Source: Candidatus Woesearchaeota archaeon (GTDB taxonomy: Archaea; Nanobdellota; Nanobdellia; Pacearchaeales; GW2011-AR1). Taken from it: a stretch of 64,000 nt of DNA. This document shows positions 1-64,000 of the stretch, one piece after another. Position 1 is the stretch's first letter. Every line of letters begins with the position of its first letter. Location of the stretch: NCBI GenBank assembly GCA_964623495.1, contig CAZUTV010000002.1, forward strand, positions 18,789 to 82,788, in the 5' to 3' direction. Under the pieces are notes generated by a model that ran no database searches, had not been told where the DNA came from, and was given only the letters and a program-made list of their open reading frames with translations. Position numbers and translations under genes: made by a program.

Positions 1-628
1 TTTTAAGCCCATTAACCGAAAACCCATACTTCTTGGCCAGCTGAGTTAAAGAAATCTTTTGATTTAAGAAATCTTGAAATATCTCTTGCACAAGATAAGA
101 ATTTTCTGAGGGAATCAGTTTTTTCCCTTCAAATTTATATCCAAAGGGGGCTCTTGTTATCGGGCTTCCATCTCTGGCTTTTTTATCCATTGAAAATTTT
201 GTTCTTTCGCTGGTAACGTTTCTCTCAAACTCTGCAAAGGCGCTGATTATATGAAACATCAGTTTTCCAGAAGCAGAGGTTGTCTCTATCTTATCTTGAA
301 GAGAAACAAAATCAATCCCCCACTCTTTTATTCTTTCAATGGTTTCTAGCAAGTCTTTCAAGCTTCTAGAGAATCTGTCTAATTTATAGATAAAAATGGC
401 CTGAAATTTTCTTGATTCTGCGTCGGCTAACAAACTGACCATCGCCGGTCTGTGCTTAATATCTTTTGCTGATTTTCCTTCATCTTTGTATAATTTATAG
501 AGTTCATAACCAAGTGCCTTAACATAATTTTCTAGTGCCTCCTGTTGTGCGGCAAGAGAAATTCCTTGTTTTGCTTGTTCTTCTGTGCTAACTCGGGTGT
601 AAATCGCTGCGAGGGGTTTGTTTGTCAT
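1..628 (-). CDS. Large serine recombinase, N-terminal part (gene runs off the window start; C-terminus missing)
   Basis: Reverse-strand translation from the ATG at 628-626 gives MTNKPLAAIYTRVSTEEQAKQGISLAAQQEAL...DEGKSAKDIKHRPAMVSLL...IYKLDRFSRSLKDLLETIERIKEWGIDFVSLQDKIETTSASGKLMFHIISAFAEFERNVTSERTKFSMDKKARDGSPITRAPFGYKFEGKKLIPSENSYLVQEIFQDF. This is a canonical resolvase/invertase catalytic domain (RVST catalytic Ser, DxGxSA, RP, LDRxxRS, AEFER), followed by the PFGY...IF start of the 'recombinase' domain typical of large serine integrases. The start overlaps the upstream gene's stop (ATGA). The ORF track omits it because it is open at the window edge. Confidence 0.85.
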   Translation of the reverse strand, partial: MTNKPLAAIYTRVSTEEQAKQGISLAAQQEALENYVKALGYELYKLYKDEGKSAKDIKHRPAMVSLLADAESRKFQAIFIYKLDRFSRSLKDLLETIERIKEWGIDFVSLQDKIETTSASGKLMFHIISAFAEFERNVTSERTKFSMDKKARDGSPITRAPFGYKFEGKKLIPSENSYLVQEIFQDFLNQKISLTQLAKKYGFSVNGLK

Positions 629-1128
629 TTTAACTTCCTGCCTAAAAAACTCTCTAGATGTTTAATTTTGCTTCCTATTTTCATTTTATCGTCTTGTGTT
701 CTTAGGATTGCAATCTTGTAAATCTGTTCCAATTGATTTAAAGAAAGAATGTTTACTTTTATTCCGTAAAAATCTATTTTCTTAACTTCCTTGAAGAAAG
801 GATGACTATTGTTTTCGTATTGTTTTTCCGTCTTGTCAATTTCCACTTTTAATATGCCTTTTTTTACAATAAAACCATAAGGATAATGCTTAAACTTTAT
901 TTTACTCTTTTCTAATTGTTCGGCAATTTTTGAAAAGTACCTTGGCTGAACTAAAAGATCTATGTCATTAACTTTTAAATTTTGATCTTTAGTGTGATAA
1001 AAAGGTGAAAAACTACCATAAATTACTGGATTTGACTTGCATTTTTTGCAAACCTCAATAACTTGCTTTGCAAAGAGTATCAATTCCTTAAAATGCCCTT
1101 TGTTTTTCGGATAAAGATAGAGAGTCAT
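625..1128 (-). CDS. Minimal nucleotidyltransferase (Pol-beta superfamily; architecture and size resemble small antibiotic nucleotidyltransferases of the Lnu(A)/ANT(2'') type)
   Basis: 167 aa; the IYGSFSPFY...VNDIDLLV segment is a G[GS]x(9-13)DxD nucleotidyltransferase motif, followed by a short helical tail. Start and stop are coupled by 4-nt overlaps to both neighbours. Confidence 0.6.
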   Translation of the reverse strand: MTLYLYPKNKGHFKELILFAKQVIEVCKKCKSNPVIYGSFSPFYHTKDQNLKVNDIDLLVQPRYFSKIAEQLEKSKIKFKHYPYGFIVKKGILKVEIDKTEKQYENNSHPFFKEVKKIDFYGIKVNILSLNQLEQIYKIAILRTQDDKMKIGSKIKHLESFLGRKLK

Positions 1129-1562
1129 TTTAACACTTTTTCATAATAATAAAGACTTTCCCCCCTTCCAAAGTTTAACTTTTGTTTTAATTTTTGCATT
1201 TTTTTGTTAGAGGTTTGAACAAAACCGGTAAAATATTTTATTTTGTTTTTCCTCGCAATTTTTTCAGCCTCTTTAATTAAACTTGAAGCTATTCCCTTAT
1301 TTCTGTGGGCAGGATTAACATAGACATCATTAATAATTACCTGGGATACAGAAATCAAAATATGGGCGATGATAAAGCCAACCATCTCTTTTTCTTCTTC
1401 TGCGATTAAAACAAAATTTTCTTTGGTTTTAGTTAAAACGCTCTTTACCCACACTTTATCGTAATCCCCAATCTCAAAATTCCCCCCCTGCAGCTCTTTT
1501 GTACTAATCAGAATTCTGAACAATTCTTTTAAATCCGATATTTTTCCTTTGCGAATTTTCAT
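1125..1562 (-). CDS. GNAT-family N-acetyltransferase
   Basis: 145 aa; the acetyl-CoA motif A region is VYVNPAHRNKGIASSLIKEAEKIA (R-x-x-G-x-A). The size is typical of GNATs. Confidence 0.7.
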   Translation of the reverse strand: MKIRKGKISDLKELFRILISTKELQGGNFEIGDYDKVWVKSVLTKTKENFVLIAEEEKEMVGFIIAHILISVSQVIINDVYVNPAHRNKGIASSLIKEAEKIARKNKIKYFTGFVQTSNKKMQKLKQKLNFGRGESLYYYEKVLK

Positions 1563-2221
1563 ATCTCCACCCCCAACTTCAACAGCTGTTCAAACAGCTG
1601 TTTGTTGTCTTTGAACAGAATTGTTCTCATACCTAGCTTCTTAGCGGGAGTTAGGTTCCAGGGTTGGTTGTCTATAAAAATACAATTTTGGGCAGGGGTT
1701 TTCAGCTTTTTTAGGGCTAGCCCGTAAATCTCCGGATTTGGCTTTCTTAATCCAACATCACAGGAAATAAACACCTTATCAAATTTCTCCATATACTTTC
1801 TTTTTACCATTGCTTCTTTGCTTAGCCACCATTGGTCTGAAAGAACAGCTATTTTGTAGCCTTGTTTTTTAATCTTAAAGGCCAACCTATAGAGTTTTTT
1901 GTTTTGTTTAAAGTTCTTTCTATAAGATTTAATAACCAGCCATCTAAGATACCCTGGATGTACTTGGAGTTTTCTAGCCAGGGTTAAGACGGTTGTTTGC
2001 TCTGAAACCTTTCCCAGATAAGCATCAACATAGGTTGTTTCAATAGTGTCAAACCACTGATCTAAAGAAATCCTCAGTTTTTTGGCGATTCTTTCATGAA
2101 CCCCTAGGCTAGAAGGATGTTTTCCTAATTTTATGGTGGTTGGGTTTTTTGGCAAGACCAAAACCCCTCCTATGTCGAAGATTACTGTCTTTACCGGGTT
2201 TCTTGTTTCTTTTTTTAACAT
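1559..2221 (-). CDS. HAD-superfamily hydrolase (subfamily IA-like; variant motif I FDIGGVL)
   Basis: 220 aa. The N-terminal VIFDIGGVL is a HAD motif I variant (DxG instead of DxD, as in epoxide-hydrolase N-terminal phosphatase-like HADs). It has a K-containing motif III and a C-terminal IFIDN motif IV. Confidence 0.6.
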   Translation of the reverse strand: MLKKETRNPVKTVIFDIGGVLVLPKNPTTIKLGKHPSSLGVHERIAKKLRISLDQWFDTIETTYVDAYLGKVSEQTTVLTLARKLQVHPGYLRWLVIKSYRKNFKQNKKLYRLAFKIKKQGYKIAVLSDQWWLSKEAMVKRKYMEKFDKVFISCDVGLRKPNPEIYGLALKKLKTPAQNCIFIDNQPWNLTPAKKLGMRTILFKDNKQLFEQLLKLGVEI

Positions 2222-2246
2222 TATTGCCTCTTTTACGTATTAAAAA

Positions 2247-2301
2247 CGTGCACTAAGGTTTATAAAGGTATGGTTCACGGGGTTTAAGGACACCCTTAGT
2301 G
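2247..2301. promoter_or_regulatory. Copy 1 of the GTGCACT(A/T)AGGTT motif, with its inverted partner CCCTTAGTG 38 nt away (split palindrome); lies in the promoter region of the HAD-GNAT-NTase-recombinase operon
   Basis: cgtgcactaaggttta at 2247-2262 and cccttagtg at 2293-2301 are reverse complements (CACTAAGG / CCTTAGTG). Confidence 0.45.
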
Positions 2302-2346
2302 AAGGGTTTTAAGCTTAATTTTGTGATTTTTGGGCAAAGGAAAGCC

Positions 2347-2700
2347 CTAAGGAGGGTGTTGAGAAAAATCAGTTAAATCTAAAACCTCAAAGCCTTGATC
2401 TTTTAACCTTTCTACAAGGGTGGTGGCTTTTCCTAGGGCAATGTCATGCAATCTCTATTTTGAAATAGACTCATCTGACAAAATATCTAAAACCCCTTCT
2501 GTTAGAGAAAAAACAACATATTGGCCATTTAAATGTTGAAGATGATATAAGGGGTCTGTTCTTGAAGGAGCGTGATTTAATATTGTTTGATGGGGAAGCT
2601 GAGGATAAGTGGATTCAAACAATTGAATAGCATAACTAACAAGAGCCTTACCAGACAAACATCCGGGAATTTCTCGAATAATAACCCTCTTAAAAGACAT
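2347..2700 (-). pseudogene. Hypothetical protein interrupted by an in-frame TAG (81-aa ORF continues in frame for 35 more codons after the stop)
   Basis: ORF 2455..2700 ends ...DESISK-TAG, then continues in the same frame as RLHDIALGKATTLVERLKDQGFEVLDLTDFSQHPP to a second stop at 2347-2349. TGA and TAA clearly act as stops in neighbouring genes, so recoding is unlikely. Confidence 0.3.
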
Positions 2701-2786
2701 TAAAGATAGATTGTGAATTATTTTTTAAAAATTTCTGTGATTCTCTGTAATTTTGTCCCAAATTTTTAGCAAATTTTTTGAGGCCG

Positions 2787-2810
2787 GGCGAAGATTGTGC
2801 ACTTAGGTTA
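2787..2810. promoter_or_regulatory. Near-perfect 19-bp palindrome CACTTAGGT-T-ACCTAAGTG (copy 2 of the GTGCACTTAGGTTA motif), 70 nt upstream of ORF 2882
   Basis: Positions 2790-2808 read cacttaggttacctaagtg. The two 9-bp arms are exact reverse complements around a single central T. Confidence 0.55.
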
Positions 2811-2881
2811 CCTAAGTGAAAATTGGCAGGTATTTTTAAGGTTTTGGATAGGCTTTTAAGGCGGTTTTTGGTAAAATAAGT

Positions 2882-3127
2882 ATGATAATTGAAGCATTAA
2901 TCCTTGCATGTATAGCCTGGTTTTTTGTAGCTTCTAGCTTATTTTTTAAGGTTTATTGGAAAGAGTGTGTTAAAACAAAAGTGAAGAAGATGAGTATGGG
3001 ATTTGGATCACTGCCTTATTTTTTAATGGTAAAGCAGGATAGGGGACTGAGTGTATGGGTTATGCAAGCATGGACAGCATTTGTTTTTCTATTATTCTTG
3101 ATTATTGTGAGAACAATAAGTGTATAA
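2882..3127 (+). CDS. Small hydrophobic protein (two predicted TM helices), hypothetical
   Basis: 81-aa ORF with two hydrophobic stretches; unusually Trp/Cys/Phe-rich. It is flanked on both sides by copies of the palindromic motif. Coding status is uncertain. Confidence 0.3.
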   Translation: MIIEALILACIAWFFVASSLFFKVYWKECVKTKVKKMSMGFGSLPYFLMVKQDRGLSVWVMQAWTAFVFLLFLIIVRTISV

Positions 3128-3128
3128 T

Positions 3129-3154
3129 CGTGCACTTAGGTTAACTTAGTGAAC
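3129..3154. repeat. Copy 3 of the GTGCACTTAGGTTA motif (imperfect palindrome CACTTAGGTTAACTTAGTG)
   Basis: cgtgcacttaggttaacttagtgaac starts 1 nt after the stop of ORF 2882..3127. Its 14-nt core is identical to copy 2. Confidence 0.5.
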
Positions 3155-3159
3155 AAAAG

Positions 3160-3760
3160 ATAATGGCTCGTAGAGGATAGAAATTCTTATTAATGCCCCC
3201 CCATAGGAAGATTATGTCGGAAATAGATCTTGCTAAAAGAGCAACAATACAATTTAAAACGCCTTTAACTGCCAAAGAATTAGAGAGAGATTTTGGGGGG
3301 AATTGGTTGTGAACAAGATTGTGAAGTGGAGTATACCTGGATACAGAGAATTAGGATAGATCCAACAACAAGCACAACCCCTTTTAGGAGAACCAGTCTC
3401 CAAACAAGCCAAGGAGAATTTAGTTCGAGAGGTTCACGACTATTTGTCAGTCTGCCTTTCGATCTCCAAGTAGGATATATTCAAGACTCACAAGACCCGG
3501 ACGATAGCAGGTATACAAGCCTTAGGTTTTTCATGGCTCCAGGAACTAGCGAAAGAGAAGTGCCTGCACCACAACTAGAGTTCATTGATGCTGCGAGAGA
3601 CTATTTCTGCAGATCACACTATTGGAAAAAAGAAGACACTATTCCAGAAGATTCTGACCCATAAGCCATAACCCATGATCTAAGCGGGCTAAATCTCGGT
3701 TTAAACTCCAAAAGATGTGTCGTAAAGGATGTTTGAACCCATGTTTTTCAATTTTATCGG
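3160..3760. other. GC-enriched, non-coding-looking segment (candidate structured RNA or decayed foreign DNA)
   Basis: Visibly higher G+C than surrounding DNA. The only long ORF (3293..3664) encodes a T/S/R/P/D-rich product unlike the K/I/L/E-rich proteome here. The reverse strand is full of stops. No RNase P, SRP or tRNA signatures were recognised by eye. Confidence 0.25.
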
Positions 3761-3788
3761 CGGGAAAAATCCTTGATTGATGTAATCT

Positions 3789-4352
3789 TAAACAGGTGTT
3801 TGAAGATGGTTTTTTAGCCTTACTGGGTGTTTAGGGGTGTTTTTTGGTGTTTTAAACAGGTGTTTATCTGTTAAATTACCTCTTTAAACGGGTTTTTTGG
3901 GGTATTTTTTGAGTAAAAAGAAGATTTTCTATGTCTCTTAATTAATGTAATAAAAAGGAGGAAAACCCACCTTTGTCCTCGTAAAAACAAAAGGTTTTTA
4001 AATAAGGAATATTTAGAAGAATTATGTTTGGGTGGTTATTTGGAAAAAAAGAGGCAAAACGTGTCGAGGAAGACACTAAAAGAGGTTTTGAGGGAGTCAA
4101 AAAAGACATAACTGCCTTGACGGGGTGGATCAAACACCTTAATTCTGAGCTAACAATGCAAAAAAAAGAACTTGAAGACATAAAGGTTTTTTTGTCGTCG
4201 GTTCAAGAAGACGTTGAGGGTGTCAAAAACGTGATCTCAATAATAACAGAGGTTAAACCAAATAAGGTGTTTAAAACAACCAAACGGGTGTTTAAGAAAC
4301 AAACGGGTGTTTATCCTGTTCAAACAGGTGTTCAAACGGGTGTTCAAACACC
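3789..4352. repeat. Array of AAAC(A/G)GGTGTT(T/C) near-palindromic repeats (at least 9 copies), partly intergenic and partly inside ORF 4024..4647
   Basis: Intergenic copies lie at about 3789-3801, 3825-3832, 3834-3853, 3853-3865 and 3885-3898. In-ORF copies lie at 4264-4273, 4282-4293, 4300-4311, 4321-4332 and 4333-4352; the last three form a 12-nt tandem repeat GTTCAAAC(A/G)GGT encoding VQTGVQTGVQT. Confidence 0.6.
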
Positions 4353-4647
4353 AAATTTAAGCCAATTTTCAGTTACTGAAAGAGCTATTTTGTTAATACT
4401 ATTAAATACTGACATGAAATTAAGTTACGAAGATTTGGGGGCTATGCTCGGAAAAGAAAAATCAACTATTAGGGGGCAGATAAATAGCATAAGGCAAAAG
4501 GGAGAAAACTTGATTGAAGAGGTCATGGAAAAGAACGGGAAAAAGAGGGTGTTTGTGCCTGAAGAAATGAAAGAAAAAATACTAAAAAAATCGAAAGTGA
4601 GAGTTGAAAAGAGTAAAAAAGGGGAAAAATCTGGGGAAAACCTATAA
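4024..4647 (+). CDS. Coiled-coil / low-complexity repeat linker / C-terminal winged-helix DNA-binding protein (paralog of 4909..5625)
   Basis: 207 aa with three parts. The N-terminal ~60 aa are heptad-like (ITALTGWIKHLNSELTMQKKELEDIKVFLSSVQEDVEGVKNV). The linker contains TGVQTGVQT repeats. The C-terminal wHTH-like segment is SVTERAILLILLNTDMKLSYEDLGAMLGKEKSTIRGQINSIRQKGENLIEEV, followed by a basic tail. Confidence 0.6.
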   Translation: MFGWLFGKKEAKRVEEDTKRGFEGVKKDITALTGWIKHLNSELTMQKKELEDIKVFLSSVQEDVEGVKNVISIITEVKPNKVFKTTKRVFKKQTGVYPVQTGVQTGVQTPNLSQFSVTERAILLILLNTDMKLSYEDLGAMLGKEKSTIRGQINSIRQKGENLIEEVMEKNGKKRVFVPEEMKEKILKKSKVRVEKSKKGEKSGENL

Positions 4648-4682
4648 AAAATGAAATTTCGAGGTTTAAAAGAGGTAAAAAA

Positions 4683-4892
4683 GACAAAAGTGAGAGTTAA
4701 ATTCGGGTTTTTTTTGTAAAATTTGTTTGAAAAGGGGGCATAAAAACAAAAAGTGAGAAAAAATAAGGAATTCGGGGGAGGAATAAGAAAGAGAAAGAAA
4801 TAAATTTTAAGATTTTAGGGCTTAAAAGGCCAAAAATGAGGGAAATAGAGAAAAAATAAAAGAAGAACAAAGAGACAAAAGTAAAAATTCGG
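4683..4892. repeat. Purine-rich divergent intergenic region with three iteron-like copies of ACAAAAGT(G/A)A(G/A)A...AATTCGG
   Basis: Copies read gacaaaagtgagagttaaattcggg (4683-4707), aacaaaaagtgagaaaaaataaggaattcggggg (4745-4778) and gagacaaaagtaaaaattcgg (4872-4892). They sit between the divergent paralogs 4024..4647 (+) and 4909..5625 (-). Confidence 0.5.
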
Positions 4893-4908
4893 TTAAACGA
4901 AAAAACAC

Positions 4909-5625
4909 TTATAAATCTCTTAGTTGGATTAAAACCGATAGAGGCGCTATTTTTTTAAGGTTTTTTGAGATAGAAAGGTGAATTTGTTTGTTATTTACCT
5001 TTATTTTGGATATAGGGATGCCTTTATTTATAAGTTTCCCGACGTAATCCCTGATCGAGCTTTCTGTGAGGTTTAATCTTTGGGCCAATACCCGGTAATC
5101 TATTTCCTTGCCTTCCTCGTCAAGCTGATAGATCAGAGAAAACACCGCCCATTCCTGATCTGTGAGATTCTTGAATTTTAAGCGGATTTCTTTTTTTAGA
5201 GAATCTAAAGAATCTAGAATCTCTGCGGCGTCCTCAATGGGATTTTCTAACGATTTTTGGGGATTTTGGGTCTGTTGGTTTGTCTGTTGGTTTGTCTGTC
5301 TGTCTGTTGGAACCCCTTCATTTCCTATGGAGATCCCTTGTTTTTCGTCTTTTTGGGGCTTAAAAAGGAGATTATCTGCTGGAATAAAGGGCATGTTTGT
5401 GGATACTTTTTGAGGGTGTGTCGAAGAGCTATCTTGGACCGGGGGCAAAGCCAAGGGGGCGATTTCTTGAAATTTTTTAGAAACTTTCAAAAGACCTAGG
5501 GATTCTGTGACTTCTTTTAGCTTGCTGTTAATCTCTATCATACATTGGGTAATAGAGGTTAGGGCTTCTTTTAAAGAATCTATGTCTTGCTTCACTTTTT
5601 GGAATGCTTCTTTTATAGCGTCCAT
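4909..5625 (-). CDS. Coiled-coil / repeat linker / C-terminal winged-helix protein (paralog of 4024..4647)
   Basis: 238 aa. The N-terminal coiled coil reads MDAIKEAFQKVKQDIDSLKEALTSITQCMIEINSKLKEVTESL. The linker has QTNQQTNQQTQ, encoded by a 12-nt tandem repeat at 5268-5310. The C-terminal wHTH reads LTDQEWAVFSLIYQLDEEGKEIDYRVLAQRLNLTESSIRDYVGKLINKGI. Domain order is the same as in 4024..4647. Confidence 0.6.
   Translation of the reverse strand: MDAIKEAFQKVKQDIDSLKEALTSITQCMIEINSKLKEVTESLGLLKVSKKFQEIAPLALPPVQDSSSTHPQKVSTNMPFIPADNLLFKPQKDEKQGISIGNEGVPTDRQTNQQTNQQTQNPQKSLENPIEDAAEILDSLDSLKKEIRLKFKNLTDQEWAVFSLIYQLDEEGKEIDYRVLAQRLNLTESSIRDYVGKLINKGIPISKIKVNNKQIHLSISKNLKKIAPLSVLIQLRDL
5268..5310. 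repeat. Tandem 12-nt repeat (CAAACCAACAGA on the coding strand) inside ORF 4909..5625
   Basis: gtctgttggtttgtctgttggtttgtctgtctgtctgttgg; it encodes the QTNQQTNQQTQ linker. Confidence 0.6.
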
Positions 5626-5664
5626 AAAAAAAATATTTGAAGGAGGTATAAAAATTTTAAGGTG

Positions 5665-5943
5665 TTAAAGAAGATGGTTTTGTCTTTGCTTATAAAGGGT
5701 ATAGGTGTGGTCTGTTAGGGCCCACCTGGATCTTTTGGAATAAACAACCCCTTTTGGGCTTTTCTTAACCTCTAAAACAAAATTTTTCTTTTTTAAAGAG
5801 AGAAGGAGGGATTTCACAAATTCTTCATCCCTAGCAATCTCTTGGGCTATTGTAAAGGTAAATGCTGACTTAGGGGAAATAGAATAAAGGTAAGCAAGAA
5901 TTTGCTCTAAAATCTTGTCTCTTTTTTTGTCGGAAATCTTCAT
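5665..5943 (-). CDS. Small winged-helix (MarR/PadR-like) transcriptional regulator
   Basis: 92 aa; KILEQILAYLY...IAQEIARDEEFVKSLLLSLKKKNFVLEV...GVVYSKRSRWALT fits an HTH plus a beta-wing with a conserved Trp. Confidence 0.55.
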   Translation of the reverse strand: MKISDKKRDKILEQILAYLYSISPKSAFTFTIAQEIARDEEFVKSLLLSLKKKNFVLEVKKSPKGVVYSKRSRWALTDHTYTLYKQRQNHLL

Positions 5944-5984
5944 GAATCATTAAGCACTTGGGGATTTAAAACCCTTTAGAAAGA

Positions 5985-6395
5985 TTATTTGTCTTGCTTT
6001 TTAAATGTGGGCATTGGAATATGTAAAGGCAATCCCATATCCTCTTCTAATTGCAGGGCCTTCAGGCTTGATTTTTTTATAATTATGTTAAAGAGGGTAA
6101 TATTAAACTCTTCTGGAATCTTTTTATCTTTCCAGTTTTTTAAGACTTCTTTAGAAAGTTTAGGGTCCACTGCAAGAAGCAGGCTGCCGCTTATCTCCAG
6201 CTTTGCAAAACCCGGATCATAGGAGATAACAAAAGAGTATTTAATCCCTAAAAGTTCCTCTCTTAACTTAAAGACATCTGAATCAACGCTTTCAATTTCA
6301 AGAACATTGATCTGTGTGTTGATCTTAAGGTTTTCTGGCTTATTTGAAAGCTTTTCAACACTTATCCTATCAAAATTAAAACCAATTATTTTCAT
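5985..6395 (-). CDS. Hypothetical protein
   Basis: 136-aa ORF with a K/I/E-rich composition typical of this genome; no motif recognised. Confidence 0.45.
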   Translation of the reverse strand: MKIIGFNFDRISVEKLSNKPENLKINTQINVLEIESVDSDVFKLREELLGIKYSFVISYDPGFAKLEISGSLLLAVDPKLSKEVLKNWKDKKIPEEFNITLFNIIIKKSSLKALQLEEDMGLPLHIPMPTFKKQDK

Positions 6396-6505
6396 TTTAT
6401 TAAAATCGAAGGAGTATTTTTAAAGATTTGTGTTTTTTGTGAAAAGAAAAAGAGCAGATGCTTGTCTTAAATAAAAAATACTCTCATTAAGGAATATGTA
6501 GAAAA

Positions 6506-6766
6506 TTATATCAAATCCTCTTCAGAAACAATGATAAAGTCACCAATAGCGATTATGGCACTATAAGGCACAAGTAAGTCCCCGGAAGAAGTCTTTTCAA
6601 GGTTAAGGTTTCTGGTATATAAGGTTGAGTCGCGAATAACAAGGTTAATAAGCTCGCCAGAACGAGTTTCAAAGGTTATGTCCCTAACAAATCCAAGCCT
6701 TTTTCCCTCTTTTGTGACTATCATTTTACCGACAAGGGCATTGAATGGGTTTTTGTTTTCTTGCAT
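6506..6766 (-). CDS. PRC-barrel domain protein
   Basis: 86 aa; LVGKMIVTKEGKRLGFVRDITFETRSGELINLVI followed by LVPYSAIIAIGDFIIV matches the archaeal PRC-barrel pattern. Confidence 0.5.
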   Translation of the reverse strand: MQENKNPFNALVGKMIVTKEGKRLGFVRDITFETRSGELINLVIRDSTLYTRNLNLEKTSSGDLLVPYSAIIAIGDFIIVSEEDLI

Positions 6767-6879
6767 GGTAATTTTAGAGGTAATTCATTTATAAACTTTT
6801 CTGTAAATGTATATAGATTTAAGGAGATATAGGTCATAACACTAAGAGGTTAATAAGAAAATTTGAAAAGAGGGAAAAC

Positions 6880-7290
6880 ACACCCACCCCTTCTTTTCTT
6901 ATAGAAACCTTTATAAAGAAAAATTTAACTTTTTTATGTTTTTATTTTATTTTTATGATTTTCTATAGTATAGTATATATATTATTTATTTTTATTAAAA
7001 AATATAAAAGATATTGATTTATTTGAGCACATTAACTTATTTTAAAAATGATTTAATTAATTTAGAAGGTATTAAATAATTGGGAAAGGCAAAAAGAACT
7101 CCAGCTAAACCAAAATAAGCTTTTCCACTAGAAATTTAGGTGTTTTTCTTTTTGAGTGGTTATGATACTTTAAATAAACCCCCCTTTATTTTTCGTTAAT
7201 AATTTTCCAAAGGAAAAGTTTTCCATCGGAAATAATAGTGTGGGTAATGGGCTTTTTATAAGGCTTTCACACCAAAATTTTTAAAGGGGT
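6880..7290. promoter_or_regulatory. Predicted chromosomal replication origin (oriC): AT-rich unwinding region plus three ORB-like elements upstream of orc1/cdc6
   Basis: An extremely AT-rich tract lies at about 6900-7070. Three ORB-like elements of form TTCCA-N3-GGAAA follow: TTCCACTAGAAA (7123-7134), TTCCAAAGGAAA (7205-7216) and TTCCATCGGAAA (7221-7232). The last is followed by a G-rich GTGTGGGTAATGGG. cdc6 starts at 7300. Confidence 0.6.
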
Positions 7291-7299
7291 TGAAATAAG

Positions 7300-8550
7300 A
7301 TGAAAAAGGATATAGATCATATTTTTGATTCTTTTGATAAGGAATCTCTGTTTAGAGACAAATCCCTATTACAGATTAACCATATTCCTAGCGAGATAGT
7401 TCATAGAGACGATCAAATTAAACAAATTGCGTCTATACTTGCTCCTGTTTTAAGAGGGGAGAAAACAAGCAATTTATTCCTTTATGGCAACACCGGTACA
7501 GGAAAGACCCTTTCTGTTCTATTTGTCAAAGATCATTTAATTAAAAGAGCGGATAAGAACGACGTTAAACTTAAAATAGAATATCTTAACTGCAAACTTA
7601 AGAAGGTTTCTGATACAGAGTACAGGATTCTTGCAGAGCTTATTAAGAAGTTGGGAAGTGAGGTGCCTCAAACAGGGCTGCCAACAGAAGCGGTTTATAG
7701 TAAATTTATTGATGTTGTTGATAAAGATAAACAGCTTGTTGTGCTTATTTTAGATGAGATAGACCAGGCCGTGAAGAAGATCTCGAGTGATTTCCTTTAC
7801 AATTTAACAAGATTAAATTCAGAACTCTCTAAATCTCAAATCTGTCTTGTTGGAATAAGCAACGATTTAACGTTTTTAGAGGAGCTTGATCCAAGGGTGA
7901 AGAGTTCGCTTTCAGAGGAAGAGATAGTCTTTTCCCCCTATAATGCACTCCAACTTCAAGACATCTTAACAAAGAGGGCCGAGAAAGCCTTTAAAGAGGG
8001 GGTTGTACAGCAGGGCGTTATTGCCAAATGTGCGGCTTATGCTGCCAGAGAGCATGGAGATGCGAGAAGAGCATTGGATCTGCTGAGGATAGCAGGAGAA
8101 CTGGCTGAGAGAGAGACTTCTAAAAAAATAACTTTAAAGAATATTGATGACGCCAATCAAAAAATTGAAAGAGATAAGATCTTAGAATCTATAAAAATTC
8201 AGCCCAAACAATTTCAGCTTGTTTTATACGCGATCATTAAACTTCAAGAAGCAAGAAAAAAAGGTGGGGGTGGGCAGAAGACCCTTAATTCTGGGACGAA
8301 AGGAGAGCCCATTTTTACTGGCGATGTTTTTGATTCATACCAGCAGTTATGCCTGCAGAACAAGTTAGAGGTTTTGACACAGAGAAGGGTTGGAGATATT
8401 TTGCAGGATTTTGATATGCTCGGAATAATCAGTGTGAGGGTGATTTCAAAAGGGAGAGGGGGAAGAATGAGGGAAATTAAACTAGCTATCTCTGATCCAA
8501 TTGTTGGCAAGGCAAAAGAGATCATTCAAGAATCATTAAATTACCATTAA
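7300..8550 (+). CDS. cdc6: Orc1/Cdc6 replication initiator (AAA+ ATPase with C-terminal winged helix)
   Basis: 416 aa. Walker A is LYGNTGTGKT, Walker B is LILDEID, sensor and wH regions are present, and the gene sits beside ORB elements. Confidence 0.92.
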   Translation: MKKDIDHIFDSFDKESLFRDKSLLQINHIPSEIVHRDDQIKQIASILAPVLRGEKTSNLFLYGNTGTGKTLSVLFVKDHLIKRADKNDVKLKIEYLNCKLKKVSDTEYRILAELIKKLGSEVPQTGLPTEAVYSKFIDVVDKDKQLVVLILDEIDQAVKKISSDFLYNLTRLNSELSKSQICLVGISNDLTFLEELDPRVKSSLSEEEIVFSPYNALQLQDILTKRAEKAFKEGVVQQGVIAKCAAYAAREHGDARRALDLLRIAGELAERETSKKITLKNIDDANQKIERDKILESIKIQPKQFQLVLYAIIKLQEARKKGGGGQKTLNSGTKGEPIFTGDVFDSYQQLCLQNKLEVLTQRRVGDILQDFDMLGIISVRVISKGRGGRMREIKLAISDPIVGKAKEIIQESLNYH

Positions 8551-8608
8551 ATAGAGGAAAAATGAAAGAGGAGTATGGCAAAAAATTCATGCTCCATTTG
8601 CAAATAAA

Positions 8609-8633
8609 TAGGGATGAAAATGAAAGATGAGTG
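8609..8633 (+). promoter_or_regulatory. Conserved leader element AGGGA(TG)AAAATGAAAGATGAGTGA (copy A), overlapping the start of the HIT gene
   Basis: Nearly identical to 39198-39219. It contains the mini-ORF ATG AAA GAT GAG TGA (MKDE-stop), whose stop overlaps the annotated start ATGAGTGA. Confidence 0.45.
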
Positions 8634-9070
8634 ACGAAAAAAAATGTGTGTTTTGTGACATAAAAGAGAGCATTAATACCCGGATAATTGAAGAAACAAA
8701 AAACACTTATACTATTTTGAGCAATCCTGCATTAATGAAAGGACATTGCCTTGTGATCCCAAAAAAACATGTTGAAAGTTTATCTGAGCTAAATGACGAT
8801 GTTAGGCAAGAGCTTTTTGAACAGGTAGTTAGGATGCAGTCCTTATTGATAAGGAAATTCATGGGCTGTGATATAAGGCAGAATTACCGGCCTTTCCAGA
8901 AACAAGACGATCTTAAGATAAATCATCTTTATATCCATCTTCAACCGAGAGAGCTTTATGATGAACTTTATGAAAAGTGCATGATCTATGAAAAAGATGT
9001 TTTTAAAAAACTGAGCCAGGAGCAGTTAGATGAAGATAAAGAATTTGTTTTGAGAGAAGTGAAAGTATAA
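8627..9070 (+). CDS. HIT-family (histidine triad) hydrolase
   Basis: 147 aa. The N-terminal CVFCDI...GHCLVIPKKH plus a triad region NHLYIHLQPR (variant of HxHxHxx). Confidence 0.65.
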   Translation: MSDEKKCVFCDIKESINTRIIEETKNTYTILSNPALMKGHCLVIPKKHVESLSELNDDVRQELFEQVVRMQSLLIRKFMGCDIRQNYRPFQKQDDLKINHLYIHLQPRELYDELYEKCMIYEKDVFKKLSQEQLDEDKEFVLREVKV

Positions 9071-9104
9071 TCGGCCTTTTTAAAAGAAAGTTCCCAAAAC
9101 CAAA

Positions 9105-10649
9105 ATGGAATCAAAAGAGATATTGAAATTTCTGATGCAGCAAGGTTTGTTAGTGGATAAAGAACTCCTAAAGATCTTTAGTGATGAAGAAGATCTTGAT
9201 TCTGTTAAACTTATTGTTGAAAAACTTAAAAATTCTACACACCAAAAGATAATCACCAAAGAGGTTTTAGAAAGAAACAAAGATCAGGTGGGAGTTATAC
9301 TCTCTTCATTACCCCAAGAAAATCAGGAAAAGCTAGAAAGTTTGAAAATCAAGCTTGGACTGACTTTGGAGATTTCCAAGGAAGTCATTTTAAAGAAAGA
9401 GGAAGAAAAGCCAATTTTGAATGAGGGTTCTGTGAGAGTCCAGGCTATGAATTATCCTTTAGGGAAGAAGTTTGAGGTCAAAGACTTTGTGGCTTATTTT
9501 AGGAATCGTTTTGCAGAAATTAGGGGGGTTTTGCAAGATCATTCTGTGTTGGACAATTTAGTTTCTATAAACAAGATTTCCGGTAACAGACAAGGAATTT
9601 CTGTTATTGGGTTAGTTTATGCTAAGGCAGTCACAAAAAACCAGAACATAATTTTTGAGATAGAAGATCTAACTGGAAAGATAAAGGTGTTGGTGAATAA
9701 GAGCAAAGAGGAGTTGCATAAGAAGGCTTTAGAGATTCCTCTTGATGCAGTTGTTGGATTTAAGTGTGCTGGAAATCGGGAAATACTTTTTGTTAATGAT
9801 ATTGTTTTTCCGGAGGCTGTTTTGCTTGAAAGAAAGAAGTCCCCTGTTGAAGAATGTGCAATTTTTATTAGTGATGTGCACATGGGGAGCAAGAACTTTA
9901 TGCGCGATGGATTTATGAGGCTTATGGAGTACCTAAATAATCACCCAGAATCCAAGAAGATAAAATATCTTTTTATTGTGGGAGATCTGATTACCGGGGT
10001 TGGAAATTATCCCGATCAGGAGAAAGATCTCGCAATTGTCAATTTAGAAGATCAATATACTTCTGCTGCAGAGCTTCTTGGAAAAATCCGAAAAGATATC
10101 AAAATTATCATCTCCCCCGGAAATCATGAAGGAGTTAGGTTAATGGAACCACAACCTTTATTTGATGAGAAATATGCTTGGGCACTGTATGACCTTGAAA
10201 ATGTGTTGCTTGTAGGGAATCCCGCAATAGTGAATATAGGTGCTGTTCCGGGGTTTAATGGATTTAATGTTTTACTTTACCATGGATTTTCGTATCCTTT
10301 CTTTGCAGATAGTGTTTCGAGGCTTAAAGAAGAGAAGGCAATGAACTCTCCCGAAAAAATAATGACTTATTTGTTAAAATTTAGGCATCTTGCCCCAACT
10401 CACGGCAGCGTGCAATATTTTCCTGGAGAAACCGACTGCCACTTTATTAGAGACATTCCAGATATCTTTGTTTCTGGGCATACACACAAGAGCGCAGTGA
10501 CTTACTATAATAATGTCCTGGTTATCTCTGGATCTTCTTGGGAAACCTTGACCCCTTATCAAGAAAAGTTTGGGAATACCCCAGACCATTGTAAAGTTCC
10601 TTTAATAAATTTGAAGACGCGCGAGGTGAAAATACTTGATTTTGAGTAA
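9105..10649 (+). CDS. DNA polymerase II (PolD) small subunit DP1 (Mre11-like phosphoesterase/exonuclease subunit)
   Basis: 514 aa. The calcineurin-like metallophosphatase motifs are DVHMG, FIVGDLITGVG, SPGNHEG and SGHTHK; there is an N-terminal OB-like region. Confidence 0.9.
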   Translation: MESKEILKFLMQQGLLVDKELLKIFSDEEDLDSVKLIVEKLKNSTHQKIITKEVLERNKDQVGVILSSLPQENQEKLESLKIKLGLTLEISKEVILKKEEEKPILNEGSVRVQAMNYPLGKKFEVKDFVAYFRNRFAEIRGVLQDHSVLDNLVSINKISGNRQGISVIGLVYAKAVTKNQNIIFEIEDLTGKIKVLVNKSKEELHKKALEIPLDAVVGFKCAGNREILFVNDIVFPEAVLLERKKSPVEECAIFISDVHMGSKNFMRDGFMRLMEYLNNHPESKKIKYLFIVGDLITGVGNYPDQEKDLAIVNLEDQYTSAAELLGKIRKDIKIIISPGNHEGVRLMEPQPLFDEKYAWALYDLENVLLVGNPAIVNIGAVPGFNGFNVLLYHGFSYPFFADSVSRLKEEKAMNSPEKIMTYLLKFRHLAPTHGSVQYFPGETDCHFIRDIPDIFVSGHTHKSAVTYYNNVLVISGSSWETLTPYQEKFGNTPDHCKVPLINLKTREVKILDFE

Positions 10650-10669
10650 GATGGGAGGGAAGATGAAAG

Positions 10670-10897
10670 ATGGATAACAAACATATTGTTGCTGTGACCG
10701 GGATTGTGATTAAAGACGGAAAGTTTCTTATTACGAGGAGAAATCTGAATAAGAAAGCATTTCCGGGCAAGTGGACTGTGCCTGGCGGAAGACTTGAGGT
10801 GGAAGATTATATCCGTCTCCCTAAGGATACTAAAGACCATTGGTATAATGTTCTTGAGAATGTTTTGAAAAGAGAGGTAATGGAGAAACTAGGATGA
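10670..10897 (+). CDS. Truncated NUDIX-hydrolase-like ORF (N-terminal half only; possible gene remnant)
   Basis: 75 aa; IVAVTGIVIKDGKFLITRR...GKWTVPGGRLEVED...REVMEKLG aligns with the N-terminal half of the full NUDIX at 60654..61070. It ends in an ATGA overlap with the PolD large subunit start. Confidence 0.4.
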   Translation: MDNKHIVAVTGIVIKDGKFLITRRNLNKKAFPGKWTVPGGRLEVEDYIRLPKDTKDHWYNVLENVLKREVMEKLG

Positions 10898-13800
10898 ACA
10901 CGCAAGAATACTTCAAAAATTTGGAAAAGGAAGTTAAGAAGGTTTATGAAATAGCTCAAAAAGCCAAAGATACTGGATTAGATCCCAGCGACAAGGTAGA
11001 AATCCCTCTTGCAATGAGCATGGCTGAAAAAGTTGTTGGATTAATATCTACAATTTATCCGCAGATGGAGAATAGTGGGATAGCTAAGAGGATTCTCGAG
11101 TTAGAGAGAGAGTATGGAAAATTAGATCCTACTGTTTCTTTTAAGATTGCCGAGGAGGTTGCAAAGCAGAAGTTCTGCCAATTCAAGAGTGTTTTAGAGG
11201 CTGTGGATGCAGGGATAAGAATTGGTTTCGCCTATGCCACTCTTGGCGTGGTATCTTCGCCAATTGAGGGATATACTGGGATACAGCTTGGTAAAAGAGC
11301 AGACGGAGGAGAGTATCTGATCGCAAATTTTTCTGGACCAATAAGAAGTGCAGGAACAACTGCAAGCTGTCTCGTTTTAATCTTAATAGATTTTTTAAGA
11401 GAGATGTTTGGTTATCAGAAGTATGACGCTACAGAAGAAGAAGCTAAAAGATATGTTATTGAACTTACAGACTATCATGAAAGAATAACTAATCTTCAGT
11501 ATATGCCCACCGAACAGGAAATTTTATTCCTTGCAAAGAATCTTCCGATACAAATCTCTGGAGAGGAATCAGAGAAGATCGAGGTTTCTAATTTTAAGCA
11601 CCTTCCAAGAATCAATACCGGCTTTATCCGCGGGGGAGTTTGCCTTATTATGGGGGAGGGTCTGGCGCAGAAAGCTGCCAAAGGATTTAGACTTTTGACT
11701 ATGGTAAAGAAGAATGGAATTGTGGCGAGCGGTTTTGATTTTCTGCCCGATTATGTCAAATTACATGAGAAAAGAGATAAAGGAAAGACAGATAGCTCTC
11801 CGACTTACATCAAGGATTTGGTTGCAGGGAGGCCGGTTTTTGGACATCCTTCAAGATCAGGAGGGTTTAGGTTTAGATATGGGAGGGGGAGAGTTTCTGG
11901 ATTTAGTGCAACTTCAATGCATCCTGCAACAATGGCAATTGTTGATCATTTTATTGCAACAGGAACTCAACTTAAGGTTGAAAAGCCGACAAAAGGGTGT
12001 GTTGTCACTTCCTGCGATTCGGTTGACGGACCAATAGTAAAACTTTTTAGCGGAAGTGTTAAGAAAGTGAGGAGCCAGGATGAAGCAAAGAGATTTTATC
12101 CTGATGTTGAAGAGATTATTTATTTGGGAGATATACTCTTTCCGTTTAGCGATGTTGCAAATAGGAATGCAGAGCTTATCAGGCCAGGATATGTTCCGGA
12201 ATGGTGGTATTTGGAGTTAAAGAATAAAAATAAAGATTATGGTGGAGATTATTTTAATGTTTCCCTAGAACAAGCGATTTCTTTTAGTAAAGATTATGAA
12301 ATTCCCTTGCATCCAGAGTATATCTTTTACTGGAATGAAATAAATATTGAAGGATTTTTGGGATTAATTGAGTGGCTTAAAAACTCGAGGATAGCCAAGA
12401 AAATAATCTTTCCTTATAATAAATCAGAGCAAGAAAAATTTAAGCTCGGTAAGAGATCTTTAGAACTTTTGGGCGTTGAACACGAGGTTACTGTGGAGAA
12501 TGTTGTTCTTAATGAGGAAGCAAGCAAGGCTTTATGTGTTAATCTTGGAATTGATCCCGAGATCTTGGAAAATGATGGCTTTTTAAGAGACTTTTTTGAT
12601 TTTGAAGCCTTCAAGATAAATTTAGAGGCTCAACCTCTTGAAATAGTGAATTCTTTATCTAGTTTTAAGATTAAGGATAAGTCCGGAGAGTTTATTGGGG
12701 CTAGAATGGGGAGGCCTGAAAAAGCAAAGTTGAGAAAGCTTACCGGGAGCCCGAATGTTCTTTTTCCTGTCGGAAATGAAGGCGGAAGAGTGAGGAGTGT
12801 TAATGAGGCTTGCAATGTTGGGAGTGTTAGGGGGTCTTTTCCAAATTATTTCTGCGAGAGGTGTGGTAAGGAAACCATATATCCAAGTTGTGAAAATTGT
12901 GGCAGCAAGTGCAAAAGAAGATTTCTTGAGTTATTTGAGGGAAAAGGAAAAGTTTCCTATCAAAATCTGAATTTGGATATAAATCATTTTTTTAATAAGG
13001 CTGTTGAAAAGTTAAACTTGTCAAAAGAGGAGATTCCTGCTTTGATAAAGGGGGTTAGAGGATTGTCTTCTGATGGGAAAGAAGTTGAGCATCTTGCTAA
13101 GGGAATTCTAAGATCTATTTACGGCTTGCAAGTCAATAAAGATGGGACAATAAGATATGATGTTACTGAGCTGCCTTTGGTTTGTTTTAAACCCAAAGAA
13201 GTTTTTGTAAGCGTTGAAAAACTGAAAAGCCTCGGATATAACGAAGATATTTATGGGAAAGAACTTGTTAGTGGGGAGCAGATTTTGGAGTTAAAACCCC
13301 ATGACATTGTTCTTCCCGCTTGCCCAGAATCTTTGGACGAGAAGGCAGATGACGTTTTTTTAAGGGTTGCGAGTTTTGTTGACGAAGAACTTGTGAGATT
13401 TTATGGCTTAGAGCCGTTTCATAGGGTTAGAAAAAGAGAGGACTTGGTGGGACAGTTAGGGGTTTGCATGGCCCCACATAATTGTGCAGGAGTTATCTGC
13501 AGGTTTATTGGGTTTTCTAACACTTTAGGACTGCTTGCAAGCCCGTATATGCATGCTGCAATAAGGAGAGACTGTGATGGAGATGAAGCTGCGATTATGC
13601 TGCTTAGTGACGTATTGCTTAATTTTTCAAGAAAATTTCTTCCTAGCCATAGAGGAGGAACCCAAGATGCCCCCCTTGTGCTAAACGCAAAGATTGATGC
13701 AGGAGAGGTTGATGATCAGATCTTGGATTTTGAATTTTTATATGAATATCCTCTGCAACTTTATGAGCTTGCTGAGAGGAAAGAGCATTCTTCTAAGGTG

Positions 13801-14322
13801 GATTTTTATAATGTAAGAAAGATTTTGAAAGAAGGAAAAGATCCGTTTATCGGTGCAGGATTTACCCATAATACTGAAGATTTTAATGACGGCGTTTTAT
13901 GCTCGAGTTATAAAACTCTTGCGACAATGCAGGACAAAGTCGGGCATCAGATGGAGTTAGTTGAAAAGATAAGGGCTGCTGATACAGAGGACACTGCAAG
14001 ACTTATTATTGATAGGCATTTTATGAGAGATATTAAGGGAAATTTAAGGGAATTTTCTCTGCAAAATTTCAGATGCGTCGCATGCAACGAGATAATGAGG
14101 AGGCCCCCTCTAACAGGAGTTTGCTCTGCCTGCGGAGGAAAAATAATTTTTACAGTTAATGAAGGTGGAATAAGGAAGTATCTTGACCCTGCAATAGAGC
14201 TAACAAAGAAGTATAATCTCTCGGGATATGTCAAGCAAAATCTTGAACTTGTTAAGAGTTTTGTTGATAGTATTTTTGGGAGAGAATTGGAAAAGCAAGA
14301 AAGCATAAGCAAGTGGTTTTGA
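10894..14322 (+). CDS. DNA polymerase II (PolD) large catalytic subunit DP2
   Basis: 1142 aa. The N-terminus MNTQEYFKNLEKEVKKVYEIAQKAKDTGLDPSDKVEIPLA resembles known DP2 N-termini. There are two Cys4 Zn clusters (CERCGKETIYPSCENCGSKC and CVACNE...CSACGG) and conserved acidic catalytic blocks. No intein is evident. Confidence 0.92.
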   Translation: MNTQEYFKNLEKEVKKVYEIAQKAKDTGLDPSDKVEIPLAMSMAEKVVGLISTIYPQMENSGIAKRILELEREYGKLDPTVSFKIAEEVAKQKFCQFKSVLEAVDAGIRIGFAYATLGVVSSPIEGYTGIQLGKRADGGEYLIANFSGPIRSAGTTASCLVLILIDFLREMFGYQKYDATEEEAKRYVIELTDYHERITNLQYMPTEQEILFLAKNLPIQISGEESEKIEVSNFKHLPRINTGFIRGGVCLIMGEGLAQKAAKGFRLLTMVKKNGIVASGFDFLPDYVKLHEKRDKGKTDSSPTYIKDLVAGRPVFGHPSRSGGFRFRYGRGRVSGFSATSMHPATMAIVDHFIATGTQLKVEKPTKGCVVTSCDSVDGPIVKLFSGSVKKVRSQDEAKRFYPDVEEIIYLGDILFPFSDVANRNAELIRPGYVPEWWYLELKNKNKDYGGDYFNVSLEQAISFSKDYEIPLHPEYIFYWNEINIEGFLGLIEWLKNSRIAKKIIFPYNKSEQEKFKLGKRSLELLGVEHEVTVENVVLNEEASKALCVNLGIDPEILENDGFLRDFFDFEAFKINLEAQPLEIVNSLSSFKIKDKSGEFIGARMGRPEKAKLRKLTGSPNVLFPVGNEGGRVRSVNEACNVGSVRGSFPNYFCERCGKETIYPSCENCGSKCKRRFLELFEGKGKVSYQNLNLDINHFFNKAVEKLNLSKEEIPALIKGVRGLSSDGKEVEHLAKGILRSIYGLQVNKDGTIRYDVTELPLVCFKPKEVFVSVEKLKSLGYNEDIYGKELVSGEQILELKPHDIVLPACPESLDEKADDVFLRVASFVDEELVRFYGLEPFHRVRKREDLVGQLGVCMAPHNCAGVICRFIGFSNTLGLLASPYMHAAIRRDCDGDEAAIMLLSDVLLNFSRKFLPSHRGGTQDAPLVLNAKIDAGEVDDQILDFEFLYEYPLQLYELAERKEHSSKVDFYNVRKILKEGKDPFIGAGFTHNTEDFNDGVLCSSYKTLATMQDKVGHQMELVEKIRAADTEDTARLIIDRHFMRDIKGNLREFSLQNFRCVACNEIMRRPPLTGVCSACGGKIIFTVNEGGIRKYLDPAIELTKKYNLSGYVKQNLELVKSFVDSIFGRELEKQESISKWF

Positions 14323-14438
14323 TTATTTTCTGAAAGATTGAAAGAATAAAACCCCACCAATAATCATTAAAGCTAAAGACAAGAAAAAACTTATGCTTAT
14401 TGCTGAAGAGTTTATTGCTATGACGTTGCCTGTTGGAG

Positions 14439-14876
14439 CTACAGTTTCTTCATAAAGAATAAAAAAAGACCTGCAAGGATGAAGAGGAATGATGAGAGTT
14501 TGGTGACGAGACCGGTTTTCTCCTTTTTCTCGCGTTCTCTCATCATTCTTCTTCCCTCTCTTGTTAAGAGATATCGGTCGTCTATTATATGGGAGAATTC
14601 TCCCGTAATGGTTCCTGTTTTGCCATATCTACTCCTTCTTAGTATACCTTGATTTTCTAATTCCTTTAATGTTGCCATTACTCTATATTCTTCTGCTTTT
14701 GTTTTAGGTTTTTGTCTTAGTATCATGTAATTTCTTGCATCCCACCCTTCAGGAGACCCTGGCTGCTCTCTATGTGGTGGATAGTGTATGTAGAAAAAAT
14801 CTAAGAGTTCTTTTTGATCGGCATTTAGATCTTCCCAACTAACCCTTTCTTTCTCTTTTCTCTCAAACAATCCCAT
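14439..14876 (-). CDS. Membrane-anchored winged-helix protein (wHTH plus C-terminal TM helix)
   Basis: 145 aa. The wHTH-like segment is MATLKELENQGILRRSRYGKTGTITGEFSHIIDDRYLLTREG. The C-terminal segment LSSFLFILAGLFLFFM is hydrophobic. Confidence 0.45.
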   Translation of the reverse strand: MGLFERKEKERVSWEDLNADQKELLDFFYIHYPPHREQPGSPEGWDARNYMILRQKPKTKAEEYRVMATLKELENQGILRRSRYGKTGTITGEFSHIIDDRYLLTREGRRMMREREKKEKTGLVTKLSSFLFILAGLFLFFMKKL

Positions 14877-14922
14877 TTTATATTAAATTCCTTATTTCTT
14901 TTAAATATTTCCATGCTTCTTA

Positions 14923-16107
14923 TTAGAACAAATACAATAAAATTGTCGGTAACAACAAACAGCCCATCATATTTGTTCGCTTAACTCCTAGGGTTATACA
15001 ATAGATTCCTGTAAGTGTTGATGCAATTAAAACAATGAATCCGAAAATCCCGGAAAATCCTAAAGTAATTAGTGAAAGGATTATTAAGATTATCTTTGAA
15101 AGCAGAGAATAATTTATTTTATTTATTCTTTTAGAGAAGAATTTTGCAAGGTGTTTTGTTAAGAAATATGAAATTATTCCAGAGATTAAAACAACAATTA
15201 AAATTAAAATAAGGATTTTTGCGGAGGGTTGACCAATTATCTCTTGAATTGCAACAGCCATTCCTGTTCTAGTTTTTGAAATAGTATATAATGCTAGAAA
15301 TGAAAAACCCATGACCAAGGTGTTTGTTGCTCCGAGCAGTATTAGAAATCCTTTTTTATCTGATTTTGAGATTGAATTGCCAAGAATTGCAGCCTGCCCA
15401 CTACCTAAGCCAGGAAGAAATCCGCATAAAGGGCTTGAAATTAAAGAGGCAAGGATTGGCTTTGTCGTTTTTACTTTTATTTCCTTTAGATCTTGTTTTG
15501 GGATTTGGGTTTTTGTTTTTATACTCAGGATTAAACTTGAGGATCCAAACAAGCCTGTTAGAAGAGGAAGTAGAGGTTCTTTTAAATCTAAATTTAAAAC
15601 GCTTAATCCTAAAAAACCCGTGAGGATTACAACCAGAAGAGCCTTAGCTTTGTTTTTTTCTGTGAATACTAAAAATATTACCGCCAGTATAAGAAGAAGA
15701 GGGATTATCTTTTGAATGATGGGATAGATTTCTGAAATTAAAAAAATTAATGGAAAAGAAATCAGCAAAAAAAGTAAAATTGCAATTAAACAGCCTTTTA
15801 TTGAAAGCATTACTGCAGCATAGCCTTTTCCTTCTTTAAGCAGCTCGTGGCCGGGCAAGATACTCAACTCTGTATCGGTGTTTGGGCAACCAAGAAATAT
15901 TGAAGGAATAAAATCCAGGAAAGTATGGGTTATTGCCATTGCAACAATAAAAACAACAAGATATGCTGGCTGGATTTTAGATAAAATAGTTGTGGATAAA
16001 GAAACTAAAAAAGCACCTATAAGATTAATATGTATGCCGGGAAATAAGCCAGAGAAAGTCCCCGCAAAAATACCCAAGATTAGGAATATTATCAATTCTA
16101 TTAGCAT
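14923..16107 (-). CDS. Polytopic membrane protein, DUF112/TctA-like family
   Basis: 394 aa with about 10 or more TM segments. The internal repeat signatures are GLFPGIHINLIG and GFLPGLGSGQAAILG (G-x-x-PG-x-G). Confidence 0.5.
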   Translation of the reverse strand: MLIELIIFLILGIFAGTFSGLFPGIHINLIGAFLVSLSTTILSKIQPAYLVVFIVAMAITHTFLDFIPSIFLGCPNTDTELSILPGHELLKEGKGYAAVMLSIKGCLIAILLFLLISFPLIFLISEIYPIIQKIIPLLLILAVIFLVFTEKNKAKALLVVILTGFLGLSVLNLDLKEPLLPLLTGLFGSSSLILSIKTKTQIPKQDLKEIKVKTTKPILASLISSPLCGFLPGLGSGQAAILGNSISKSDKKGFLILLGATNTLVMGFSFLALYTISKTRTGMAVAIQEIIGQPSAKILILILIVVLISGIISYFLTKHLAKFFSKRINKINYSLLSKIILIILSLITLGFSGIFGFIVLIASTLTGIYCITLGVKRTNMMGCLLLPTILLYLF

Positions 16108-16133
16108 ATAATAAAAAGGTTTAATAATTAATA

Positions 16134-17159
16134 ATGTTTGTTTTGTGGATGGATAAAATTAATCTTGTCACCAGGAATCTGCAAGAGATTATCGGCAAGG
16201 AAGAGCTGCTGAAAAAGCTAAAATCTAACAGCAAGCTTTCCTTTTACTGGGGGACAATGCCTACAGGAAGCGTTTCTTTTGCATATTTCTTTCCTATGAT
16301 GAAGATTGCTGATTTTTTGAGGGCAGGAATTAAGGTCAAGATTTTGCTTGCGGATTTGCATGCGGCCCTTGATAGTGTGCCTTGGGAGATCTTGGATAAA
16401 AGAACAAAGTATTACGAGAGAGCAATAATTCTTATCCTGCAGACATTAAAAGTTGACTTAAAAAAATTAGAATTTGTCAGAGGTAGCCAGATTCAATTAA
16501 ATAAAAATTATCTTAACGATCTTCTTAAGCTGAGCACCCTGACAACAATTAATGAAGCAAAGCACTCTGCTGCAGAGGCGGTGAAGAGCGCAAGCGGCGA
16601 AAATGTAAAACTTTCTGGATTAATATATCCCTTAATGCAGGCCTTGGATGAAGAATACCTTGGGGTTGATGGTCAGTTTGCAGGACTTGATCAGAGAAAG
16701 ATTTTGGTTTATGCTCGAGAGTTTCTCCCCAAAATAGGATATAAACCAAGAATAGAGTTAATGACTCCTATGATAAGGGGGCTTGTTGGGGAAAAGATGA
16801 GTTCCAGCATTGCTTCCTCTAAAATAGATCTTTTAGATGATGAAGAAACTGTAAGAAAGAAGGTGAATAATGCAGATTGTATTGCCGGAAATCTTAATAA
16901 TGGATTGATGGATCTTATGAGATATCTCATTTTTGTTTTGAAGGAAGAGGGAAAAGAAGTTCTGGTTGTTGAAAGATCTACGAAGTATGGGGGAAATTTA
17001 ACTTATAAGAATTATCAGGAACTTGAGAAAGATTTTTTAAATAAAAAATTGCATCCGTTGGATTTGAAAAATACTGTGTCGAGAGAGATAAACATTCTTC
17101 TTAAGAAATTTAGGGAAGATAAACAAATTCATCTTTTGTATAAAGAAGCTTATAAATAA
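16134..17159 (+). CDS. tyrS: Tyrosyl-tRNA synthetase, archaeal type (HIGH motif apparently degenerate)
   Basis: 341 aa. KMSSS (the KMSKS variant typical of archaeal TyrRS) is present, and the C-terminal block LTYKNYQELEKDFLNKKLHPLDLKN closely matches archaeal TyrRS. The position aligned to HLGH reads SVSF. The likely true start is the internal Met (MDKINL...) at 16149. Confidence 0.85.
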   Translation: MFVLWMDKINLVTRNLQEIIGKEELLKKLKSNSKLSFYWGTMPTGSVSFAYFFPMMKIADFLRAGIKVKILLADLHAALDSVPWEILDKRTKYYERAIILILQTLKVDLKKLEFVRGSQIQLNKNYLNDLLKLSTLTTINEAKHSAAEAVKSASGENVKLSGLIYPLMQALDEEYLGVDGQFAGLDQRKILVYAREFLPKIGYKPRIELMTPMIRGLVGEKMSSSIASSKIDLLDDEETVRKKVNNADCIAGNLNNGLMDLMRYLIFVLKEEGKEVLVVERSTKYGGNLTYKNYQELEKDFLNKKLHPLDLKNTVSREINILLKKFREDKQIHLLYKEAYK

Positions 17160-17194
17160 CATAGCTTTTTAAATAATCAAAACTTGTTTTATTT

Positions 17195-17788
17195 ATGGAA
17201 TTGCCAAAGCTATTTGCTGCTCTTGGGATCGCTTTTCTTCTTGTAATGTTTTTAAACGGCGCGTTGTCAACTTTTTATAAGGCTCCTGAATCGGGATATA
17301 CTGATTGCTACGATTCTTATACTGAATGTTATAATCTTACTTATAATTCTCCAGAGTACACTGCTTGTAGGGAAAGAGTTACGCAAGAGAGGGATGAATG
17401 TGTTGAAGAAGCCCTTTCTGGAATGAAGACCTATCAGGTAATTTACTATTCCATCTTAGCACTTTTGGCAATAGGATTATTGGTTTTTGGGTTTGCAACA
17501 ATTCACAATCAAACCGTGGGTAGCGGGTTTATGGGGGCAGGAATTATTCTCTTAATGTTTGCAAGTCTTTTTGCCCTCATTAGCGGATTTACCTCTACGC
17601 TAATGGGCGGGCTTACTGGCATGATCACAGGGTTTGCTGTTTCAAACGGAGGAACCTCCACTTTAACTTATTTGAATTTGGTTTTCTCTTTAATAGGATT
17701 AGTTTTGCTTATTCTATACTCGTATTCTAAGCTAGACAACCCTTCACATATGCATGAGGTTTACGCGCCTCCACAACATCATTATTAG
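17195..17788 (+). CDS. Membrane protein with Cys-rich extracytoplasmic N-terminal segment
   Basis: 197 aa. After a signal/TM it has a Cys-rich stretch (CYDSYTECYNLTYNSPEYTACRERVTQERDEC), then about four Gly-rich TM helices. Confidence 0.5.
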   Translation: MELPKLFAALGIAFLLVMFLNGALSTFYKAPESGYTDCYDSYTECYNLTYNSPEYTACRERVTQERDECVEEALSGMKTYQVIYYSILALLAIGLLVFGFATIHNQTVGSGFMGAGIILLMFASLFALISGFTSTLMGGLTGMITGFAVSNGGTSTLTYLNLVFSLIGLVLLILYSYSKLDNPSHMHEVYAPPQHHY

Positions 17789-17882
17789 ATTATCTTGTTC
17801 TGAAGCGAATGTATCCTACAGTATATATTTGTTTTTAAACAAAAAAGGTTTTGTTTTTTCATGGTGGAATTAGAAGGTTTGT

Positions 17883-18917
17883 ATGTTTCTAATGAAGAAG
17901 TTAGAGAGAGTTTCTGGCCTGTCTGAAAGAATCTTAAACAACCAAGGACAGGTGATTTTGACTTTCAGAAGACTAGGCTTAGGAGCAGATTCTGACTCTG
18001 AAGGGTTAATTCCCCCAGAGAGTTATCATGGAGATTATTTTGAAACAGGAACTATTAATGGAGAGTTAACAAAGAAAGATTCTGGCGGAAGTGCCGAGTT
18101 CTGGGTCCATAATAGAAATTTTCCTCTGTCTTATTTTTTCTCCAGCGATTTAGCTGTCCCTGTAAAAAACAAGCTTGTTTGGAGTGCTTCTGGAAGCGAG
18201 ATCCAAAGAGCAAGGATACCTTTTCCTCCCGGGCATTTAACAGAGGCTAAAGAGGGAGACATTCAAATTAGCAGTTATGAATTTTTGAAAAGTAGCCAAC
18301 TATTCAATGAATTATACCATCCACAACCCCCTAACCTTAAAAGGCTTGAAGTTTTAATAGGAGACGATGAAATAAAGGGTTTTGTTCAACCTTTTTTAGA
18401 TGGCCATCGTGTTACAGAAGAAAGCATTGCAGATTTCTTATATTTAATGAAAACTCCTGGGGAAATTGAAAGAAGAGTTGAAGCCTCTTATGTTAAAGAA
18501 AGAGGGAAACTTGCTGAAGAGTTAGTTAGGCATGTTTCTCATTTAAATAACCTGTATGATAGGATTTCGGGAATGGAGGAGAGAGTTTTAAAGTTGCATA
18601 GAGAAAGATATTATGAGGGAATGGAGGATATGCATTCTTGGCCTGTGTGGAGCGATGCTAGTTTAGTTGAATCTTATTCTGGGTTAAGGGCGAGTGCTAA
18701 TGGGTGTATGGGGAATATAAATGGATTATTGAAAAGAGGAGAGGTAATTGGTTTCGTTAAGCATTCCTTCATAAAAGGAACTGGAATCGGATTTCCCGGT
18801 GAGGTTAAAACTCAAGATTATTTGAAGTATGTTAATGGAGATTTAATGCCTTCTGTCCAATCTATTCTAGAAAAGTTAGACGGTCATCTAAGGGAAGCTC
18901 AGAAAGTTGAGGTTTAA
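17883..18917 (+). CDS. Hypothetical protein (composition atypical for this genome)
   Basis: 344 aa. Gly/Ser/Glu/Leu-rich and comparatively poor in Lys/Ile, with somewhat higher GC at DNA level. No motif recognised. Confidence 0.5.
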   Translation: MFLMKKLERVSGLSERILNNQGQVILTFRRLGLGADSDSEGLIPPESYHGDYFETGTINGELTKKDSGGSAEFWVHNRNFPLSYFFSSDLAVPVKNKLVWSASGSEIQRARIPFPPGHLTEAKEGDIQISSYEFLKSSQLFNELYHPQPPNLKRLEVLIGDDEIKGFVQPFLDGHRVTEESIADFLYLMKTPGEIERRVEASYVKERGKLAEELVRHVSHLNNLYDRISGMEERVLKLHRERYYEGMEDMHSWPVWSDASLVESYSGLRASANGCMGNINGLLKRGEVIGFVKHSFIKGTGIGFPGEVKTQDYLKYVNGDLMPSVQSILEKLDGHLREAQKVEV

Positions 18918-18995
18918 ACTAAGAAAGAGTTTTAATTAATTTAATTAACCCCTACGTTCTATTATTCATATAATCATTAAGCTAAGAAATATATC

Positions 18996-19907
18996 CTATC
19001 TCATTTTAAACTCCACAACATCCAAGTCTTTAAGTTGGTGTTTTAAACCAACAATCTGGCCCGGAAATTTAGATGAAGGGCCCCAGATTTTTGTTTCTTT
19101 TATTTGCTTGCTAAAACCGTGGAAGATTTTTTCAGCAATAGTTTCTATTGTGGGGTTTTTTTCTAGGATAAAAGGTCTTTGTGATTTTTCTTTTCCAGGC
19201 TCTTTAGTATAAACTCTTATTTTATTGAAGCTTTGAAAGATCTTTTCTTTGAGAATCTCGAGATTTTCTGTTTCTTGTTTTTCTAAATTAATCACGACAA
19301 AGTTGTATTTCTTGGATTTAAGGGTTGATTCGATTTTTCTTCTGTCTTTTTCTTGGTCTTCTGTTATGTTTAGGACAATTATTCTTGGCTTGCTTGGGAG
19401 CCGTTTTTCAATTTCTTTTAAATGATTTATTGCTTTAACTAGGATGATAAGTGTGTCTGAGGTGTAAACCGTGCTTTTGTCAAAATATTCTGACTCTATG
19501 GCTGGAATTTCAATTATCTGGATTTGGGTTCCAGTATAGTGCATCATTCCTATTATTGGAAATTTAGTTACAAAAGAGTAAGGGGCTATCTCTGGGTGAG
19601 TGTTTGTAAGCAGGGAAAGAAGCGTTGACTTTCCTGAGTTTGTGAAACCGACAATAACTGCCTGCATCTCTTCTTTTTTAACCCCTGGCTTCTTGGATCC
19701 TTTGGCTGTCTTTTTTACACTTTCTATTTTTTCTTTTAATTTTATATACCTTGTTTTTAGATTAGCAAGCATTTTTTCAGAACTTTTGTGCTTGGGGCAT
19801 TCTCTAATCATTTCTTCGAGATACTTCAATTTTTCCTCATTTGTTTTGGCCTGCAAAAATTTCAGCTCTGCCTGCTTGTAAAATGGGGATTGGTTTGTCG
19901 ATGCCAT
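18996..19907 (-). CDS. P-loop GTPase, Obg/DRG-like (divergent G3/G4 motifs)
   Basis: 303 aa. G1 is GFTNSGKST, the G2 region is PYSFVTKFP, G3 is EIPA instead of DxxG, and G4 is weak. There is a K-rich helical N-terminal extension. Confidence 0.5.
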   Translation of the reverse strand: MASTNQSPFYKQAELKFLQAKTNEEKLKYLEEMIRECPKHKSSEKMLANLKTRYIKLKEKIESVKKTAKGSKKPGVKKEEMQAVIVGFTNSGKSTLLSLLTNTHPEIAPYSFVTKFPIIGMMHYTGTQIQIIEIPAIESEYFDKSTVYTSDTLIILVKAINHLKEIEKRLPSKPRIIVLNITEDQEKDRRKIESTLKSKKYNFVVINLEKQETENLEILKEKIFQSFNKIRVYTKEPGKEKSQRPFILEKNPTIETIAEKIFHGFSKQIKETKIWGPSSKFPGQIVGLKHQLKDLDVVEFKMR

Positions 19908-19908
19908 A

Positions 19909-20808
19909 TTATATGAACTTGTTCAATACTTTTATATATTCTTTATTTAAGCCACCAAATCTGAAAATTATTACTTTATTGAAACCCATACTTTTACAGA
20001 AGCTTAAATCTCTTTCAAGATTTGCTGGGGATAGTATTTTTTCATTTCCTTTTATTCCTGTATCAATAGTTCCCAAACCAACAGCATAGCTTTCCTTATT
20101 CTTCAGTATTGCTAGATTTTTCTTTGTTCTTTTGACTAACCATTTAGGCATCATACTTGTGTAAAACATTGGATTTTTTTCATAGGCAATATTGTAAGAT
20201 AATCCTAGAAGTTCCATAATTTTAAAAGAGGGTATTGAGACTTGCATAGGGACAGTTATTCTGTTCTTGTTTTCTTCAAGAAATTTCTTTATGGGTTTTT
20301 TGTTTTTTCTGAATGAAAAAAGGTTTTTTAGAATCATTGATTTTTTTAAAGGGATTTCCATGTCAATTAACAAAGGATTTTTTATTTGACCTAATATTTT
20401 AAAGGATTCAATCAGGTTTTTGGTATTAGAAAAAGGGCTAATGTAATATGAATCTTTTATTATTGGCCAATAGGCTACTACACAATTCTTTTTTATTTTT
20501 CCAACCAACACCCTTGTTTTTCTAAAATCTTTTATTGATTTTGCTGCTATGAAAAGTTTTGTTGGGAAACTTATTAGTTTTAGTTTTTCTAGGTTATTTT
20601 TAGTGGGGAATTCTTCGTAAAATTCTATTTGCATATACCTTTTAAACATATTAAACTTAAAAAGATAATGGAACGAGATGAGCTTATTGCCAAAATCATG
20701 GAGAAAAAGGAATTTAGCCAACTTCCTTTGAAAGATGTTGAGCTGGCTTTGGAGAAGTTTGACAAGCCAAGAAATGCAGATTATCAAAAAATAAAGCCGA
20801 CAAGACAA
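19909..20808 (-). CDS. Hypothetical protein
   Basis: 299-aa ORF. Its 5' end overlaps the divergent methyltransferase gene, so the true start may be an internal Met at about 20649 or 20634. No motif recognised. Confidence 0.4.
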   Translation of the reverse strand: MSCRLYFLIICISWLVKLLQSQLNIFQRKLAKFLFLHDFGNKLISFHYLFKFNMFKRYMQIEFYEEFPTKNNLEKLKLISFPTKLFIAAKSIKDFRKTRVLVGKIKKNCVVAYWPIIKDSYYISPFSNTKNLIESFKILGQIKNPLLIDMEIPLKKSMILKNLFSFRKNKKPIKKFLEENKNRITVPMQVSIPSFKIMELLGLSYNIAYEKNPMFYTSMMPKWLVKRTKKNLAILKNKESYAVGLGTIDTGIKGNEKILSPANLERDLSFCKSMGFNKVIIFRFGGLNKEYIKVLNKFI

Positions 20809-21483
20809 TTTTTAAGGAAGATTTTTTCTGGATTTTCTTCTAGAAAGGTTTTACATAAAAGAGATGAGAGCGTAGAATGGTTTTTAATGAAACATAAGTC
20901 AACTAAAGAAAGATTCCCCTATTATGAAGAAGTTTATTCAAGGTGCTTTAAGGGCTTTCCAGAAAAATTAAGCGTTATTGATTTAGGGGCAGGAATTAAT
21001 GGATTAAGCTACGGATTTTTCGAAAAGCTTGGCAAAAAAGTGGATTATATTGGAATAGAAGCAGTGGGTCAGTTTGTTGAGCTTATGAATTTTTATTTTG
21101 AAAAAGAGAAGTTAAATGGAAGATTTACGCAGGCTCAGTCTGGCTCGCCCAAGCTTGGTCAAGCCAAGGCAATTCATGAGAGTTTGTTTAATCTTGACAA
21201 AGCAAAAGAAATTATCAATGGAGCAAAAAGACCAAGAATTGTATTTTTGTTTAAAGTTGTAGACTCTTTGGAGGTGGTGAAGAGAGATTATTCTAAAGAT
21301 CTATTGCAGGAGATTGTTCCTTTAGTCGATAGGGTTGTTGTTAGTTTTGCAACGCATAGTCTTGGCGCCAGAAAAAAATTTTCTGTGCAAAGAGGTTGGA
21401 TTGTTAATTTTATCAAAGAAAGATTTAAAATCCTTGATGATTTTGAGCTCGGAGGAGAACGGTATTTGATCTTTGAGAAATGA
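20668..21483 (+). CDS. Putative 16S rRNA (guanine-N7) methyltransferase of the FmrO/ArmA/Rmt (aminoglycoside-resistance methyltransferase) family
   Basis: From the Met at 20668 (MERDELIAKIMEKK...). Blocks HKSTKERFPYYEEVYSRCF, SVIDLGAGINGLSYG (SAM motif I), RIVFLFKVVDSLEV, VVSFATHSLGARKK and WIVNFIKERFKILDDFELGGERYLIFEK align colinearly with my recollection of ArmA (HSSTNER..., ILDFGCGFNPLALY, VVFLLKMLPVL, VISFPIKSLSGKEKG, ...KILDSKVIGNELVYITSGFQK). Confidence 0.55.
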   Translation: MERDELIAKIMEKKEFSQLPLKDVELALEKFDKPRNADYQKIKPTRQFLRKIFSGFSSRKVLHKRDESVEWFLMKHKSTKERFPYYEEVYSRCFKGFPEKLSVIDLGAGINGLSYGFFEKLGKKVDYIGIEAVGQFVELMNFYFEKEKLNGRFTQAQSGSPKLGQAKAIHESLFNLDKAKEIINGAKRPRIVFLFKVVDSLEVVKRDYSKDLLQEIVPLVDRVVVSFATHSLGARKKFSVQRGWIVNFIKERFKILDDFELGGERYLIFEK

Positions 21484-22679
21484 AGCCAAAATTTTACAGA
21501 AAAATTCTAAAGAATGGCATGACTTTGGTATTTGAAAAAAGAGAGGTGCCTGTTGTCAGTGTAGCTATCGCTGTTAGGTGCGGGGGAATTAATGAGGATT
21601 TGAATGAAAAAGGAATAAGCCATTATATTGAGCACATGCTATATAAAGGAACTCCGACAAGAAATGCAAAAAAAATTGCAGAAGAAATCGAAAGGAATGG
21701 CGGAGTTTTGAACGGCTTTACTGATGAAAATATTACTGCTTACTGGTGCAAGATGCCAAGCAAGCATTTGAAGATTGCCTTAGAAGTTCTTTCAGATATG
21801 GTTAAAAATCCTTTATTTGAACAAAAAGAGCTGGATAAGGAAAGGAAAGTTATTTTTGAAGAAATAAAAATGAGAAGGGATAATCCAAGGATTTATGTGC
21901 TAGACTCGATAAAGAGCTTTTTGTATGAAGAACCGTTTTCCTCTAATTTGATAGGGACAGAGAAAACGATGAATTCCATTACTAGAGAAAAAATACTCCA
22001 AAGGTTCAAGGAAGTATATACTCCTGGTAATATGGTCTTGTGTGTTGTGGGAAATGCCGACTTTAAGGAAATTGAGAGATTTGCGGAAAAAACATTTAAG
22101 AAAACCAATGGGGGCGTGAAAAACTTTGAAATAAAGACGAGAAATCATTCTGAAGTCGAGTCTAGAAAAGGGCTTGACCAGGCTAATTTTGTTTTTGCCT
22201 ATCATGCCCCATTAACTAATGAAATGGACAATTCTGCTGCAGAGGTTTTAAATGCGATTCTTGCTCACGGAATGTCTTCAAGACTTTTTCACGAAATCAG
22301 AGAGAAGAGAAATCTTGCATATAGCGTTTCTGGTGATTCCCAAATGACCAAGGATTTTGCATATAGCTTAATTTATGTTGGAACTTCTAAGGAAAATATA
22401 GAGAAAGTCAAGGAGCTTATACTTAAGGAATTTGAAAAAGTTTCTAAAGAACTTGACGAAAAAGAGCTTAGCGAGGTTAAGGAGCAGTTAATAGGCAACC
22501 ACCACATTTCTATGGAGGATTCCACAAACCAGATGGTCAGCCTTCTTGGGTATGAAATGAACGGAAATGCTAAAGAGTTTTATGAATATGAAAAGAGAAT
22601 TAAAGGCGTAAAGATTTCTGACGTGAAAAGACTTTCAAGGCTTGGAAGCTACAGTTTTTTTGCTTTGGTGCCAGAGTGA
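21480..22679 (+). CDS. M16-family zinc metallopeptidase (insulinase/pitrilysin-like)
   Basis: 399 aa. The inverted zinc motif HxxEH is HYIEHM, with the downstream Glu-containing region. The start overlaps the upstream stop. Confidence 0.8.
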   Translation: MKPKFYRKILKNGMTLVFEKREVPVVSVAIAVRCGGINEDLNEKGISHYIEHMLYKGTPTRNAKKIAEEIERNGGVLNGFTDENITAYWCKMPSKHLKIALEVLSDMVKNPLFEQKELDKERKVIFEEIKMRRDNPRIYVLDSIKSFLYEEPFSSNLIGTEKTMNSITREKILQRFKEVYTPGNMVLCVVGNADFKEIERFAEKTFKKTNGGVKNFEIKTRNHSEVESRKGLDQANFVFAYHAPLTNEMDNSAAEVLNAILAHGMSSRLFHEIREKRNLAYSVSGDSQMTKDFAYSLIYVGTSKENIEKVKELILKEFEKVSKELDEKELSEVKEQLIGNHHISMEDSTNQMVSLLGYEMNGNAKEFYEYEKRIKGVKISDVKRLSRLGSYSFFALVPE

Positions 22680-22730
22680 AACTAGTTTTCAAAAAAAAAC
22701 ATTTATAAATACGGGTAGTTTAGAACAGGC

Positions 22731-24236
22731 ATGGGAAAGAGGGTGTGGCTCTGGATTGGCGGAGCAATTTTGGTTTTATTATTCTTTGTTGCGGCTTTTA
22801 GCGATTATTCAAGTACCGGTTTTGCAATTGCGACAAACAATTCCAGCGATTTAACTCCTCCGACATTATACATTACTAGCTCTTATGTTGATTCTTACAA
22901 TGTCGTTAAGATTTATGGGGTTGCTTATGACGCTGAAAGCAAGGTTAATAATATTCAGATTGCTGGGCCAATAGAGTATACTGGGCTGCAGAGGGCTTCT
23001 TTATACTGCTATCTTAATAATTGCTCGTTCTTTTTGAACTTTAGTTTTAATCCTTCTATAGATGTTTATGGGGATACTTATCGGGTTTATGCTGGTAGCA
23101 ATGGGGGGACCGCAAGCAAAGATATTGTTTTGAAGTTTAGCGGAGAGTGTATCCCTGATCCTATTGGTGTGACCTGTGCAGGATTTGAGTGTGGCACTAG
23201 AATAAACAACTGCGGTCAAAATGTAAATTGCGGAACTTGTCCTAATGGAGAAACATGCAGTGCTGGGCAATGTGTTAGCAATCTTTATAACAGAAGTTAT
23301 TCTACAGAATTAATCTCGGCTACAGATCTTTCTGCAATGCTCAAGGTCAGAGATAACATAAATGGGATTAACAATACCGGGGAGATATCTGAAGGAAGTT
23401 CTAATTATATTTTGGGTTTGCTAATTAATGTAATGGATGCTGATGAAACCCCTACATCTGAATCTGCTAAGATAAGGTATAAGGCCCTAAATTTAAGCAC
23501 GGGCGGTTTTTTCCCCCAATTTAGTCCTTCAATTGAATTTAAGTTTGTTAACTCTATACATGGATTAGATTATGTTGTTGAGTTAGTTTCTGCTACAGAC
23601 ACTTCTGCCCTTATAAAAATAACCTCTGGTTCTGGGACCGGGGAGATGGCTAACCTTTTAGAGGGAGAGGCTAAGATTATTACCGGACTTACTGTGAGAT
23701 TAAATTCTGCTGATGAGACTACTTCTTATGGTTTTGCTAACCTGGATGTTGAAGCCTTCACTTTGGAGATTTCTTCTAATCAAGCATGCACGGATGAATG
23801 TGTCCAGGTGGGATTATTGATGTGCTATGAGGATACAGGATACTTGCAAACATGTGGCAATTACGATTCAGACAGCTGCTTGGAGTGGGGGGCTGGGACT
23901 TATTGCCCATATGGCTGCGATATCTATGGCTGCAAAAGCCAACAGTCTTTTTGTGTAGATTCTGATAAAAATGCCCAGTATCCTGATGGAAAGAACTATT
24001 ACGCTCTTGGAACAGTAACAACGCAGCTTGGAAATTTCACAGATTATTGCAATACTACTGGAACTACTTGGCTCAATGAGTATTACTGTTCTGGAAATAC
24101 TTCTGCTATCTCTGGCTATAATTGTCCTTATGGATGCAATGCAGGGGTTTGCAAGCAAGCGCCTAAGCAAATTAAAAGATGCAAGGGATTACAGTGTGTT
24201 AGCAGATTCTTTACTGATTTATTTAGATCAAACTAA
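22731..24236 (+). CDS. Secreted/surface Cys-rich protein with N-terminal signal anchor
   Basis: 501 aa. The N-terminal hydrophobic helix is VWLWIGGAILVLLFFVAAF. Cys-rich modules include TCAGFECGTRINNCGQNVNCGTCPNGETCSAGQCV and a C-terminal CxxYGC cluster. Confidence 0.55.
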   Translation: MGKRVWLWIGGAILVLLFFVAAFSDYSSTGFAIATNNSSDLTPPTLYITSSYVDSYNVVKIYGVAYDAESKVNNIQIAGPIEYTGLQRASLYCYLNNCSFFLNFSFNPSIDVYGDTYRVYAGSNGGTASKDIVLKFSGECIPDPIGVTCAGFECGTRINNCGQNVNCGTCPNGETCSAGQCVSNLYNRSYSTELISATDLSAMLKVRDNINGINNTGEISEGSSNYILGLLINVMDADETPTSESAKIRYKALNLSTGGFFPQFSPSIEFKFVNSIHGLDYVVELVSATDTSALIKITSGSGTGEMANLLEGEAKIITGLTVRLNSADETTSYGFANLDVEAFTLEISSNQACTDECVQVGLLMCYEDTGYLQTCGNYDSDSCLEWGAGTYCPYGCDIYGCKSQQSFCVDSDKNAQYPDGKNYYALGTVTTQLGNFTDYCNTTGTTWLNEYYCSGNTSAISGYNCPYGCNAGVCKQAPKQIKRCKGLQCVSRFFTDLFRSN

Positions 24237-24242
24237 ATAGAA

Positions 24243-24392
24243 TTATTTTTCAATAATTTTGATTATACCTATTACGAAGAAACATAAGACTATCAACCAT
24301 TCTTTAATCCCATCAATGAAAGTTAGCTTTAACAAAGGAATTAAGTAAATTACTCCTAAGATTATAAATATCCAGCCGATTAATTTATTCAT
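24243..24392 (-). CDS. Very small two-TM membrane protein (49 aa), hypothetical
   Basis: Reverse-strand ORF MNKLIGWIFIILGVIYLIPLLKLTFIDGIKEWLIVLCFFVIGIIKIIEK, not in the ORF track because it is below threshold. It lies in an otherwise unexplained 190-nt gap. Confidence 0.25.
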   Translation of the reverse strand: MNKLIGWIFIILGVIYLIPLLKLTFIDGIKEWLIVLCFFVIGIIKIIEK

Positions 24393-24425
24393 TTTACTCT
24401 TAAGGGAAAGTGTTTTAAATAGTTT

Positions 24426-25238
24426 TTGAGTGCCTTTTTTATGCAGATAATAAAAGTTCCGGGAATAAATGGTTTGGGGAAGACAAAAGGGTGCGAGAAG
24501 GCAGGAAATGAAATACTTGCAAGTTTAAACGAAATTTATGCAAACGAACAAGGCAAGCCAATAGATGTTAAACTGCTTGACTTGGAAGAAATTCATCTCG
24601 ATAATTCTAATCTTGAACTAACTATCAATTTGATCTATGAAAATGCCTTAGAAAGCTTTGATAAAGACAAGGTTATTTTCCTTGGAGGCGATCATTCTAT
24701 AAGCTATTCTCTCGGAAGAGCTTTTCTTGATTATTGCAGGGAAGAGAGCAAAGAGCCTTGCTTGATTGTTTTTGACGCCCATCCGGATTTAATGCCTGCA
24801 ATGAAGTTTCCAACGCATGAAGAGTGGCTTAGGGGCCTTATAGCTTCCGGATTTCCAGCCAAGAATGTTTTGCTTGTTGGGCTAAGAAATCCTGATCCTG
24901 AAGAATTACGATTTATTAAGGAAAGAGGGATTAAGACCTTAAATATTAATGAGCTTTTGCTGGATATAGAAAATGCCTGTGATACTATTATGGAGTTTTC
25001 TAGCGGAAAAGAGCTATATCTTTCTTTAGATGTTGATGTCATAGACCCATGCTTTGCGCCAGGAACAGGATACAAGGAGCCCGGAGGTTTAACTTCCAGA
25101 GAATTTTTGTATTTAATCCAGAGACTTAATAAAATTAAATCTTTAAAAGCAATTGACCTTGTTGAAATTAATCCGGTTTTAGACAAGGAGGGAATAACTG
25201 TTAAGTTGGGTGCTAAGATTTTAAGTGAATTAATATGA
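24426..25238 (+). CDS. Arginase/agmatinase-family ureohydrolase
   Basis: 270 aa. All three family signatures are present: GGDHSISY, DAHPD and SLDVDVIDP. The true start may be the Met at 24441. Confidence 0.8.
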   Translation: MSAFFMQIIKVPGINGLGKTKGCEKAGNEILASLNEIYANEQGKPIDVKLLDLEEIHLDNSNLELTINLIYENALESFDKDKVIFLGGDHSISYSLGRAFLDYCREESKEPCLIVFDAHPDLMPAMKFPTHEEWLRGLIASGFPAKNVLLVGLRNPDPEELRFIKERGIKTLNINELLLDIENACDTIMEFSSGKELYLSLDVDVIDPCFAPGTGYKEPGGLTSREFLYLIQRLNKIKSLKAIDLVEINPVLDKEGITVKLGAKILSELI

Positions 25239-25762
25239 GGGTATTTATTTCTTTAAGATTAAGTAAGGAAGCTGTTGAAGAAGTTAAGAGAATTCAGAAA
25301 GACTTGAAAGGTTCTGGTTTTTTTGAAGGAAAACTTACTGAAGAAGAAAATTTGCATTTAACCTTGAAGTTTCTTGGAGAGATAGATGAAGATAAAGTTG
25401 AAGAAGTTAGAGAGAGGTTAAGAAAAATTAATCTTGGGGGATTTAATGCTAAATTTGGGGAGATTGGGGTTTTTGATAAGAATTATATTAGGATAATTTG
25501 GGTAAAATTATTGGGGTGTGAGGAATTACAAAGGCAAGTCGATATTGTTTTGGGTGGTTTGTTTGAGAAGGAAAAAAGATTTATGGGGCATTTGACCATT
25601 GTAAGAGTAAAGAAAATTAGGGATAAAAAAGAATTTCTGGAATTTGTGAATAAAATTAAAGTCAAAGATGTCAAATTTCAGGTAAATGGTTTTGGATTGA
25701 TGAAATCTGAGCTGTTTCCAAAGGGCCCAAGATATGAAATTATTGAAGAGTTTAATTTGTAA
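25235..25762 (+). CDS. thpR: RNA 2',3'-cyclic phosphodiesterase / 2'-5' RNA ligase (2H phosphoesterase, LigT/ThpR)
   Basis: 175 aa with two H-x-T-x motifs (HLTLKFLG and HLTIVRV) spaced as in LigT. Confidence 0.7.
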   Translation: MRVFISLRLSKEAVEEVKRIQKDLKGSGFFEGKLTEEENLHLTLKFLGEIDEDKVEEVRERLRKINLGGFNAKFGEIGVFDKNYIRIIWVKLLGCEELQRQVDIVLGGLFEKEKRFMGHLTIVRVKKIRDKKEFLEFVNKIKVKDVKFQVNGFGLMKSELFPKGPRYEIIEEFNL

Positions 25763-25855
25763 GAGAAAAATATAATTAAGAAAGAAAAACAAGTTTTATA
25801 TATCTTTTGCAATTTAAGATATATCTTCTGCAATATATATGTTTAAGTATCTTGG

Positions 25856-26686
25856 TTGTTTTTCGTTATTTTAATGGACGATATTTTTGCGTTTCATGAA
25901 ATTAAAAAGAGGCTGACCGAATTTTTTCTAAGTAAAGGCTTTATTGAAGTGCCTGCGCAATCCAGAACCTCTATTCTTGCTGCATGCGAAGATCCTAGTA
26001 CTGTTACCTCTTATTGTGTTGGAGGGAAGATTTGGCCATTACCTCAAACCGGGCAAATGTGGCTAGAGCATGAATTATTGAAAAATCCGCAGCTCCCTGG
26101 AGTTTTTTGTGTTACAACTAGTTATAGGGATGAGCCCAATCCAATTCCCGGGAGGCATGATCGGGTTTTTCCAATGTTTGAGTTTGAAGCCAAAGGCGGA
26201 TTTGAAGATTTAAAAGAATTAGAGAGAGAGCTCGTTCAATTTTTGGGATTTTCACAAGGAATTGAAATAGATTATGAAGAGGTTTGCAAAAACCATGGGA
26301 CAGAAATTCTTGAAGCAGAGCACGAAGAATTATTAAACAAGAAGCACGGAAGCGTTGTTTTCTTGCAGAAGTTTCCCCAGAGGACAAGCCCGTTTTGGAA
26401 TATGAAGCATTTTAAAGACGGAATTTTCAATAAGGTTGATGTTTTGCTTTGCGGGATGGAAACTATAGGGAGCGCCGAAAGATCTTGCAACATTGGTGAG
26501 ATGAGAGAGAATTTTTTGAGAATCTCTGATGGAAAATACTCTCAATTATTGTTTGACAAGTTTGGAAAAGAAAGGGTCATGAATGAGTTAGATCATTATC
26601 TTGGCCTGAATATGTTTCCAAGATTTGGCGGAGGAATTGGGGTTACAAGATTGGCAAGAGCAATGAGAATGGAGGGTTTGCTGTAA
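25856..26686 (+). CDS. Class II aaRS-like catalytic-core protein: AsnA-type aspartate-ammonia ligase / archaeal AsnRS-related asparagine synthetase
   Basis: 276 aa. It has class II motifs 1-3 (HEIKKRLTEFFLSKGFIEVP; SYRDE...RHDRVFPMFEFE; GGGIGVTRLARAM) and no anticodon-binding domain. The true start is probably MDDIFAF at 25874. Confidence 0.7.
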   Translation: MFFVILMDDIFAFHEIKKRLTEFFLSKGFIEVPAQSRTSILAACEDPSTVTSYCVGGKIWPLPQTGQMWLEHELLKNPQLPGVFCVTTSYRDEPNPIPGRHDRVFPMFEFEAKGGFEDLKELERELVQFLGFSQGIEIDYEEVCKNHGTEILEAEHEELLNKKHGSVVFLQKFPQRTSPFWNMKHFKDGIFNKVDVLLCGMETIGSAERSCNIGEMRENFLRISDGKYSQLLFDKFGKERVMNELDHYLGLNMFPRFGGGIGVTRLARAMRMEGLL

Positions 26687-26898
26687 TGGGAATTGAGGAT
26701 ATGGCTAGAGAGTGGAAAGCCATTGCACGGGAGGCTTTAAGGATAGGTTATTTTCAGGTGCCTAAGCATGAGGATGATCCGGAAGTCGTGATTTTAGATA
26801 GAAGGATTGCAAGATATCATCATGATCACGGACAGCCTTTTAGTTTTACCAATGCCCCTGCAGGAGTAAATGCAGGAGATTATCTCTTGGAGCATTAG
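26686..26898 (+). CDS. Small hypothetical protein
   Basis: 70-aa ORF starting in a TAATG overlap with the upstream gene; R/H/D/A-rich. Coding status is uncertain. Confidence 0.3.
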   Translation: MGIEDMAREWKAIAREALRIGYFQVPKHEDDPEVVILDRRIARYHHDHGQPFSFTNAPAGVNAGDYLLEH

Positions 26899-27608
26899 TA
26901 TTTCTCGTTAATTACTTTGAAGACTTCTGCTTTTTTTCCAATGCAAGATTTTAGCTCTTCATAGGATGCATTGAAAATACCTTTTAACGTTTTGAATTCT
27001 TTAAGAAGCTTTCTTGCAGTTGCAGGGCCAATCCCCTGAAATCCTTCGAGAATAAACCGCATTTGCTCTTTTTTAGATAGGTTCTTTTTTTTTGCTTTCA
27101 ACGAAATTTCTTTTTCTTGTTTTTTGGCAAGTATGCATATAAACTTTGCCGTATCTTCTGGATTTTTTGTGAATATTATTGGAACCTGGAACTTTAACAA
27201 GATAGATAAGATAAATCCTCTGACGGCGTTCCCATTGATTCCTTCTGGCCGGTCGTTATATAGTTCTTGTTCTTCAATCCCCTCGATAATCAGCAACCTT
27301 TTTTTGTATTGTTGCAATTCTTCAAGCTGCCTTAGAAGTCTTTTATTGATCATTGAGCTTAGAAAATCAGAGATCGTTTTTCTCTCAATGGCCACATCCC
27401 TCACAATATAATCTGCAACTTTTAATTCGCGGATATCCGTCTCTATTCCCAAGTTGATTAGGTTTGAAATAACCAGAGAGTTTTTCTCTCGGTAATCTGC
27501 AATAATCCTCGGCTTTTCTACGATTTTAATTGGTTTTTTTGAAAAGATGTTTAAAAATCCAGACATGTTAAAGGGTTTTTTGCTTTTCCTCTTTTTTATT
27601 GCTTTCAA
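26895..27608 (-). CDS. XPF/Hef-type ERCC4 nuclease with C-terminal HhH2 (nuclease half of a split Hef)
   Basis: ERCC4 signature IIADYREK...VADYIV...VAIERKTISDFLSS. The C-terminal HhH is GIGPATARKLLKEFKTL. The start is probably the internal Met at about 27566, immediately after the helicase stop. Confidence 0.75.
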   Translation of the reverse strand: MKAIKKRKSKKPFNMSGFLNIFSKKPIKIVEKPRIIADYREKNSLVISNLINLGIETDIRELKVADYIVRDVAIERKTISDFLSSMINKRLLRQLEELQQYKKRLLIIEGIEEQELYNDRPEGINGNAVRGFILSILLKFQVPIIFTKNPEDTAKFICILAKKQEKEISLKAKKKNLSKKEQMRFILEGFQGIGPATARKLLKEFKTLKGIFNASYEELKSCIGKKAEVFKVINEKY

Positions 27609-29130
27609 GTTTGTTTTTTATAGAATGAATTGCAGTATGCATTCTTTTTTCCTTTGCTCTAGAGGCATAGTAGAATCCCTCGTCTCTTGTGCCTTTGGTG
27701 ATTAGAATCTTAAGTTTGCCTGGCATTAGTCTTGCAGTTCTTCCTGCACGCTGTATCGCGCGAATTGCGCTTGGAACAGGCTCGTAAAAAATAACTGCAT
27801 TAACTTCTGGGATGTCTAAGCCTTCTTCTCCAATTGATGTTGCACAGAGCACATTTATCTCTCCATGGCTGAAATCAATTAAAACATTTTTTTGCTCTCT
27901 CTGATTTAGACCAGAAGATTTTTCACCAAGACCTTTTTTTGCCTGGCCAACAAAAACTTTTGCTTTAATTCCATTTATTTCGTTTAGCTCCTTGCAAATT
28001 TTTACAATAGTATCCCTATACTGGGCAAAGATAATAGCTTTCATTTTTGGGTTTTGCTGAAATTCGTGTTCTATCTCTGCCTTTAGTGTTGATAATTTTG
28101 GGTTTTCTATTTTTTTGGCTAAGAGTTCATTCATTAAAACATATGCTTTATTGAATTCCGGCTGTTTGACAATATTCTGGATCGCTTTGCTTTTCTTTTG
28201 CTTTGCCTGTTCAAACATAGAGAGGAAGTATTGCTGTAGGGAGTAAAGTGTTTGTGTTTCCAACAATTCAAGGGCATGCTGAAGCTTTATTGCCTGCGCA
28301 CACGCGCTTGCTCCGGATAAAATATTTAAATTTTTATCCCCCATAGATATTCTATGCATTATTTTGCCTTGCAACTCCAAGAGGCTCTTTTTTGTAGCCA
28401 TTCCAAAGAGCAAGCTTCTGTTCTTTAATTCCTCGACCTTTTTGTCATAAATCTTTTTCAAGAGTTCTTTTATCTCCTGGAATTCTGGGGGAAAATTTAC
28501 TTGGATTTTTTCAAAATCCAGATCTTGTAGATACTCTTTTACGTCTGGGCTTTCGCGGGTTCTTAATTCCACCGCCTCTATAGAGAGATTTTTGCAAATT
28601 TGCTTGATTCTTGATTCTTCACTGCCAGGAGAGGCAGTTAATCCAAGAATTCTCTGGTTTTGAGACTGCTGGATGTATCTTTGAGCTACAAGATTATAGT
28701 CGTAGTTGTTAATGCATCTATGGGCTTCATCCTCGATTAATAGGCTTGTTTCCCTTAAGTCATAAAGATAATTCTTTAAGTCATTGGCCACGCACTGAGG
28801 AGTCGAGAAGATTATATCTGCATTTTGAAAAAGTTTTTTTCTATTCTCTGGAGGGACAGATCCGGTGAATAGTTCCATCGTAGCGAATAATTCTGGGAGA
28901 TGTTTTTTAAAATAATCGAGATGTTGTTCTGCTAAAGGCCTAGTTGGAGCCAGAAAAAGAACTTTGTGGTTGGGAAATTTTTTCAGCCTTTCAATAGAGA
29001 GCATTAGTGCGATGAGTGTTTTGCCGACGCCTGTCGGAAGAACAACAAGGGTGTTTTTTGACTTGCTGGTTTCAAAAATTGCTTTTTGGTATTCTCTAGG
29101 ATTTATCTCTTTTAGAAAATTTTCAGACAT
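27568..29130 (-). CDS. Hef-like SF2 helicase (DEAH-box; helicase half of a split Hef)
   Basis: 520 aa. Motif I is PTGVGKT, motif II is LIEDEAHRC, motif VI is QRAGRTAR, and there is an inserted helical domain. Confidence 0.8.
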   Translation of the reverse strand: MSENFLKEINPREYQKAIFETSKSKNTLVVLPTGVGKTLIALMLSIERLKKFPNHKVLFLAPTRPLAEQHLDYFKKHLPELFATMELFTGSVPPENRKKLFQNADIIFSTPQCVANDLKNYLYDLRETSLLIEDEAHRCINNYDYNLVAQRYIQQSQNQRILGLTASPGSEESRIKQICKNLSIEAVELRTRESPDVKEYLQDLDFEKIQVNFPPEFQEIKELLKKIYDKKVEELKNRSLLFGMATKKSLLELQGKIMHRISMGDKNLNILSGASACAQAIKLQHALELLETQTLYSLQQYFLSMFEQAKQKKSKAIQNIVKQPEFNKAYVLMNELLAKKIENPKLSTLKAEIEHEFQQNPKMKAIIFAQYRDTIVKICKELNEINGIKAKVFVGQAKKGLGEKSSGLNQREQKNVLIDFSHGEINVLCATSIGEEGLDIPEVNAVIFYEPVPSAIRAIQRAGRTARLMPGKLKILITKGTRDEGFYYASRAKEKRMHTAIHSIKNKLESNKKEEKQKTL

Positions 29131-29167
29131 GTTTTTAGAGAATTTATTGGGGTATAATAATCTATCT

Positions 29168-29401
29168 TTACTCTTTTTTAACTATTGCGTATATTATCAA
29201 TACTGCTGCACAAATAAGCAAAATTAACCCTATTGTGGGAACAATGCTTATGAAGTTTGATTCCTCTGGAAAGATCACGTTTCCTGTGACTGTTTGTCCC
29301 CCGATTAAAGGCCATGCGAAATATAATCCCCCAAGCAGAGCCAGAATTCCAAAGGTTGCTATAACGCTTTTTTTCTCAAAGAAGTCTTTTTGTTTTTTCA
29401 T
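29168..29401 (-). CDS. Small two-TM membrane protein
   Basis: 77 aa with two hydrophobic helices. Confidence 0.4.
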   Translation of the reverse strand: MKKQKDFFEKKSVIATFGILALLGGLYFAWPLIGGQTVTGNVIFPEESNFISIVPTIGLILLICAAVLIIYAIVKKE

Positions 29402-29435
29402 TGTTTAATTAATTTAGGGTTGTTTAAATGCTTTT

Positions 29436-30059
29436 TTATATTATTAGTAGGGCATATCCCAAACCGATCAAAGTTACGATTGCCAGGAAGCTCCACAACA
29501 CAAGATTTCCAAAAAAGATTTTGTTTCCATCTAGGTCTGATATTGGGAGCATGTTAAAGAATACAAAAATAATGCTTAGTTTTGCAAAATCAGGGATATT
29601 TAGGATATACCCTAAGCCCGCAAAAATTAAACTAATTATGACCCCTGTTGCAGCTATTAGGCCTATATGTCGCTCAGTCATTTCTGAAAAAGAATATAAC
29701 CCGTGTCTTTTAGCTGCCCGATATGCTTTTGGTTTTACATCGAAGACAAGAGAAGCGAGCCAGTAAATATTCCCGAGAGTTATGGCGCCTATTAATAAGG
29801 GGAAGGCAATTCCTGCAGGGAATGGTTTTTTGAAATGGCTTGCTGGCGTAAAACCATATCTTTCTATTTCCCAGAGTTTTATTTCTATCTCTGATTCAAG
29901 GTAGAAAGCCATTATTTTTTTGGCGATTATATTTATAAGAAGTATCGCAAAAATTACAACTAGTACGTAGATAAATCTCTCAAAGGATTTTAGGAGGGTA
30001 ATTATTAATGCAAAGACTAGTGAGGTTACAATCATCCAGGCAAATTCCCTTGCTTTCAT
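29436..30059 (-). CDS. Polytopic membrane protein, site-2-protease (M50)-like but without a recognisable HExxH
   Basis: 207 aa. The C-terminal FNMLPISDLDGNKIF resembles the S2P NxxPxxxLDG motif. No HExxH was found, so it is a possible inactive homolog or a different family. Confidence 0.4.
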   Translation of the reverse strand: MKAREFAWMIVTSLVFALIITLLKSFERFIYVLVVIFAILLINIIAKKIMAFYLESEIEIKLWEIERYGFTPASHFKKPFPAGIAFPLLIGAITLGNIYWLASLVFDVKPKAYRAAKRHGLYSFSEMTERHIGLIAATGVIISLIFAGLGYILNIPDFAKLSIIFVFFNMLPISDLDGNKIFFGNLVLWSFLAIVTLIGLGYALLII

Positions 30060-30097
30060 GTTAAATATATGTTTGGTTTTTTTATAAACTTATTGTC

Positions 30098-30430
30098 TTG
30101 TGTATGGAAAACTATTTAAATAAGAGATTTATAAATCTTGTTATGAGGATAAGAAAAATTAGCGAGGTATTAGGACTCAAAGTCTATACTGATGGCGGAG
30201 ATTTCTTTGGAGAAGTGGAGGAAGCCAATCTCTTTGAAAATAAAATTGATGGTTGGAGGATAAGGGTTGGTGGAGGCATTACTTCTTTAATTGGGGGAGC
30301 AAGAGGTGTGATCATTCCGCATCACTTTGTTAAAGCAATCAGTGATGTGTTTGTAATAAGTAAGACTGCTCTGCCAAGTCCGGAAGCTAGTATGCCTGGA
30401 GTTGAAGAAGTCCCTGGCGATCTAGTATAA
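30098..30430 (+). CDS. PRC-barrel-like small protein
   Basis: 110 aa; KVYTDGGDFFGEVEEANLFENKIDGWRIRV resembles a PRC barrel. Confidence 0.4.
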   Translation: MCMENYLNKRFINLVMRIRKISEVLGLKVYTDGGDFFGEVEEANLFENKIDGWRIRVGGGITSLIGGARGVIIPHHFVKAISDVFVISKTALPSPEASMPGVEEVPGDLV

Positions 30431-30472
30431 CGAACCTCTTTTAAAAGAAGGTTCCAAAAAACCTAAGAAAAA

Positions 30473-30970
30473 ATGGCAACAGAAAATCTGTTACAATCTG
30501 AGATTTTAGTAAAATTTGTATATCCCTTCTTATTGATATTCTTCATAGTCTTTGCTGTCCTGGAGAAAACAAAGCTCTTTGGTGAGAAGAAACAAGCAAA
30601 CGCAATGATTGCTTTTGTTATAGGGCTGATTTTTGTTGGTGCTTTAGCCCCTAAGCTAATTGTAAGCAACCTGATCTTGTTTTTAAGTGTTGCAATTGTC
30701 ATTGTTTTTGTTGTTTTAATATTATACGGCTTTGCAGCAGGCGAGAAAGAGGGTCTTGAAGTGAAGCTTAAGGGATTGAAGTGGGTCATTGGAATTGTGG
30801 TAGTTGTTGCTGTAATTGTTGCAATGTTTTTGATTACGGGAGTTTTTGAAGAGGTAATTGATAGCTTGTTTAGGAGCGATTGGAGCAACGATTTGTGGAC
30901 CAATGTTATTTTTATTGTTGTTATTGCAGCAGCTCTTGCAGTGGTTATGAGATCGGCAAAGAGCAAATAA
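30473..30970 (+). CDS. Four-TM membrane protein (paralog of 31070..31603)
   Basis: 165 aa. It shares the [YV]xPFLLIF...E(K/N)K(Q/P)(A/V)NA(M/I)I(A/S) pattern with the neighbouring gene. Confidence 0.5.
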   Translation: MATENLLQSEILVKFVYPFLLIFFIVFAVLEKTKLFGEKKQANAMIAFVIGLIFVGALAPKLIVSNLILFLSVAIVIVFVVLILYGFAAGEKEGLEVKLKGLKWVIGIVVVVAVIVAMFLITGVFEEVIDSLFRSDWSNDLWTNVIFIVVIAAALAVVMRSAKSK

Positions 30971-31069
30971 ATTATTTTATCGAGGCGTTTGGATACTTTT
31001 TTAAGGAGGATATTAAAAAACCATTAAAGGAAGAGAAACATATTTAAAAGAGGTTTAACTATATAAGAT

Positions 31070-31603
31070 ATGAGTGTGATAACATTTTTAGCATCCGGAA
31101 GTTTTTTTGGAGGAGGATTTGGAGATATTCTTAATAAGTGGCAAGAAGCAGGAGTTTTTTCTTATGTACTCCCTTTTCTGTTAATCTTTGCGTTGGTCTT
31201 TGGAATTTTAACCAAGATGAGTCTTCTTGGAGAGAATAAACCAGTTAATGCTATAATCTCTTTAGCTATTGGATTAATGGCCTTGCAGTTTGATTTTGTA
31301 CCAAGATTTTTTTCTGAGATCTTTCCTAGACTTGGAATAGGGCTTTCAATACTCCTTGCGTTATTGATACTTACCGGATTATTCTGGAGCAATGAAGATT
31401 CGCAAACTGCCTGGTTTAAGTTCGTTCTTTTGGTTGCAGGATTCATCATAGTTGTGGTTACTGTAATCAATACTGCCGGATCCTTGGGATGGAGTGCGGG
31501 TTATTGGTGGGAAGATCATTGGATAAGTGTTTTGGGGGTAATAGTCCTGCTTGTTTTAATTGGATGGCTTGTTGCTGCTGGTGGCGGAAGCAAGAAAAAG
31601 TGA
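31070..31603 (+). CDS. Four-TM membrane protein (paralog of 30473..30970)
   Basis: 177 aa; a tandem paralog of 30473..30970. Confidence 0.5.
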   Translation: MSVITFLASGSFFGGGFGDILNKWQEAGVFSYVLPFLLIFALVFGILTKMSLLGENKPVNAIISLAIGLMALQFDFVPRFFSEIFPRLGIGLSILLALLILTGLFWSNEDSQTAWFKFVLLVAGFIIVVVTVINTAGSLGWSAGYWWEDHWISVLGVIVLLVLIGWLVAAGGGSKKK

Positions 31604-31729
31604 TTCTTTTGTCTTGAAAATTTTTGAAAGATTTAATGTGGGGTTTTGATATTTTAATCTTTTGAAATATAAAGAACGTATAGTACTTAAAAATAAATGT
31701 TTTATGTCTTAGCCTTAAATTAGCAGGCG

Positions 31730-32236
31730 TTATTTCTTCAGGTCTCTAAAGAACAAGATTTCGCCGAGGATTGTTAAAGTTAAAGCGAGGAAAAAGACAA
31801 TGTTTAGTGATGAAGGGCCTGTTCTTGAGGCTATTGCATTTCCTGTGCCTGTCAAAAAGTCAGGGGCTGCCATGAGGATAATCCCTATTATCATGAAGAT
31901 CGAGGCTGCAACTCTTGTTATGGGAGTCATATCTACTAATTTTCCTTCTAACTTTCCCTCCTGAAGCCTTTTTTTTAGCCTGCTTCCTTTTTTGGTTAGA
32001 GTATACAGTTCCATTTTTCCAACAAATTCTGGGTGATGGCCTATCCTTGATTTTATTACTCCTTTTGATCTTAAATCATAAAGATCTTTTCTTAGTGCAT
32101 CATAGGCTTCTTTGGTATTTGGGACTCCAAAGTATCTTGCAATTTCTGTTAAATTGTGCGGATCTGCCCTATAATCTAAAAAACCAATGTATCTCTGCTG
32201 CAAATCTGTTAGGCGCATTTCTTCTCTTTTTACCAT
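31730..32236 (-). CDS. Membrane-anchored winged-helix protein (N-terminal wHTH, two C-terminal TM helices)
   Basis: 168 aa. The wHTH-like segment is LTEIARYFGVPNTKEAYDALRKDLYDLRSKGVIKSR...LYTLTKKG, followed by two hydrophobic helices. Confidence 0.5.
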   Translation of the reverse strand: MVKREEMRLTDLQQRYIGFLDYRADPHNLTEIARYFGVPNTKEAYDALRKDLYDLRSKGVIKSRIGHHPEFVGKMELYTLTKKGSRLKKRLQEGKLEGKLVDMTPITRVAASIFMIIGIILMAAPDFLTGTGNAIASRTGPSSLNIVFFLALTLTILGEILFFRDLKK

Positions 32237-32237
32237 T

Positions 32238-32912
32238 TTATCTTCTTAAAATCTTTTTTTCTGCTTTATCTAAGACCGGATTCACCACTTTTGCAAAAGA
32301 ATCCTGCATCATAGACATCTCTTTTTTAATGCTGTCAAGGTTATCGCCATATCCGCCTATTTTTTCCAGGATAGATATTTGCAGTTTATCAATCATTGTC
32401 TCTATTCTTTTTAATCTTTCTTCGGCAGTATTAAGGCGGGTGTCTGTTAAAACCTTAAATTCGTTTAGTGCCTCTATCTGTTTTTCTATTTTCTTTATTT
32501 TGTCTGTGAATACCTGCTCTGCAATCTCTATTAGTGTTCCGGTGTCCGTTGTTCCGCTATAAGAATAATACTGTTGCTGCTGGTCTTGAGGGTAATCCCC
32601 TTGCGGATAGGAATACATGTCCTGCTGTGCAAACTGCCCTTGGTCGTAATAAGCATCTGGGGCGGGGGCCTGCATTGTTTGATCTGCAGGGTAATCCTCA
32701 TAGGTCTCTTGCTGATTTAATTGCTGCCTGTTCATTATTGATTGTTGCATATCGTCCATTTCTCTTTTTGTCACTACCTCTTTAATTTGGGCTTGGGCCA
32801 TTGCCTCTTGAATCATTTTTGGGGGTATCCCTTGTTCTTTGAGATCATTTATAATCTCGGAGTCAGATCTTCCCTGGCTCTTCATTGTTGTTACCTGATC
32901 TAATACGCCCAA
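32238..32912 (-). CDS. Q/Y/D-rich low-complexity plus coiled-coil protein, hypothetical
   Basis: 224 aa. It has a prion-like Q/Y/D-rich middle and a C-terminal heptad coiled coil. It is divergent from the pilus ATPase gene. Confidence 0.45.
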   Translation of the reverse strand: MGVLDQVTTMKSQGRSDSEIINDLKEQGIPPKMIQEAMAQAQIKEVVTKREMDDMQQSIMNRQQLNQQETYEDYPADQTMQAPAPDAYYDQGQFAQQDMYSYPQGDYPQDQQQQYYSYSGTTDTGTLIEIAEQVFTDKIKKIEKQIEALNEFKVLTDTRLNTAEERLKRIETMIDKLQISILEKIGGYGDNLDSIKKEMSMMQDSFAKVVNPVLDKAEKKILRR

Positions 32913-32928
32913 CTTCTTTTATAAGTGA

Positions 32929-33270
32929 TTAGTTCTTTTTTAATTTTTCCAATTCGGATCTTCTAACAAATTCCAATGGTTGGAACATCTTTGCCTGTTT
33001 GACTAATATATCCAGGTCTTCTTTTCTTGCGAACTTTGAAAATTCTTCTGAGATTGATTCAAGGAATGTTTTTATCCGCTCTAGGGTTGATCTTATTGTC
33101 TCCAGGTCTTTTTTTATTTCTAATACGTCCTGAGAAGTTTTTTCTTTGCTCTCTATCAAATTTTGCCCAACTAAAAGCAATCTGTCCTTTAGGATTCTGT
33201 TTTTTTCTTCAAGATCTCTGATCTTGGTGTTCATATCTGCAAAGTAAGCATACTCATAATTTTCTTCCAT
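32929..33270 (-). CDS. Coiled-coil protein, hypothetical
   Basis: 113 aa and entirely heptad-like. Confidence 0.45.
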   Translation of the reverse strand: MEENYEYAYFADMNTKIRDLEEKNRILKDRLLLVGQNLIESKEKTSQDVLEIKKDLETIRSTLERIKTFLESISEEFSKFARKEDLDILVKQAKMFQPLEFVRRSELEKLKKN

Positions 33271-33352
33271 GTTTTATAGATGGAAAAAGAGTTTAAAATT
33301 GTTTGCTCTTTTACATACAAAATAATTTAAACTTGCTCTTTCTTTTAGGATT

Positions 33353-35632
33353 ATGAAATTCAAAAACGAGGTGCCCCTTTATGCTTACGAGGTACAGAGA
33401 GAGGGAGGGGAAGATATCCTCTATGTTAATTATTTGGGCGCCCCATTCGTTCCTAGTATTGCCGATCATGTGGAAGTAATGGATATGGTTATTGACGCTC
33501 TAATAAAAAATCCAAATGTTTCAAGGGTCGTCTTGGTTCAGCAAAAAAATTACAATTATGGCATAAAGGAAGTTTCGCTACTTTTGGAAATTGCTTCTTT
33601 ATACGTTTATCTTGTAAAGCAGGAGAAGATCCTTTCCCAAGAAAAGATAGGTTCAAGTAGCCCTGCAGAATTTGGCCAGAGATATAGGGATTTATCTAAA
33701 TTTTTGATGCTGTTAAAAAGAGACCCTATCGCCTCTTACTTTGAATTGAAAAGAATTGTTTTGGAAACTAGAGTTTCTTTGGAAAGAGAAAGGAGGCTTG
33801 AACAGGAGAGTTATTTAAGATTTTTAGAAAAGCTGCTTTCTTTAATCGATGCTTCCAAAATTATTCAGGAAGCTAGCCAGTATTTTCAGGATTATGGGTT
33901 GGGAAACAGGGAGATATACAACAAAATCTTGAAAGTAGACATTGTTCCAAATTTTACTTATACGAGATTGGTTTCTGGCTTGCCGGATGATTCGGAAATT
34001 ATTGATCAATATAAAATTGCACAGGAAAGCTATGACGAATCTCTAGTGACTATCTTAAAAAAGAAAGACGAGGCTAAACTTATATATCACCTAGTTCCCC
34101 CAGAAAATGTTTTGAGGGAAGACCATAATCTTCTTCTGAATCTTGGTAAAGAGGTTTTGATAGAGCACCAGCCAAAGGCCGAGGAATTTACTGATACAGG
34201 AAGAACAAGGCAGGTTTTTTTTAATATTGCCAAAGATTTACTGCAAGATCTGGCCCAAAGTCAAGGGATCTTGTTGAATTTCGAAGATTTAAATAAGCTT
34301 GCTACAATTCTTGTCAGACACACTATTGGCTTTGGGGTGATTGAGGTTCTTTTGCAGGACAAGAAGCTGCAGGATATCTCTTTAAACTCGCCAATACCAA
34401 TGACGAATATTTTTGTCAGGCACCAAGACTATGATGAGTGCATTACCAACATCCTCCCAAGTCAGGAGGATGCTGATTCGTGGGCTGCTAAATTTAGAAT
34501 GATCTCTGGGAGACCGTTAGACGAAGCAAATCCGATCTTAGATACTCAACTTGAGATAGGGAAGATAAGTGCAAGAATTGCAATTATCCAGCAACCTTTG
34601 TCTCCCGAAGGGCTTGCTTATGCTCTTAGGAGGCATAGGGAAGAACCATGGACTCTGCCTTTGTTTATTCAAAATAAAATGCTAAATCCGTTTGCTGCAG
34701 GGCTTTTAAGTTTTTTGATAGATGGATCTAGGACTTTGCTTGTTGCAGGAACAAGAAGCAGCGGGAAGACCTCTTTGCTTGGAAGTTTAATGCTTGAAAT
34801 TATTCCGAGGTATAGAATTATTGTTATTGAAGATTCCTTAGAACTGCCTGTAGACTCACTTAGAAAGCTTAAATATGATATTTTAAGGATGAAAGTTAGG
34901 TCTGCTTTGCTTAAGACCACTACAGAGGTTTCTGCGGATGATGGTATTAGAACTAGTTTAAGACTTGGAGATAGCTGCTTAATTATCGGGGAGGTAAGAA
35001 GTGTTGAAGCCAAGGCCCTTTATGAGGCTATGAGGGTTGGAGCTTTAGCGAACGTTGTTGCAGGAACAATACATGGGGCTTCTCCTTACGGTGTTTTTGA
35101 TAGAGTTGTTAATGATCTAGAAGTGCCTGCAACTAGCTTTAAAGCGACAGATATTATTGCGGTCGCAAATCCTATAAAGAGCCCTGATGGATTGCATTCT
35201 TGGAGAAGGATTATACAGCTTGCAGAAGTAAGAAAGCACTGGAAAAACGATCCGCAAGAAGAGAAGGGCTTTGTTGATTTGTTGAGATATAATGTGGAGA
35301 AAGATGGGTTGGAGGCAAGCGATGATCTGATTAATGGGGATAGCGAGGTTATTAAAAGCATCGCGGCGAATGTAAAAGGATGGGCGGGAAACTGGGACGC
35401 TGTTTACGATAATATTCTTCTAAGAGCTAAAATAAAAAAAGAGATAGTTGATGTGGCAAACAAGCTTGGGAATTTAAGGTTGTTGGAAGCAGAGTTTAAT
35501 GTTCTTAGCAGCGACGCTTTTCATAAAATTTCAGATGAAGTTAGGCAGGAAATTGGATTGCCTTTGTCTGAAAGAGTATTCCCTGCATGGCAAAGCTGGC
35601 TGAATAAGAAGATAAAGGGCAGAAAAATATAG
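33353..35632 (+). CDS. Type IV pilus/archaellum-type secretion ATPase (FlaI/PilB/GspE family) with long N-terminal extension
   Basis: 759 aa. Walker A is VAGTRSSGKTS, the Asp box is IIVIEDSLEL, and the His-box region is GEVRSVEAKALYEAMRVG...GTIHGASP. Confidence 0.8.
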   Translation: MKFKNEVPLYAYEVQREGGEDILYVNYLGAPFVPSIADHVEVMDMVIDALIKNPNVSRVVLVQQKNYNYGIKEVSLLLEIASLYVYLVKQEKILSQEKIGSSSPAEFGQRYRDLSKFLMLLKRDPIASYFELKRIVLETRVSLERERRLEQESYLRFLEKLLSLIDASKIIQEASQYFQDYGLGNREIYNKILKVDIVPNFTYTRLVSGLPDDSEIIDQYKIAQESYDESLVTILKKKDEAKLIYHLVPPENVLREDHNLLLNLGKEVLIEHQPKAEEFTDTGRTRQVFFNIAKDLLQDLAQSQGILLNFEDLNKLATILVRHTIGFGVIEVLLQDKKLQDISLNSPIPMTNIFVRHQDYDECITNILPSQEDADSWAAKFRMISGRPLDEANPILDTQLEIGKISARIAIIQQPLSPEGLAYALRRHREEPWTLPLFIQNKMLNPFAAGLLSFLIDGSRTLLVAGTRSSGKTSLLGSLMLEIIPRYRIIVIEDSLELPVDSLRKLKYDILRMKVRSALLKTTTEVSADDGIRTSLRLGDSCLIIGEVRSVEAKALYEAMRVGALANVVAGTIHGASPYGVFDRVVNDLEVPATSFKATDIIAVANPIKSPDGLHSWRRIIQLAEVRKHWKNDPQEEKGFVDLLRYNVEKDGLEASDDLINGDSEVIKSIAANVKGWAGNWDAVYDNILLRAKIKKEIVDVANKLGNLRLLEAEFNVLSSDAFHKISDEVRQEIGLPLSERVFPAWQSWLNKKIKGRKI

Positions 35633-35662
35633 CTTTATAAACAAAAAGAGCTTTTTTTATTA

Positions 35663-36679
35663 ATGCGTAAATTATTGTGGAATTTTGTTTCCTTTGCAGT
35701 CATTATCTTCCTTCTGTGGCTTGTTTTGAAGGATATTAGCTTTAAGGATGTTTATCTGCTGCTTAAAATTGCAGATCTAAAATATATCTCTCTTGCTGTT
35801 TTTGCAACTCTTCTGACTTTTATTGTTTGGGCAGTAAGGTGGTCATATTTATTTACCGGCCTTTTTAAGGGAGATTTTATGTTCTTGCTTCACCTCTTAC
35901 TTGCCGGGGCTTTTTTTAATACAATAACTCCTGGAGCAGGAATTGGAGGAGAGCCTTTTAGAGCGCATTTTTTATCCAAGAGGTATAAAAAATCTAGGGC
36001 AGTTATGCTGGCGTATGTCTTGGCAGATAAATTCTTTCAACTCATTGTTTTAGGCGTATTTGCTGTTTTTTCTATTTTATTCCTTTTTGTTTATGTAAAG
36101 ATGTCTAACACCTTGAAATATGTTCTGGAAGGAATACTGATCTTTGTAGTGATTTTTGCCGGAACAACCATCTATCTTACTATTAAAAAGTTAAATTTTA
36201 ATCTCGGAAATTTCTCGAGGAAATTTCATTTCTTCAGATTCCTGAGGAAGAGATTTAAGACTGCAGACCATTTGGAAGACTTTGTAAACAAGAAGATAAG
36301 GGTCTTTGCGAGAGTTTTTAGATCTTCTGTTAAAAACAAGAAAACAATGTTTTGGGCGTTTTTCTTGGCTGTTTTGTTTTGGATGTTTAATTTCCTTACT
36401 ACCTATTTCTTATTTTTGGCTTTTGATTTTAATGTTAACTTTCTTTCAGTAATCATTGTTGTAACTCTTGGAAATCTGATTGGTGCTTTAGCAATGCTTC
36501 CTGGAGGAATAGCTGTTACAGAGATTAGCATGACCCTATTATTTTCTGCCATGGGCATTATTTTGCCTATAGCCTTGCTCGCTTCTTTTCTTACTAGGAT
36601 AATTTATTACTTTTTTAGTTTAGTCATTGGAGGTTTTAGTTTGCTTTATATTAGGAGACTCGTTAATTCCAAGAAGTAG
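35663..36679 (+). CDS. UPF0104 / LPG-synthase-TM (flippase-like) family membrane protein
   Basis: 338 aa. Its N-terminal MRKLLWNFVSFAVIIFLLWLVLKDISFKDVYLLLKIADL...VRW pattern, with about 8 TM helices, is typical of this family. Confidence 0.55.
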   Translation: MRKLLWNFVSFAVIIFLLWLVLKDISFKDVYLLLKIADLKYISLAVFATLLTFIVWAVRWSYLFTGLFKGDFMFLLHLLLAGAFFNTITPGAGIGGEPFRAHFLSKRYKKSRAVMLAYVLADKFFQLIVLGVFAVFSILFLFVYVKMSNTLKYVLEGILIFVVIFAGTTIYLTIKKLNFNLGNFSRKFHFFRFLRKRFKTADHLEDFVNKKIRVFARVFRSSVKNKKTMFWAFFLAVLFWMFNFLTTYFLFLAFDFNVNFLSVIIVVTLGNLIGALAMLPGGIAVTEISMTLLFSAMGIILPIALLASFLTRIIYYFFSLVIGGFSLLYIRRLVNSKK

Positions 36680-36732
36680 TTTTTTCTAAACATTTATTAA
36701 TTGTTTTTACTACCTTTAGAAGAGGTGATTGT

Positions 36733-38952
36733 ATGGTCTATAAAGATCCAAGAATACAGGATATTCTGAAAAAATATAGTGCTAGAATAGAATCTCAAAT
36801 TAATACTTCTAACGCTTCTGGAGGCAATTACAGCAACGAGTATTTGAAATTTAAGGAAGAGTTGGCGCCAGACTTAACTAAATATGAGCGGTGGTGCTAT
36901 GGTTTGGGAAGTTTCATCAAACTACAAGTATCAAAGAAAGATCAGGATGAAGTTAGTAAGCACCTGCAAGCTGCGCATTTAGATGTTGAGCCATGGCAGG
37001 CCTTAACTTTGGCGGTTATGGCTTTTTTAGGAATTTTCTTTATTGGATTATTTGGGTCTTTGGGGGTTGCGATAATCAACGGAGGGGGCGAGGGAATAAG
37101 CGGAATAGCTACAAACTTCCCCTTTTTCTTTTTCATCTTAATGTTGATATTGGCTTTGTTTGTTTTTTATTTTGTCAAGGCTTATCCTGCAAGACTTGCC
37201 AATAAGTGGAGACTTAAGGCTTCTTCTCAAATGGTGCCGGCGATACTTTATGTGGTTGTTTATATGAGGCATACCCCTAATTTAGAGAAAGCAGTAGCTT
37301 TTGCCGCAGAGCATTTGCAGGAGCCTCTTTCTTTAGACTTTAAAAAAGTTTTTTATGATGTCGAGATTGGAAAGTTTCCAACCATAAAAGATAGTTTAGA
37401 TAACTATCTTGAGGGCTGGAGGGACTATTCTACAGAGTTTATAGAGGCATTTCATCTAATCGAGAGCAGTCTCTTTGAACTAGATAACTCAAGAAGAATT
37501 GCTACTTTGGAGAAATCTCTGCAGGTGGTTTTAGACGGGGTTTATGATAAAATGCTTAAGTTTACTCACGGTGTGAGAAGCCCTTTGACTAATGTTTACA
37601 TGCTTGGAGTAGTTTTACCAACTCTCGGCCTTGCGTTATTACCTTTGGCCTCTGCAATGATCGGAAAAACATTTACTTGGCATCATGTTTTCATTATTTT
37701 TAATTTAATTGTCCCTTTTGTAGTTTTTTATCTTACGGATAAGATTATGTTTTTAAGGCCTGGAGGATATGGGGAGACTACTCTTTTAGAAAAAAATCCG
37801 TTTTATTATCAGTACAAAGATAACTCCCACTACTTTAATGCTTTTTTGATTTGTCTGCCATTTTTTATTATTGGATTATTGCCTTTGATCTTTCAGTTTA
37901 CCCCTATCCCTGATGTGCTGGGTTTGGAAAAGGATTATACTTTCTCAAAATTGGGATTGGGTTTCCTAGGTGAAGATCAGAAACTCTTTGGTTTTGAGGT
38001 AGATGAAGACGGGAGTACTGTCGGTCCTTTCGGGATTGGAGCATTAATCTTAGGAATGTTTCTTCCTTTAGGAATTGCCCTCTTTTTTTCTATTGCGTAT
38101 CAAGATAAAACAAGGATTATCATTGTTGAAAGAGAAAAAACAAAGCAACTTGAAGACGAATTTAATAATTCTTTATTCCAGCTTGGAAATAGGATTGGGA
38201 ATGGGGCTCCGCCGGAATTAGCTTTTGGGATGGTTGCGGGTTCTTCAAAAGGGCTTGTTACTGAGGAATTCTTTCAAAGAGTGAATTACAATGTCAAGCA
38301 AATGGGAATGGACGTTGATAAAGCGATATTTGATCAAAAAAGAGGAGCTTTAATCTACTTTCCCTCTGATCTTATTGCAACAAGTATGAGGGTATTAATT
38401 GAGTCTGCAAAAAAAGGATTAAACATCGCTGCAACAAGTCTTATGAGCATCTCCCAATATGTTAAGAATATCCAAAAAATAACAGTTCGGCTTAAGGACA
38501 TGCTTGCGGAAATTGTTTCTGATATGAAAAGCAATATGACTTTTTTAGCCCCTTTGCTCGCAGGAATTGTTGTTGGACTTGCAGCAATGATTACATCCAT
38601 ACTTACAACTTTGGAAAAACTTAATGTGAGTGGAGAGAGTATAGATATCGGGTTTACGAGTCTTCCAGAGCTGGTGAAGTTCTTTGAAGTTAATGCAATG
38701 GTCCCTCCGTATTACTTACAGATAATTGTGGGAATCTATCTCATACAGATAATTTTCATTTTAAGTAGGACTCTCGTTACTATTGATTCAGGAGAGGATA
38801 AGCTTGAGAGAGTAAACAAAACAGGAAAGAATCTTCAAGGGGGGATTGTTCTTTATTTCTTTACGGCACTATTTGCAACCTTTGCATTATTCCTTCTGAC
38901 TGCTTTTGTCCTGGCAGGATTAACCTCTGGTTTGATTTTGCCATTTATCTAA
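36733..38952 (+). CDS. FlaJ/TadC-like pilus assembly platform membrane protein
   Basis: 739-aa polytopic membrane protein. Two cytoplasmic GspF-like domains (about residues 150-290 and 470-600) are separated by TM bundles. It is adjacent to the ATPase and the pilin genes. Confidence 0.6.
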   Translation: MVYKDPRIQDILKKYSARIESQINTSNASGGNYSNEYLKFKEELAPDLTKYERWCYGLGSFIKLQVSKKDQDEVSKHLQAAHLDVEPWQALTLAVMAFLGIFFIGLFGSLGVAIINGGGEGISGIATNFPFFFFILMLILALFVFYFVKAYPARLANKWRLKASSQMVPAILYVVVYMRHTPNLEKAVAFAAEHLQEPLSLDFKKVFYDVEIGKFPTIKDSLDNYLEGWRDYSTEFIEAFHLIESSLFELDNSRRIATLEKSLQVVLDGVYDKMLKFTHGVRSPLTNVYMLGVVLPTLGLALLPLASAMIGKTFTWHHVFIIFNLIVPFVVFYLTDKIMFLRPGGYGETTLLEKNPFYYQYKDNSHYFNAFLICLPFFIIGLLPLIFQFTPIPDVLGLEKDYTFSKLGLGFLGEDQKLFGFEVDEDGSTVGPFGIGALILGMFLPLGIALFFSIAYQDKTRIIIVEREKTKQLEDEFNNSLFQLGNRIGNGAPPELAFGMVAGSSKGLVTEEFFQRVNYNVKQMGMDVDKAIFDQKRGALIYFPSDLIATSMRVLIESAKKGLNIAATSLMSISQYVKNIQKITVRLKDMLAEIVSDMKSNMTFLAPLLAGIVVGLAAMITSILTTLEKLNVSGESIDIGFTSLPELVKFFEVNAMVPPYYLQIIVGIYLIQIIFILSRTLVTIDSGEDKLERVNKTGKNLQGGIVLYFFTALFATFALFLLTAFVLAGLTSGLILPFI

Positions 38953-38988
38953 AGCTAGGTTTATAAAGTTCTCTGAATTCTTGTTTTT

Positions 38989-39147
38989 ATGAAAGAAAGG
39001 GGCAATAAAAAAGGCGTTATTACCGAATATCTGCCTTGGATACTCATTGCTTTGGCAGTTTTGGCAATATTAGTTATATCTGCTTTAATCTTAAAAGAAA
39101 AGGGAATAGATATTATTCAGAAAATAAAAGACCTTTTTAGGAGTTAA
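38989..39147 (+). CDS. Small pilin-like/TM protein (52 aa)
   Basis: MKERGNKKGVITEYLPWILIALAVLAILVISALILKEKGIDIIQKIKDLFRS: basic N-terminus followed by a hydrophobic helix. It is below the ORF-track threshold. Confidence 0.35.
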   Translation: MKERGNKKGVITEYLPWILIALAVLAILVISALILKEKGIDIIQKIKDLFRS

Positions 39148-39197
39148 AAAAGAAGATGATAAAGCAAAAGACTCATCGCTTCATTTTAAATACAAAA

Positions 39198-39219
39198 AGG
39201 GAAAATGAAAGATGAGTGA
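39198..39219 (+). promoter_or_regulatory. Conserved leader element AGGGAAAATGAAAGATGAGTGA (copy B)
   Basis: The 20/22-nt match to 8609-8633 includes the mini-ORF MKDE-stop overlapping the start codon. The about 35-nt promoter-like unit upstream (cgcttcattttaaatacaaaaagggaaa) recurs at 39383-39418. Confidence 0.45.
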
Positions 39220-39373
39220 GTTAACTATAGAACAGCTTATAAAAATAATAATCGGGATTTTAGTTGTTGTTGCTGTTGTTCTTGGGATTTATATGTTCTT
39301 TAGGGACCAGGTTTGGTCTTTCTTTAAAAATATCTTTGGGGGAGAGGAAAAATTAATTTTAGCATTAAGATGA
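39212..39373 (+). CDS. Small pilin-like/TM protein (53 aa)
   Basis: MSELTIEQLIKIIIGILVVVAVVLGIYMFFRDQVWSFFKNIFGGEEKLILALR, preceded by the conserved leader element (copy B, 39198-39219). Confidence 0.35.
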   Translation: MSELTIEQLIKIIIGILVVVAVVLGIYMFFRDQVWSFFKNIFGGEEKLILALR

Positions 39374-39428
39374 AAAGTCACGAAACTTATCGCTTCATTT
39401 TAAATACAAAAAAGGGAAATGGAAGAAG

Positions 39429-39878
39429 ATGACAAAGCAAAAGCGCGGAGGAGTTTTTTTGTTGGAAGAAACATTGCGAATACTAATCGCCGCTTTGATT
39501 ATTGGGGGGTTGTTCTACATACTTATCTCATTGTATATCTCAAATGCAAATAAAAAAGCTTTGGATCAGGCCGAGTCGACTCTTAACTACATTCTTCAAG
39601 AAGCCAATGCCGGCAACACCACTCTTGAGGTTTATAATCCTAAGGGATGGTATCTCTTAAGCTGGCCACATGAAGTTAGAAAAAGATTGGAGATGCCAAA
39701 GTCCTGTTCTAATCTTGGTTGGGTTAAATGTTTATGCATCTGTGAAGAAGAAGGGGGGGACGAATGTGACGAGCTCGGGAAATGTGTTGAGAGCAGCTTG
39801 GGTGTAAGGGGATATAAAATAGAAATAAAGCCCCCGATGGTCTTGGAAATTAAAAGCAATGTTATTGAAATAAAATGA
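39429..39878 (+). CDS. Type IV pilin-like protein (class III signal peptide, Cys-rich C-terminal domain)
   Basis: 149 aa. MTKQKRGGVFLLEETLRILIAALIIGGLFYILISLYI shows a basic N-terminus then a hydrophobic helix; the C-terminus has 6 Cys. Confidence 0.55.
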   Translation: MTKQKRGGVFLLEETLRILIAALIIGGLFYILISLYISNANKKALDQAESTLNYILQEANAGNTTLEVYNPKGWYLLSWPHEVRKRLEMPKSCSNLGWVKCLCICEEEGGDECDELGKCVESSLGVRGYKIEIKPPMVLEIKSNVIEIK

Positions 39879-39976
39879 ATTTAGATGATATTTTGAAGTA
39901 TGCGTCTTGGATAGCTTTTTTTATAGTAGCCTTTTTAGGCATTTATCTGCTGATGAAAGGTATAGGGGTACTTTAA

Positions 39977-40723
39977 ATGAAAATTTCGATTGCCAAAAAA
40001 GCTGAGATGACGACGGCACAAATAGTTGAAGTGACTTTTGCAATTTTGAGCTTTGGAGTCATCATGATAGTTCTTTTTTTCTTAAATCCTGCAGAGGTAG
40101 AGGCAAAAGAGCTCTGTCATCATTCTGTCCTCTCAAATTCTCGATCTATTGGATTAGCTGGGCCATTAGATTGTAAAACAAGTTATGTTTGTATTTCTGC
40201 AGGGGAAAACTGCGAAGGGTTTAATTCTGAAACCAGCAGGCAGATAAACTTAAAGGGAAGCGAGAAGGAGAAAAAGGACGCGGTTATGGAAGCAATTGCA
40301 GAAGAGATGGGCGATTGTTGGTGGATGTTTGGAGAAGGAAAAGTTGATTACGGGAAAAATTTCGGTACCTCTTTAAAATGTTCTATATGCTCGATAATTA
40401 AATTTGACTCCAGTATTACGAGCGAGTTTTCTAAGATAAGTTATATGGACCTTTATGCTTATCTGGAAGAAGCTCAAAAAGACAAGGAGCAAACATATTT
40501 GGAATATCTTTATGGAGTCAAGATACTTAGGTCTCTAAAAATTCCTAGTGAGTTTAGCATTAACATAAATAAAGATGAGATAAATACTAGCGAGAGATAT
40601 TCGATAATCACCGGAATTGATGATAACTTTTTTTTAAGCGATGAACTGATGGAGGTTGTCATAGTTCCAACCAAGAAGACAAGCTCTTTGGTTAAATGCG
40701 GGGAATTTTTAACTAGGGCCTAA
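39977..40723 (+). CDS. Pilin-like protein
   Basis: 248 aa with an N-terminal TM helix and a Cys-containing extracellular domain. Confidence 0.5.
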   Translation: MKISIAKKAEMTTAQIVEVTFAILSFGVIMIVLFFLNPAEVEAKELCHHSVLSNSRSIGLAGPLDCKTSYVCISAGENCEGFNSETSRQINLKGSEKEKKDAVMEAIAEEMGDCWWMFGEGKVDYGKNFGTSLKCSICSIIKFDSSITSEFSKISYMDLYAYLEEAQKDKEQTYLEYLYGVKILRSLKIPSEFSININKDEINTSERYSIITGIDDNFFLSDELMEVVIVPTKKTSSLVKCGEFLTRA

Positions 40724-40724
40724 A

Positions 40725-41114
40725 ATGATTTCAAGGAAAGCAAATATTTTGCAGGAAAATCTTGTATTCTCTCTACTTAATTTTGCTTTTTTCGCTATAT
40801 TGATTGTCTTTATTTATTCTAGGACCGGAGATCCTTCTATATTAGAAGAGAAATATTCTAAGCAAATTGCGATGATGATTGATGCCGCTAAGCCAGGAAT
40901 GCTTATTTCTTTTGATATGAAAGAAGTCTTAGACGCCTCAAAAAAGCAGAATTGGGAGAGGGATAAAATAGTTAGCTTTGAGGGCAATTCTATTAGGGTT
41001 CAGCTTAAGAAAGATGGAGGATATACATATCATTTTTTTAATGATGTATCTCCTGTTGCCGATCTTCTTCCTAATGGGATATTAGAAATTAAAATAAAGG
41101 ATAAAAGTAAATGA
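40725..41114 (+). CDS. Pilin-like protein
   Basis: 129 aa with an N-terminal hydrophobic helix; its start abuts the upstream stop. Confidence 0.5.
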   Translation: MISRKANILQENLVFSLLNFAFFAILIVFIYSRTGDPSILEEKYSKQIAMMIDAAKPGMLISFDMKEVLDASKKQNWERDKIVSFEGNSIRVQLKKDGGYTYHFFNDVSPVADLLPNGILEIKIKDKSK

Positions 41115-41584
41115 AAAATAAGAAAGGGACAGATAAGATACTCTCGATTTATTGGTTTACCATCTTAGTAATTTCAGCCCTGGCTATTGTTTATATGGTG
41201 GCAATCTTTTACGGGAGGCCTTATGATGTAAGGGCTATAGAGGGCAATTTACTCCTGAATAAAGTTTCTGAGTGTTTAATGAATGGAAGTTATCTTAGAG
41301 CAGATTTTCAAGATCAGGAATTCAAGGACCATTTTTTAGACGAATGTAACCTAACTTTTAAAACAGAGGATTCTTTTGGGTGGAGAGACGATCAGTATTA
41401 CATTTCCCTTCCTGGTCTCGGAATTTCTGCAGGAAATGAAAACCTTGCTTTTATCTGCTCTTCAGATTTGAACAATAATCCTTTCTGCATCGAGAAGACC
41501 TTTTATGCTCTAAGCCAGAACAAGTCAAACTTTACTTTAAGTCTTTTTGTTTCTGTAAGAAAAACAGAAAAAAATTTCAGATGA
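41111..41584 (+). CDS. Pilin-like protein
   Basis: 157 aa with an N-terminal hydrophobic helix; 4-nt overlap with the upstream gene. Confidence 0.5.
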   Translation: MKNKKGTDKILSIYWFTILVISALAIVYMVAIFYGRPYDVRAIEGNLLLNKVSECLMNGSYLRADFQDQEFKDHFLDECNLTFKTEDSFGWRDDQYYISLPGLGISAGNENLAFICSSDLNNNPFCIEKTFYALSQNKSNFTLSLFVSVRKTEKNFR

Positions 41585-42123
41585 TGAAGAGAAACGCACA
41601 AATAGGATCAGGGATCACTTGGATAGTAGCAACTTTCGTTATTCTTGTGATTCTTGCAGGAGGGATTTTTATGGCCCAGGGGTTTGGAAAAACAAAATCT
41701 CTTTTGGGATGGGAAAAAAATAGCGTTTATATGAAGATTTCAGATAGGACGTTAGAAATTTCCATTAATTCTTATTTGTTGACTGAAGGGACTGATGGAA
41801 AAACCTTTTATGACAGAATAAGAAACGGGGGCAATTTAGATTCCGTTAATGGAGAGGCTGCCCAGAAAATTTTTTCAAATTCTAGCTGGAAAGAGTATTC
41901 CAGAATCTGGGTCGGGGTTAGTTCTGCCCCTGGGGATCAGTTTGTTGGAAAAGACAACCCTTTTTTCGGGGGAAAACCAAGGAATCCTGTTATTGGAGAT
42001 CCTGCATTAGGAGATTTGGAGTTAATTCCTGGATTAACTTACATCTCAAGTTCTAGGTGGCTTAAGGATAAAGATTTTTTTCAAGTATTTTCAAATAAGA
42101 AATTAAATTTTGGAAACCCTTAA
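41581..42123 (+). CDS. Pilin-like protein
   Basis: 180 aa with an N-terminal hydrophobic helix; 4-nt overlap with the upstream gene. Confidence 0.5.
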   Translation: MMKRNAQIGSGITWIVATFVILVILAGGIFMAQGFGKTKSLLGWEKNSVYMKISDRTLEISINSYLLTEGTDGKTFYDRIRNGGNLDSVNGEAAQKIFSNSSWKEYSRIWVGVSSAPGDQFVGKDNPFFGGKPRNPVIGDPALGDLELIPGLTYISSSRWLKDKDFFQVFSNKKLNFGNP

Positions 42124-42444
42124 ATGAAAGAAGTTTTCAACTCAAAAAAAGCAGATATTCCTGTAATGATCTTAGTTATAGGGATATTGGCCGTTACCGC
42201 AGTCGCCATACTCAGTTTTATTTTTGTAATTAATAAATACTCCAAGTCTTTTTCAGGATATGAGTTTGTTGAAGAAGCAAATTCAAGAATTGATAAATAT
42301 TACTTTTACAAAAATGCAGGTTTGTCTACAAATAGTATAGATTCCCTGTTGGGTCTAAACTTTGACAGAAATAGTGGAAAAAGATATATTAAAATCGGCA
42401 AAAGCGATGACAGCATTTCGGTTGTCTATGTTCTTCCGGATTAA
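42124..42444 (+). CDS. Pilin-like protein
   Basis: 106 aa with an N-terminal hydrophobic helix. Confidence 0.5.
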   Translation: MKEVFNSKKADIPVMILVIGILAVTAVAILSFIFVINKYSKSFSGYEFVEEANSRIDKYYFYKNAGLSTNSIDSLLGLNFDRNSGKRYIKIGKSDDSISVVYVLPD

Positions 42445-42482
42445 ATGAAAACCTTTTTAAACACAAGTATATTCTTTTATCT

Positions 42483-42809
42483 ATGATGAATAAAAAGGGG
42501 CAGGAGATGTCTACTAATACAATCATTTTGATTATTTTGGGATTGATTATTCTCGTTATTCTTGCCCTTGGATTTAGTCTTGGGTGGGATAAAATTCTCC
42601 CATTCATTAAGCAGGATAATAATGTTAAAGAAGTTGTGAGCGCCTGTCAGATAGCCTGTACACAACAAAGTGTTTATGATTTTTGCACAAAGAAACTGGA
42701 CTTGAAGGTTGGTAAAGGCACCTTTAAGGAATCCTGCACAGAATTTGCAGCAAACCCAGATTATGGAGAGTATGGGATTGCAACGTGCCCTGGATTGCCT
42801 TGTCCTTGA
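42483..42809 (+). CDS. Pilin-like protein with Cys-rich C-terminus
   Basis: 108 aa with an N-terminal hydrophobic helix and 6 Cys in the C-terminal 50 aa. Confidence 0.5.
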   Translation: MMNKKGQEMSTNTIILIILGLIILVILALGFSLGWDKILPFIKQDNNVKEVVSACQIACTQQSVYDFCTKKLDLKVGKGTFKESCTEFAANPDYGEYGIATCPGLPCP

Positions 42810-43047
42810 TTTTTTGGTTTGATTAATTAACTTCTAGCATATTAATTGCGAGCTTTAGCGAGCCAAATATATTTAAACTTTTTTTTGCTTAATGAAACAT
42901 GGATTACGGATTTTCTGATAGAAGGAACAAAGGGAAGGATAAGAAAAAGAATAGAAAGAAGCACCCGTATCGAAAAGGGGGAGCAAAGAGAAGCTTGGAA
43001 TTTTGATTTCTAGTTAAATTAATAAACAATTTCTTCTTAAATATAAA

Positions 43048-43887
43048 ATGGTTCAAGGGGTGATCTTTTTAGTTGTTATTGGTTTGCTTTGGGTTTGTTT
43101 TGCAAGCATACAGGATCTTAGGAAAAGAGAGGTTGCAAATTGGATTAGCTTTTCGTTAATTGTTTTTGCGCTTGGGTTTAGGTTCTTTTATTCTTTATTC
43201 GATGAAACGTGGGGCTTTTTCCTTCAAGGACTTATTGGGTTTGGGATATTCTTTGCTTTGGGAAATTTAATGTACTATGGAAGATTATTTGCCGGAGGAG
43301 ACGCGAAGCTTATGATCGCTCTTGGAGCTGTTTTGCCGTTTTCACTAAGCTTTTATTCTAATCTTAAGGTGTTTTTTCTTTTTTTAATCTTATTTTTGTT
43401 TGTGGGAGCAGTTTACGGTGTTGTCAGCGCTGTTTTTCTTAGCCTGAAAAATTTTAATAGCTTTAAGAATGGGTTTTTCAAAATTTGGAAGGAGAAAAAA
43501 AGGCTCTCTTATCTTATAATGGTTTTGGGGTTGGTTTTTATGGTTTTGGGATTTTTACAAAGTGTCTTTTTATACTTTGGAGTATTGGTTTTTGTTTTTC
43601 CCTACCTTTATTACTATGCTAAAGCCGTCGATGAATTTTGCATGGTTAAGAATACCAAGGTTTCTGCGTTAACAGAAGGGGATTGGCTTTATGGGAGAAT
43701 TAAGGTCGGAAAAAAACTTATTGGGCCTAGCTGGGAAGGGCTTAATTCTAAGGACATTCAACTTATAAAGAAAAAATATAAGTATGTGAAGATAAAACAA
43801 GGAATTCCGTTTGTTCCTGTTTTCTTTATAGCGTTTTTAATACTTGTCTATCTCTGGTTTAGCGGATTATGGAATGCGTTTTGGTAG
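43048..43887 (+). CDS. Prepilin/preflagellin peptidase (A24 family, PibD/FlaK-like)
   Basis: 279-aa polytopic membrane protein. The first catalytic Asp context is ASIQDLRKREV and the second is GGDAKLM (the GGD[AV]KL signature). Confidence 0.75.
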   Translation: MVQGVIFLVVIGLLWVCFASIQDLRKREVANWISFSLIVFALGFRFFYSLFDETWGFFLQGLIGFGIFFALGNLMYYGRLFAGGDAKLMIALGAVLPFSLSFYSNLKVFFLFLILFLFVGAVYGVVSAVFLSLKNFNSFKNGFFKIWKEKKRLSYLIMVLGLVFMVLGFLQSVFLYFGVLVFVFPYLYYYAKAVDEFCMVKNTKVSALTEGDWLYGRIKVGKKLIGPSWEGLNSKDIQLIKKKYKYVKIKQGIPFVPVFFIAFLILVYLWFSGLWNAFW

Positions 43888-44481
43888 CCAGGTGTTTTTG
43901 CTTGTGATTCTCTGTTTTTTTGGTTTAGATTCTTTAGGTTTCTCCTCTTCTTTTGGCTTTTCTTCATACTCTTGAATTTTCTTTAGAAGGTCCTGAAGCT
44001 CTTCCGGATTTGCTTTGCTTTTTGGAGAGTCGATAGTCTCGTCTTTGTATACTGGAATGATATTGATTATTTCGTGGCCGAAGAGATCTGCGGCCTCAAC
44101 GAGAATGTTTTTTGGCTTTAATAATGACTTTAACTTAGAGGAAATTTTTTCGGTTAATTCAAATGGCTTCTTTGTTATGTCTTGGGTGTGTTCTTTTGGA
44201 ATTATTAGCGAATGGCCCCTTGATACGGGGTTTATTTCTAGGACTGCAATAGCTTTTTCATCTTCGTTAATGATGTAGGATGGGAGCTCTTTCTTTACTA
44301 TTGAACAGAAAATGCAAGATTGATTTTTTATGAGGTTGTTTTTTATTAAATACTCCTCTAGTTCTTGGGGATTCATTTCCTCTATTGTGTCTTTTAGAAG
44401 TTTCCTTTTCTCTTCTGGAAGATTCTCTAACTGCTGAAAGAGTTGTTTTTTTATGTTTTCTGCTTGCTGTGCGGATAACAT
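43867..44481 (-). CDS. HIT-family protein with N-terminal helical extension and K/E-rich tail
   Basis: 204 aa. CIFCSIV...GHSLIIPKEH is present, plus a degenerate triad region GHEIINIIP. Confidence 0.55.
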   Translation of the reverse strand: MLSAQQAENIKKQLFQQLENLPEEKRKLLKDTIEEMNPQELEEYLIKNNLIKNQSCIFCSIVKKELPSYIINEDEKAIAVLEINPVSRGHSLIIPKEHTQDITKKPFELTEKISSKLKSLLKPKNILVEAADLFGHEIINIIPVYKDETIDSPKSKANPEELQDLLKKIQEYEEKPKEEEKPKESKPKKQRITSKNTWLPKRIP

Positions 44482-44499
44482 CTCAAAATAAAGAAAGAA

Positions 44500-44715
44500 A
44501 TGCTTATAAACTTGTTTAACCTAATCCTCGTGGAGGTTAAAATGGGATTTGGAGGATTGATTGTGGCTGCAGTTGGCGCTGTTCTTGCTTATTTTAGCTA
44601 CAAAGGGGATATGCTTGTTATAGAGGGGTCTAATTATACACAGTATCTTTTTTGGGCAGGAATTGTTTTAGTGGTTTTGGGATTACTCTCTTTTTTTATA
44701 AGAAGCAGGAGATAG
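44500..44715 (+). CDS. Small two-TM membrane protein
   Basis: 71 aa with two hydrophobic helices. Confidence 0.35.
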   Translation: MLINLFNLILVEVKMGFGGLIVAAVGAVLAYFSYKGDMLVIEGSNYTQYLFWAGIVLVVLGLLSFFIRSRR

Positions 44716-44799
44716 TGGTTTATCCATTGGTGTTATGATTCTAAGCGTAGTAATCTTCTTGATAGGGGTAATGGGTTTTTTCATAAACGCAGAAGATAG

Positions 44800-45084
44800 T
44801 TAAGCAATTTTCCTCATATCAATGACTTGAACAGAGTTTACATCCTTAATTTTTCCTAATTCTTCTTCAAATTCTTCTAATGGAGATTCTTCTGGCCACT
44901 CAAAGAAAGCAATCAATGCTTTAAGCCCAAATGCGACTGGTTCTATAATATACTCTCTATTATATCCCTTGTTTTTTTCTACTAGGTCCTTTACTTCTTC
45001 TTCTATTTTATTTAAGTTTATGCTTGGAGAGGTTGGCATAATCTTTATCTTTACCCCCATAATGCCGCCAGTATTTTTTGTCAT
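44800..45084 (-). CDS. ef1b: Translation elongation factor aEF-1 beta
   Basis: The core GVKIKIMPTSPSINL...EPVAFGLKAL...VNSVQVIDMRKI aligns along its full length with archaeal EF-1 beta (about 90 aa). The likely true start is the internal Met at 45060 (MGVKIKIMP). Confidence 0.85.
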   Translation of the reverse strand: MTKNTGGIMGVKIKIMPTSPSINLNKIEEEVKDLVEKNKGYNREYIIEPVAFGLKALIAFFEWPEESPLEEFEEELGKIKDVNSVQVIDMRKIA

Positions 45085-45134
45085 ATTAAGATTTATTTAG
45101 AAGGGTTTATAAATTCTTAGTTTGTTTATTAATT

Positions 45135-45470
45135 ATGGCCTTGGTTTTAGCGGGTTTGTTGGTGATTTTATTTCTTATTTTAATTGGGGTTTTATGCTTT
45201 GTCTTCTGGCTTTTAATGTTAATTGATTCTATTACGAGGAAGTTTAAGGATAGCAGTGATAAAATAATCTGGGTTTTGGTGACTATTCTTGTAGGGATTA
45301 TTGGCGCTTTGATTTATTATTTTGTTGTTTACAATAAAGATCCAAAGAAATCTATGAAATGGTTTTGGTGGACTTTGCTCGTTTTAATTATCTTAGTAAT
45401 TCTTTCTGTGATCCTATTTGTATTAGTTAGTTCTCCTGCAGAATTTGGCCAGTTAAAGGGTATAGGGTAG
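45135..45470 (+). CDS. Small membrane protein (three TM helices)
   Basis: 111 aa and highly hydrophobic. Confidence 0.4.
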   Translation: MALVLAGLLVILFLILIGVLCFVFWLLMLIDSITRKFKDSSDKIIWVLVTILVGIIGALIYYFVVYNKDPKKSMKWFWWTLLVLIILVILSVILFVLVSSPAEFGQLKGIG

Positions 45471-45977
45471 TTATTTTTCTTTAATTTTGTAGAATATCGC
45501 AAATGAAGCTATGAAATAAACTAATAATGAAGCCATGGCTATTCTCTGATTGCCGGTTAGAACAGATATTGTCCCGAAAACTAAAGGCCCGGTTAACGCG
45601 GCTATTTTGTTTGCAAATCCATTAAATCCGAAAAATTGATTCAATTTCTTTTTCGGGATTATATCAATAAACCATGCTCTTGCAATTGATTGGCCAGATC
45701 CGACAACCATCCCAGTTAAGATAGCTATAACATAAAAGATTAATTTCGAATTTGCTAACGCGCTTGCTGAAACAATCACACACCAGATTGCTAAAGTGAC
45801 TAAAAGAATTTTCTTATGCCCTCTTTTGTCACCCAGCCAACCAAAAAATATTGTTGCTGGAAAAGCTATAATTTGAATTAGCAATAAAATTACCGCAATT
45901 TCTGGAATTGAAAATGAGAGGGTGTTTTTAGCATAAATAGATACGAATGCAAATAGGGTTGCCAAACCATCGTTCAT
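45471..45977 (-). CDS. MFS transporter, C-terminal half (split gene or pseudogene)
   Basis: 168 aa with about 5-6 TM helices. Together with 46039..46698 it makes a full MFS fold. The halves are separated by 61 nt containing a stop, a frame change and an A8 homopolymer. Confidence 0.55.
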   Translation of the reverse strand: MNDGLATLFAFVSIYAKNTLSFSIPEIAVILLLIQIIAFPATIFFGWLGDKRGHKKILLVTLAIWCVIVSASALANSKLIFYVIAILTGMVVGSGQSIARAWFIDIIPKKKLNQFFGFNGFANKIAALTGPLVFGTISVLTGNQRIAMASLLVYFIASFAIFYKIKEK

Positions 45978-46038
45978 AAGATAAAATGCTAATAAAAACC
46001 AAGTGATCTTTTTGTGTTTTTTTATTTGTTTTAGAGTT

Positions 46039-46698
46039 TTAAAAACAGAATTGAAGCCCTGCCTCAGTTTTTTTTAAAAAGGATTCTTGGGGCATGGCTT
46101 TTGTTTTTTCTTTTATAAAAATAAATAATGGGAGAGAAAATAAGAGAAATATCATTGCTGTTAAAGGAAAAGTTAAATTATGGGTGGACTGAGACTCATA
46201 AATTGGCTTTAATATAATCATTGAAAATATCCCCCCTAAATAGCCAAACGCATAGCCTAAGCCAGAGATTCTCCCTTTTGTTTCTTTTGTGGAAATTTGA
46301 TTTAGGAAGGAGTCATAAATGGTTTGTGAGACTTCCACGCAGAAATTTGTTGCCATAAATACCAGCATACTAAATACAAATAAATTTGGACCAGAGAAGT
46401 ACAACAAAAATGTCCCAATTATTGCAATTGTTGTAAATAAAACCAGCTTGTTTTTCTTTTTTTGATATTTGTCAGAAATAGCTCCAACTAATGGTGTTGT
46501 GACGCCTCCAAGAAAAATAGAAACACTTACCGCAAATCCCCACCAGAAATCTCCGTTTGAGGGGGCTATAACTTCTTTGAAATAAATTGAAAAAATGAAT
46601 GAGATGACAATTAGGAAATAAGAGGAGTTCGCAAAATCATAAAATGCCCAGGAAATTGCCTGTTTTTTATCAACGTCTTTGAAGAACTCGTTTAGCAT
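46039..46698 (-). CDS. MFS transporter, N-terminal half (split gene or pseudogene)
   Basis: 219 aa. The N-terminal WAFYDFANS signature is typical of the UMF1-type MFS family; 6 TM helices. Confidence 0.55.
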   Translation of the reverse strand: MLNEFFKDVDKKQAISWAFYDFANSSYFLIVISFIFSIYFKEVIAPSNGDFWWGFAVSVSIFLGGVTTPLVGAISDKYQKKKNKLVLFTTIAIIGTFLLYFSGPNLFVFSMLVFMATNFCVEVSQTIYDSFLNQISTKETKGRISGLGYAFGYLGGIFSMIILKPIYESQSTHNLTFPLTAMIFLLFSLPLFIFIKEKTKAMPQESFLKKTEAGLQFCF

Positions 46699-46780
46699 AC
46701 TAAATATTGTTTTATTCTGTTTAAATTATTATTCATTAGTTAACAACAATCCTTAAAAAAGGCATTTCTTTTTCAGTTTA

Positions 46781-47725
46781 ATGATTGATAATTATGAAAG
46801 AATCCTGGCTAAAATAGCCAAGATTTCCAAACTCGAAAAAGAGGAAGTGGAAAGGAGAATAGAGGCAAAGAGAGCAAAGCTTTCTGGGTTTATCAGCAAA
46901 GAGGGTGCTGCGCAGATTGTTGCAGCAGAGTTGGGGATAAGCTTTGACGGAGAGAAGCTTAAGATTGAAGAACTGCTTCCGGGAATGAGGAAGGTGAACG
47001 TTGTCGGAAAAATTATTAATATGTTTCCTGTTAGGTCTTTCACAACTAAAAAGGGCGAGGCCGGGAAAGTTGCGAACTTAGTTATTGCGGATGACACTTC
47101 TAATATTAAGGTGGTCTTATGGGATACCCACCATATTTCGATGATAGAGAGGGGGGAAATTTCTCCGGGAAGTGTTGTTGAGATCTTAAATGGAAGTATG
47201 AGGGATAATGAGGTCCATCTTGGAAGTTTTTCTGAGTTAAAAACAAGCAATTTAGTCTTTGATAGTATTGTTTTAGAAAAAGTCGCTAAGGAGAAGAAAC
47301 TTTCAGATATAAGAATTTCTGATTCTGCCATAGTCAGGGCATTTATTGTGCAAGCATTTGAACCCCGATTCTTTTACGTTTGTCCTAATTGCAGAAAGAA
47401 AGCAGTTTCTGGTGTAGATGGGTTTATCTGCGAAGAGCATGGAAAAGTTATCCCGGAAAAAAGGGCTTTAATGAATCTTGTTCTTGACGATGGTACAGAA
47501 ACTGTAAGAAGCGTTGTTTTTTCTGATGCCTTGCAGAGTTTAGGGTTAAGCAATTTAGAAAGTCCAGATGAAGTTATAAGCCAGATAAATTCCTTGCTTG
47601 GAAAAGAGCTCTTTTTTTTAGGAAACGTCAGGAATAATAAATTCTTCAATAATATGGAATTTATTATCGATGAGGTTAAGAATATAGATCTTGACGAAGT
47701 TATTACAAGACTAGAGAAACAATAA
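46781..47725 (+). CDS. Replication protein A (ssDNA-binding OB-fold protein with zinc ribbon)
   Basis: 314 aa. It has an N-terminal helical region, an OB fold (VNVVGKIINMFPVRSFTTKKGEAGKVANLVIADDTSNIKVVLWD) and a Cys4 zinc ribbon (CPNCRKK...CEEHG). Confidence 0.7.
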   Translation: MIDNYERILAKIAKISKLEKEEVERRIEAKRAKLSGFISKEGAAQIVAAELGISFDGEKLKIEELLPGMRKVNVVGKIINMFPVRSFTTKKGEAGKVANLVIADDTSNIKVVLWDTHHISMIERGEISPGSVVEILNGSMRDNEVHLGSFSELKTSNLVFDSIVLEKVAKEKKLSDIRISDSAIVRAFIVQAFEPRFFYVCPNCRKKAVSGVDGFICEEHGKVIPEKRALMNLVLDDGTETVRSVVFSDALQSLGLSNLESPDEVISQINSLLGKELFFLGNVRNNKFFNNMEFIIDEVKNIDLDEVITRLEKQ

Positions 47726-47759
47726 GCAAACTTTATAAGCTTGAATTCTGATTTATCCA

Positions 47760-48164
47760 ATGGCTAGAAGAAATTTTGTTAGAGTTTTAGGGTTTTTCCT
47801 TTTTCCTTTACTGGTTTTTCTCTTGGATATTGTTCTAAATTTTGTCTTTGATCTTGGAAAAACATTTCCTTCACAGGACATTCCTCTACATTTTTTAGGG
47901 GGGTTTTCAATAGCTTACTCTTTTGTCCTACTCCTGAATTTCTTTAAAGAAGAGAAATTGCTGGCACTTAATGCTAAGAGTATATTTATTTTAGTGATAG
48001 TCTCCCTGGTTTGTCTGGCTGCTGTTTTGTGGGAGTTTTATGAGTTTCTTATGTTCTTGATTTTTGAACTGAATATGCAGCCAAGTGTAAACGATATTGT
48101 CGGAGATTTGTTTTTTGGTTTTTTGGGAGGATTGGCAGGAAGTTTGGTTTTTAGGAAAGTTTAA
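47760..48164 (+). CDS. Membrane protein, hypothetical
   Basis: 134 aa with four hydrophobic helices. Confidence 0.4.
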   Translation: MARRNFVRVLGFFLFPLLVFLLDIVLNFVFDLGKTFPSQDIPLHFLGGFSIAYSFVLLLNFFKEEKLLALNAKSIFILVIVSLVCLAAVLWEFYEFLMFLIFELNMQPSVNDIVGDLFFGFLGGLAGSLVFRKV

Positions 48165-48185
48165 ATTTTAGGGATTTTTTGTTGT

Positions 48186-48644
48186 TTGATGATGCTGAAA
48201 ACTCACCTTGCAATAAGTATCTTGTTTATTCTTTTGCTAATTCTGGTGGTGAATAATCTATGGGTTTTTATTCCTGTTTGCTTGTTTGTAACAATACTTC
48301 CAGATATGGATTCTAGATTTTCTGCTCTTGGGAAGAAGCCTTTAGTAAGAATCTTTAATCTTTTTTCAAAGCATAGGGGATTCTTTCATAGCTATACCTT
48401 TTTGTTTTTAATAACTCTTGTTTTTGCATTATGCCTGCCTGTTGTGGCTTTTGGCTTCTTTTTGGGGTATGGATTGCACTTATTTGCTGACAGTTTTACT
48501 CATTATGGTATTGTGCCTTTTTGGCCGTGGAAAAAAGTTTTAAATGGAAGCTTAAAAACTGGCGGAAAGATAGAGAAGAGCTTGTTTGTGGCGATTCTCG
48601 TGGTTTTGTTTATGCTTATTTTATGGAGAACCCGGGTTATATAA
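48186..48644 (+). CDS. Membrane-bound metal-dependent hydrolase (DUF457/YdjM-like)
   Basis: 152 aa; the His-rich motifs HRGFFHS and HLFADSFTHYG lie within TM helices. Confidence 0.55.
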   Translation: MMMLKTHLAISILFILLLILVVNNLWVFIPVCLFVTILPDMDSRFSALGKKPLVRIFNLFSKHRGFFHSYTFLFLITLVFALCLPVVAFGFFLGYGLHLFADSFTHYGIVPFWPWKKVLNGSLKTGGKIEKSLFVAILVVLFMLILWRTRVI

Positions 48645-48690
48645 TATAAAGCATAAATCCTTAAAAACCCGATATTTTTATCTTCTTTGT

Positions 48691-49689
48691 ATGGCAAAAA
48701 AAAGTGATGATAAAGAGGAAAAAGAGGAAAAAGGAGCTGAACCTCAGCTTACCGACCTCCCTGGGATAGGTCCTGCGGTTGCTGCTAAACTTGAGTCTGC
48801 AGGAGTTTTTGACTTAATGTCTTTAGCGGTTATGTCTCCAAACGCTCTGGCAGACCTTGCTGGGGTTGGGGCAGCTGTTGCAAGAAAAGCAATTCAGGCT
48901 GCTAGGGAAATGCTTAATCTTGGATTTAGCGATGGTTTAGAATTTGCAGAAAGAAGAGCGAATATTTCTTATATAACTACTGGAAGCAAGAATTTAGATC
49001 AGTTGTTGGGCGGAAAAGGAGTCGAATCTAGGTCAATAACCGAGGCTTTTGGAGCCTACGGAAGCGGAAAAACTCAACTTGGTTTAACTTTGGCTGTGAA
49101 TGTTCAGCTTCCATTGGAGAAAGGAGGAGCTAATGGAAAGTGCGTTTTTATTGATACAGAAGGAACTTTTAGGCCTGCAAGAATAAAACAGATTGCAGAA
49201 GCAATGGGGGCTAATTCTGAAAAAGTTTTAAAAAATATTTTTGTTGCTCGGGCATTTAACTCAGATCATCAGATTTTATTGTTAGAGAAGGTTACTGAAA
49301 TGATAAAAGGTGGAGAACCGATAAAGCTAATGATTATTGATTCTTTGACCGCACATTTTAGGGCAGAGTTTACTGGAAGAGGCATGTTGGCAGATAGGCA
49401 GCAAAAATTGAACAAGTATATGCATGACCTAATGAGGCTCGCTGAAAGCCATAATCTTGCAGTTTATGTCACAAACCAGGTGATGGCAAATCCTGCGCAG
49501 ATGTTTGGAGATCCAACCACTGCAATTGGGGGGAATATTGTCGGACATGCGAGCACATATAGGATGTACTTAAGAAGAGGAAAAAAAGATTCAAGAGTTG
49601 CAAAACTTATTGATAGTCCCAACTTGCCTGATAATGAAACAATTTTCTTTTTGAGCGAGGCAGGGATTATTGATGGAGAGGGTGATTAA
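48691..49689 (+). CDS. radA: DNA repair and recombination protein RadA
   Basis: From the Met at 48691 (MAKKSDDKEE...). N-terminal HhH is LPGIGPAVAAKLESAG, Walker A is GAYGSGKTQ, and Walker B is LMIIDSL. The longer track ORF (from 48586) begins inside the upstream gene and encodes an implausible hydrophobic leader. Confidence 0.9.
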   Translation: MAKKSDDKEEKEEKGAEPQLTDLPGIGPAVAAKLESAGVFDLMSLAVMSPNALADLAGVGAAVARKAIQAAREMLNLGFSDGLEFAERRANISYITTGSKNLDQLLGGKGVESRSITEAFGAYGSGKTQLGLTLAVNVQLPLEKGGANGKCVFIDTEGTFRPARIKQIAEAMGANSEKVLKNIFVARAFNSDHQILLLEKVTEMIKGGEPIKLMIIDSLTAHFRAEFTGRGMLADRQQKLNKYMHDLMRLAESHNLAVYVTNQVMANPAQMFGDPTTAIGGNIVGHASTYRMYLRRGKKDSRVAKLIDSPNLPDNETIFFLSEAGIIDGEGD

Positions 49690-49933
49690 GATGGGGGGTT
49701 TACCTGTTCCAAGAGTGGAATATGTTGATGATGGGGATGGAACTTTTTTTTTGGCTTATGTTGATGAAAAGGGCAATAGAGGCGAGATTCAAAGAGGACT
49801 TAGTTTTTATCAATCCCACTCTTTTCACGTTTCTAAAGGGAGGGAGGTTCCATTAGTCAGAGTCGAAGATTTGATCAGAAGATGCGAAGTTGATGCGATT
49901 GCACAGGCCAATCATAGATTCCATAATGGTTAA
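49670..49933 (+). CDS. Small hypothetical protein
   Basis: 87-aa ORF overlapping the radA 3' end by 20 nt; no motif recognised. Confidence 0.35.
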   Translation: MMERVIKMGGLPVPRVEYVDDGDGTFFLAYVDEKGNRGEIQRGLSFYQSHSFHVSKGREVPLVRVEDLIRRCEVDAIAQANHRFHNG

Positions 49934-49936
49934 AAC

Positions 49937-51073
49937 ATGAAAAAGATAATAACCTCTGAAAGTGTGACTGAGGGGCATCCTGATAAAATTTGCGACCAGA
50001 TTTCTGATGCAATTTTAGACAATCTTATAGCGCAAGATCCTTATTCAAGAGTTGCTGTTGAAACTCTTGTGACTACTGGAAGTGTTCATGTTGCGGGAGA
50101 GATAACTACAAGAGGTTTTGCAGATATTCAAAAAATTGTAAGGGATGTTTTGAAAGATATTGGGTATACTGATCCTGCATTTGGAATTGATTGCGAAGAT
50201 GCAGGTGTATGGGTGTCGATTCACGGCCAATCTCCAGACATTGCAAAGGGCGTGGACAAGGAAGGTGCAGGAGATCAAGGAATGATGTATGGGTATGCAT
50301 GCAATGAAACTCCGGAATTAATGCCGTTGCCAATTGTCCTTGCACATAAATTAACCCGGAGACTTGCAGAAGCCAGGAAGAGTGGTGAGATAATAAGTAT
50401 AGGTCCCGATGGGAAAAGCCAGGTTAGTGTTGAATACGAAAATGATAAACCTAAGAGAATAGAAGCAATTGTAATTGCACAGCAACATAAAGACGGGATT
50501 CCTGAAGAAGATTTAAAAAAGGATATTTTGGCAAAGATTGTAAAACCAATTTGCGAAGCTCTTATTGATTCTAACACCAAGATCCATATTAATGCTACAG
50601 GGGCATTCACTATTGGTGGGCCAGAAGGAGATACGGGGGTCACTGGAAGAAAAATAATTGTGGATACTTATGGGGGGGTTGGAAGACACGGAGGAGGCGC
50701 TTTTTCTGGTAAAGATCCAACAAAAGTAGATCGGTCTGGAGCTTACATGGCAAGATATATTGCAAAGAATATTGTTGCCTCAGGACTTGCTGATAAATGT
50801 GAAGTTGCTCTAAGCTATGCTATAGGTGTTTCAGAGCCGACATCTGTGGATGTTAATTGTTTTGGAACAGCAAAAATAGATGAAGAAAAAATTTCTGAAT
50901 TAGTAAGAAGAAATTTTAAGCTAACGCCAAAGGGAATTATAGAGAGTTTGGATTTAAGGAAGCCCATCTATAGGCAGACTGCCGCTTACGGTCATTTTGG
51001 AAGGAGTGGGTTTGACTTTAGTTGGGAGAGGACAGACAAAGCTGAAATTTTAAGAAGAGAAGCTGGAATTTAA
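49937..51073 (+). CDS. metK: S-adenosylmethionine synthetase, bacterial/eukaryotic (MetK) type
   Basis: 378 aa; the N-terminal [24 protein letters not shown] and [16 protein letters not shown] blocks are hallmark MetK. Confidence 0.92.
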
Positions 51074-51651
51074 AAGAAGTCATGAATTGTATTGTAAGAA
51101 TGAATATCTTCTTTATTGAACCAGTGAGCTATTTCGTATTCTGCTTCTTCCTTGTTTCCGGAAGCATGAATTAGGTTTCTTACAGCTCTTTTTCTCATGT
51201 TTGCTAAATCTGGAGAGTCTATTGAAAAATCTCCTCTAATTGTTCCTGGTTCTGCAAATGCAGGGACTGTTTGTCCAACTATTTTTCTTACCATTTTTAT
51301 TGAATGTAGTCCCTCAACAACCATCTTTATTATTGGGCCAGAAGTCATAAAATCAACCAGCCACTCTCTGACTTTTAAGCCTATCTCGTAAGGATCTTCT
51401 GTTCCGTAATCCTCAAGTAGAGTTGTTTGGATTTCAAACTCTTTGTATCCTTTAACTGTATTGTTTCCAAGGCCTGTGATCCATTCTTTGTTTTTTGGAT
51501 AGTGATTGCTGATTTGCTCTCTTGTGGGGAGAGTCATTTGCAGTGCAACTACTTTTAATCCTCGTGCTTCGAATCTTCTTATTATCTCTCCGATTAAGTG
51601 TCTTTTAACACCATCTGGTTTGATTAATACCAGGGTTCTTTCCCTTTCCAT
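51070..51651 (-). CDS. ndk: Nucleoside diphosphate kinase (with internal insertion)
   Basis: 193 aa; [35 protein letters not shown] and the active-site region NLIHASG. An insertion of about 40 aa makes it longer than the typical 150 aa. Confidence 0.8.
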
Positions 51652-51761
51652 AATGACGATGAATTATTTTAATTTATAAATTTTGCTGTATTTTGATACT
51701 AGTTTCATCTTTTTCTAGAAAACATTTATAAAGTTGAATTCCGTGAAAAAATTGTTAAAAG

Positions 51762-54700
51762 ATGGTGGGGGCGAAAAAAAATTTAGCCTTAATTGTATTT
51801 TTGCTAGCTTTCTTCGTCTTCTTTTCTGGGATTTCTTCTTCTGCTAATTGTTGGAGTTATACTACACAGTCTACCTGCGAAACAAATTCTTGTAAATGGA
51901 AGAGCGATGCTTGGGGAAGCTGGTGTGAAGAGCTTCAATGCTGGAGCCTGAATACACAAACAGATTGTTCTAATTCAACATACCATACTTTAATTGGAAA
52001 AACTTGTTCGTGGCAGACAGGAGGAAATTCTAATTTTTGCGGACAGATAAGTTGCTGGCTGTATTCTGGAACAAACCAAAGTTATTGTGAAAGCAATCCA
52101 TCTGGTAGATCTTGTGAATGGAGCTCAAATTGCTATAATATCGGTGGAGGCAGCGGGTCTTCTGTTAGCTGTTGGAGTATCAGCGATCAATCTACTTGTG
52201 GAAATACTACTGGATGCAGATGGGGAGATTGTCATGATAAAGGGTGCTGGAGTTTCTCAAACTCCACTTTGTGTGTTAATGCAAAAAATCCATGGGATGG
52301 AAGAAATTGCACTTGGACCGGATCTTCATGTATGGAGTCTAGTTGTGGCAATAGTCAGCTTTATCCAAATCAAACTGTATGTACATCTGCATCTCATTGC
52401 AGGTGGCAAGGATCTTCAACTTCTGGTTGGTGCGAGACGAAAAATTGCTGGAATTTTGATGGAAATCAAACAGGGTGCTTAACTGCAAATTCGACTATTG
52501 GAAAATCGTGTAATTGGGATAACGGGTATTGTGATGATGTTGGTTGTTGGACTTATGATAGTAATCAAACAGCTTGTAATCAGCAGCCAGGATGCAGCTG
52601 GCAGACATCGACGAGTTCTGGGTGGTGCGAGCAAGTAAATTGCTGGATATGGGATTCAATGAAGGGAGGCAATCAAACCGCATGCACGACTCTTGACTCA
52701 AATTACGGATTAAATTGTTTATGGAGCGGAAATCCCCCAGGAAACTCAACGAGTGGCTGGTGTTATCAAGATAATTCTGGGATAAGCTGTACGAACATAA
52801 CTACAGAGAAATCCTGTTATGATACCCAGTATTGCTGGTGGCAGGCGAATGATTGGAATAATGCAAGCGCTGGAGGAACATGTTCTAACCCAAGCTGGGG
52901 CGGTGGAGGTTACAGCAATAACAGTATTGTCAATAATTGGAATCCCGGGTGTTATATCTTTGATATCAATTCTACAGATTGCAACAACATTATAGGATGC
53001 AATGCCACTTCAAGCACGGAATGCGATCCGATTAATGAAAATTCGAGCATCATCAATGTTACTGCAGAATATATCAACACAAATGGATTAAACTGCACTT
53101 TAATTAATGATTCTGATTTATGTAATGATATCCCAATTCTTTCTTCATGCTGTGTTTGGCAGAATGGAAGCTGTAGTGCTTCTTATACAACCACCTCTTG
53201 CAGAGACCAAATGAGTCAGACACCTTCTGGAGAAACTTCTTGTGATGATGCTTCAACTCAGGCGATCTGTGAACAGCTGACAGGAAATCCATGGTACTGG
53301 CCTTGTAAGTGGAATAATGTCACATCAAAATGTACGGTTAAGGCAGGAGATATCTGGGGAAATAAAACCCAGAACTTTGTAACTATAGAAAATCAGATTA
53401 CTTGTGAAGCTGTTGGTGGAAAGTGGGTGACTGAAAATTATTGTGAGGGAAATTCTTCAATACCTGCAGGGAGGTGCGAGTATAAATTTGACGAGGAAAG
53501 AAATTGCAATAAGGCCTGCTTTGCCTGTGAATATAAATCTGATGGGAGTGCACACAATTCTAGCGCTGACGCAAAAATTGCCTGTCTCAACTCTAAATTG
53601 GGCTATTGCGAATTTGAAGAATCATCTTCTGCACCAAATGGGTACGGTTATTGTAAGGCTAAAGAACAGTTTAAGGGAGGTTTTGCAGAAGACTGCAGTG
53701 CAAGTAATTGCGGGGGTTGTACCTTTATGGGGTTCGTTAACGGAACCAATGGAACTAAAACTCCTATTGATTATTGTAATGGATTTAGCAGTTCGTGCAA
53801 ATGGATCTTTGATGGAAGTTCTTCAACCAAGGGATATTGTGCGGATAAAGGAACAAAGGTTTGTGAAGATTCTTGCGATAGGTGTTACACAAGAGAAAAG
53901 TGCGTGAATGATGGAAGGACAAATATTGCAAATCAATCTGGAAGCTGTAAATGGCAAGGTACAGATGATGATGGAAGCTGCGTTGCAAATATTGGGGAAA
54001 GCGTTGAAGTTTGCTGGAATGGGGAAGATGATAATGACAATGATCTAACTGATTGTGCAGACCCCGGATGTTATAGTGATTCTTTTTGCGGTTTTGTTGG
54101 AGGAACCTGTTCTATCTGGTCAGATAAGTCAAATTGCGAGAGTAATAATTGCGAGTGGGTTAGTGATAAATGGGGAAGCTGGTGTGACTTTAAGGGGAGT
54201 CAGTGCTGGAGGTATGACAAAAATCAGAACGCGTGTCAAGGAATTACACAAGTAAATAATGAAACCATGAATATCTCTGCAGCAAGACTTTCTGGGAACC
54301 ACATAAATACTTCCTATACCTTTAGCCCGTTATATGTCGGGCTTGGTTTAATTCAATCGTCGGTTTTTGTTCTTAATGGAAGCGGAATTAATATAAATGG
54401 AAATTATAGTGTCAATTTCACCACAAATACCATTACCTTTGCAAATAACACTTTTATGTTGGGCACTGGGAATTTGATGAATATTGCTTATCAATATCTT
54501 TCAAACACCTCTCAGTACTGTGAGTGGCAGAATGGAACAGGGGTTGGTTGGTGCGAGCAGGATTGGAGTGTTGCAGAGCAGTGTATGGGTTTCCCTAATC
54601 AGACAATCTGTGAAACAACGCAGGTTAGCGGGACAAATTGTACTTGGACTGTTGATAGCTGGTGTCAAGGGCAGGGAAACAGCAGTGATTGGTGCACCAA

Positions 54701-57700
54701 TCATGGTGGTTGGTGTGATCATCCAGATTTTAAGCCAAAAAACTGCTGGCAGTATACTGGGGAATCGGCCTGTGGTATAGCAAATTGCTCTTGGAGAACA
54801 GACCAGTGGAGCCAGCCACATTGTGAGGCAAATTGGAGCAACAATTGTTGGAATTATACTGTTGCAACCTGCCCTACAAATCTTGGATGTGCGGTTAGAA
54901 GTGATTCTTGGGGAAGTTGGTGTGATAATACTATGAATCAGTGTTGGAGCAAGACCAATCAGAGTGCATGTGGTGCTGTAAGTGTTTGTAGCTGGAGAAA
55001 TACTTCTTTTGGAGGAGAGTGTCAGCCTTCTTGTTTTAATTCGACTCTTAGCAATAGTCAGTCTGCTTGCGCAGCAGTTAGTGGATGTTATTGGAAATCA
55101 GATAACGGATGGTGTGAAGAAAAGCAATCTGCCCAATGTTGGAACTCAACTCTTAGCAATAATGAAACCGCATGCGGTGCGACAACGGGGTGTAGATGGA
55201 AAAATCCTGGGTGGTGCAGTCCAGAAGAGGGATTTAATGCAGGATCCATGGCTAGTGGAGGGGGAGTTGGAGGTGCATTTGGATCAGAATGTTATAAATA
55301 TGATAACAACCAAACAGCATGTACAAATTCTTCCTTGATTGGGGTTTCTTGTGTTTGGAGTGTTGAGCCTCAGCCAGTTTGTGAGGTCGATTGGAGCAGA
55401 GATTGCTGGCAATATACCAGCGAGGCTGGAGGGTGCAACGTTACAAATGGTTGTTGGTGGAATTCTAATGCAAATCCCGGATATTGCACAAACATGATGG
55501 ATCAGTGCTGGCAAAATGCTAGCTATCAAAGTTGGAATAATGCGCAATGGCTAGGAAACTGCACTTCAAATTCGCTTTGTACAAATAGCTCGTTTGGGGG
55601 ATGCGAACCCAAATGCTTTTCCACAACAACGCAATCTGCTTGTCAACTTATTAATAGCAGCAATGTTGCTGCATGCAAATGGATTACCGGATTATGTGAT
55701 CCTTTGGGTATGAGCGAGATTTTTGATGATATGGAAGGGGGACAGCCAGTGCCTTTGGGTGGAGACATCTGTGATGGAAGTGAAACAAGCCAGGCGTCTG
55801 TTGATTTGTGCGGGTTTGGAATGAAAGACATGGGTGATGCTTACGGATTTGGCGCGTTTGTAAGAAGTTTTGTTAATTCAAGTGTCTGTAATAAATTGCA
55901 AGTAACTTCAGGAGGAGCTCCTGGTTCTCCTGGAACACAAGTTATTGGTTCAGGGAACGATACAGTTAAGTATATTGTTTATTTGGATAGCGATGGTTTA
56001 ATAACTGGAAACTGCAATTTAGATTCGAATAGTTCTGCACCCGGATATGAGTTTAAACTTGTTTATTCTTCAGAGTGGAATTCAAATACAAGCAAGGCAA
56101 CCGAAACTTTTACGGCCTATAAGTGTGATAATAATAATTGGAAGATTACAGATATAAAAATCAGCGTTTGGAAAGAGCTTATGTGTGGTGAAATTGGGGG
56201 CCCAATGATCGCAATTGACAAATCTGAGCTTTCAAAATATCCTCTTCTTTATGATTCTACCGAAGACTTAAGGGTTTTTGTCGCAACTGTAGGAAATACT
56301 GGAAGCGTAAGCTCACCTTTAGATACTGCTGGACCTGGTTGGGCAACTCCTGGAGCAATTGATTTTGAGATTGCCGGAGCATTTGAATATGGGGCAGATA
56401 GTGCTAAATTTGAAAATATATTGAAGAAAGGATTCGTGCAGTATGAAGATTGTTTTGCTGCAGGGGATGAGGATAATGATGGTGTTTCTAATTGCAATGA
56501 TTGGAACTGCCAATTTGCCCCTCAATGTGCTAATTTGGGTGTTAATGCGATAGGATATAGCGATACAAAGATGCCACAGGTTATAGGAGTTAAGATAGAA
56601 GAGTATCCAGATTCTGCTTTGATAATGTATGATACAAATAAACCCACCAACGGAACTCTTGAGTTTTACAAAGAAGACTCTACTTGCACCACTTTGAATA
56701 GTAGCGTTTATGATATTGGACTTACAAGCACTAATGTAAGGGATTATAAGCTATGGCATAGTGCCGAAATTTATTCTGCGAATTTAGGATACTCCTTAAG
56801 TGAAGATACAACTTATTACTATAGACTGAAAGTTTGCGATAATTATGGAAAGTGTGCAATAAGCAAGTGTAGCTCCTTTGTTACTTCATCGACAAGCAAA
56901 TGCGGTTTCTGTAACTTTGTTACACGAATAAAGGCAGGAAGTAGTTGGACAATCAGCTACGACGACAACCAAGATGGAACATATGAGCATGTTCAAGGGG
57001 CGGTTTGTGGAAGCAATGCAGGAATGAAGACAAATTATTCTAGTGGGAGAAGAGTCAATATAAAACTATCCAAGACAGATGGAACAACTTACTTTGAATT
57101 TGTGAACGCTTCATTAACAAAAACAGGGTTGAATGATAAAGTTAGAGCAATAAGCGATTCTGGGGACATTATTGCAAGCTCCACTTTAGTAGGATTAAGC
57201 TCTGAAACTAGGGATAAGATAATTAATAATCTTCACCCGGAGATTTGTAGAATTAAGATACCCACGTCTGGAGCTTGCACCACTCTTTACCATTGCGATG
57301 ATAATGGAGAGAATTGTGTTGATAGGACCGCAGAGTCAATTTTAATTGATTCTGCAAATTGTGTTTGGCAAATTCCTTATTGTGAATTCTCTACCTATAA
57401 GACAACCAGTTCATCTTCTTCTAGCTCTTCATCAAGTTCTAGTGGAGGGGGATCTAGCAGTGGAGGTGCAGCTGGAGGGCTGATGTATGATGTTAATGAT
57501 CAACAATTGACTAGCGGATATTCTAAGGAATTAAAAATTTACGATAAATTAAGATTTACTTTAAATCAAGTTTATCATTTTCTAGAACTTAAGTCACTGA
57601 CCGCGACAAGTGCGTCAATCCAAGTTAGCAGCACCCCCCAACAAGCAACTTTAGGGGTCGGGGAGTCCAAAAAATTTGAGTTGACAGACGATAATTTTTA

Positions 57701-57995
57701 TGACTTAAATGCCAAGCTTGATGAGATTATCCTTGTAAATGGGAGTGTCAGCAAGGCTAAATTTAATATCCAATCAATTCATGAAGAGATTTTGCAACAA
57801 CCGCAATCTCCTATTACTGGCGGGGCTGTGTCTGGAGATAATGGGGGGCAGCAAGCAGGAAGTGAAGGAGGCAAGGCAGGAGGGGAAGGAAGCAACTTAA
57901 CTTTGATAATTGTCCTGGTTCTTTTAGTGGCTGCTGGAGTGGCTGGATTTATATTCTTTAAACAGAAGAATAGATATAAGAGGTTTGGATACTAG
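51762..57995 (+). CDS. Giant (2077 aa) Cys/Trp-rich cell-surface protein with signal peptide, Ser-rich stalk and C-terminal TM anchor
   Basis: The N-terminal signal is MVGAKKNLALIVFLLAFFVFFSG. There are dozens of Cys-containing modules, including a recurring C-x-W-x(2)-D-x-WGSWC motif. A Ser/Gly run lies near residue 1890. The C-terminal TM LTLIIVLVLLVAAGVAGFIFF is followed by a basic tail KQKNRYKRFGY. Confidence 0.8.
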   Translation: MVGAKKNLALIVFLLAFFVFFSGISSSANCWSYTTQSTCETNSCKWKSDAWGSWCEELQCWSLNTQTDCSNSTYHTLIGKTCSWQTGGNSNFCGQISCWLYSGTNQSYCESNPSGRSCEWSSNCYNIGGGSGSSVSCWSISDQSTCGNTTGCRWGDCHDKGCWSFSNSTLCVNAKNPWDGRNCTWTGSSCMESSCGNSQLYPNQTVCTSASHCRWQGSSTSGWCETKNCWNFDGNQTGCLTANSTIGKSCNWDNGYCDDVGCWTYDSNQTACNQQPGCSWQTSTSSGWCEQVNCWIWDSMKGGNQTACTTLDSNYGLNCLWSGNPPGNSTSGWCYQDNSGISCTNITTEKSCYDTQYCWWQANDWNNASAGGTCSNPSWGGGGYSNNSIVNNWNPGCYIFDINSTDCNNIIGCNATSSTECDPINENSSIINVTAEYINTNGLNCTLINDSDLCNDIPILSSCCVWQNGSCSASYTTTSCRDQMSQTPSGETSCDDASTQAICEQLTGNPWYWPCKWNNVTSKCTVKAGDIWGNKTQNFVTIENQITCEAVGGKWVTENYCEGNSSIPAGRCEYKFDEERNCNKACFACEYKSDGSAHNSSADAKIACLNSKLGYCEFEESSSAPNGYGYCKAKEQFKGGFAEDCSASNCGGCTFMGFVNGTNGTKTPIDYCNGFSSSCKWIFDGSSSTKGYCADKGTKVCEDSCDRCYTREKCVNDGRTNIANQSGSCKWQGTDDDGSCVANIGESVEVCWNGEDDNDNDLTDCADPGCYSDSFCGFVGGTCSIWSDKSNCESNNCEWVSDKWGSWCDFKGSQCWRYDKNQNACQGITQVNNETMNISAARLSGNHINTSYTFSPLYVGLGLIQSSVFVLNGSGININGNYSVNFTTNTITFANNTFMLGTGNLMNIAYQYLSNTSQYCEWQNGTGVGWCEQDWSVAEQCMGFPNQTICETTQVSGTNCTWTVDSWCQGQGNSSDWCTNHGGWCDHPDFKPKNCWQYTGESACGIANCSWRTDQWSQPHCEANWSNNCWNYTVATCPTNLGCAVRSDSWGSWCDNTMNQCWSKTNQSACGAVSVCSWRNTSFGGECQPSCFNSTLSNSQSACAAVSGCYWKSDNGWCEEKQSAQCWNSTLSNNETACGATTGCRWKNPGWCSPEEGFNAGSMASGGGVGGAFGSECYKYDNNQTACTNSSLIGVSCVWSVEPQPVCEVDWSRDCWQYTSEAGGCNVTNGCWWNSNANPGYCTNMMDQCWQNASYQSWNNAQWLGNCTSNSLCTNSSFGGCEPKCFSTTTQSACQLINSSNVAACKWITGLCDPLGMSEIFDDMEGGQPVPLGGDICDGSETSQASVDLCGFGMKDMGDAYGFGAFVRSFVNSSVCNKLQVTSGGAPGSPGTQVIGSGNDTVKYIVYLDSDGLITGNCNLDSNSSAPGYEFKLVYSSEWNSNTSKATETFTAYKCDNNNWKITDIKISVWKELMCGEIGGPMIAIDKSELSKYPLLYDSTEDLRVFVATVGNTGSVSSPLDTAGPGWATPGAIDFEIAGAFEYGADSAKFENILKKGFVQYEDCFAAGDEDNDGVSNCNDWNCQFAPQCANLGVNAIGYSDTKMPQVIGVKIEEYPDSALIMYDTNKPTNGTLEFYKEDSTCTTLNSSVYDIGLTSTNVRDYKLWHSAEIYSANLGYSLSEDTTYYYRLKVCDNYGKCAISKCSSFVTSSTSKCGFCNFVTRIKAGSSWTISYDDNQDGTYEHVQGAVCGSNAGMKTNYSSGRRVNIKLSKTDGTTYFEFVNASLTKTGLNDKVRAISDSGDIIASSTLVGLSSETRDKIINNLHPEICRIKIPTSGACTTLYHCDDNGENCVDRTAESILIDSANCVWQIPYCEFSTYKTTSSSSSSSSSSSSGGGSSSGGAAGGLMYDVNDQQLTSGYSKELKIYDKLRFTLNQVYHFLELKSLTATSASIQVSSTPQQATLGVGESKKFELTDDNFYDLNAKLDEIILVNGSVSKAKFNIQSIHEEILQQPQSPITGGAVSGDNGGQQAGSEGGKAGGEGSNLTLIIVLVLLVAAGVAGFIFFKQKNRYKRFGY
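57417..57480 (+). repeat. Ser/Gly homopolymeric coding repeat inside the giant surface protein gene
   Basis: agttcatcttcttctagctcttcatcaagttctagtggagggggatctagcagtggaggtgca encodes SSSSSSSSSSSSGGGSSSGGA. Confidence 0.6.
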
Positions 57996-57996
57996 T

Positions 57997-58968
57997 TTAG
58001 TAAATTCCCGGAATGTATCTGTATCTTACTTTAGATTTATACAAAATGTATTCTTGATCCTGGTTTAAATGACGCTCTTCTGTTATTGTTCTTAGATGAT
58101 AAATAAATGACCATATTGCCATGCTGATTATTGCGGACCATGAAGCGATAGGAATTATTGTAATCCACCATGCGAGATTTTTTGAGATGTACGCTGGATG
58201 TCTTATGATAGAATAGGGGCCCCTTGATACAATTCCTCTGTTAGTTAAGTTAGAGCATTTTGATCCTAAAGCAAGTGTTGCACCTACGTAGATTAGTAGC
58301 AAGAAAATAATAATTATTCTTATGATAAATGTTAAGATATCACTTGAGAATAAAACATAGTCGTTTGCATACCAGTTTGTGTAATTAACTACAAAGGAAT
58401 TGAAGGGCGGGTAACATGCAATTGCAACTATCCAGCCAAGAATTGTTGGCTCAACACTCCTTATTTCATTTTTAAGGTGTTTGGATTCAAAGGCATATCC
58501 AAACGAGAACCATAATGTGTCAATGAGAAAAATTAAAGTTAATAGGGCTGGAAAGAGTATTAGATTAAAAGAGCTTATCGTAAATAGCGAGGATATGTTG
58601 GAAATGTTTGAAAGCTGGTATTTGAAAGCGTTAAAGTTGCCAAAAAAGAAGTTTAACATTATTGGAAGGAAGAATATCTTTACTATAACAAAAAGCATGG
58701 CTGTCTTCTCCTGTTTTTCTATTTTTTTTGGGTTTTTTAGTGCTTTAAAAATCAAGGCCCCTTTTGTCTCCTTAATTTTAGTATGGGGGATGAATAAGTA
58801 ATAGAAGAATCCAAATAAAGTATAGGCTAGACTTAGGTAGAGGATTGTCTTTAGAGTATCTTGTCTTAAAAATTCGTTGTAATAAGGGAAAGTTTTGTAG
58901 AATATAAAGACAAGCCAAATTAATATTAGGTTTAAAAAATACCCTTTAAATTTAACCAGCTTCATCAT
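57997..58968 (-). CDS. Membrane methyltransferase-family protein (ICMT/PEMT-like C-terminal domain) with extra N-terminal TM helices
   Basis: 323 aa. The C-terminal SRGPYSIIRHPAYISKNLAWW is the RHPxY signature of the isoprenylcysteine carboxyl / phospholipid methyltransferase family. Confidence 0.55.
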   Translation of the reverse strand: MMKLVKFKGYFLNLILIWLVFIFYKTFPYYNEFLRQDTLKTILYLSLAYTLFGFFYYLFIPHTKIKETKGALIFKALKNPKKIEKQEKTAMLFVIVKIFFLPIMLNFFFGNFNAFKYQLSNISNISSLFTISSFNLILFPALLTLIFLIDTLWFSFGYAFESKHLKNEIRSVEPTILGWIVAIACYPPFNSFVVNYTNWYANDYVLFSSDILTFIIRIIIIFLLLIYVGATLALGSKCSNLTNRGIVSRGPYSIIRHPAYISKNLAWWITIIPIASWSAIISMAIWSFIYHLRTITEERHLNQDQEYILYKSKVRYRYIPGIY

Positions 58969-59018
58969 TGTTGATTTAAGACAGCCATATTTATAAATTA
59001 TTTAACTTACTCTTTATT

Positions 59019-60233
59019 ATGGAAATAATTGCTGATTTGCAAATACACTCTAAATATGCTAGAGCAACTTCTAAAGATATTAGTATTGAAAATCTGGAGA
59101 AATATGCAAGAATGAAGGGCCTTGATTTGTTGGGGGTTGGAGATTTTCAGCATCCTTTGAGAAGAAAGGAGATTGACGAGAAACTTACTGAAGATGATAA
59201 AGGAATTTTAAGAACTGCTAATGGATTTCCTTTTTTGTGGCAGACTGAGGTTTCGTTGATGTTCTCACAGGGAGGAAAAAGAAGAGCAGTTCACTTGCTT
59301 GTTTTTGCTCCAAATACAAAAGTTGCTGATGAAATCACAAGATATCTTGGTAGCAAAGGAAGATTAGATTATGATGGAAGGCCCATCTTTGGGATTACTT
59401 GTGAAAAGTTTGTTGAAGAGATAAAGGAAATTGATGATAAAATAGAAATAATTCCGGCGCATTGCATGACTCCCTGGTTTGGAATTTTTGGGAGTGATTC
59501 TGGTTTTGATTCTTTAAAAGAGTGCTTCGGAGAACAAATAAAGCATATTTATGCTGTTGAATCTGGAATGAGTGCAGATCCTGCAATGCTCTGGAGGCTT
59601 GACGAAAACGTAAATATTGTCAGTTTTTCCGATGCACATAGTTTCTGGCCTTGGAGGCTTGGAAGAGAGGCAACCATTTTTGATTTTGAAGAGCTGAGTT
59701 ATAGCAATTTTATTCGGGCTATAAGGACAGGTAAGGGAATTAACGCCACTATTGAGACTCCTCCAGAGTATGGGAAATATCATTGGGATGGACATAGGAA
59801 TTGCAACTTTAGTTGTGGCCCTGAAGAAACAAAAAAACTTAATGGAATTTGCCCGGTATGCAAGAAAAAGATGACTATTGGGGTAGAGAATAGGGTAAAT
59901 TCTATAGCTAAATTCGAGGAAGGACACAAAAACCCCAATTCAAGAAAGTTTTATAAACTGCTCCCGTTGCATGAGGTTCTCGCTTTGCATTTTAATGTCA
60001 AAGATGTGCAAAACAAAAAAGTCTGGGAAGTTTATAATTCTTTGATTAAGGAATTTAACAACGAGTTTAATATTCTTTTAAATGTGGGCAAGCAAGAGTT
60101 TATCAATAAAAGTGTAGAATCAAAGATTATTGATTTAATCTTAAAAAACAGAGAGGAAAAAATAAAGGTTAATCCCGGATTTGACGGAGAGTATGGAAGG
60201 GCGATGATGGCAGAGAGGCAGGTTACGCTTTGA
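59019..60233 (+). CDS. PHP-domain (polymerase/histidinol-phosphatase) metal-dependent phosphoesterase with C-terminal Zn-ribbon region
   Basis: 404 aa. The N-terminal ADLQIHSKYARATS is PHP motif I; His/Asp motifs follow. The Cys cluster is CNFSCGP...CPVCKKK. Confidence 0.65.
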   Translation: MEIIADLQIHSKYARATSKDISIENLEKYARMKGLDLLGVGDFQHPLRRKEIDEKLTEDDKGILRTANGFPFLWQTEVSLMFSQGGKRRAVHLLVFAPNTKVADEITRYLGSKGRLDYDGRPIFGITCEKFVEEIKEIDDKIEIIPAHCMTPWFGIFGSDSGFDSLKECFGEQIKHIYAVESGMSADPAMLWRLDENVNIVSFSDAHSFWPWRLGREATIFDFEELSYSNFIRAIRTGKGINATIETPPEYGKYHWDGHRNCNFSCGPEETKKLNGICPVCKKKMTIGVENRVNSIAKFEEGHKNPNSRKFYKLLPLHEVLALHFNVKDVQNKKVWEVYNSLIKEFNNEFNILLNVGKQEFINKSVESKIIDLILKNREEKIKVNPGFDGEYGRAMMAERQVTL

Positions 60234-60268
60234 TTTTAATATACTTGTAATGCGCGGATTTTGTTTCT

Positions 60269-60285
60269 TTTTTGCACTTATTGCA
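60269..60285. terminator. Inverted repeat TTTGCA-cttat-TGCAAA preceded by a T-run, between convergent genes (candidate bidirectional terminator)
   Basis: tttgcacttattgcaaa with the upstream tttcttttttg lies between the PHP gene (+, ends 60233) and the minus-strand gene ending at 60341. Confidence 0.3.
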
Positions 60286-60340
60286 AATATCTCTTAGAGT
60301 ATATGCTTTACAAGAAATACATTTCTTGAGTCTTTGCATT

Positions 60341-60610
60341 TTAAAATTCGTCTATATTTCCTAAGATTGATGCTGTTTGGTTCACTAAAGCCTGCATTAC
60401 TTCTTTTTCTCTTGCATCAGGGTTTTTTGTTAGGTATTTTAGGACGTAGTCTGCCGCAGCAATGCCGAAAACCTTATTTTCCTTTTTAGAGCCGAGCCCA
60501 GACATCACGTGTCTTATTAGCTCTTCTGCTTCTGCATTTGGGTTTTTCTTTTTATAGGAGTAGGCTAGACTTCCTGCCTGCACCATTACCATCTTTTTGT
60601 CTTCCGCCAT
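60341..60610 (-). CDS. Small hypothetical protein
   Basis: 89-aa ORF; no motif recognised. Confidence 0.4.
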   Translation of the reverse strand: MAEDKKMVMVQAGSLAYSYKKKNPNAEAEELIRHVMSGLGSKKENKVFGIAAADYVLKYLTKNPDAREKEVMQALVNQTASILGNIDEF

Positions 60611-60653
60611 TTTATGAAAAATTTATTAGAATTAAGAGTTTATAAGATTATCT

Positions 60654-61070
60654 CTACTTTAGGTTCATAATATATTCTTTTAATCTCGGGTGGAAAGAAG
60701 TGGTAAAATGTTTTTCAAGCTGCTCTGGAGCAACCCATTTAAGCTCGTGTATGTCGTCTCCTGCTTTCTCATTGCCCTTAAAAACCTCGCATAAGAAGTA
60801 TACGGCCATTAAATCCTTCTTTTCTGGATAGATTTTGGAGAAGATCGTACCTAGATTTTTAACCTCGTAGCCTGTTTTTAGCTTTACAACGTCCTTAAGT
60901 CTTTTATCCACATCATCTCCATGTGAAAGCCTTCCTCCAGGGAAACACCAGGTTAATTTTGGGAGATCTGGATCGTTTTCTCGTCTACCGATGAGTATTT
61001 GTCTCCTTTTTGGATCAAATATTACTGGAATTAACACCACGTTGAACGGGTGGAGTTCTTTCTTTTTCAT
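60654..61070 (-). CDS. NUDIX hydrolase
   Basis: 138 aa. The Nudix box region is GGRLSHGDDVDKRLKDVVKLKTG (partly degenerate: REx2EE becomes K-D-x2-K-L), with flanking beta-strand blocks. Confidence 0.6.
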   Translation of the reverse strand: MKKKELHPFNVVLIPVIFDPKRRQILIGRRENDPDLPKLTWCFPGGRLSHGDDVDKRLKDVVKLKTGYEVKNLGTIFSKIYPEKKDLMAVYFLCEVFKGNEKAGDDIHELKWVAPEQLEKHFTTSFHPRLKEYIMNLK

Positions 61071-61149
61071 ACAAAAATTTATTCAAAGGAGAGTATTTAA
61101 GCCTTTCGAATTTGTGATATATTAACAGAGAAAAATTTCCAATTTTCAT

Positions 61150-61860
61150 TTACTTCTCTCGAATACTAAATTTTAACCCGAATTCTCTAGCTTGTTTTTC
61201 TACAGAATTTAAAGATTCTTTTATGCTGTTTTCTGCATTTTTGGCGTCGGTGGATTCCATCTTTATAACGTACCTTCCAGCAGAGATATAAACCACTTCC
61301 CCCTTCCTTACTTGTTCTAAAATTTTCCTGATTAAAAGAATTCCTTCTGGTTTTGTGGTGCTTAAATTGAATTCTTTCTTTACTTCTATTGTTTTTTTCT
61401 TTTGGGAGTTTAAAATCTCAAGAATTTTTGAAGCTTCACTTTTGCTTAGAATTTTCTCCAGTTCTTTCTGGTTTGTTTTCGCTTCTTGGAAAAAATCTAT
61501 GATATTATTTTTCTGCGAAATTTCCTTTAAAACCTGTTCAAATCTAGAGCCGGCAACTGTTTTTAAGATGCTTTGATAGTTCTTCTCCAGTTTAGCTCTT
61601 TCAAGGACCTCTTTTTGTTCTTTTAGAGAGACTCGCCTTAAAGACAGATCTATTCTGTCTCCGGAAACTCTCAGTACTTTGCAGACTATTCTTTTTTTTG
61701 GAACTACATAATCTCTTAAATTCCTAATTCTTCCGGGGGCTATTTCACTGGTTATGATGCTCCCTTCGCCATCTCCGTCTATTTTTACAAAGACCACTGT
61801 CCCGACAATTCTGTCTACTGTGCATAGTAAAACATCTCCTTCTTGTAATTTCGAATCCAT
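61150..61860 (-). CDS. eif2a: Translation initiation factor aIF-2 alpha subunit
   Basis: 236 aa. The N-terminal S1 domain reads GDVLLCTVDRIVGTVVFVKIDG...IRNLRDYVVPKKRIVCKVLRVSGDRIDLSLRRV, matching the aIF2-alpha S1 region; a helical domain follows. Confidence 0.75.
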   Translation of the reverse strand: MDSKLQEGDVLLCTVDRIVGTVVFVKIDGDGEGSIITSEIAPGRIRNLRDYVVPKKRIVCKVLRVSGDRIDLSLRRVSLKEQKEVLERAKLEKNYQSILKTVAGSRFEQVLKEISQKNNIIDFFQEAKTNQKELEKILSKSEASKILEILNSQKKKTIEVKKEFNLSTTKPEGILLIRKILEQVRKGEVVYISAGRYVIKMESTDAKNAENSIKESLNSVEKQAREFGLKFSIREK

Positions 61861-61900
61861 AGAAATAGGACATTTGGTTGGTTTTTAAGGGTTGTGGAGA

Positions 61901-62482
61901 TTATTTCCTTCCTTTTGCATAGGTTAACACTTTTTTTACTTGATCAATGTCGCTTCCATCGTACCTTATTACTTGCTTATTGGAAAAGTTTTGATTCCAA
62001 TGATGGGCAGGCATAATCACTATGCCTCTTGGTCGGTGTTCAAGCCACCTTTCTATATACTCTGGCCAGTCGTCAACCAAAAATGTTCCGTAAACCAAAC
62101 CTTTATCTTGGGTAATTGTTATCTTGGCATCTGGGGCTTTTGGCCTTACGTGTTTTTGAAACCATAAAAATTTTTCAACCCATGCGTTTGGGGAGCTTTC
62201 TGGGCTTTTTGTTAGCGCATGAATATTAAAACCCAGTCCAACAGCAACATTTAAGATATCAAACCCAAGTTTAAATTCAGGAAGATTCTCCCACCATCCC
62301 CTCTGGTTTCTAATTAGCCTTATTCTTTCCCTTACATGTGCAGGTTCACTATCTCTTGGATATGATCCGTAAGCCCTTTCTTCTTGGGATTTAATTCTGT
62401 CGTAATCTGTCTTCATCTGAGAATCATAATCTGCTAGAGTTCCATCAAGATCGAATAGCCCTATTTTTTCTATAAGCCCCAT
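61901..62482 (-). CDS. HAD-superfamily 5'(3')-deoxyribonucleotidase-like hydrolase
   Basis: 193 aa. Motif I is LFDLDGTLADYD; the size and spacing fit the NT5C-like family. Confidence 0.55.
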   Translation of the reverse strand: MGLIEKIGLFDLDGTLADYDSQMKTDYDRIKSQEERAYGSYPRDSEPAHVRERIRLIRNQRGWWENLPEFKLGFDILNVAVGLGFNIHALTKSPESSPNAWVEKFLWFQKHVRPKAPDAKITITQDKGLVYGTFLVDDWPEYIERWLEHRPRGIVIMPAHHWNQNFSNKQVIRYDGSDIDQVKKVLTYAKGRK

Positions 62483-62521
62483 AAAGGTCTGGATTTTGGA
62501 AAGTTTTTAATAATTTCTATA

Positions 62522-63850
62522 TTATACCCTTATCATTTCTATTTCAAGATTTTTCTTTATTAAGTCTAGGAATTTGTCTTCGTGATTTTTTGAAATTACA
62601 GCTCCTGCTGCATTTTCGTGGCCACCAAACTCGCCACCTATTCTTTCTACGATCCCTCTTAACAATTCCCGCACATTTCTTCCGTTCCCTCCAACGCTTC
62701 TTACAGAGATTTTTATTTTATCCTCGTAATGCGCCATGGTGGTTATTACTGTGCCCTCTTCATATAATGATGAGTGAGAGAGTATACTTGCAATTGTGCC
62801 AATCATTGTATCTTTTATTTGGTCTTTTGCGTTTATTATTAAAAATCCGTTTCCATGTATTTTTTCTATCCTTTCCACAAACTCCAAGGATGATATCAGG
62901 CTTTGTTTATATTTTACATATATAGACTCGGCTCTTTTCTTTGAAGAGGGAATTTCCATTAAGAATTGAATCGCAACTTCCCCATTTCCTGATCTTGAGC
63001 AGGCATTGATTATAGCAGAAATTTCTCTTGCATCTTCTAGTTTTCCGAACATTTTAATTAGAAATATATCTCCTATTATTTGCTTGTGCTTTGTTTTTGG
63101 GTTTCTTAGCATTATTGAAGTAGTGAGCTTTTCCATTTCTTCCTTTTCAAGTTCAAGAATTGTTTTGTATTTCCCATTCGAGGGGGTTAAATTAACTTCT
63201 CTAAGTAATTCTATAACTCCTTGTGAACTTCCTGTAACTCCCGGTATATATGGTTCCGAACAGTATTCTAGTGTTTTATTTAAGGGGCGTGTTGACGGAT
63301 AAATAAGCAAGCCTTTTTTTCTTTTAATGTCTCCATAATCCAGTATTTCTTTATTAAGTTTATCAATGTCTCTTTCCAGCTGATCTCCGACCATTCCAAG
63401 AATAGCCAATTTTGCTAAGGGCTTAATGTCTTCGCAAAGCTCTTTGCAAAATAGATAAACCAGGCTAGAACTGCTAATTTTTTGCTTTTTATGGAGTTCT
63501 GGATTAATAATAAAGATGCTTTCTGGCACTTTTTGGGTTATTTCGTGGTGATCTATTACAAAGACCTCTTTTAACCCGGCTTCTTCAATATGGTTTAAAC
63601 TATTGGAAGCTAGATCTAGAAATAATGTGACTTTATCTTTTTTTAAATCGTTTATTGAATTTTTTTCAAGACTTTTGACTATCTTTAAGGTAAATTTTTT
63701 GTCTAGTCTTTTAAGTGTTTTTGTCATAATTGTTGCAGAGCTTATTCCGTCTGTATCAAAGTGACTGATTACCTGAACCTCCTTATCCTTTGATTTTTCT
63801 AAGAAAGCTTTTGCAGAGAATTTGATTGCATTTTCAAGAGAGTTTTCCAT
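62522..63850 (-). CDS. RecJ-like DHH phosphoesterase (archaeal GAN/Cdc45 homolog)
   Basis: 442 aa. DHH motifs are HFDTDGISS, LDLASN and VIDHH; the C-terminal DHHA1-like region contains GGGH (FGGHENAAG). Confidence 0.8.
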   Translation of the reverse strand: MENSLENAIKFSAKAFLEKSKDKEVQVISHFDTDGISSATIMTKTLKRLDKKFTLKIVKSLEKNSINDLKKDKVTLFLDLASNSLNHIEEAGLKEVFVIDHHEITQKVPESIFIINPELHKKQKISSSSLVYLFCKELCEDIKPLAKLAILGMVGDQLERDIDKLNKEILDYGDIKRKKGLLIYPSTRPLNKTLEYCSEPYIPGVTGSSQGVIELLREVNLTPSNGKYKTILELEKEEMEKLTTSIMLRNPKTKHKQIIGDIFLIKMFGKLEDAREISAIINACSRSGNGEVAIQFLMEIPSSKKRAESIYVKYKQSLISSLEFVERIEKIHGNGFLIINAKDQIKDTMIGTIASILSHSSLYEEGTVITTMAHYEDKIKISVRSVGGNGRNVRELLRGIVERIGGEFGGHENAAGAVISKNHEDKFLDLIKKNLEIEMIRV

Positions 63851-63872
63851 ATCACCAATTTTATAAAATTTA

Positions 63873-64000
63873 TTATTTATAGTAAGCCTTTAATGTTCTT
63901 AGCTGAGCAAAAACACGCTCTTTTTCTCTTCTAGCCCGCTTATCTTGCTTGTTTTTTTCAACATGTTTTTGAATTTTCTCTAGTTTGGCTTCTATGTTCT
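63873..64000 (-). CDS. C-terminal end of a basic coiled-coil protein (gene starts beyond the window end)
   Basis: Reverse-strand frame reads ...NIEAKLEKIQKHVEKNKQDKRARREKERVFAQLRTLKAYYK-stop (stop at 63873-63875); it is open at the window edge. Confidence 0.3.
   Translation of the reverse strand, partial: NIEAKLEKIQKHVEKNKQDKRARREKERVFAQLRTLKAYYK

Follow-up and report, generated by a model that had tools for sequence, protein, structure and literature searches.

A conserved origin-adjacent chromosomal neighbourhood with a swappable cassette array in DPANN archaea

The left end of the window (the whole 64,000-nt stretch analysed here) belongs to a chromosomal neighbourhood common to hundreds of tiny DPANN relatives, which brings together two unusual putative DNA-binding proteins, candidate binding-site repeats and a swappable cassette array. 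In DPANN archaea of the Woesearchaeota/Pacearchaeota type it has oriC/cdc6 on one side and a ribosomal-protein operon (L13-S9) on the other, and no description of it was found in the literature. With a probability of roughly 0.55, positions 1-5950 are the left half of this lineage-specific neighbourhood, which would be built in three layers: a fixed core of a PRC barrel, a 136-aa protein, a 92-aa protein and the convergent genes A and B; a small gene-cassette array, in which 25-bp dyad copies in direct orientation bound short modules; and a recombinase module, consisting either of a short full serine recombinase or of XerA with a zinc-ribbon "recombinase-domain-only" (RD-only) protein. The analysis established that the neighbourhood is conserved, that its repeats are specific to the locus, that modules turn over at motif edges, that the coding repeats are constrained at the DNA level, and what folds the proteins have.

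Nearly every feature on the list of the first-pass annotation was borne out. That annotation had offered two names for positions 1-5950, of which "undescribed origin-associated DNA-binding module" holds as a description. The other, an integrated plasmid/virus-like replicon, is not supported: the core block and the three repeat classes hold the same oriC/cdc6-side place in relatives whose proteins are just 46-83% identical, and such conservation in distant relatives is what that annotation had itself named as evidence against a replicon. It had specified conservation with no recombinase, and about ten loci do carry the array with no recombinase within 7-10 kb. Furthermore, no relatives of B were found in 2.9 million viral contigs, and Pfam, NCBIfam and PADLOC searches of the locus genes turned up neither a Rep gene nor one for a partition ATPase or a capsid protein. 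The recombinase is itself lineage-conserved, in a fixed position adjoining ribosomal protein S9, which also counts against an inserted replicon. Nor are the three repeat classes generic motifs dispersed through the genome, as all are confined to the locus and conserved across the lineage. One part of the block does vary among relatives as accessory content, the stretch from about 2250 to 3700 plus the GNAT and NTase-like genes, and it is a site-delimited cassette array within a conserved platform.

Conserved core and replication origin

The order B–A–92-aa protein–136-aa protein–PRC barrel–oriC–cdc6 is kept in 53 of the 56 related genomes with enough flank, and gene order is identical in the source contig and three relatives. 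Genomes encoding B span 351 species. In DPANN metagenomes both families exceed 2,200 cluster representatives, with 2,284 homologues for A and 2,454 for B. The core features are:

4024-4647, plus strand: gene B, 207 aa; modelled coiled-coil helix 3-77, disordered QT[G/A]V-repeat linker 78-110, winged helix 117-187
4648-4908, no strand: B-A spacer; ACAAAAGTGAGAGTT copies at 4684 and 4747, degenerate at 4875
4909-5625, minus strand: gene A, 238 aa; modelled coiled-coil helix 2-51, disordered linker, MarR/Lrs14-like winged helix 129-237
5665-5943, minus strand: 92-aa small basic protein, putative winged helix; 55-66% identical in relatives
5985-6395, minus strand: 136-aa conserved protein; 46-52% identical in L002-L004, same position
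6506-6766, minus strand: 86-aa PRC-barrel protein (Pfam PRC 1.1e-8)
6767-7299, no strand: putative oriC, AT-rich spacer; ORB-like boxes at 7205 and 7221
7300-8550, plus strand: cdc6 (Cdc6 Pfam domains); PolD genes downstream

The 92-aa gene had been called a third small wHTH gene; it is conserved, and its winged-helix status is weakly supported by matches to EarA (E 0.028) and to MarR-type PDB entries (E about 0.5). The 136-aa protein, 39-59% identical across nine relatives, had no match in Pfam, NCBIfam or PDB searches. In the comparison with three relatives (L002-L004), the PRC-barrel protein shows 73-83% identity; it matches NCBIfam YlmC/YmxH at 8.2e-6, under that model's cutoff; a preprint describes PRC-barrel proteins as involved in archaeal cell division (bioRxiv 10.1101/2023.03.28.534520).

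The PRC-cdc6 spacer (533 bp, 24% GC) contains two TTCCAnnnGGAAA-type boxes with 3-4-nt spacers, the form in relatives being TTCCAnnGGAAA, and ORB-like boxes are enriched 12.7-fold in this spacer across 57 relatives. Its composition, boxes and cdc6 neighbour make it a plausible oriC, in agreement with the earlier placement of an origin beside the block.

Genes A and B and their repeat arrays

The AF2 models of A and B (pLDDT 76.5 and 70.5) bear out the coiled-coil/linker/wHTH architecture that had been ascribed to two divergent paralogous genes. The top Foldseek match of A is ST1889 (2.5e-4, 30% identity), and B matches MarR, AbfR2 and ST1889 at about 1e-3. The genes are convergent and weakly related in sequence: a BLASTP comparison falls short of significance, and hhalign aligns 31 HTH columns with a probability of 78.6%. 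A and B are proposed to be dimerising coiled-coil/winged-helix DNA-binding proteins. Two elements precede B:

3787-3900, no strand: AAACAG[G/C]TGTTT / GGTGTTT site array, non-coding, upstream of B, ~120-240 nt before the B promoter
3986-4004, plus strand: promoter-like element AACAAAAGGTTTTTAAATA; TATA box centred ~26 nt before the B ATG

Inspection by eye showed the AACAAAAGGTTTTTAAATA element at each of 16 loci, and we infer that it is the promoter of B and yields a leaderless or short-leader transcript. Copies of the AAACAG[G/C]TGTTT / GGTGTTT site occur in the window at 3790, 3826, 3836, 3846, 3854 and 3886, and in 80 relatives GGTGTT reaches 2.3 per locus in -400..0, against a background of ~0.05 per 200 bp. 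The linker DNA of B (4261-4345) carries tandem 12-bp copies of the same upstream motif, AAACAG[S]TGTTT, and where the B peptide alternates between the amino acids G and A, the non-coding sites alternate in the same way between the bases G and C. For AAACRGGTGTTT, seven of the eight window sites with 0-1 mismatch fall in 3790-4345, of which three are non-coding and four belong to the coding sequence of B; at up to 2 mismatches the window has 34 sites versus 14.9 expected.

The second family, AAGTGAGA, occurs in the whole window only at 4595 (coding), 4688 and 4751, and in the 80 relatives only at +400..+800 from the B start, always on the same strand, each locus having on average ~0.93 copies in coding and ~0.92 in non-coding sequence. 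The ACAAAAGTGAGAGTT copies of the spacer match the coding copy at 4591-4605 in B (peptide KVRV), the AAAGTGAGAGTT array covers the 3' end of B and the B-A spacer, and TTCGGTTAAACGAA lies at 4888-4901, just past the A stop codon. The linker DNA of A (5269-5310) is (ACAG)n / ACAGACAAACCA, encoding TDRQTNQQTNQQT. The two short direct-repeat families reported earlier, one said to enter coding sequence, are both present, AAACRGGTGTTT inside B and AAGTGAGA at its coding copy, and the counts place them at the locus.

Synonymous codon usage within the repeats is nearly invariant. Across 80 species, the B repeats use GGT at 98% (30% in the rest of B), ACA at 94% (62%) and CAA at 97% (67%), and the A repeats use GAC at 100% (28% in the rest of A), AAC at 100% (29%) and CAG at 71% (23%). 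This points to DNA-level constraint on the coding repeats, though slippage-driven homogenisation of tandem repeats could partly account for the invariance. A and B would bind the locus-specific arrays that lie within and next to the genes encoding them, with AAACAGSTGTTT, (ACAG)n and AAAGTGAGAGTT as candidate targets; such binding would make the pair autoregulatory and may give rise to an extended nucleoprotein complex ~2-3 kb away from the origin.

Recombinase operon

The recombinase is the last gene of a HAD-GNAT-NTase-recombinase operon:

1-628, minus strand: short serine recombinase, N-terminal 209 codons (Pfam Resolvase 1.4e-41 for the window part)
625-1128, minus strand: nucleotidyltransferase-like gene, 167 aa; variable insert
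1125-1562, minus strand: GNAT acetyltransferase, 145 aa (Pfam Acetyltransf_1 4.8e-15); variable insert
1559-2221, minus strand: HAD-family hydrolase, 220 aa, first gene of the operon (Pfam Hydrolase 9.8e-14)

All three junctions (HAD/GNAT, GNAT/NTase-like, NTase-like/recombinase) are ATGA 4-bp overlaps, in keeping with the translational coupling proposed before. The "large" serine recombinase is in fact short, its complete form on the source contig measuring 258 aa (Pfam Resolvase 2.6e-41, Recombinase 1.7e-7), with a catalytic and a "recombinase" DNA-binding domain and without a zinc-ribbon or coiled-coil domain. Its catalytic motifs YTRVSTEEQ and DRFSRS are kept, the catalytic domain of TP901-1 integrase comes closest among solved structures (1.9e-27), and orthologues 78-83% identical occupy the same place adjoining S9 in 9 relatives. 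As for the supposed cargo, the NTase-like gene (weak Pfam matches, NTP_transf_5 0.054 and Aminoglyc_resit 0.084) and the GNAT gene are variable inserts, both missing in the nearest relative, L085, where an unrelated 101-aa zinc-ribbon gene replaces the former. The HAD gene is instead a semi-conserved member of the neighbourhood, with homologues mostly 45-54% identical (range 29-54%) that in ~20 relatives share an operon with either recombinase, XerA or the serine enzyme.

Among 47 loci, 28 carry XerA plus the RD-only protein, 18 the full serine recombinase, none both and one neither. XerA clears the NCBIfam equivalog cutoff (234.7 vs 220 bits), and its partner is a "recombinase-domain" protein without a catalytic domain and with a zinc ribbon. 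Because the two modules never occur together, their mutual exclusion suggests non-orthologous replacement of the catalytic function.

Dyad motif and cassette array

The array between the operon and B comprises:

2248-2306, no strand: site 1, "split" dyad over the recombinase-operon promoter, from sequence and inverted repeat
2344-2700, minus strand: cassette 1, short gene or pseudogene; 81-codon ORF (2455-2700), TAG, 36 more open codons
2795-2819, no strand: site 2, 25-bp dyad TTGTGCACTTAGGTTACCTAAGTGA, containing a 9+1+9 palindrome at 2800-2818
2882-3127, plus strand: cassette 2, 81-aa predicted membrane protein; a 79-aa ORF is kept in L085
3128-3152, no strand: site 3, 25-bp dyad ATCGTGCACTTAGGTTAACTTAGTGA, from sequence and the direct and inverted repeat listing
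3214-3664, plus strand: cassette 3, gene frameshifted at a G6 run (3295-3300), reading as 32 aa + 123 aa
3674-3696, no strand: possible degenerate fourth dyad copy CATGATCTAAGCGGGCTAAATCT, weak, aligned by eye

An imperfect dyad of 25 bp, GTGCACTTAGGTTA (consensus TTGTGCACTTAGGTTAGCTTAGTTA), is found in 1–5 copies, in one orientation, upstream of B, between small, mostly unrelated ORFs; exact-core copies number 0 to 5 per locus, most commonly 2. Exact copies of GTGCACTWAGGTT lie at 2248, 2797 and 3130, and none was found in the rest of the 64 kb even with 2 mismatches. The three copies and the perfect 19-bp palindrome noticed earlier are thus real, the palindrome (copy 2) being an outlier: 1 of 225 distinct copies has perfect 9/9 symmetric pairs, and the median is 6/9. 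In 1.25 Mb, 162 of 175 exact CACTWAGG cores fall within 2 kb upstream of B, nearly all in one orientation, and an independent metagenome set replicated this placement (80 of 89). With its partial symmetry and no base-pair covariation found, the dyad resembles a site bound by protein more than it does a hairpin.

Site 1 is laid out as GTGCACTAAGG (2248-2258), a TATA box TTTATAAA (2259-2266), GTTCAC (2273-2278) and CCCTTAGTGAAGGG (2293-2306), with the HAD start codon 26 nt from its near (2248) end and ~37 nt from the TATA box. The recombinase operon is preceded by the same split arrangement in L002, L016, L017, L018, L042, L047 and L071.

Segment 2317-2773 has no nucleotide similarity to L085, whereas both flanks are 74-78% identical; cassette 1 has been replaced between sites 1 and 2. 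The in-frame stop described in this gene is present, and no homologue was found that would mark it as a pseudogene, nor any Pfam or PADLOC match. A family search with cassette 2 gave no match. The supposed GC-enriched non-coding block is enriched (43.6% GC at 3290-3700 vs 36.3% in the window) and is in fact cassette 3, whose homologue is intact in L085 (156 aa, N- and C-termini matching) and is followed directly there by a good fourth dyad copy at the equivalent place; Rfam gave no match in this region at E<=1.

Across genomes, the ORFs between dyads are mostly unrelated, and modules mostly hold one ORF, many encoding small membrane proteins. Recurrent ORF families (c0, c4, c8, c20 and others) appear at differing array positions, and dyad orientation is unchanged even where the enclosed gene sits on the opposite strand (c20). 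Among 34 close pairs, left block ends coincide with motif edges in 25% of cases (2.5% at random) and right block ends in 17% (1.9%), in a test whose windows were picked after examples had been seen and whose endpoints are not independent; the signal weakens as divergence grows. An initial, unrestricted test gave no enrichment (3.0% of endpoints lay near motifs, vs 3.6% at random), and some breakpoints lie 20-45 nt or more off the motif (L035/L038, L006/L090, L061/L159). As similarity breaks at motif edges about 10 times above chance in close genomes, the inter-dyad units behave as exchangeable cassettes; related genomes differ through the replacement and shuffling of modules, and the breakpoints fall at dyad edges.

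In the L109/L122 pair, flanks are 95-98% identical and the unit exactly between two dyad copies is replaced. The replaced units code for distantly homologous proteins, so localised diversifying evolution may account for this pair instead of cassette exchange. The dyad may be both crossover and binding site of the adjoining site-specific recombinase; in the source genome this would be the 258-aa serine recombinase, its recombinase domain reading half-sites. The split dyad over the operon promoter would provide autoregulation, by likeness to the res sites that serve autoregulation of Tn3/gamma-delta resolvase. The dyad centre, a single base pair, counts against a crossover role for the dyad, since serine-recombinase crossover sites have a 2-bp centre and a single-bp centre is unusual. 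The dyad is also identical whether a serine or a tyrosine recombinase adjoins, and it persists at the array-bearing loci with no recombinase nearby; a common DNA-binding factor acting at the dyad fits better than two unrelated catalytic mechanisms on one site.

The sole strain-level insertion seen at the locus came from an ordinary transposon, which left a target-site duplication, and the dyad motif did not mediate it.

Gene content and conservation of the locus

A first-pass annotation read the left end of the window (1-5950) as an integrated plasmid or virus-like replicon or, alternatively, as an undescribed origin-associated module. The second description is the right one, and the locus is richer than was then proposed; the sequence features listed in support are largely real, with corrections to individual items.

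Features at the left end of the window
1-628, minus strand: start of the serine recombinase gene (Pfam Resolvase, 1.4e-41)
625-1128, minus strand: weakly nucleotidyltransferase-like gene (ORF listing, Pfam)
1125-1562, minus strand: GNAT acetyltransferase (ORF listing, Pfam)
1559-2221, minus strand: HAD hydrolase (ORF listing, Pfam)
2344-2700, 2882-3127 and 3214-3664: cassettes 1, 2 and 3, small ORF units between dyads
4024-4647, plus strand: gene B (207 aa)
4909-5625, minus strand: gene A (238 aa)
Right of the array: 92-aa gene, 136-aa gene, PRC-barrel gene, AT-rich spacer with ORB-like boxes, cdc6

The source contig, recovered by exact protein match, is Logan SRR12686701 (81.9 kb) and extends to the left of the window. 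There, an ORF of 177 aa follows the recombinase and is in turn followed by the ribosomal operon S9-L13-L18e-RpoD-S11-S4-S13, and thus the supposed island measures about 7 kb, from the r-protein operon to oriC. The other four occurrences of this contig (five samples in total) are identical, and a metagenome scan yielded no strain-level variants, the closest relative having 72% protein identity.

Proteins A and B have 2,284 and 2,454 cluster representatives, respectively, from Nanoarchaeota, Pacearchaeota and Woesearchaeota MAGs, which match over the full length with 50-56% (A) and about 70% (B) identity. Three relatives with contigs of up to 777 kb have the common order PolD, cdc6, PRC, 136-aa, 92-aa, A, B, recombinase, S9/L13, with protein identities to the window of 46-83%; the recombinase, of about 255-267 aa, is present in two of them, while the third has XerA and the remnant of a "recombinase-domain" protein without a catalytic domain (hereafter RD-only). 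A scan of one genome per species detected relatives of B in 351 species, and in 80 loci fetched from these matches the order A, 92-aa, 136-aa, PRC, Cdc6 is kept in 53 of the 56 with enough flank. The core block is bounded by the r-protein operon on the left and oriC on the right, both in the source contig and in the relatives. Such synteny is what the first-pass annotation itself had named as speaking against a mobile element and, judged from gene order, the block is very probably a conserved chromosomal neighborhood.

The replicon reading holds that an element carrying an integrase, iterons and wHTH proteins of the Rep-like or partition type landed beside oriC. Repeats, wHTH genes and a site-specific recombinase are indeed found together, a superficial likeness, and part of the content is variable (the GNAT, the NTase-like gene and the cassettes). 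However, the block occupies the same position in those 53 of 56 relatives and recurs in 351 species, its proteins are kept at an identity that fits vertical descent, and the recombinase itself is conserved in position; this core order is not the variable presence with duplicated att-like ends that an integrated element would display. Furthermore, IMG/VR holds no relative of B, searches of Pfam, NCBIfam and PADLOC gave no match to replication initiators, partition ATPases or virion genes (Rep, ParA, capsid and terminase are all absent) nor to defense families, and the GC content of 33-38% over 1-6000 is like that of the remaining window, with no compositional break. The synteny refutes this reading, and the association of repeats, wHTH genes and a recombinase is insufficient evidence for a mobile element. 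Literature searches returned no published description of the locus.

Every junction of the HAD-GNAT-NTase-recombinase operon is an ATGA overlap. The description of its genes as cargo applies to the GNAT and the NTase-like gene, which are missing from L085, the locus of the nearest relative, and are thus variable inserts; it does not apply to the HAD gene, which accompanies the recombinases in about 20 loci and is a member of the neighborhood. The GC-rich block (43.6% over 3290-3700), formerly taken as non-coding, is protein-coding: its counterpart in L085 is an intact ORF of 156 aa, and the N- and C-terminal ends of that product are matched by 32-aa and 123-aa pieces in the window. A frameshift at a G6 run (3295-3300) splits this cassette gene in the window, and may stem from an assembly error, a genuine pseudogene or a switch prone to slippage. 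The possibility that this block and the repeats are ncRNAs was also considered and ruled out, as ARAGORN reports no tRNA gene in the 64-kb window, and Rfam has no match at gathering thresholds in the whole window and none at E<=1 in 2200-7300. No relatives were detected for the ORF of 81 codons that is followed by TAG, which may be either a short gene or a pseudogene.

To the right, the spacer 6767-7299 adjoins cdc6 and combines a GC content of 24% with two TTCCAnnnGGAAA-type boxes with 3-4-nt spacers (the TTCCAnnGGAAA form in relatives), namely the AT-rich region and ORB-type boxes beside orc1/cdc6 that characterize an oriC. ORB-type boxes are enriched 12.7-fold in the PRC-cdc6 spacer of 57 loci, and we refer to this spacer as the putative oriC. 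The cumulative GC skew, slightly negative over 1-2000, rises near-monotonically from about 2000 to 60000, a shape consistent with an origin near the left end of the window.

The A, B, 92-aa and 136-aa proteins have no match above threshold in the PDB, Pfam, NCBIfam or PADLOC, and are among the most conserved uncharacterized oriC-adjoining genes of the lineage. Their high conservation near oriC makes them candidates for origin-linked regulation or chromosome organization; to our knowledge, no factors of this kind are known in DPANN archaea.

The 25-bp dyad motif

The motif GTGCACTWAGGTT occurs in three exact copies, at 2248, 2797 and 3130, and nowhere else in the 64 kb; small ORFs sit between the copies. 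Its information content delimits a 25-bp element, TTGTGCACTTAGGTTAGCTTAGTTA, with a near-invariant left half and symmetry about one central base at six of the nine arm positions. A perfect palindrome is found in one of 225 distinct copies, which is copy 2 of the window. Each locus has one to five copies within 2 kb, at about 3-5 kb from oriC. In 1.25 Mb of related loci, 162 of the 175 exact CACTWAGG cores are within 2 kb upstream of B, almost all in one orientation, hence as direct repeats, and an independent metagenome set gave a similar picture (80 of 89). In addition to the intact copies, a split dyad flanks the TATA box of the recombinase operon in the window, which is about 37 nt away from the first gene, and the same arrangement is found just upstream of this operon in seven relatives.

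The 225 copies display no base-pair covariation, and position pair 4/14 even anti-covaries (odds ratio 0.40). With partial symmetry and no covariation, the dyad looks like a protein-binding site rather than a hairpin. The folding z-scores are weak except for one window copy (z -2.75), and a hairpin at the RNA or DNA level, for which this single well-folding copy could be cited, was rejected given the covariation result. Recombinase-driven inversion was rejected as well: the apparent strand flip of the 123-aa ORF between the source contig and the relative L002 involves unrelated proteins, and every copy of the motif is in direct repeat.

Cassettes and their probable exchange at the motif edges

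The dyads are spaced by 300-500 bp, and the small ORFs between them are mostly on the strand running towards the recombinase. Usually an ORF ends directly at the motif, with its stop codon adjoining, while the next start codon is at a variable distance of 60-120 nt; some ORFs read through the dyad, which is then translated as KANLSAN. The orientation of the motif is independent of the gene strand, as can be seen with the c20 cassettes. The ORFs are mostly unrelated between genomes, and the following families recur at differing array positions.

Recurrent cassette families
c0: DUF5654-like membrane protein
c4: zinc ribbon and coiled coil
c6: HNH-like
c8 and c14: tiny 2-TM proteins
c20: exonuclease-like

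Reading through the dyad is observed in L004 (3559-3571), L073, L044, L051 and L066 (ORFs of c4 and c12), where otherwise unrelated proteins share a C-terminal-proximal (K/N)ANLSA(N); in L109 and L122 the ORF ends inside the motif, which takes in the stop codon and the five codons before it (MTKVA). The c6 proteins (L007, L008, L010, L013, L019, L020, L033, L039-L041, L050, L062 and L080) are roughly 155 aa long, with two CxxC pairs, an HNH-like motif DLHHLD...CPNHH and weak Pfam matches to HNH_2 and a RecA-dependent nuclease. In many arrays they are on the recombinase-proximal side; c6 is a candidate nuclease that could act in DNA transactions at the locus.

A first breakpoint test, over all locus pairs, gave no enrichment at motifs. 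In a second test, restricted post hoc to close pairs (34, with B nucleotide identity of 85-99.5%), aligned blocks ended at motif edges in 25% of cases on the left (2.5% at random) and 17% on the right (1.9% at random), an enrichment of about 10-fold in which the endpoints are not independent and the windows were chosen post hoc, after seeing examples. The signal fades with divergence, which explains the null result over all pairs. The clearest single case is the pair L109/L122, with B 97.9% identical and flanks 95-98% identical, in which a motif-to-motif unit of roughly 330 bp is swapped for a version about 30% identical in protein, as estimated by eye; the identical sequence stops where one motif ends on its right side and starts again 2 nt ahead of the CACT core of the next, 3 nt inside the 25-bp element. 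Likewise, the region of cassette 1 (2317-2773) in the window shows no similarity to L085 (B 85% identical); on either side of it, the HAD/site-1 and site-2/cassette-2 flanks align at 74-78% (site 1 being the split copy at the operon promoter). Some breakpoints are tens of bases from the motif. Exchangeable cassettes of mostly one ORF between sites, as in integrons, are thus apparent from the array maps, from these two comparisons and from the roughly 10-fold enrichment, subject to its post hoc windows, and the dyads probably bound such cassettes.

The recombinase module

On the source contig, the recombinase is complete with 258 aa and ends after the recombinase domain, and its orthologues have 255-267 aa. 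The N-terminal serine catalytic domain (Resolvase, 2.6e-41; motifs YTRVSTEEQ and DRFSRS) is closest to TP901-1 integrase (1.9e-27), and the PF07508 recombinase domain spans residues 180-250 (1.7e-7, 31.9 bits against a cutoff of 21.1). The protein lacks the C-terminal zinc ribbon with its embedded coiled coil, and large serine recombinases have about 450-700 aa. The enzyme thus shares the catalytic and recombinase domains of that family but neither its length nor its zinc-ribbon/coiled-coil region, and the earlier label "large" does not hold; on its domain matches, the enzyme is a derivative of the large serine recombinases.

Next to S9, the relatives encode either a full short serine recombinase or an RD-only protein of 130-210 aa, made of an N-terminal zinc ribbon and a recombinase domain and 50-70% identical to the C-terminal half of the recombinase. 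The RD-only protein looks like an exapted DNA-binding module of the recombinase. The family, with its CxxC zinc ribbon, includes L003:14494-15036 (-), L004:6804-7208 (+) and about 40 other loci; its members always adjoin S9/DUF4389 and usually are directly beside XerA, on the same strand. The tyrosine recombinase of the relatives is archaeal XerA, with a score of 234.7 against the NCBIfam equivalog cutoff of 220; against the integron integrase model TIGR02249 it scores 215.6, in two split stretches, with the cutoff at 265.

A census was made of the 47 loci with flank reaching S9/L13: XerA plus RD-only is found in 28, the full serine recombinase alone in eight, the full serine recombinase plus RD-only in ten and neither in one, while XerA and the serine recombinase together are found in none. 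A catalytically competent recombinase is therefore present in 46 of the 47, and both states exist among fairly close relatives (L006 versus L008/L030, 83% B identity). From this frequency and the mutual exclusion we infer that loci retain a catalytically competent enzyme next to the array, and that either type can stand in for the other. Overall, XerA adjoins the array in 34 of the 80 loci. About ten loci with rearranged left flanks have no recombinase within 7-10 kb, which makes the association of the array with a recombinase less firm. We give somewhat less than even odds to the tentative proposal that the dyads are the sites of action of the adjacent recombinase. The exclusivity of serine recombinase and XerA plus RD-only offers a natural experiment in the uncoupling and exchange of site recognition and catalysis.

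Genes A and B and the repeats within their codons

AlphaFold models of A and B, from alignments of 36-39 sequences, begin with a long helix, continue as a disordered linker and end in a winged helix (wHTH pLDDT 81-94). By Foldseek against the PDB, A matches ST1889 (2.5e-4, 30% identity over about 100 residues) and MarR (5e-4), and B matches MepR (1.1e-3) and AbfR2 (1.4e-3). Both models therefore have the predicted winged-helix fold of the MarR/Lrs14 class, while the sequence scores stay below the family thresholds (HTH_11 22.5 bits versus 25, HTH_24 20.9 versus 21.9, Sta1 18.2 versus 80). The two genes had been described as paralogues. Their shared architecture stands, as do their related recognition helices, alike by inspection (STIRGQIN versus SSIRDYVG); BLASTP between them is insignificant and the hhalign profile match covers the HTH alone, so that the claim of clear paralogy is reduced to these two resemblances.

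Three classes of repeats are candidate targets of A and B: AAACAGSTGTTT upstream of B and in its linker, (ACAG)n in the linker of A, and AAAGTGAGAGTT in the 3' end of B and the B-A spacer. In the window, AAACRGGTGTTT sites cluster from the non-coding stretch 3790-3897 into gene B (4261-4345), and the purine-rich B-A spacer has copies of AAGTGAGA that match one in the 3' end of B. AAGTGAGA is found only at +400 to +800 from the B start, each locus having about one copy in coding and one in non-coding sequence, and GGTGTT is found 2.3 times per locus at -400 to 0 and inside B, against a background elsewhere of about 0.05 per 200 bp. Given such restricted distributions, neither these two repeat classes nor the dyad, the third class noticed at first, is a generic genomic motif, and all three are confined to the locus. 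Upstream of B, every relative has palindromes of the form AAACAG(0-2 nt)CTGTTT together with GGTGTTTAAR units repeated directly every 10 bp, and relatives share a conserved TATA-containing element about 26 nt ahead of the start codon.

The QT[G/A]V repeats of B are encoded by CAAACAG[G/C]TGTT almost without synonymous variation in 80 species, as the codon usage within and outside the repeats shows (GGT 98% versus 30%, ACA 94% versus 62%, CAA 97% versus 67%), and the Gly/Ala alternation of the protein is the G/C alternation of the non-coding sites. In the same way, the TDRQ/TNQQ repeats of A correspond to (ACAG)n and ACAGACAAACCA, with GAC and AAC used at 100% in the repeats and 28-29% elsewhere in A (80 species). 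Synonymous codons frozen across species imply a constraint at the DNA or RNA level, which would be explained most simply by binding sites that lie within the linker codons; whether A or B binds these arrays we regard as an even bet. One alternative is that the coding repeats are low-complexity linkers, made uniform by slippage and codon preference, with a coincidental likeness to the non-coding repeats. The linkers are predicted to be disordered, and their tandem units of 4 or 12 nt vary in copy number between species, as this alternative would have it, but the equal synonymous positions in 80 species (GGT 98% versus 30%, GAC 100% versus 28%) argue against it, as do the recurrence of the same 12-mer, with the same G/C position, in the non-tandem array upstream of B in every relative, and the use of GGTGTT in two reading frames of B (KVF/RVF and GV). 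Coincidence is thus improbable, and embedded binding sites remain the preferred explanation. Site arrays of this type, recognizable by frozen synonymous codons in linkers, are a useful annotation signal.

A diversity-generating retroelement, with a non-coding and a coding copy, was considered and dismissed, given units of only 12 nt and the lack of a reverse transcriptase. Another copy of the palindrome AAACAGCTGTTT, the form common upstream of B in relatives, is at 1580-1610 together with CAACAGCTGTTC, within the 3' end of the HAD gene (peptide KQLFEQLL), and is the sole other site with 0-1 mismatches outside the B region in the 64-kb window. Past the stop codon of A, at 4888-4901, is TTCGGTTAAACGAA, which by eye has counterparts (GTTAWTCGGT...) 8-30 nt past this codon in most of 15 loci, and may be a terminator or a further binding site.

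A possible gene-capture platform and its alternatives

The reading that joins these results, to which we assign a probability of about 0.3, is that DPANN archaea of the Woesearchaeota/Pacearchaeota group have fixed an undescribed integron-like gene-capture platform beside the origin. Such a platform would operate without IntI and attC: the 25-bp dyad would be read by the "recombinase domain", and catalysis would be provided by a fused serine-recombinase domain or by a separate XerA, so that unrelated chemistries would serve one recognition module. It would shuffle small membrane-protein genes, whose products may face the host cell, while the coupled A/B pair, with site arrays in its own linker codons, would form an origin-proximal nucleoprotein complex. 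If the dyad units are cassettes driven by a recombinase, they would add a third kind of gene-cassette platform to those of integrons and Xer/dif modules, and one found in tiny-genome, host-dependent organisms, in which the small variable membrane proteins would be likely interface molecules.

The dyad could instead be a transcription-factor operator, or a promoter-proximal control element, serving a local regulon only. Its binder would be the 92-aa protein, A or B, or the recombinase domain acting as a pure DNA-binding protein, and the small genes would turn over by ordinary insertion, deletion and homologous recombination; a conserved motif between fast-evolving genes would make similarity seem to stop at the motif edges. 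The split copy around the TATA box of the recombinase operon suits this possibility, as does the partial palindrome about one base pair, typical of operators for wHTH dimers. The same motif accompanies a serine or a tyrosine recombinase, and persists in the roughly ten loci with no recombinase nearby, many loci keep the catalytically dead RD-only protein, and the global breakpoint test was null. On the other hand, the dyad usually adjoins the 3' end of an ORF, at a variable 60-120 nt from the next start codon, is read through as KANLSAN in some ORFs, and keeps its orientation whatever the gene strand, all of which count against an operator. The exact motif-to-motif replacement in very close pairs, with flanks 95-98% identical and edges enriched about 10-fold, and the competent recombinase in 46 of 47 loci also count against it, and overall we consider it rather unlikely.

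The dyads have also been compared with dif-like Xer sites, in which case the array would be a stack of small elements at or near dif, as in Vibrio IMEX or Acinetobacter pdif modules, with XerA as the enzyme and the serine recombinase as a later substitute. XerA, above its equivalog cutoff, is beside the array in 28 of 47 loci (34 of 80 overall), repeated sites flank modules, and a dyad of about 25 bp is dif-like in size. However, the archaeal dif is single, has a 6-bp spacer and is found 122-142 degrees from oriC, away from xerA (PMC2958812), whereas the sites here are multiple and oriC-proximal, with a one-base-pair centre in place of an asymmetric spacer of 6-8 bp, and the window and 17 other loci have no XerA nearby. 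A dif-like nature of the dyads is thus quite improbable.

Relation to known systems

By analogy, the integron is the closest counterpart of the array, and Xer/dif modules are the second. Like integrons, the array is one chromosomal platform of short, mostly one-ORF modules, with imperfect-palindromic sites in direct repeat, cassettes that differ or are shuffled between close relatives, and a recombinase gene at one end. It differs from them in its enzyme, which is a short serine recombinase or XerA plus RD-only instead of IntI, a tyrosine recombinase marked by a specific extra segment, and in its tiny size (one to five sites) and fixed position beside oriC. Moreover, the recombinase here is downstream of the array, while that of integrons is upstream, with the Pc promoter. 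attC sites are imperfect palindromes of 57-141 bp that are recognized as hairpins folded from a single strand, whereas the site here has 25 bp, is conserved in sequence and lacks hairpin covariation. Integrons have been described in archaea by Ghaly et al. 2022, with attC sites diverse in sequence and structure (PMC9668308).

Xer/dif modules, IMEX and Acinetobacter pdif share with most relatives a Xer recombinase beside modules flanked by repeats of about 25-28 bp. Their sites are inverted and those here direct, and this genome has a serine recombinase. In archaea, dif occurs once, in the terminus region at 122-142 degrees from oriC, and is not beside xerA; its 28 bp comprise 11-bp arms around a 6-bp spacer (PMC2958812). 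The dyads differ in both architecture and location, being symmetric to one central base pair and present in one to five copies within 2 kb near oriC.

Tn3/gamma-delta resolvases with res, and Hin/Gin, likewise pair a serine recombinase with short dyad sites, on which the enzyme here would act. As in Tn3/gamma-delta, a copy of the site overlaps the recombinase promoter: the split dyad at the TATA box resembles resolvase autoregulation at res, and the enzyme could be its own repressor. In place of their C-terminal HTH, the enzyme here has the "recombinase domain" of the large serine recombinases for DNA binding; moreover, the sites delimit several gene modules rather than one res or one invertible segment, and there is no transposase. 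As every site is in direct repeat, excision or integration would be expected, and not inversion.

Among large serine recombinases (TP901-1, Bxb1, CcrA/B/C, XisF), the resemblance consists of the catalytic domain nearest TP901-1 (1.9e-27), PF07508 and partial NCBIfam matches to CcrC, CcrB and XisF. In contrast to them, the enzyme has 258 aa, without the zinc-ribbon/coiled-coil domain that controls synapsis and directionality, and is chromosomal and vertically conserved rather than borne by a phage or SCC.

The repeats of A and B recall autoregulated iteron systems such as plasmid Rep-iterons, and centromere-like arrays close to an origin such as parS in parB/spo0J, where clusters of short sites are beside and inside the gene of a DNA-binding protein near an origin, and their 10-12-bp period suits cooperative binding. 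The differences are the lack of a Rep initiator and of a ParA or SegA ATPase, the predicted coiled coil with a MarR/Lrs14-like winged helix, the sites within disordered-linker codons of both genes, and the chromosomal, lineage-conserved setting. In the predicted models, the C-terminal domains of A and B superpose on MarR/Lrs14 proteins (ST1889, AbfR2), from which both differ in the long N-terminal coiled coil, the repeat linker of 30-75 residues and Pfam/NCBIfam scores far under the family cutoffs.

Other observations

Between the recombinase and S9, ORFs of 174-177 aa (L001:15821-16354 (+) and L002:13580-14104 (+)) share the N-terminal sequence YVG(I/M)DESNHG, beyond which they have no BLASTP similarity, and no match in Pfam, NCBIfam or PADLOC.

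The contigs L155 and L157 are 100% identical except for a 4,190-bp transposon in L155 (420-4609; L157 position 4619), which is bounded by terminal inverted repeats (GGCTTTGTAAA...) and has duplicated a 10-bp target, CGTTTAAAAC; this rules out a dyad-mediated event as the source of the difference. The transposon encodes a 421-aa transposase-like protein and an 814-aa N6-methyltransferase/restriction-type protein, and its insertion point is 10 bp away from the TATA box in the recombinase-operon promoter.

What the first reader, a model, noticed from the sequence alone, without database searches (positions are those of the whole stretch)
1..2221. Four-gene translationally coupled operon: HAD hydrolase - GNAT acetyltransferase - minimal nucleotidyltransferase - large serine recombinase
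All three junctions are 4-nt ATGA-type start/stop overlaps (1559-1562, 1125-1128, 625-628), so the enzymes are co-expressed with the recombinase. GNAT acetyltransferases and small Pol-beta-fold NTases are the two classic scaffolds of antibiotic-modifying enzymes (AAC; ANT/Lnu). Their linkage to a recombinase looks like a mobile resistance-like cassette, which is unusual in a host-dependent archaeon. Alternatively, GNAT plus NTase could be an addiction/toxin-like pair that stabilises the element.
Basis: partly seen in the sequence, partly recalled or inferred. Interest (0 to 1): 0.55.

Follow-up and report, generated by a model that had tools for sequence, protein, structure and literature searches.

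The report
Resident archaeal recombinase operon with passenger enzymes
The four overlapping genes are real, but they are not a mobile resistance cassette: three small accessory enzymes share an operon with a short, highly conserved serine recombinase that sits at the same chromosomal spot in many Woesearchaeota/Pacearchaeota-type DPANN archaea, and that recombinase is the interesting part.

Summary
Observation confirmed. Four minus-strand ORFs (HAD 1559-2221, GNAT 1125-1562, NTase-fold 625-1128, serine recombinase 628->1) are joined by three ATGA overlaps.

Interpretation mostly not supported. The recombinase is not "large". Its full length is 258 aa (catalytic domain plus the 'Recombinase' domain, no zinc ribbon or coiled coil), and it is intact.

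It belongs to a family that is 62-84% identical across 60+ species of Woesearchaeota/Pacearchaeota/Nanoarchaeota. The gene always lies between the PolD-Cdc6-PRC block and the rpS9-rpL13-rpL18e operon. No mobile-element genes flank it and there are no viral relatives.

A conserved ~60-nt element lies just upstream of the operon (window 2242-2306). It holds a palindrome with a variable 2-bp centre, a TATA box and a half-site. The genes between it and the recombinase vary by species: none, HAD, HAD-NTase, HAD-GNAT, an APH-type kinase and others.

GNAT and NTase reach no resistance-family threshold. Their homologues occur in housekeeping operons, and there is no toxin-antitoxin signature.

In some relatives an XerA-like tyrosine recombinase, usually with a dif-like site nearby, replaces the serine catalytic domain at this locus. 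I read the locus as a resident resolvase-type module carrying passenger enzymes. A role in chromosome-dimer resolution is possible but unproven.

The parts
1..628 (-). First 209 codons of a 258-aa serine recombinase. It has a Resolvase catalytic domain (residues 7-154, nucleophile Ser14 in YTRVST) and the start of the 'Recombinase' (RD) domain. The last 49 codons lie left of the window.
   Evidence: Translation is. The full-length identical protein P0329 came from the cluster look-up. Pfam gives PF00239 at 2.6e-41 and PF07508 at 1.7e-07. R12, S14, D84, R85 and R88 are invariant in 32 homologues. The closest solved catalytic domain is the TP901-1 integrase.
625..1128 (-). 167-aa minimal Pol-beta-fold nucleotidyltransferase. 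It has G38-S39, D55-x-D57 and D98. It is a passenger gene present at this locus in only a few lineages.
   Evidence: The family alignment is. Members hit NTP_transf_5 (32 of 63) and Aminoglyc_resit (12 of 63). The profile's best PDB match is TM1012 at 9e-5. The AlphaFold model has pLDDT 95.6. Foldseek gives TM1012, ANT(2'')-Ia, LnuA and MenT1 at TM 0.54-0.65.
1125..1562 (-). 145-aa GNAT acetyltransferase with an acetyl-CoA motif (R-N-K-G-I-A). It is a lineage-specific insertion.
   Evidence: Pfam Acetyltransf_1 scores 4.8e-15. All NCBIfam hits are below cut-off: rimI 44.5 against 86.4, AAC(6') group E 37 against 140. It is absent from all 68 species loci. It is present at this locus in L082, as HAD-GNAT-recombinase.
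1559..2221 (-). 220-aa HAD-IA (variant 3) hydrolase and first gene of the operon. It is the commonest neighbour of the recombinase.
   Evidence: Pfam hits are. TIGR01509 HAD-SF-IA-v3 scores 61.7 bits against a cut-off of 29.4. HAD lies next to the recombinase, upstream or downstream, in about a third of related loci.
2242..2306 (-). Conserved promoter and site element 'S1'. On the + strand it holds the half-site GTGCACTAAGG at 2248-2258, the TATA box TTTATAAA at 2259-2266, GGTTCACG at 2272-2279, and the imperfect palindrome TTTAAGGA-CA-CCCTTAGT at 2283-2300, which has a 2-bp centre. A GAGG Shine-Dalgarno-like motif lies 7 nt before the HAD ATG.
   Evidence: DNA-level conservation across loci is shown. 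The nhmmer profile finds one full copy per locus in 45 loci, always on the sense strand upstream of the first gene of the recombinase operon. It finds none in the XerA loci. There is one full copy in the 64-kb window, E 2e-18.
2795..2820 (.). Compact palindrome GTGCACTTAGGT-T-ACCTAAGTG. It has the same half-site as S1 and lies between two divergent small ORFs.
   Evidence: All five CACTWAGG octamers in the 64-kb window lie within 2251-3140.
3128..3150 (.). Second compact palindrome, GTGCACTTAGGT-T-AACTTAGTG.
2307..4023 (.). Gene-poor variable gap between the conserved p207 gene and the operon. Its small ORFs have no counterparts in relatives, and in relatives the equivalent gap holds different small genes.
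   Evidence: There is no DNA similarity to other loci apart from the motif elements. ORF clustering gave 379 ORFs in 230 clusters, 200 of them singletons. L016 versus L023 shows homology breaking at the elements. Rfam finds nothing here.
4024..10649 (.). Conserved syntenic left flank. It contains p207 (4024-4647 +), p238 wHTH (4909-5625 -), p92 (5665-5943 -), p136 (5985-6395 -), PRC barrel (6506-6766 -), a 530-bp intergenic region, Cdc6/Orc1 (7300-8550 +), HIT (8627-9070 +) and the PolD small subunit (9105-10649 +).
   Evidence: Pfam hits are. The same order is seen in about 40 species loci.

Best explanation
This is a chromosomal operon of a Woesearchaeota/Pacearchaeota-type DPANN archaeon. 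It lies about 5-7 kb from cdc6/orc1 and polD.

Shown:
- The last gene encodes a 258-aa serine recombinase. It is built like the first half of a large serine recombinase (catalytic domain plus RD) but lacks the zinc-ribbon/coiled-coil domain.
- This gene lies at the same locus in 60+ species, between p207 and the rpS9 operon. It is conserved about as well as Cdc6 and better than the neighbouring ribosomal proteins.
- One conserved ~60-nt element (S1) always lies in front of the transcription unit that ends with, or consists of, the recombinase gene.
- The genes between S1 and the recombinase differ from genome to genome. HAD is the commonest. NTase is found in a few lineages. GNAT is found only in this lineage and one relative.

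Inferred:
- S1 is both the operon promoter and the recombinase's own binding or crossover site, analogous to the res site in front of tnpR. The recombinase would therefore repress its own operon and act on a resident chromosomal site.
- Because it lacks the domain that large serine integrases use to tell attP from attB, it should work like a resolvase or invertase on identical sites rather than integrate a mobile element.
- The most likely cellular roles are resolution of chromosome multimers, recombination that turns over the neighbouring genes, or both.
- HAD, GNAT and NTase are passenger small-molecule or house-cleaning enzymes. They are co-expressed because they sit in this slot, not because they form a resistance or addiction module.
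For: Protein and family:
- The top 120 family members are all 254-266 aa and 78-94% identical.
- The catalytic residues are invariant.
- Foldseek matches the SPbeta large serine integrase (535 aa) and the RD of 4KIS, at half the length.
- The closest solved catalytic domain is the TP901-1 integrase.

Fixed locus and conservation:
- 68 species loci show the fixed gene order.
- Mean pairwise identity is 0.74 for the recombinase against 0.74 for Cdc6, 0.67 for rpS9, 0.61 for rpL13 and 0.58 for PolD DP1.
- rpS9 follows the recombinase gene within 10 to about 3,200 bp, leaving no room for a sizeable element.
- There are no IMG/VR relatives.

The S1 element:
- There is one S1 per locus in 45 loci, on the sense strand. 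It is directly upstream of the recombinase where there is no cargo, or upstream of the first cargo gene.
- The S1 palindrome arms are conserved while the central dinucleotide varies: CA, TG, GG or GA.
- Type-B recombinases carry the perfect palindrome ACTTAGGG-CA-CCCTAAGT upstream.
- The 43%-identical recombinase of L067 carries a different perfect palindrome, GATAAGGG-AA-CCCTTATC, at the same place. The site therefore co-varies with the recombinase.
- S1 is absent from every locus where an XerA-like gene replaces the serine catalytic domain.

Variable neighbours:
- ORF clustering shows hypervariable content around the recombinase.
- In L016 versus L023, homology breaks at the elements.
- Cargo in other genomes includes an APH-type kinase, a methyltransferase, NUDIX, MGMT-like and HNH/VRR-NUC proteins.

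The passengers:
- GNAT and NTase are below all resistance-family cut-offs.
- NTase homologues occur in unrelated housekeeping operons.
- Codon usage of all four genes is typical for the window.
Against: - No experiment links the recombinase to S1. The half-sites could instead be operators of the adjacent conserved wHTH proteins p207 or p238.
- The compact palindromes at 2795-2820 and 3128-3150 have an odd (1-nt) centre. That suits a transcription factor or an accessory site, not a crossover site.
- Pairwise identities of the recombinase correlate poorly with those of flanking core genes (rho 0.05-0.30, against 0.44-0.81 among core genes). Its history at this locus therefore includes type replacement, not purely vertical descent.
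- The related loci were retrieved through conserved peptide words of the recombinase. This inflates its apparent conservation.
- dif-like sites lie next to S1 in some serine-recombinase loci, and XerA-like genes co-occur with the serine recombinase in L054 and L065. The serine enzyme need not be the dimer resolvase.
- NTase and GNAT are AT-richer than average (GC z = -2.6 and -1.7). This is compatible with later acquisition.
- The recombinase model is of low confidence in the catalytic half (pLDDT 66 overall).
- The DNA left of the window could not be retrieved.
Confidence: 0.6

Rival explanations
1. Mobile resistance-like cassette. A large serine recombinase moves a unit that carries drug-modifying GNAT (AAC-like) and NTase (ANT/Lnu-like) enzymes.
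For: The NTase fold is closest to TM1012, ANT(2'')-Ia and LnuA. The GNAT has weak sub-threshold hits to AAC families. The slot in other genomes can hold an APH-family kinase. Gene content next to the recombinase is variable. NTase and GNAT are AT-richer than average.
Against: The recombinase is 258 aa and lacks the integrase zinc-ribbon/coiled-coil domain. It sits at a fixed locus in 60+ species between core genes. It has no viral relatives. No AAC, ANT or Lnu model reaches its cut-off. NTase homologues lie in housekeeping operons. The junctions are ATGA overlaps, which leave no room for att sites.
Confidence: 0.04
2. GNAT plus NTase form an addiction or toxin-antitoxin pair that stabilises the locus.
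For: The NTase fold also resembles the MenT1 toxin (TM 0.65). GNAT toxins exist (my own knowledge). GNAT and NTase homologues are also co-clustered in an unrelated context, L080.
Against: NTase occurs without GNAT in L001, L004, L005, L038 and L083. GNAT occurs without NTase in L082. There is no RHH/DUF1778, HEPN or MenA-like partner. PADLOC gives no hit. In L080 a methyltransferase lies between the two genes.
Confidence: 0.03
3. Integron-like platform. The resident serine recombinase captures and exchanges small gene cassettes at the repeated ACTWAGG elements. HAD, GNAT and NTase would be captured cassettes.
For: The region around the recombinase is hypervariable while its flanks are strictly syntenic. 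Two to four repeated elements lie about 450-550 bp apart, each about 30 nt before a small ORF. Repeats of 27 nt at 100% identity occur within one locus, and in L016 versus L023 non-homologous segments are bounded by the elements. The cargo is a mix of small enzymes.
Against: Cargo genes inside the operon are joined by ATGA overlaps with no element between them. Variable genes downstream of the recombinase are not flanked by the motif. The compact palindromes have an odd centre. Exchange could equally arise from homologous recombination anchored in the conserved elements.
Confidence: 0.15
4. Locus-specific selfish module. Recombinase or nuclease genes (serine recombinase types A and B, HNH-RD, XerA) repeatedly invade and replace each other at one target site next to rpS9. 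They would confer no cellular function.
For: Recombinase type is incongruent with the flanking core genes. Catalytic modules are swapped on a constant RD domain. The window's RD is 80-84% identical to the RD of the HNH-RD proteins in L067-L070, but only 48-55% identical to the RD of type-B recombinases. The HNH-RD fusions resemble homing endonucleases.
Against: Purifying selection is very strong, with catalytic residues invariant and 78-94% identity over hundreds of clusters. No empty locus was seen among the syntenic loci retrieved. The gene is coupled to a conserved autoregulatory-looking promoter.
Confidence: 0.13

Closest known systems
Large serine recombinases / serine integrases (TP901-1, A118/LI, SPbeta, CcrAB, XisF)
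   Same: The catalytic domain is closest to TP901-1 (1.9e-27). The Pfam 'Recombinase' RD domain follows it. The best NCBIfam hits are CcrC, CcrB and XisF over the first ~200 residues only. Foldseek's top hits are SPbeta integrase complexes and the 4KIS RD.
   Different: It is half the length (258 aa against 450-700 aa). It has no zinc-ribbon or coiled-coil domain, which is the part that discriminates att sites and controls direction. It is not associated with a phage, ICE or SCC element. It occupies a fixed chromosomal position across a whole archaeal clade.
Tn3/gamma-delta-type resolvase with a res site overlapping the tnpR promoter; plasmid multimer-resolution systems (Sin, beta, ParA of RK2)
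   Same: A recombinase gene is preceded by a composite site that overlaps its own promoter, made of a palindrome with a 2-bp centre plus further half-sites. There is one full site per locus. The predicted action is on identical sites.
   Different: The DNA-binding domain is an RD rather than a C-terminal HTH_7. The setting is a chromosome, not a transposon or plasmid. Binding, cleavage and autoregulation are all untested.
XerA/dif chromosome dimer resolution of archaea
   Same: In six or seven related genomes an XerA-like tyrosine recombinase occupies the place of the serine catalytic domain (best PDB match 5HXY XerA, 2e-45). An 11-6-11 dif-like site lies just upstream of the XerA operon in L069 and L070; in L072 the site is about 3.4 kb upstream. 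This suggests equivalent recombinase-plus-site modules.
   Different: The catalytic family is unrelated. Mutual exclusivity at genome level was not testable here. dif-like sites also lie beside some serine-recombinase loci. A 2022 review states that no chromosome is known to be resolved by a serine resolvase (PMC8987985).
ANT(2'')-Ia / LnuA / TM1012-type minimal nucleotidyltransferases
   Same: The fold (TM 0.54-0.62), size and GS...DxD...D catalytic signature agree.
   Different: Sequence identity is 12-21%. Pfam PF10706 scores 13.4 bits against a cut-off of 21. There is no NCBIfam resistance model hit. The family consists of about 150 clusters at 50% identity; where a source names the organism it is an archaeon, and the members examined lie in housekeeping contexts.

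Membership tests
Large serine recombinase (serine integrase) | N-terminal resolvase catalytic domain with a Ser nucleophile and the Arg/Asp catalytic set | tested here: met
   PF00239 scores 2.6e-41. R12, S14, D84, R85 and R88 are invariant.
Large serine recombinase (serine integrase) | Recombinase domain (RD, PF07508) after the long alpha-E helix | tested here: met
   PF07508 scores 1.7e-07 over residues 180-250. The RD part of the model has pLDDT 80-89 and aligns to 4KIS.
Large serine recombinase (serine integrase) | C-terminal zinc-ribbon domain with an embedded coiled coil; total length about 450-700 aa | tested here: not met
   The protein ends at residue 258, directly after the RD. All of the top 120 homologues are 239-266 aa.
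Large serine recombinase (serine integrase) | Encoded by a mobile element (phage, ICE, SCC) with attL/attR at the element ends | tested here: not met
   The gene lies at a fixed locus between core genes in 60+ species, with rpS9 10 to about 3,200 bp downstream. There are no IMG/VR relatives.
Small serine recombinase (resolvase/invertase) | About 180-200 aa, with a catalytic domain plus a C-terminal HTH_7 DNA-binding domain | tested here: not met
   There is no HTH_7 hit. The C-terminal part is an RD.
Small serine recombinase (resolvase/invertase) | A cognate res/hix-type site next to the gene: dimer-binding palindromes with a 2-bp crossover centre | tested here: inconclusive
   The candidate S1 element is conserved and co-varies with recombinase type. 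There are no binding or cleavage data.
Aminoglycoside N-acetyltransferases (AAC) | Score at or above the curated NCBIfam cut-off of an AAC family | tested here: not met
   Best scores are AAC(6') group E at 37.0 bits (cut-off 140) and AAC(3)-I at 33.8 bits (cut-off 200).
RimI ribosomal-protein acetyltransferase | Score at or above the TIGR01575 cut-off | tested here: not met
   It scores 44.5 bits against a cut-off of 86.4. JGI's label 'RimI-like' is only a name.
ANT(2'')/Lnu nucleotidyltransferases | Sequence membership (Pfam PF10706 or NCBIfam resistance models) | tested here: not met
   PF10706 gives E = 0.084 and 13.4 bits against a cut-off of 21. There is no NCBIfam hit.
ANT(2'')/Lnu nucleotidyltransferases | Minimal Pol-beta NTase fold with three catalytic carboxylates | tested here: met
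   G38, S39, D55, D57 and D98 are nearly invariant. Foldseek matches 4WQK, 5CFU and 4FO1 at TM 0.54-0.62.
ANT(2'')/Lnu nucleotidyltransferases | Modifies aminoglycosides or lincosamides and raises the MIC | not testable with these tools
   This needs heterologous expression and MIC assays.
Toxin-antitoxin pair (GNAT toxin with RHH antitoxin; MenT/AbiEii NTase with its antitoxin) | A cognate antitoxin gene adjacent, with the two genes conserved as a pair | tested here: not met
   No antitoxin-type neighbour is present. Each gene occurs without the other. PADLOC gives no hit.
HAD superfamily, subfamily IA variant 3 | Score at or above the TIGR01509 cut-off | tested here: met
   It scores 61.7 bits against a cut-off of 29.4. 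The more specific TIGR02247 scores 102.8, below its cut-off of 125.4.
Integron | IntI tyrosine integrase with attI and attC-flanked promoterless cassettes | tested here: not met
   The recombinase is of the serine type. The operon genes are joined by ATGA overlaps with no intervening sites. The only resemblance is variable gene content next to a recombinase.

The most novel reading that the evidence does not exclude
The 258-aa serine recombinase and its S1 site form a chromosomal multimer-resolution system. In most Woesearchaeota/Pacearchaeota it would take the place of XerA/dif. It would be the first case of a cellular chromosome resolved by a serine resolvase, sited next to the replication-origin gene cluster and autoregulated through its own site. 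A weaker variant of this reading is that the same module also drives the gene turnover seen in the adjacent slot.
Probability: 0.22. Interest if true: 0.8.

Novelty: new variant of a known kind. Interest (0 to 1): 0.55.

Why it matters
As a resistance cassette the finding would not matter, because that reading fails.

What is there instead has not, as far as I could find, been described. A review of archaeal tyrosine recombinases says archaeal serine recombinases 'were never fully investigated' (PMC8371274).

The object is a large-serine-recombinase-derived enzyme that has lost its integrase-specific domain. It is fixed at one chromosomal locus across a large DPANN clade and is conserved about as well as Cdc6. 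It has its own conserved site, and its position can be taken by XerA, usually with a dif-like site nearby.

If it drives local gene exchange instead, it would be a new kind of gene-capture hotspot in reduced symbiont genomes.

Either way, annotation pipelines and provirus predictors that count any serine recombinase as a mobile-element marker will mis-call this locus in these archaea.

Tried and rejected
Recovering the DNA left of the window:
- Exact 40-mer searches in genome contigs and metagenome contigs found nothing.
- Exact-protein look-ups of the window's NTase and GNAT, and of P0322, were 'not on record'.
- The full recombinase sequence was eventually obtained from a cluster look-up.

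Searches that found nothing:
- tRNA and Rfam scans of the window and of the gap found nothing. The gap is therefore not explained by a known RNA gene.
- PADLOC gave no defence-system hit for the four operon proteins; only p207 had weak, sub-significant CARF matches.
- IMG/VR holds no relatives of the recombinase.
- A wider survey of NTase contexts failed: the alignment was too diverse for pattern design, and the single-protein scan of metagenome contigs confirmed nothing.

Ideas tested and dropped:
- S1 as an RNA hairpin. The W positions of the two half-sites do not co-vary, for example L004 and L007. It looks like a DNA site.
- Origin-recognition-box repeats in the PRC-Cdc6 intergenic region. 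Only AT-rich, low-quality repeats turned up, so this is inconclusive.
- GC and codon-usage tests for recent transfer. NTase and GNAT are AT-richer, but codon usage is ordinary, so the evidence is weak either way.
- Strict vertical inheritance of the recombinase. It is rejected as a complete description because its distances correlate poorly with those of core genes.
- The structure model of the recombinase is reliable only for the RD half.


Full report
**1. The observation**

On the minus strand the window carries ORFs at 1559-2221 (220 aa), 1125-1562 (145 aa) and 625-1128 (167 aa). A fourth ORF starts at 628 and runs off the left edge, giving 209 codons without a stop. The plus strand reads TCAT at 1559-1562, 1125-1128 and 625-628, so all three junctions are ATGA start/stop overlaps.

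Such overlaps occur in 5 of 43 co-directional neighbour pairs in the window. Two of those 5 are in this operon, and its third junction was not in that count because the recombinase ORF runs off the window edge. The coupling is real and tighter than average, but it is not exotic for this compact genome, which is 88% coding.

Pfam confirms Resolvase (1.4e-41), GNAT (4.8e-15) and HAD (about 1e-13). The 167-aa protein has no significant Pfam hit by itself. It belongs to a family of about 150 clusters that keeps G38-S39, D55-x-D57 and D98. Family members hit NTP_transf_5 and the ANT(2'') family. The high-confidence model (pLDDT 95.6) is closest to TM1012, ANT(2'')-Ia, LnuA and MenT1.

**2. The recombinase is neither large nor truncated**

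The window's own contig could not be found by exact DNA or protein look-ups. A cluster look-up returned P0329, a 258-aa protein whose first 209 residues are identical to the window's translation. It comes from a 164.5-kb contig.

It has a Resolvase domain (7-154) and the 'Recombinase' RD domain (180-250), and nothing else. The catalytic residues are invariant in homologues. The closest solved catalytic domain is that of the TP901-1 integrase. A model that is reliable only in its RD half matches large serine integrases of about 535 aa and the RD of 4KIS. It is thus the front half of a large serine recombinase, without the zinc-ribbon/coiled-coil domain.

**3. A fixed and very conserved gene**

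The 120 best database hits are all 239-266 aa (all but one 254-266) and 78-94% identical. Where named, they come from Nanoarchaeota, Pacearchaeota or Woesearchaeota.

A scan of species-representative genomes gave 68 loci. Annotating them with the window's proteins shows one recurrent order:

PolD small subunit - Cdc6/Orc1 - intergenic - PRC barrel - p136 - p92 - p238 (wHTH) - p207 (opposite strand) - a 1-3 kb variable gap - (cargo) - recombinase - (cargo) - rpS9 - rpL13 - rpL18e - RpoD.

The window shows the left part of this order at 1-10649. rpS9 follows the recombinase within 10 to about 3,200 bp.

Across species pairs the recombinase is as conserved as Cdc6 (0.74 against 0.74). It is more conserved than rpS9 (0.67), rpL13 (0.61), rpL18e (0.56), PolD DP1 (0.58) and RpoD (0.53). 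One caveat applies: the loci were retrieved through conserved peptide words of the recombinase, which favours it. L004 was found through the NTase instead, and it shows the same picture: recombinase 83%, NTase 63%, HAD 32%. No relatives exist in IMG/VR.

**4. The enzymes are variable passengers**

- HAD lies next to the recombinase, upstream or downstream, in roughly a third of the loci.
- The NTase occurs at this locus only in the window, L001-L004 and L038.
- The GNAT occurs in none of the 68 species loci. It is present in L082 as HAD-GNAT-recombinase-rpS9.

Elsewhere the NTase family is embedded in PolB-NTase-RsmB, NTase-MsrB and CxxC-GNAT-PEMT/ICMT-NTase.

The GNAT's best curated matches are all far below cut-off: rimI 44.5 against 86.4, and AAC(6') 37 against 140. 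The NTase matches no curated resistance model. PADLOC finds nothing for any of the four operon proteins. GC is lower for NTase (z = -2.6) and GNAT (z = -1.7), but codon usage is ordinary.

It also removes the toxin-antitoxin alternative, since each gene occurs without the other and no antitoxin-type partner exists.

**5. A conserved site in front of the operon**

DNA comparison of window 1-7300 with all loci shows a conserved non-coding block just upstream of the HAD start. A profile of it finds one copy per locus in 45 loci. The copy is always on the sense strand and always in front of the first gene of the unit containing the recombinase. That is directly before the recombinase where there is no cargo, or before HAD or other cargo otherwise. 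The 64-kb window has one full copy, at 2242-2306, with E = 2e-18.

Read toward the genes, the consensus is ACTtAGGG-ca-cCCTaAa ... CGTGaAC ... TTTwTAAA-CCTtAGTGCAC. That is a palindrome with conserved arms and a variable central dinucleotide (CA, TG, GG or GA), then a TATA box, then a half-site between the TATA box and the expected transcription start.

All five CACTWAGG octamers of the 64-kb window lie within 2251-3140. In other loci the octamer is almost entirely confined to the same gap, with 2-4 copies, each about 30 nt before a small ORF.

The more divergent 'type B' recombinases are preceded by the perfect palindrome ACTTAGGG-CA-CCCTAAGT. The 43%-identical recombinase of L067 is preceded by a different perfect palindrome, GATAAGGG-AA-CCCTTATC, at the same place. 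The element is missing from every locus that lacks the serine catalytic domain. The two half-sites do not co-vary as an RNA stem would.

This is the arrangement known from res sites in front of tnpR (established knowledge). I infer that S1 is the recombinase's own site and autoregulatory operator. This is not shown. The neighbouring wHTH proteins p207 and p238 are alternative binders, and the compact palindromes at 2795-2820 and 3128-3150 have an odd centre that does not fit a crossover site.

**6. A hotspot of gene turnover and of catalytic-module swapping**

Between p207 and rpS9, 379 ORFs from 52 loci fall into 230 clusters, of which 200 are singletons. Only the recombinase is constant.

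In the closely related pair L016 and L023, homology stops exactly at the repeated elements and the segments between them are unrelated. Cargo in other genomes includes an APH-family kinase, a SAM methyltransferase, a P-loop kinase, NUDIX, MGMT-like and HNH/VRR-NUC proteins.

Four configurations exist:
- A: recombinase alone, as in the window.
- B: a recombinase with a different RD, plus a second gene next to rpS9 that keeps only an RD.
- C: an XerA-like tyrosine recombinase (5HXY, 2e-45) plus an HNH-RD fusion, with no serine catalytic domain. Seen in L001, L069, L070, L072, L077 and L078.
- D: a divergent serine recombinase plus HNH-RD. Seen in L067 and L068.

The window's RD is 80-84% identical to the RD of the HNH-RD proteins in L067-L070, but only 48-55% identical to the RD of type-B recombinases. 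Its catalytic domain is 73-84% identical to type B. The catalytic module has therefore been exchanged on a constant DNA-binding domain.

In line with this, recombinase distances correlate poorly with those of the flanking core genes: rho 0.05-0.30, against 0.44-0.81 among the core genes themselves.

**7. Relation to XerA/dif**

Some configuration-C loci carry an 11-6-11 dif-like site. It lies just upstream of the XerA operon in L069 and L070, for example L070 TTCGTATAA-TGTATA-TTGTAACAA, and about 3.4 kb upstream in L072. This matches the architecture described for archaeal dif (PMC2958812). It suggests that XerA-plus-dif and serine-recombinase-plus-S1 are alternative modules at one locus.

A 2022 review states that no chromosome is known to be resolved by a serine resolvase (PMC8987985).

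Three observations count against the equivalence:
- dif-like sites also lie just upstream of S1 in several serine-recombinase loci, such as L014, L017, L038 and L061.
- XerA-like genes co-occur with the serine recombinase in L054 and L065.
- Whole genomes could not be examined.

The window itself has no XerA-like gene and no dif-like site in its 64 kb. I put dimer resolution at about 0.2-0.25.

**8. Verdict**

The operon is real. The mobile resistance cassette reading and the addiction-pair reading are not supported.

The best-supported reading is a resident, resolvase-type serine recombinase module with its own site, next to the origin-proximal replication genes. It has a variable slot in which HAD, GNAT and NTase are passengers.

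It is a new variant of a known kind. Interest is moderate. It would be higher if the recombinase proves to be a chromosomal resolvase or a gene-exchange engine.

Noticed in passing
L001:6504-8121; L069:8923-10384; L070:8914-10387; L072, L077, L078: In some relatives the serine catalytic domain is absent. An XerA-like tyrosine recombinase and an HNH-nuclease-RD fusion occupy the same position. In L069 and L070 an 11-6-11 dif-like site lies just upstream of the XerA operon, and in L072 about 3.4 kb upstream (L070: TTCGTATAA TGTATA TTGTAACAA).
   Followed up: partly
L042, L047, L048, L051, L055-L064, L074 (second gene next to rpS9): 'Type B' loci carry a second, intact 131-178-aa gene. It consists of an RD domain preceded by a coiled coil or a degenerate HNH/zinc-finger remnant. 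Its RD is closer to the window's RD than is the RD of the full recombinase in the same locus.
   Followed up: partly
L014:9845-9878, L017:9862-9895, L038:4250-4282, L061:4-37: dif-like sites (AAACTTCGTACAA CCTATA TTGTCACAA) lie 20-50 nt upstream of the S1 element in several loci that carry the serine recombinase and have no XerA within 10 kb. No such site was found in the 64-kb window.
   Followed up: partly
window 1583-1600; L037:2317 and 4194; p207 genes of 12 loci: A perfect 18-bp palindrome, CAGCTGTT-NN-AACAGCTG, lies inside coding sequence. It occurs at the 3' end of HAD (encoding QLFEQL) in the window, L012, L026 and L037, and inside p207 in many loci. This may be a coding coincidence or an embedded DNA site.
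   Followed up: no
window 4024-4647 (+) and 4909-5625 (-): Two convergent, clade-conserved proteins share one build: an N-terminal coiled coil, a low-complexity repeat (VQTGVQTGVQT / QTNQQTNQQT) and a C-terminal winged helix-turn-helix. They are candidate regulators of the ACTWAGG-bearing promoters.
   Followed up: no
window 6767-7299: The 530-bp AT-rich intergenic region between the PRC-barrel gene and cdc6/orc1 contains DNA blocks conserved in 27-42 loci (6801-7000). It is probably the replication origin, but no clear ORB repeats were found.
   Followed up: partly
window 3293-3664: This stretch is GC-richer than its surroundings. It contains only a TTG-start ORF whose translation does not look protein-like and has no homologues in related loci. 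There is no Rfam match. It could be an unannotated RNA or decayed sequence.
   Followed up: partly
window 1-64000: ARAGORN finds no tRNA gene and Rfam finds no family at gathering score anywhere in the 64 kb.
   Followed up: no
L080:7537-9412: Homologues of the GNAT (44% identity) and the NTase (51% identity) recur together in an unrelated cluster, CxxCxxCC protein - GNAT - PEMT/ICMT-like methyltransferase - NTase, with no recombinase. This hints at a functional link between the two enzymes.
   Followed up: partly
L025:8997-9995; L056 (C18 cluster): In two species an APH-family phosphotransferase occupies the slot between S1 and the recombinase. With GNAT and NTase, the slot therefore samples all three classic drug-modifying folds, although none reaches a resistance-family threshold.
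   Followed up: partly
L071 (JAHJUH010000079.1): A contig labelled 'Patescibacteria group bacterium' carries the archaeal PRC-p136-p238-p207-recombinase block and is 99.8% identical to L033. It is probably a mis-binned archaeal contig.
   Followed up: no
window 51762-57995: A 2077-aa ORF lies in the GC-richest part of the window (GC 0.40-0.44). It was not examined.
   Followed up: no
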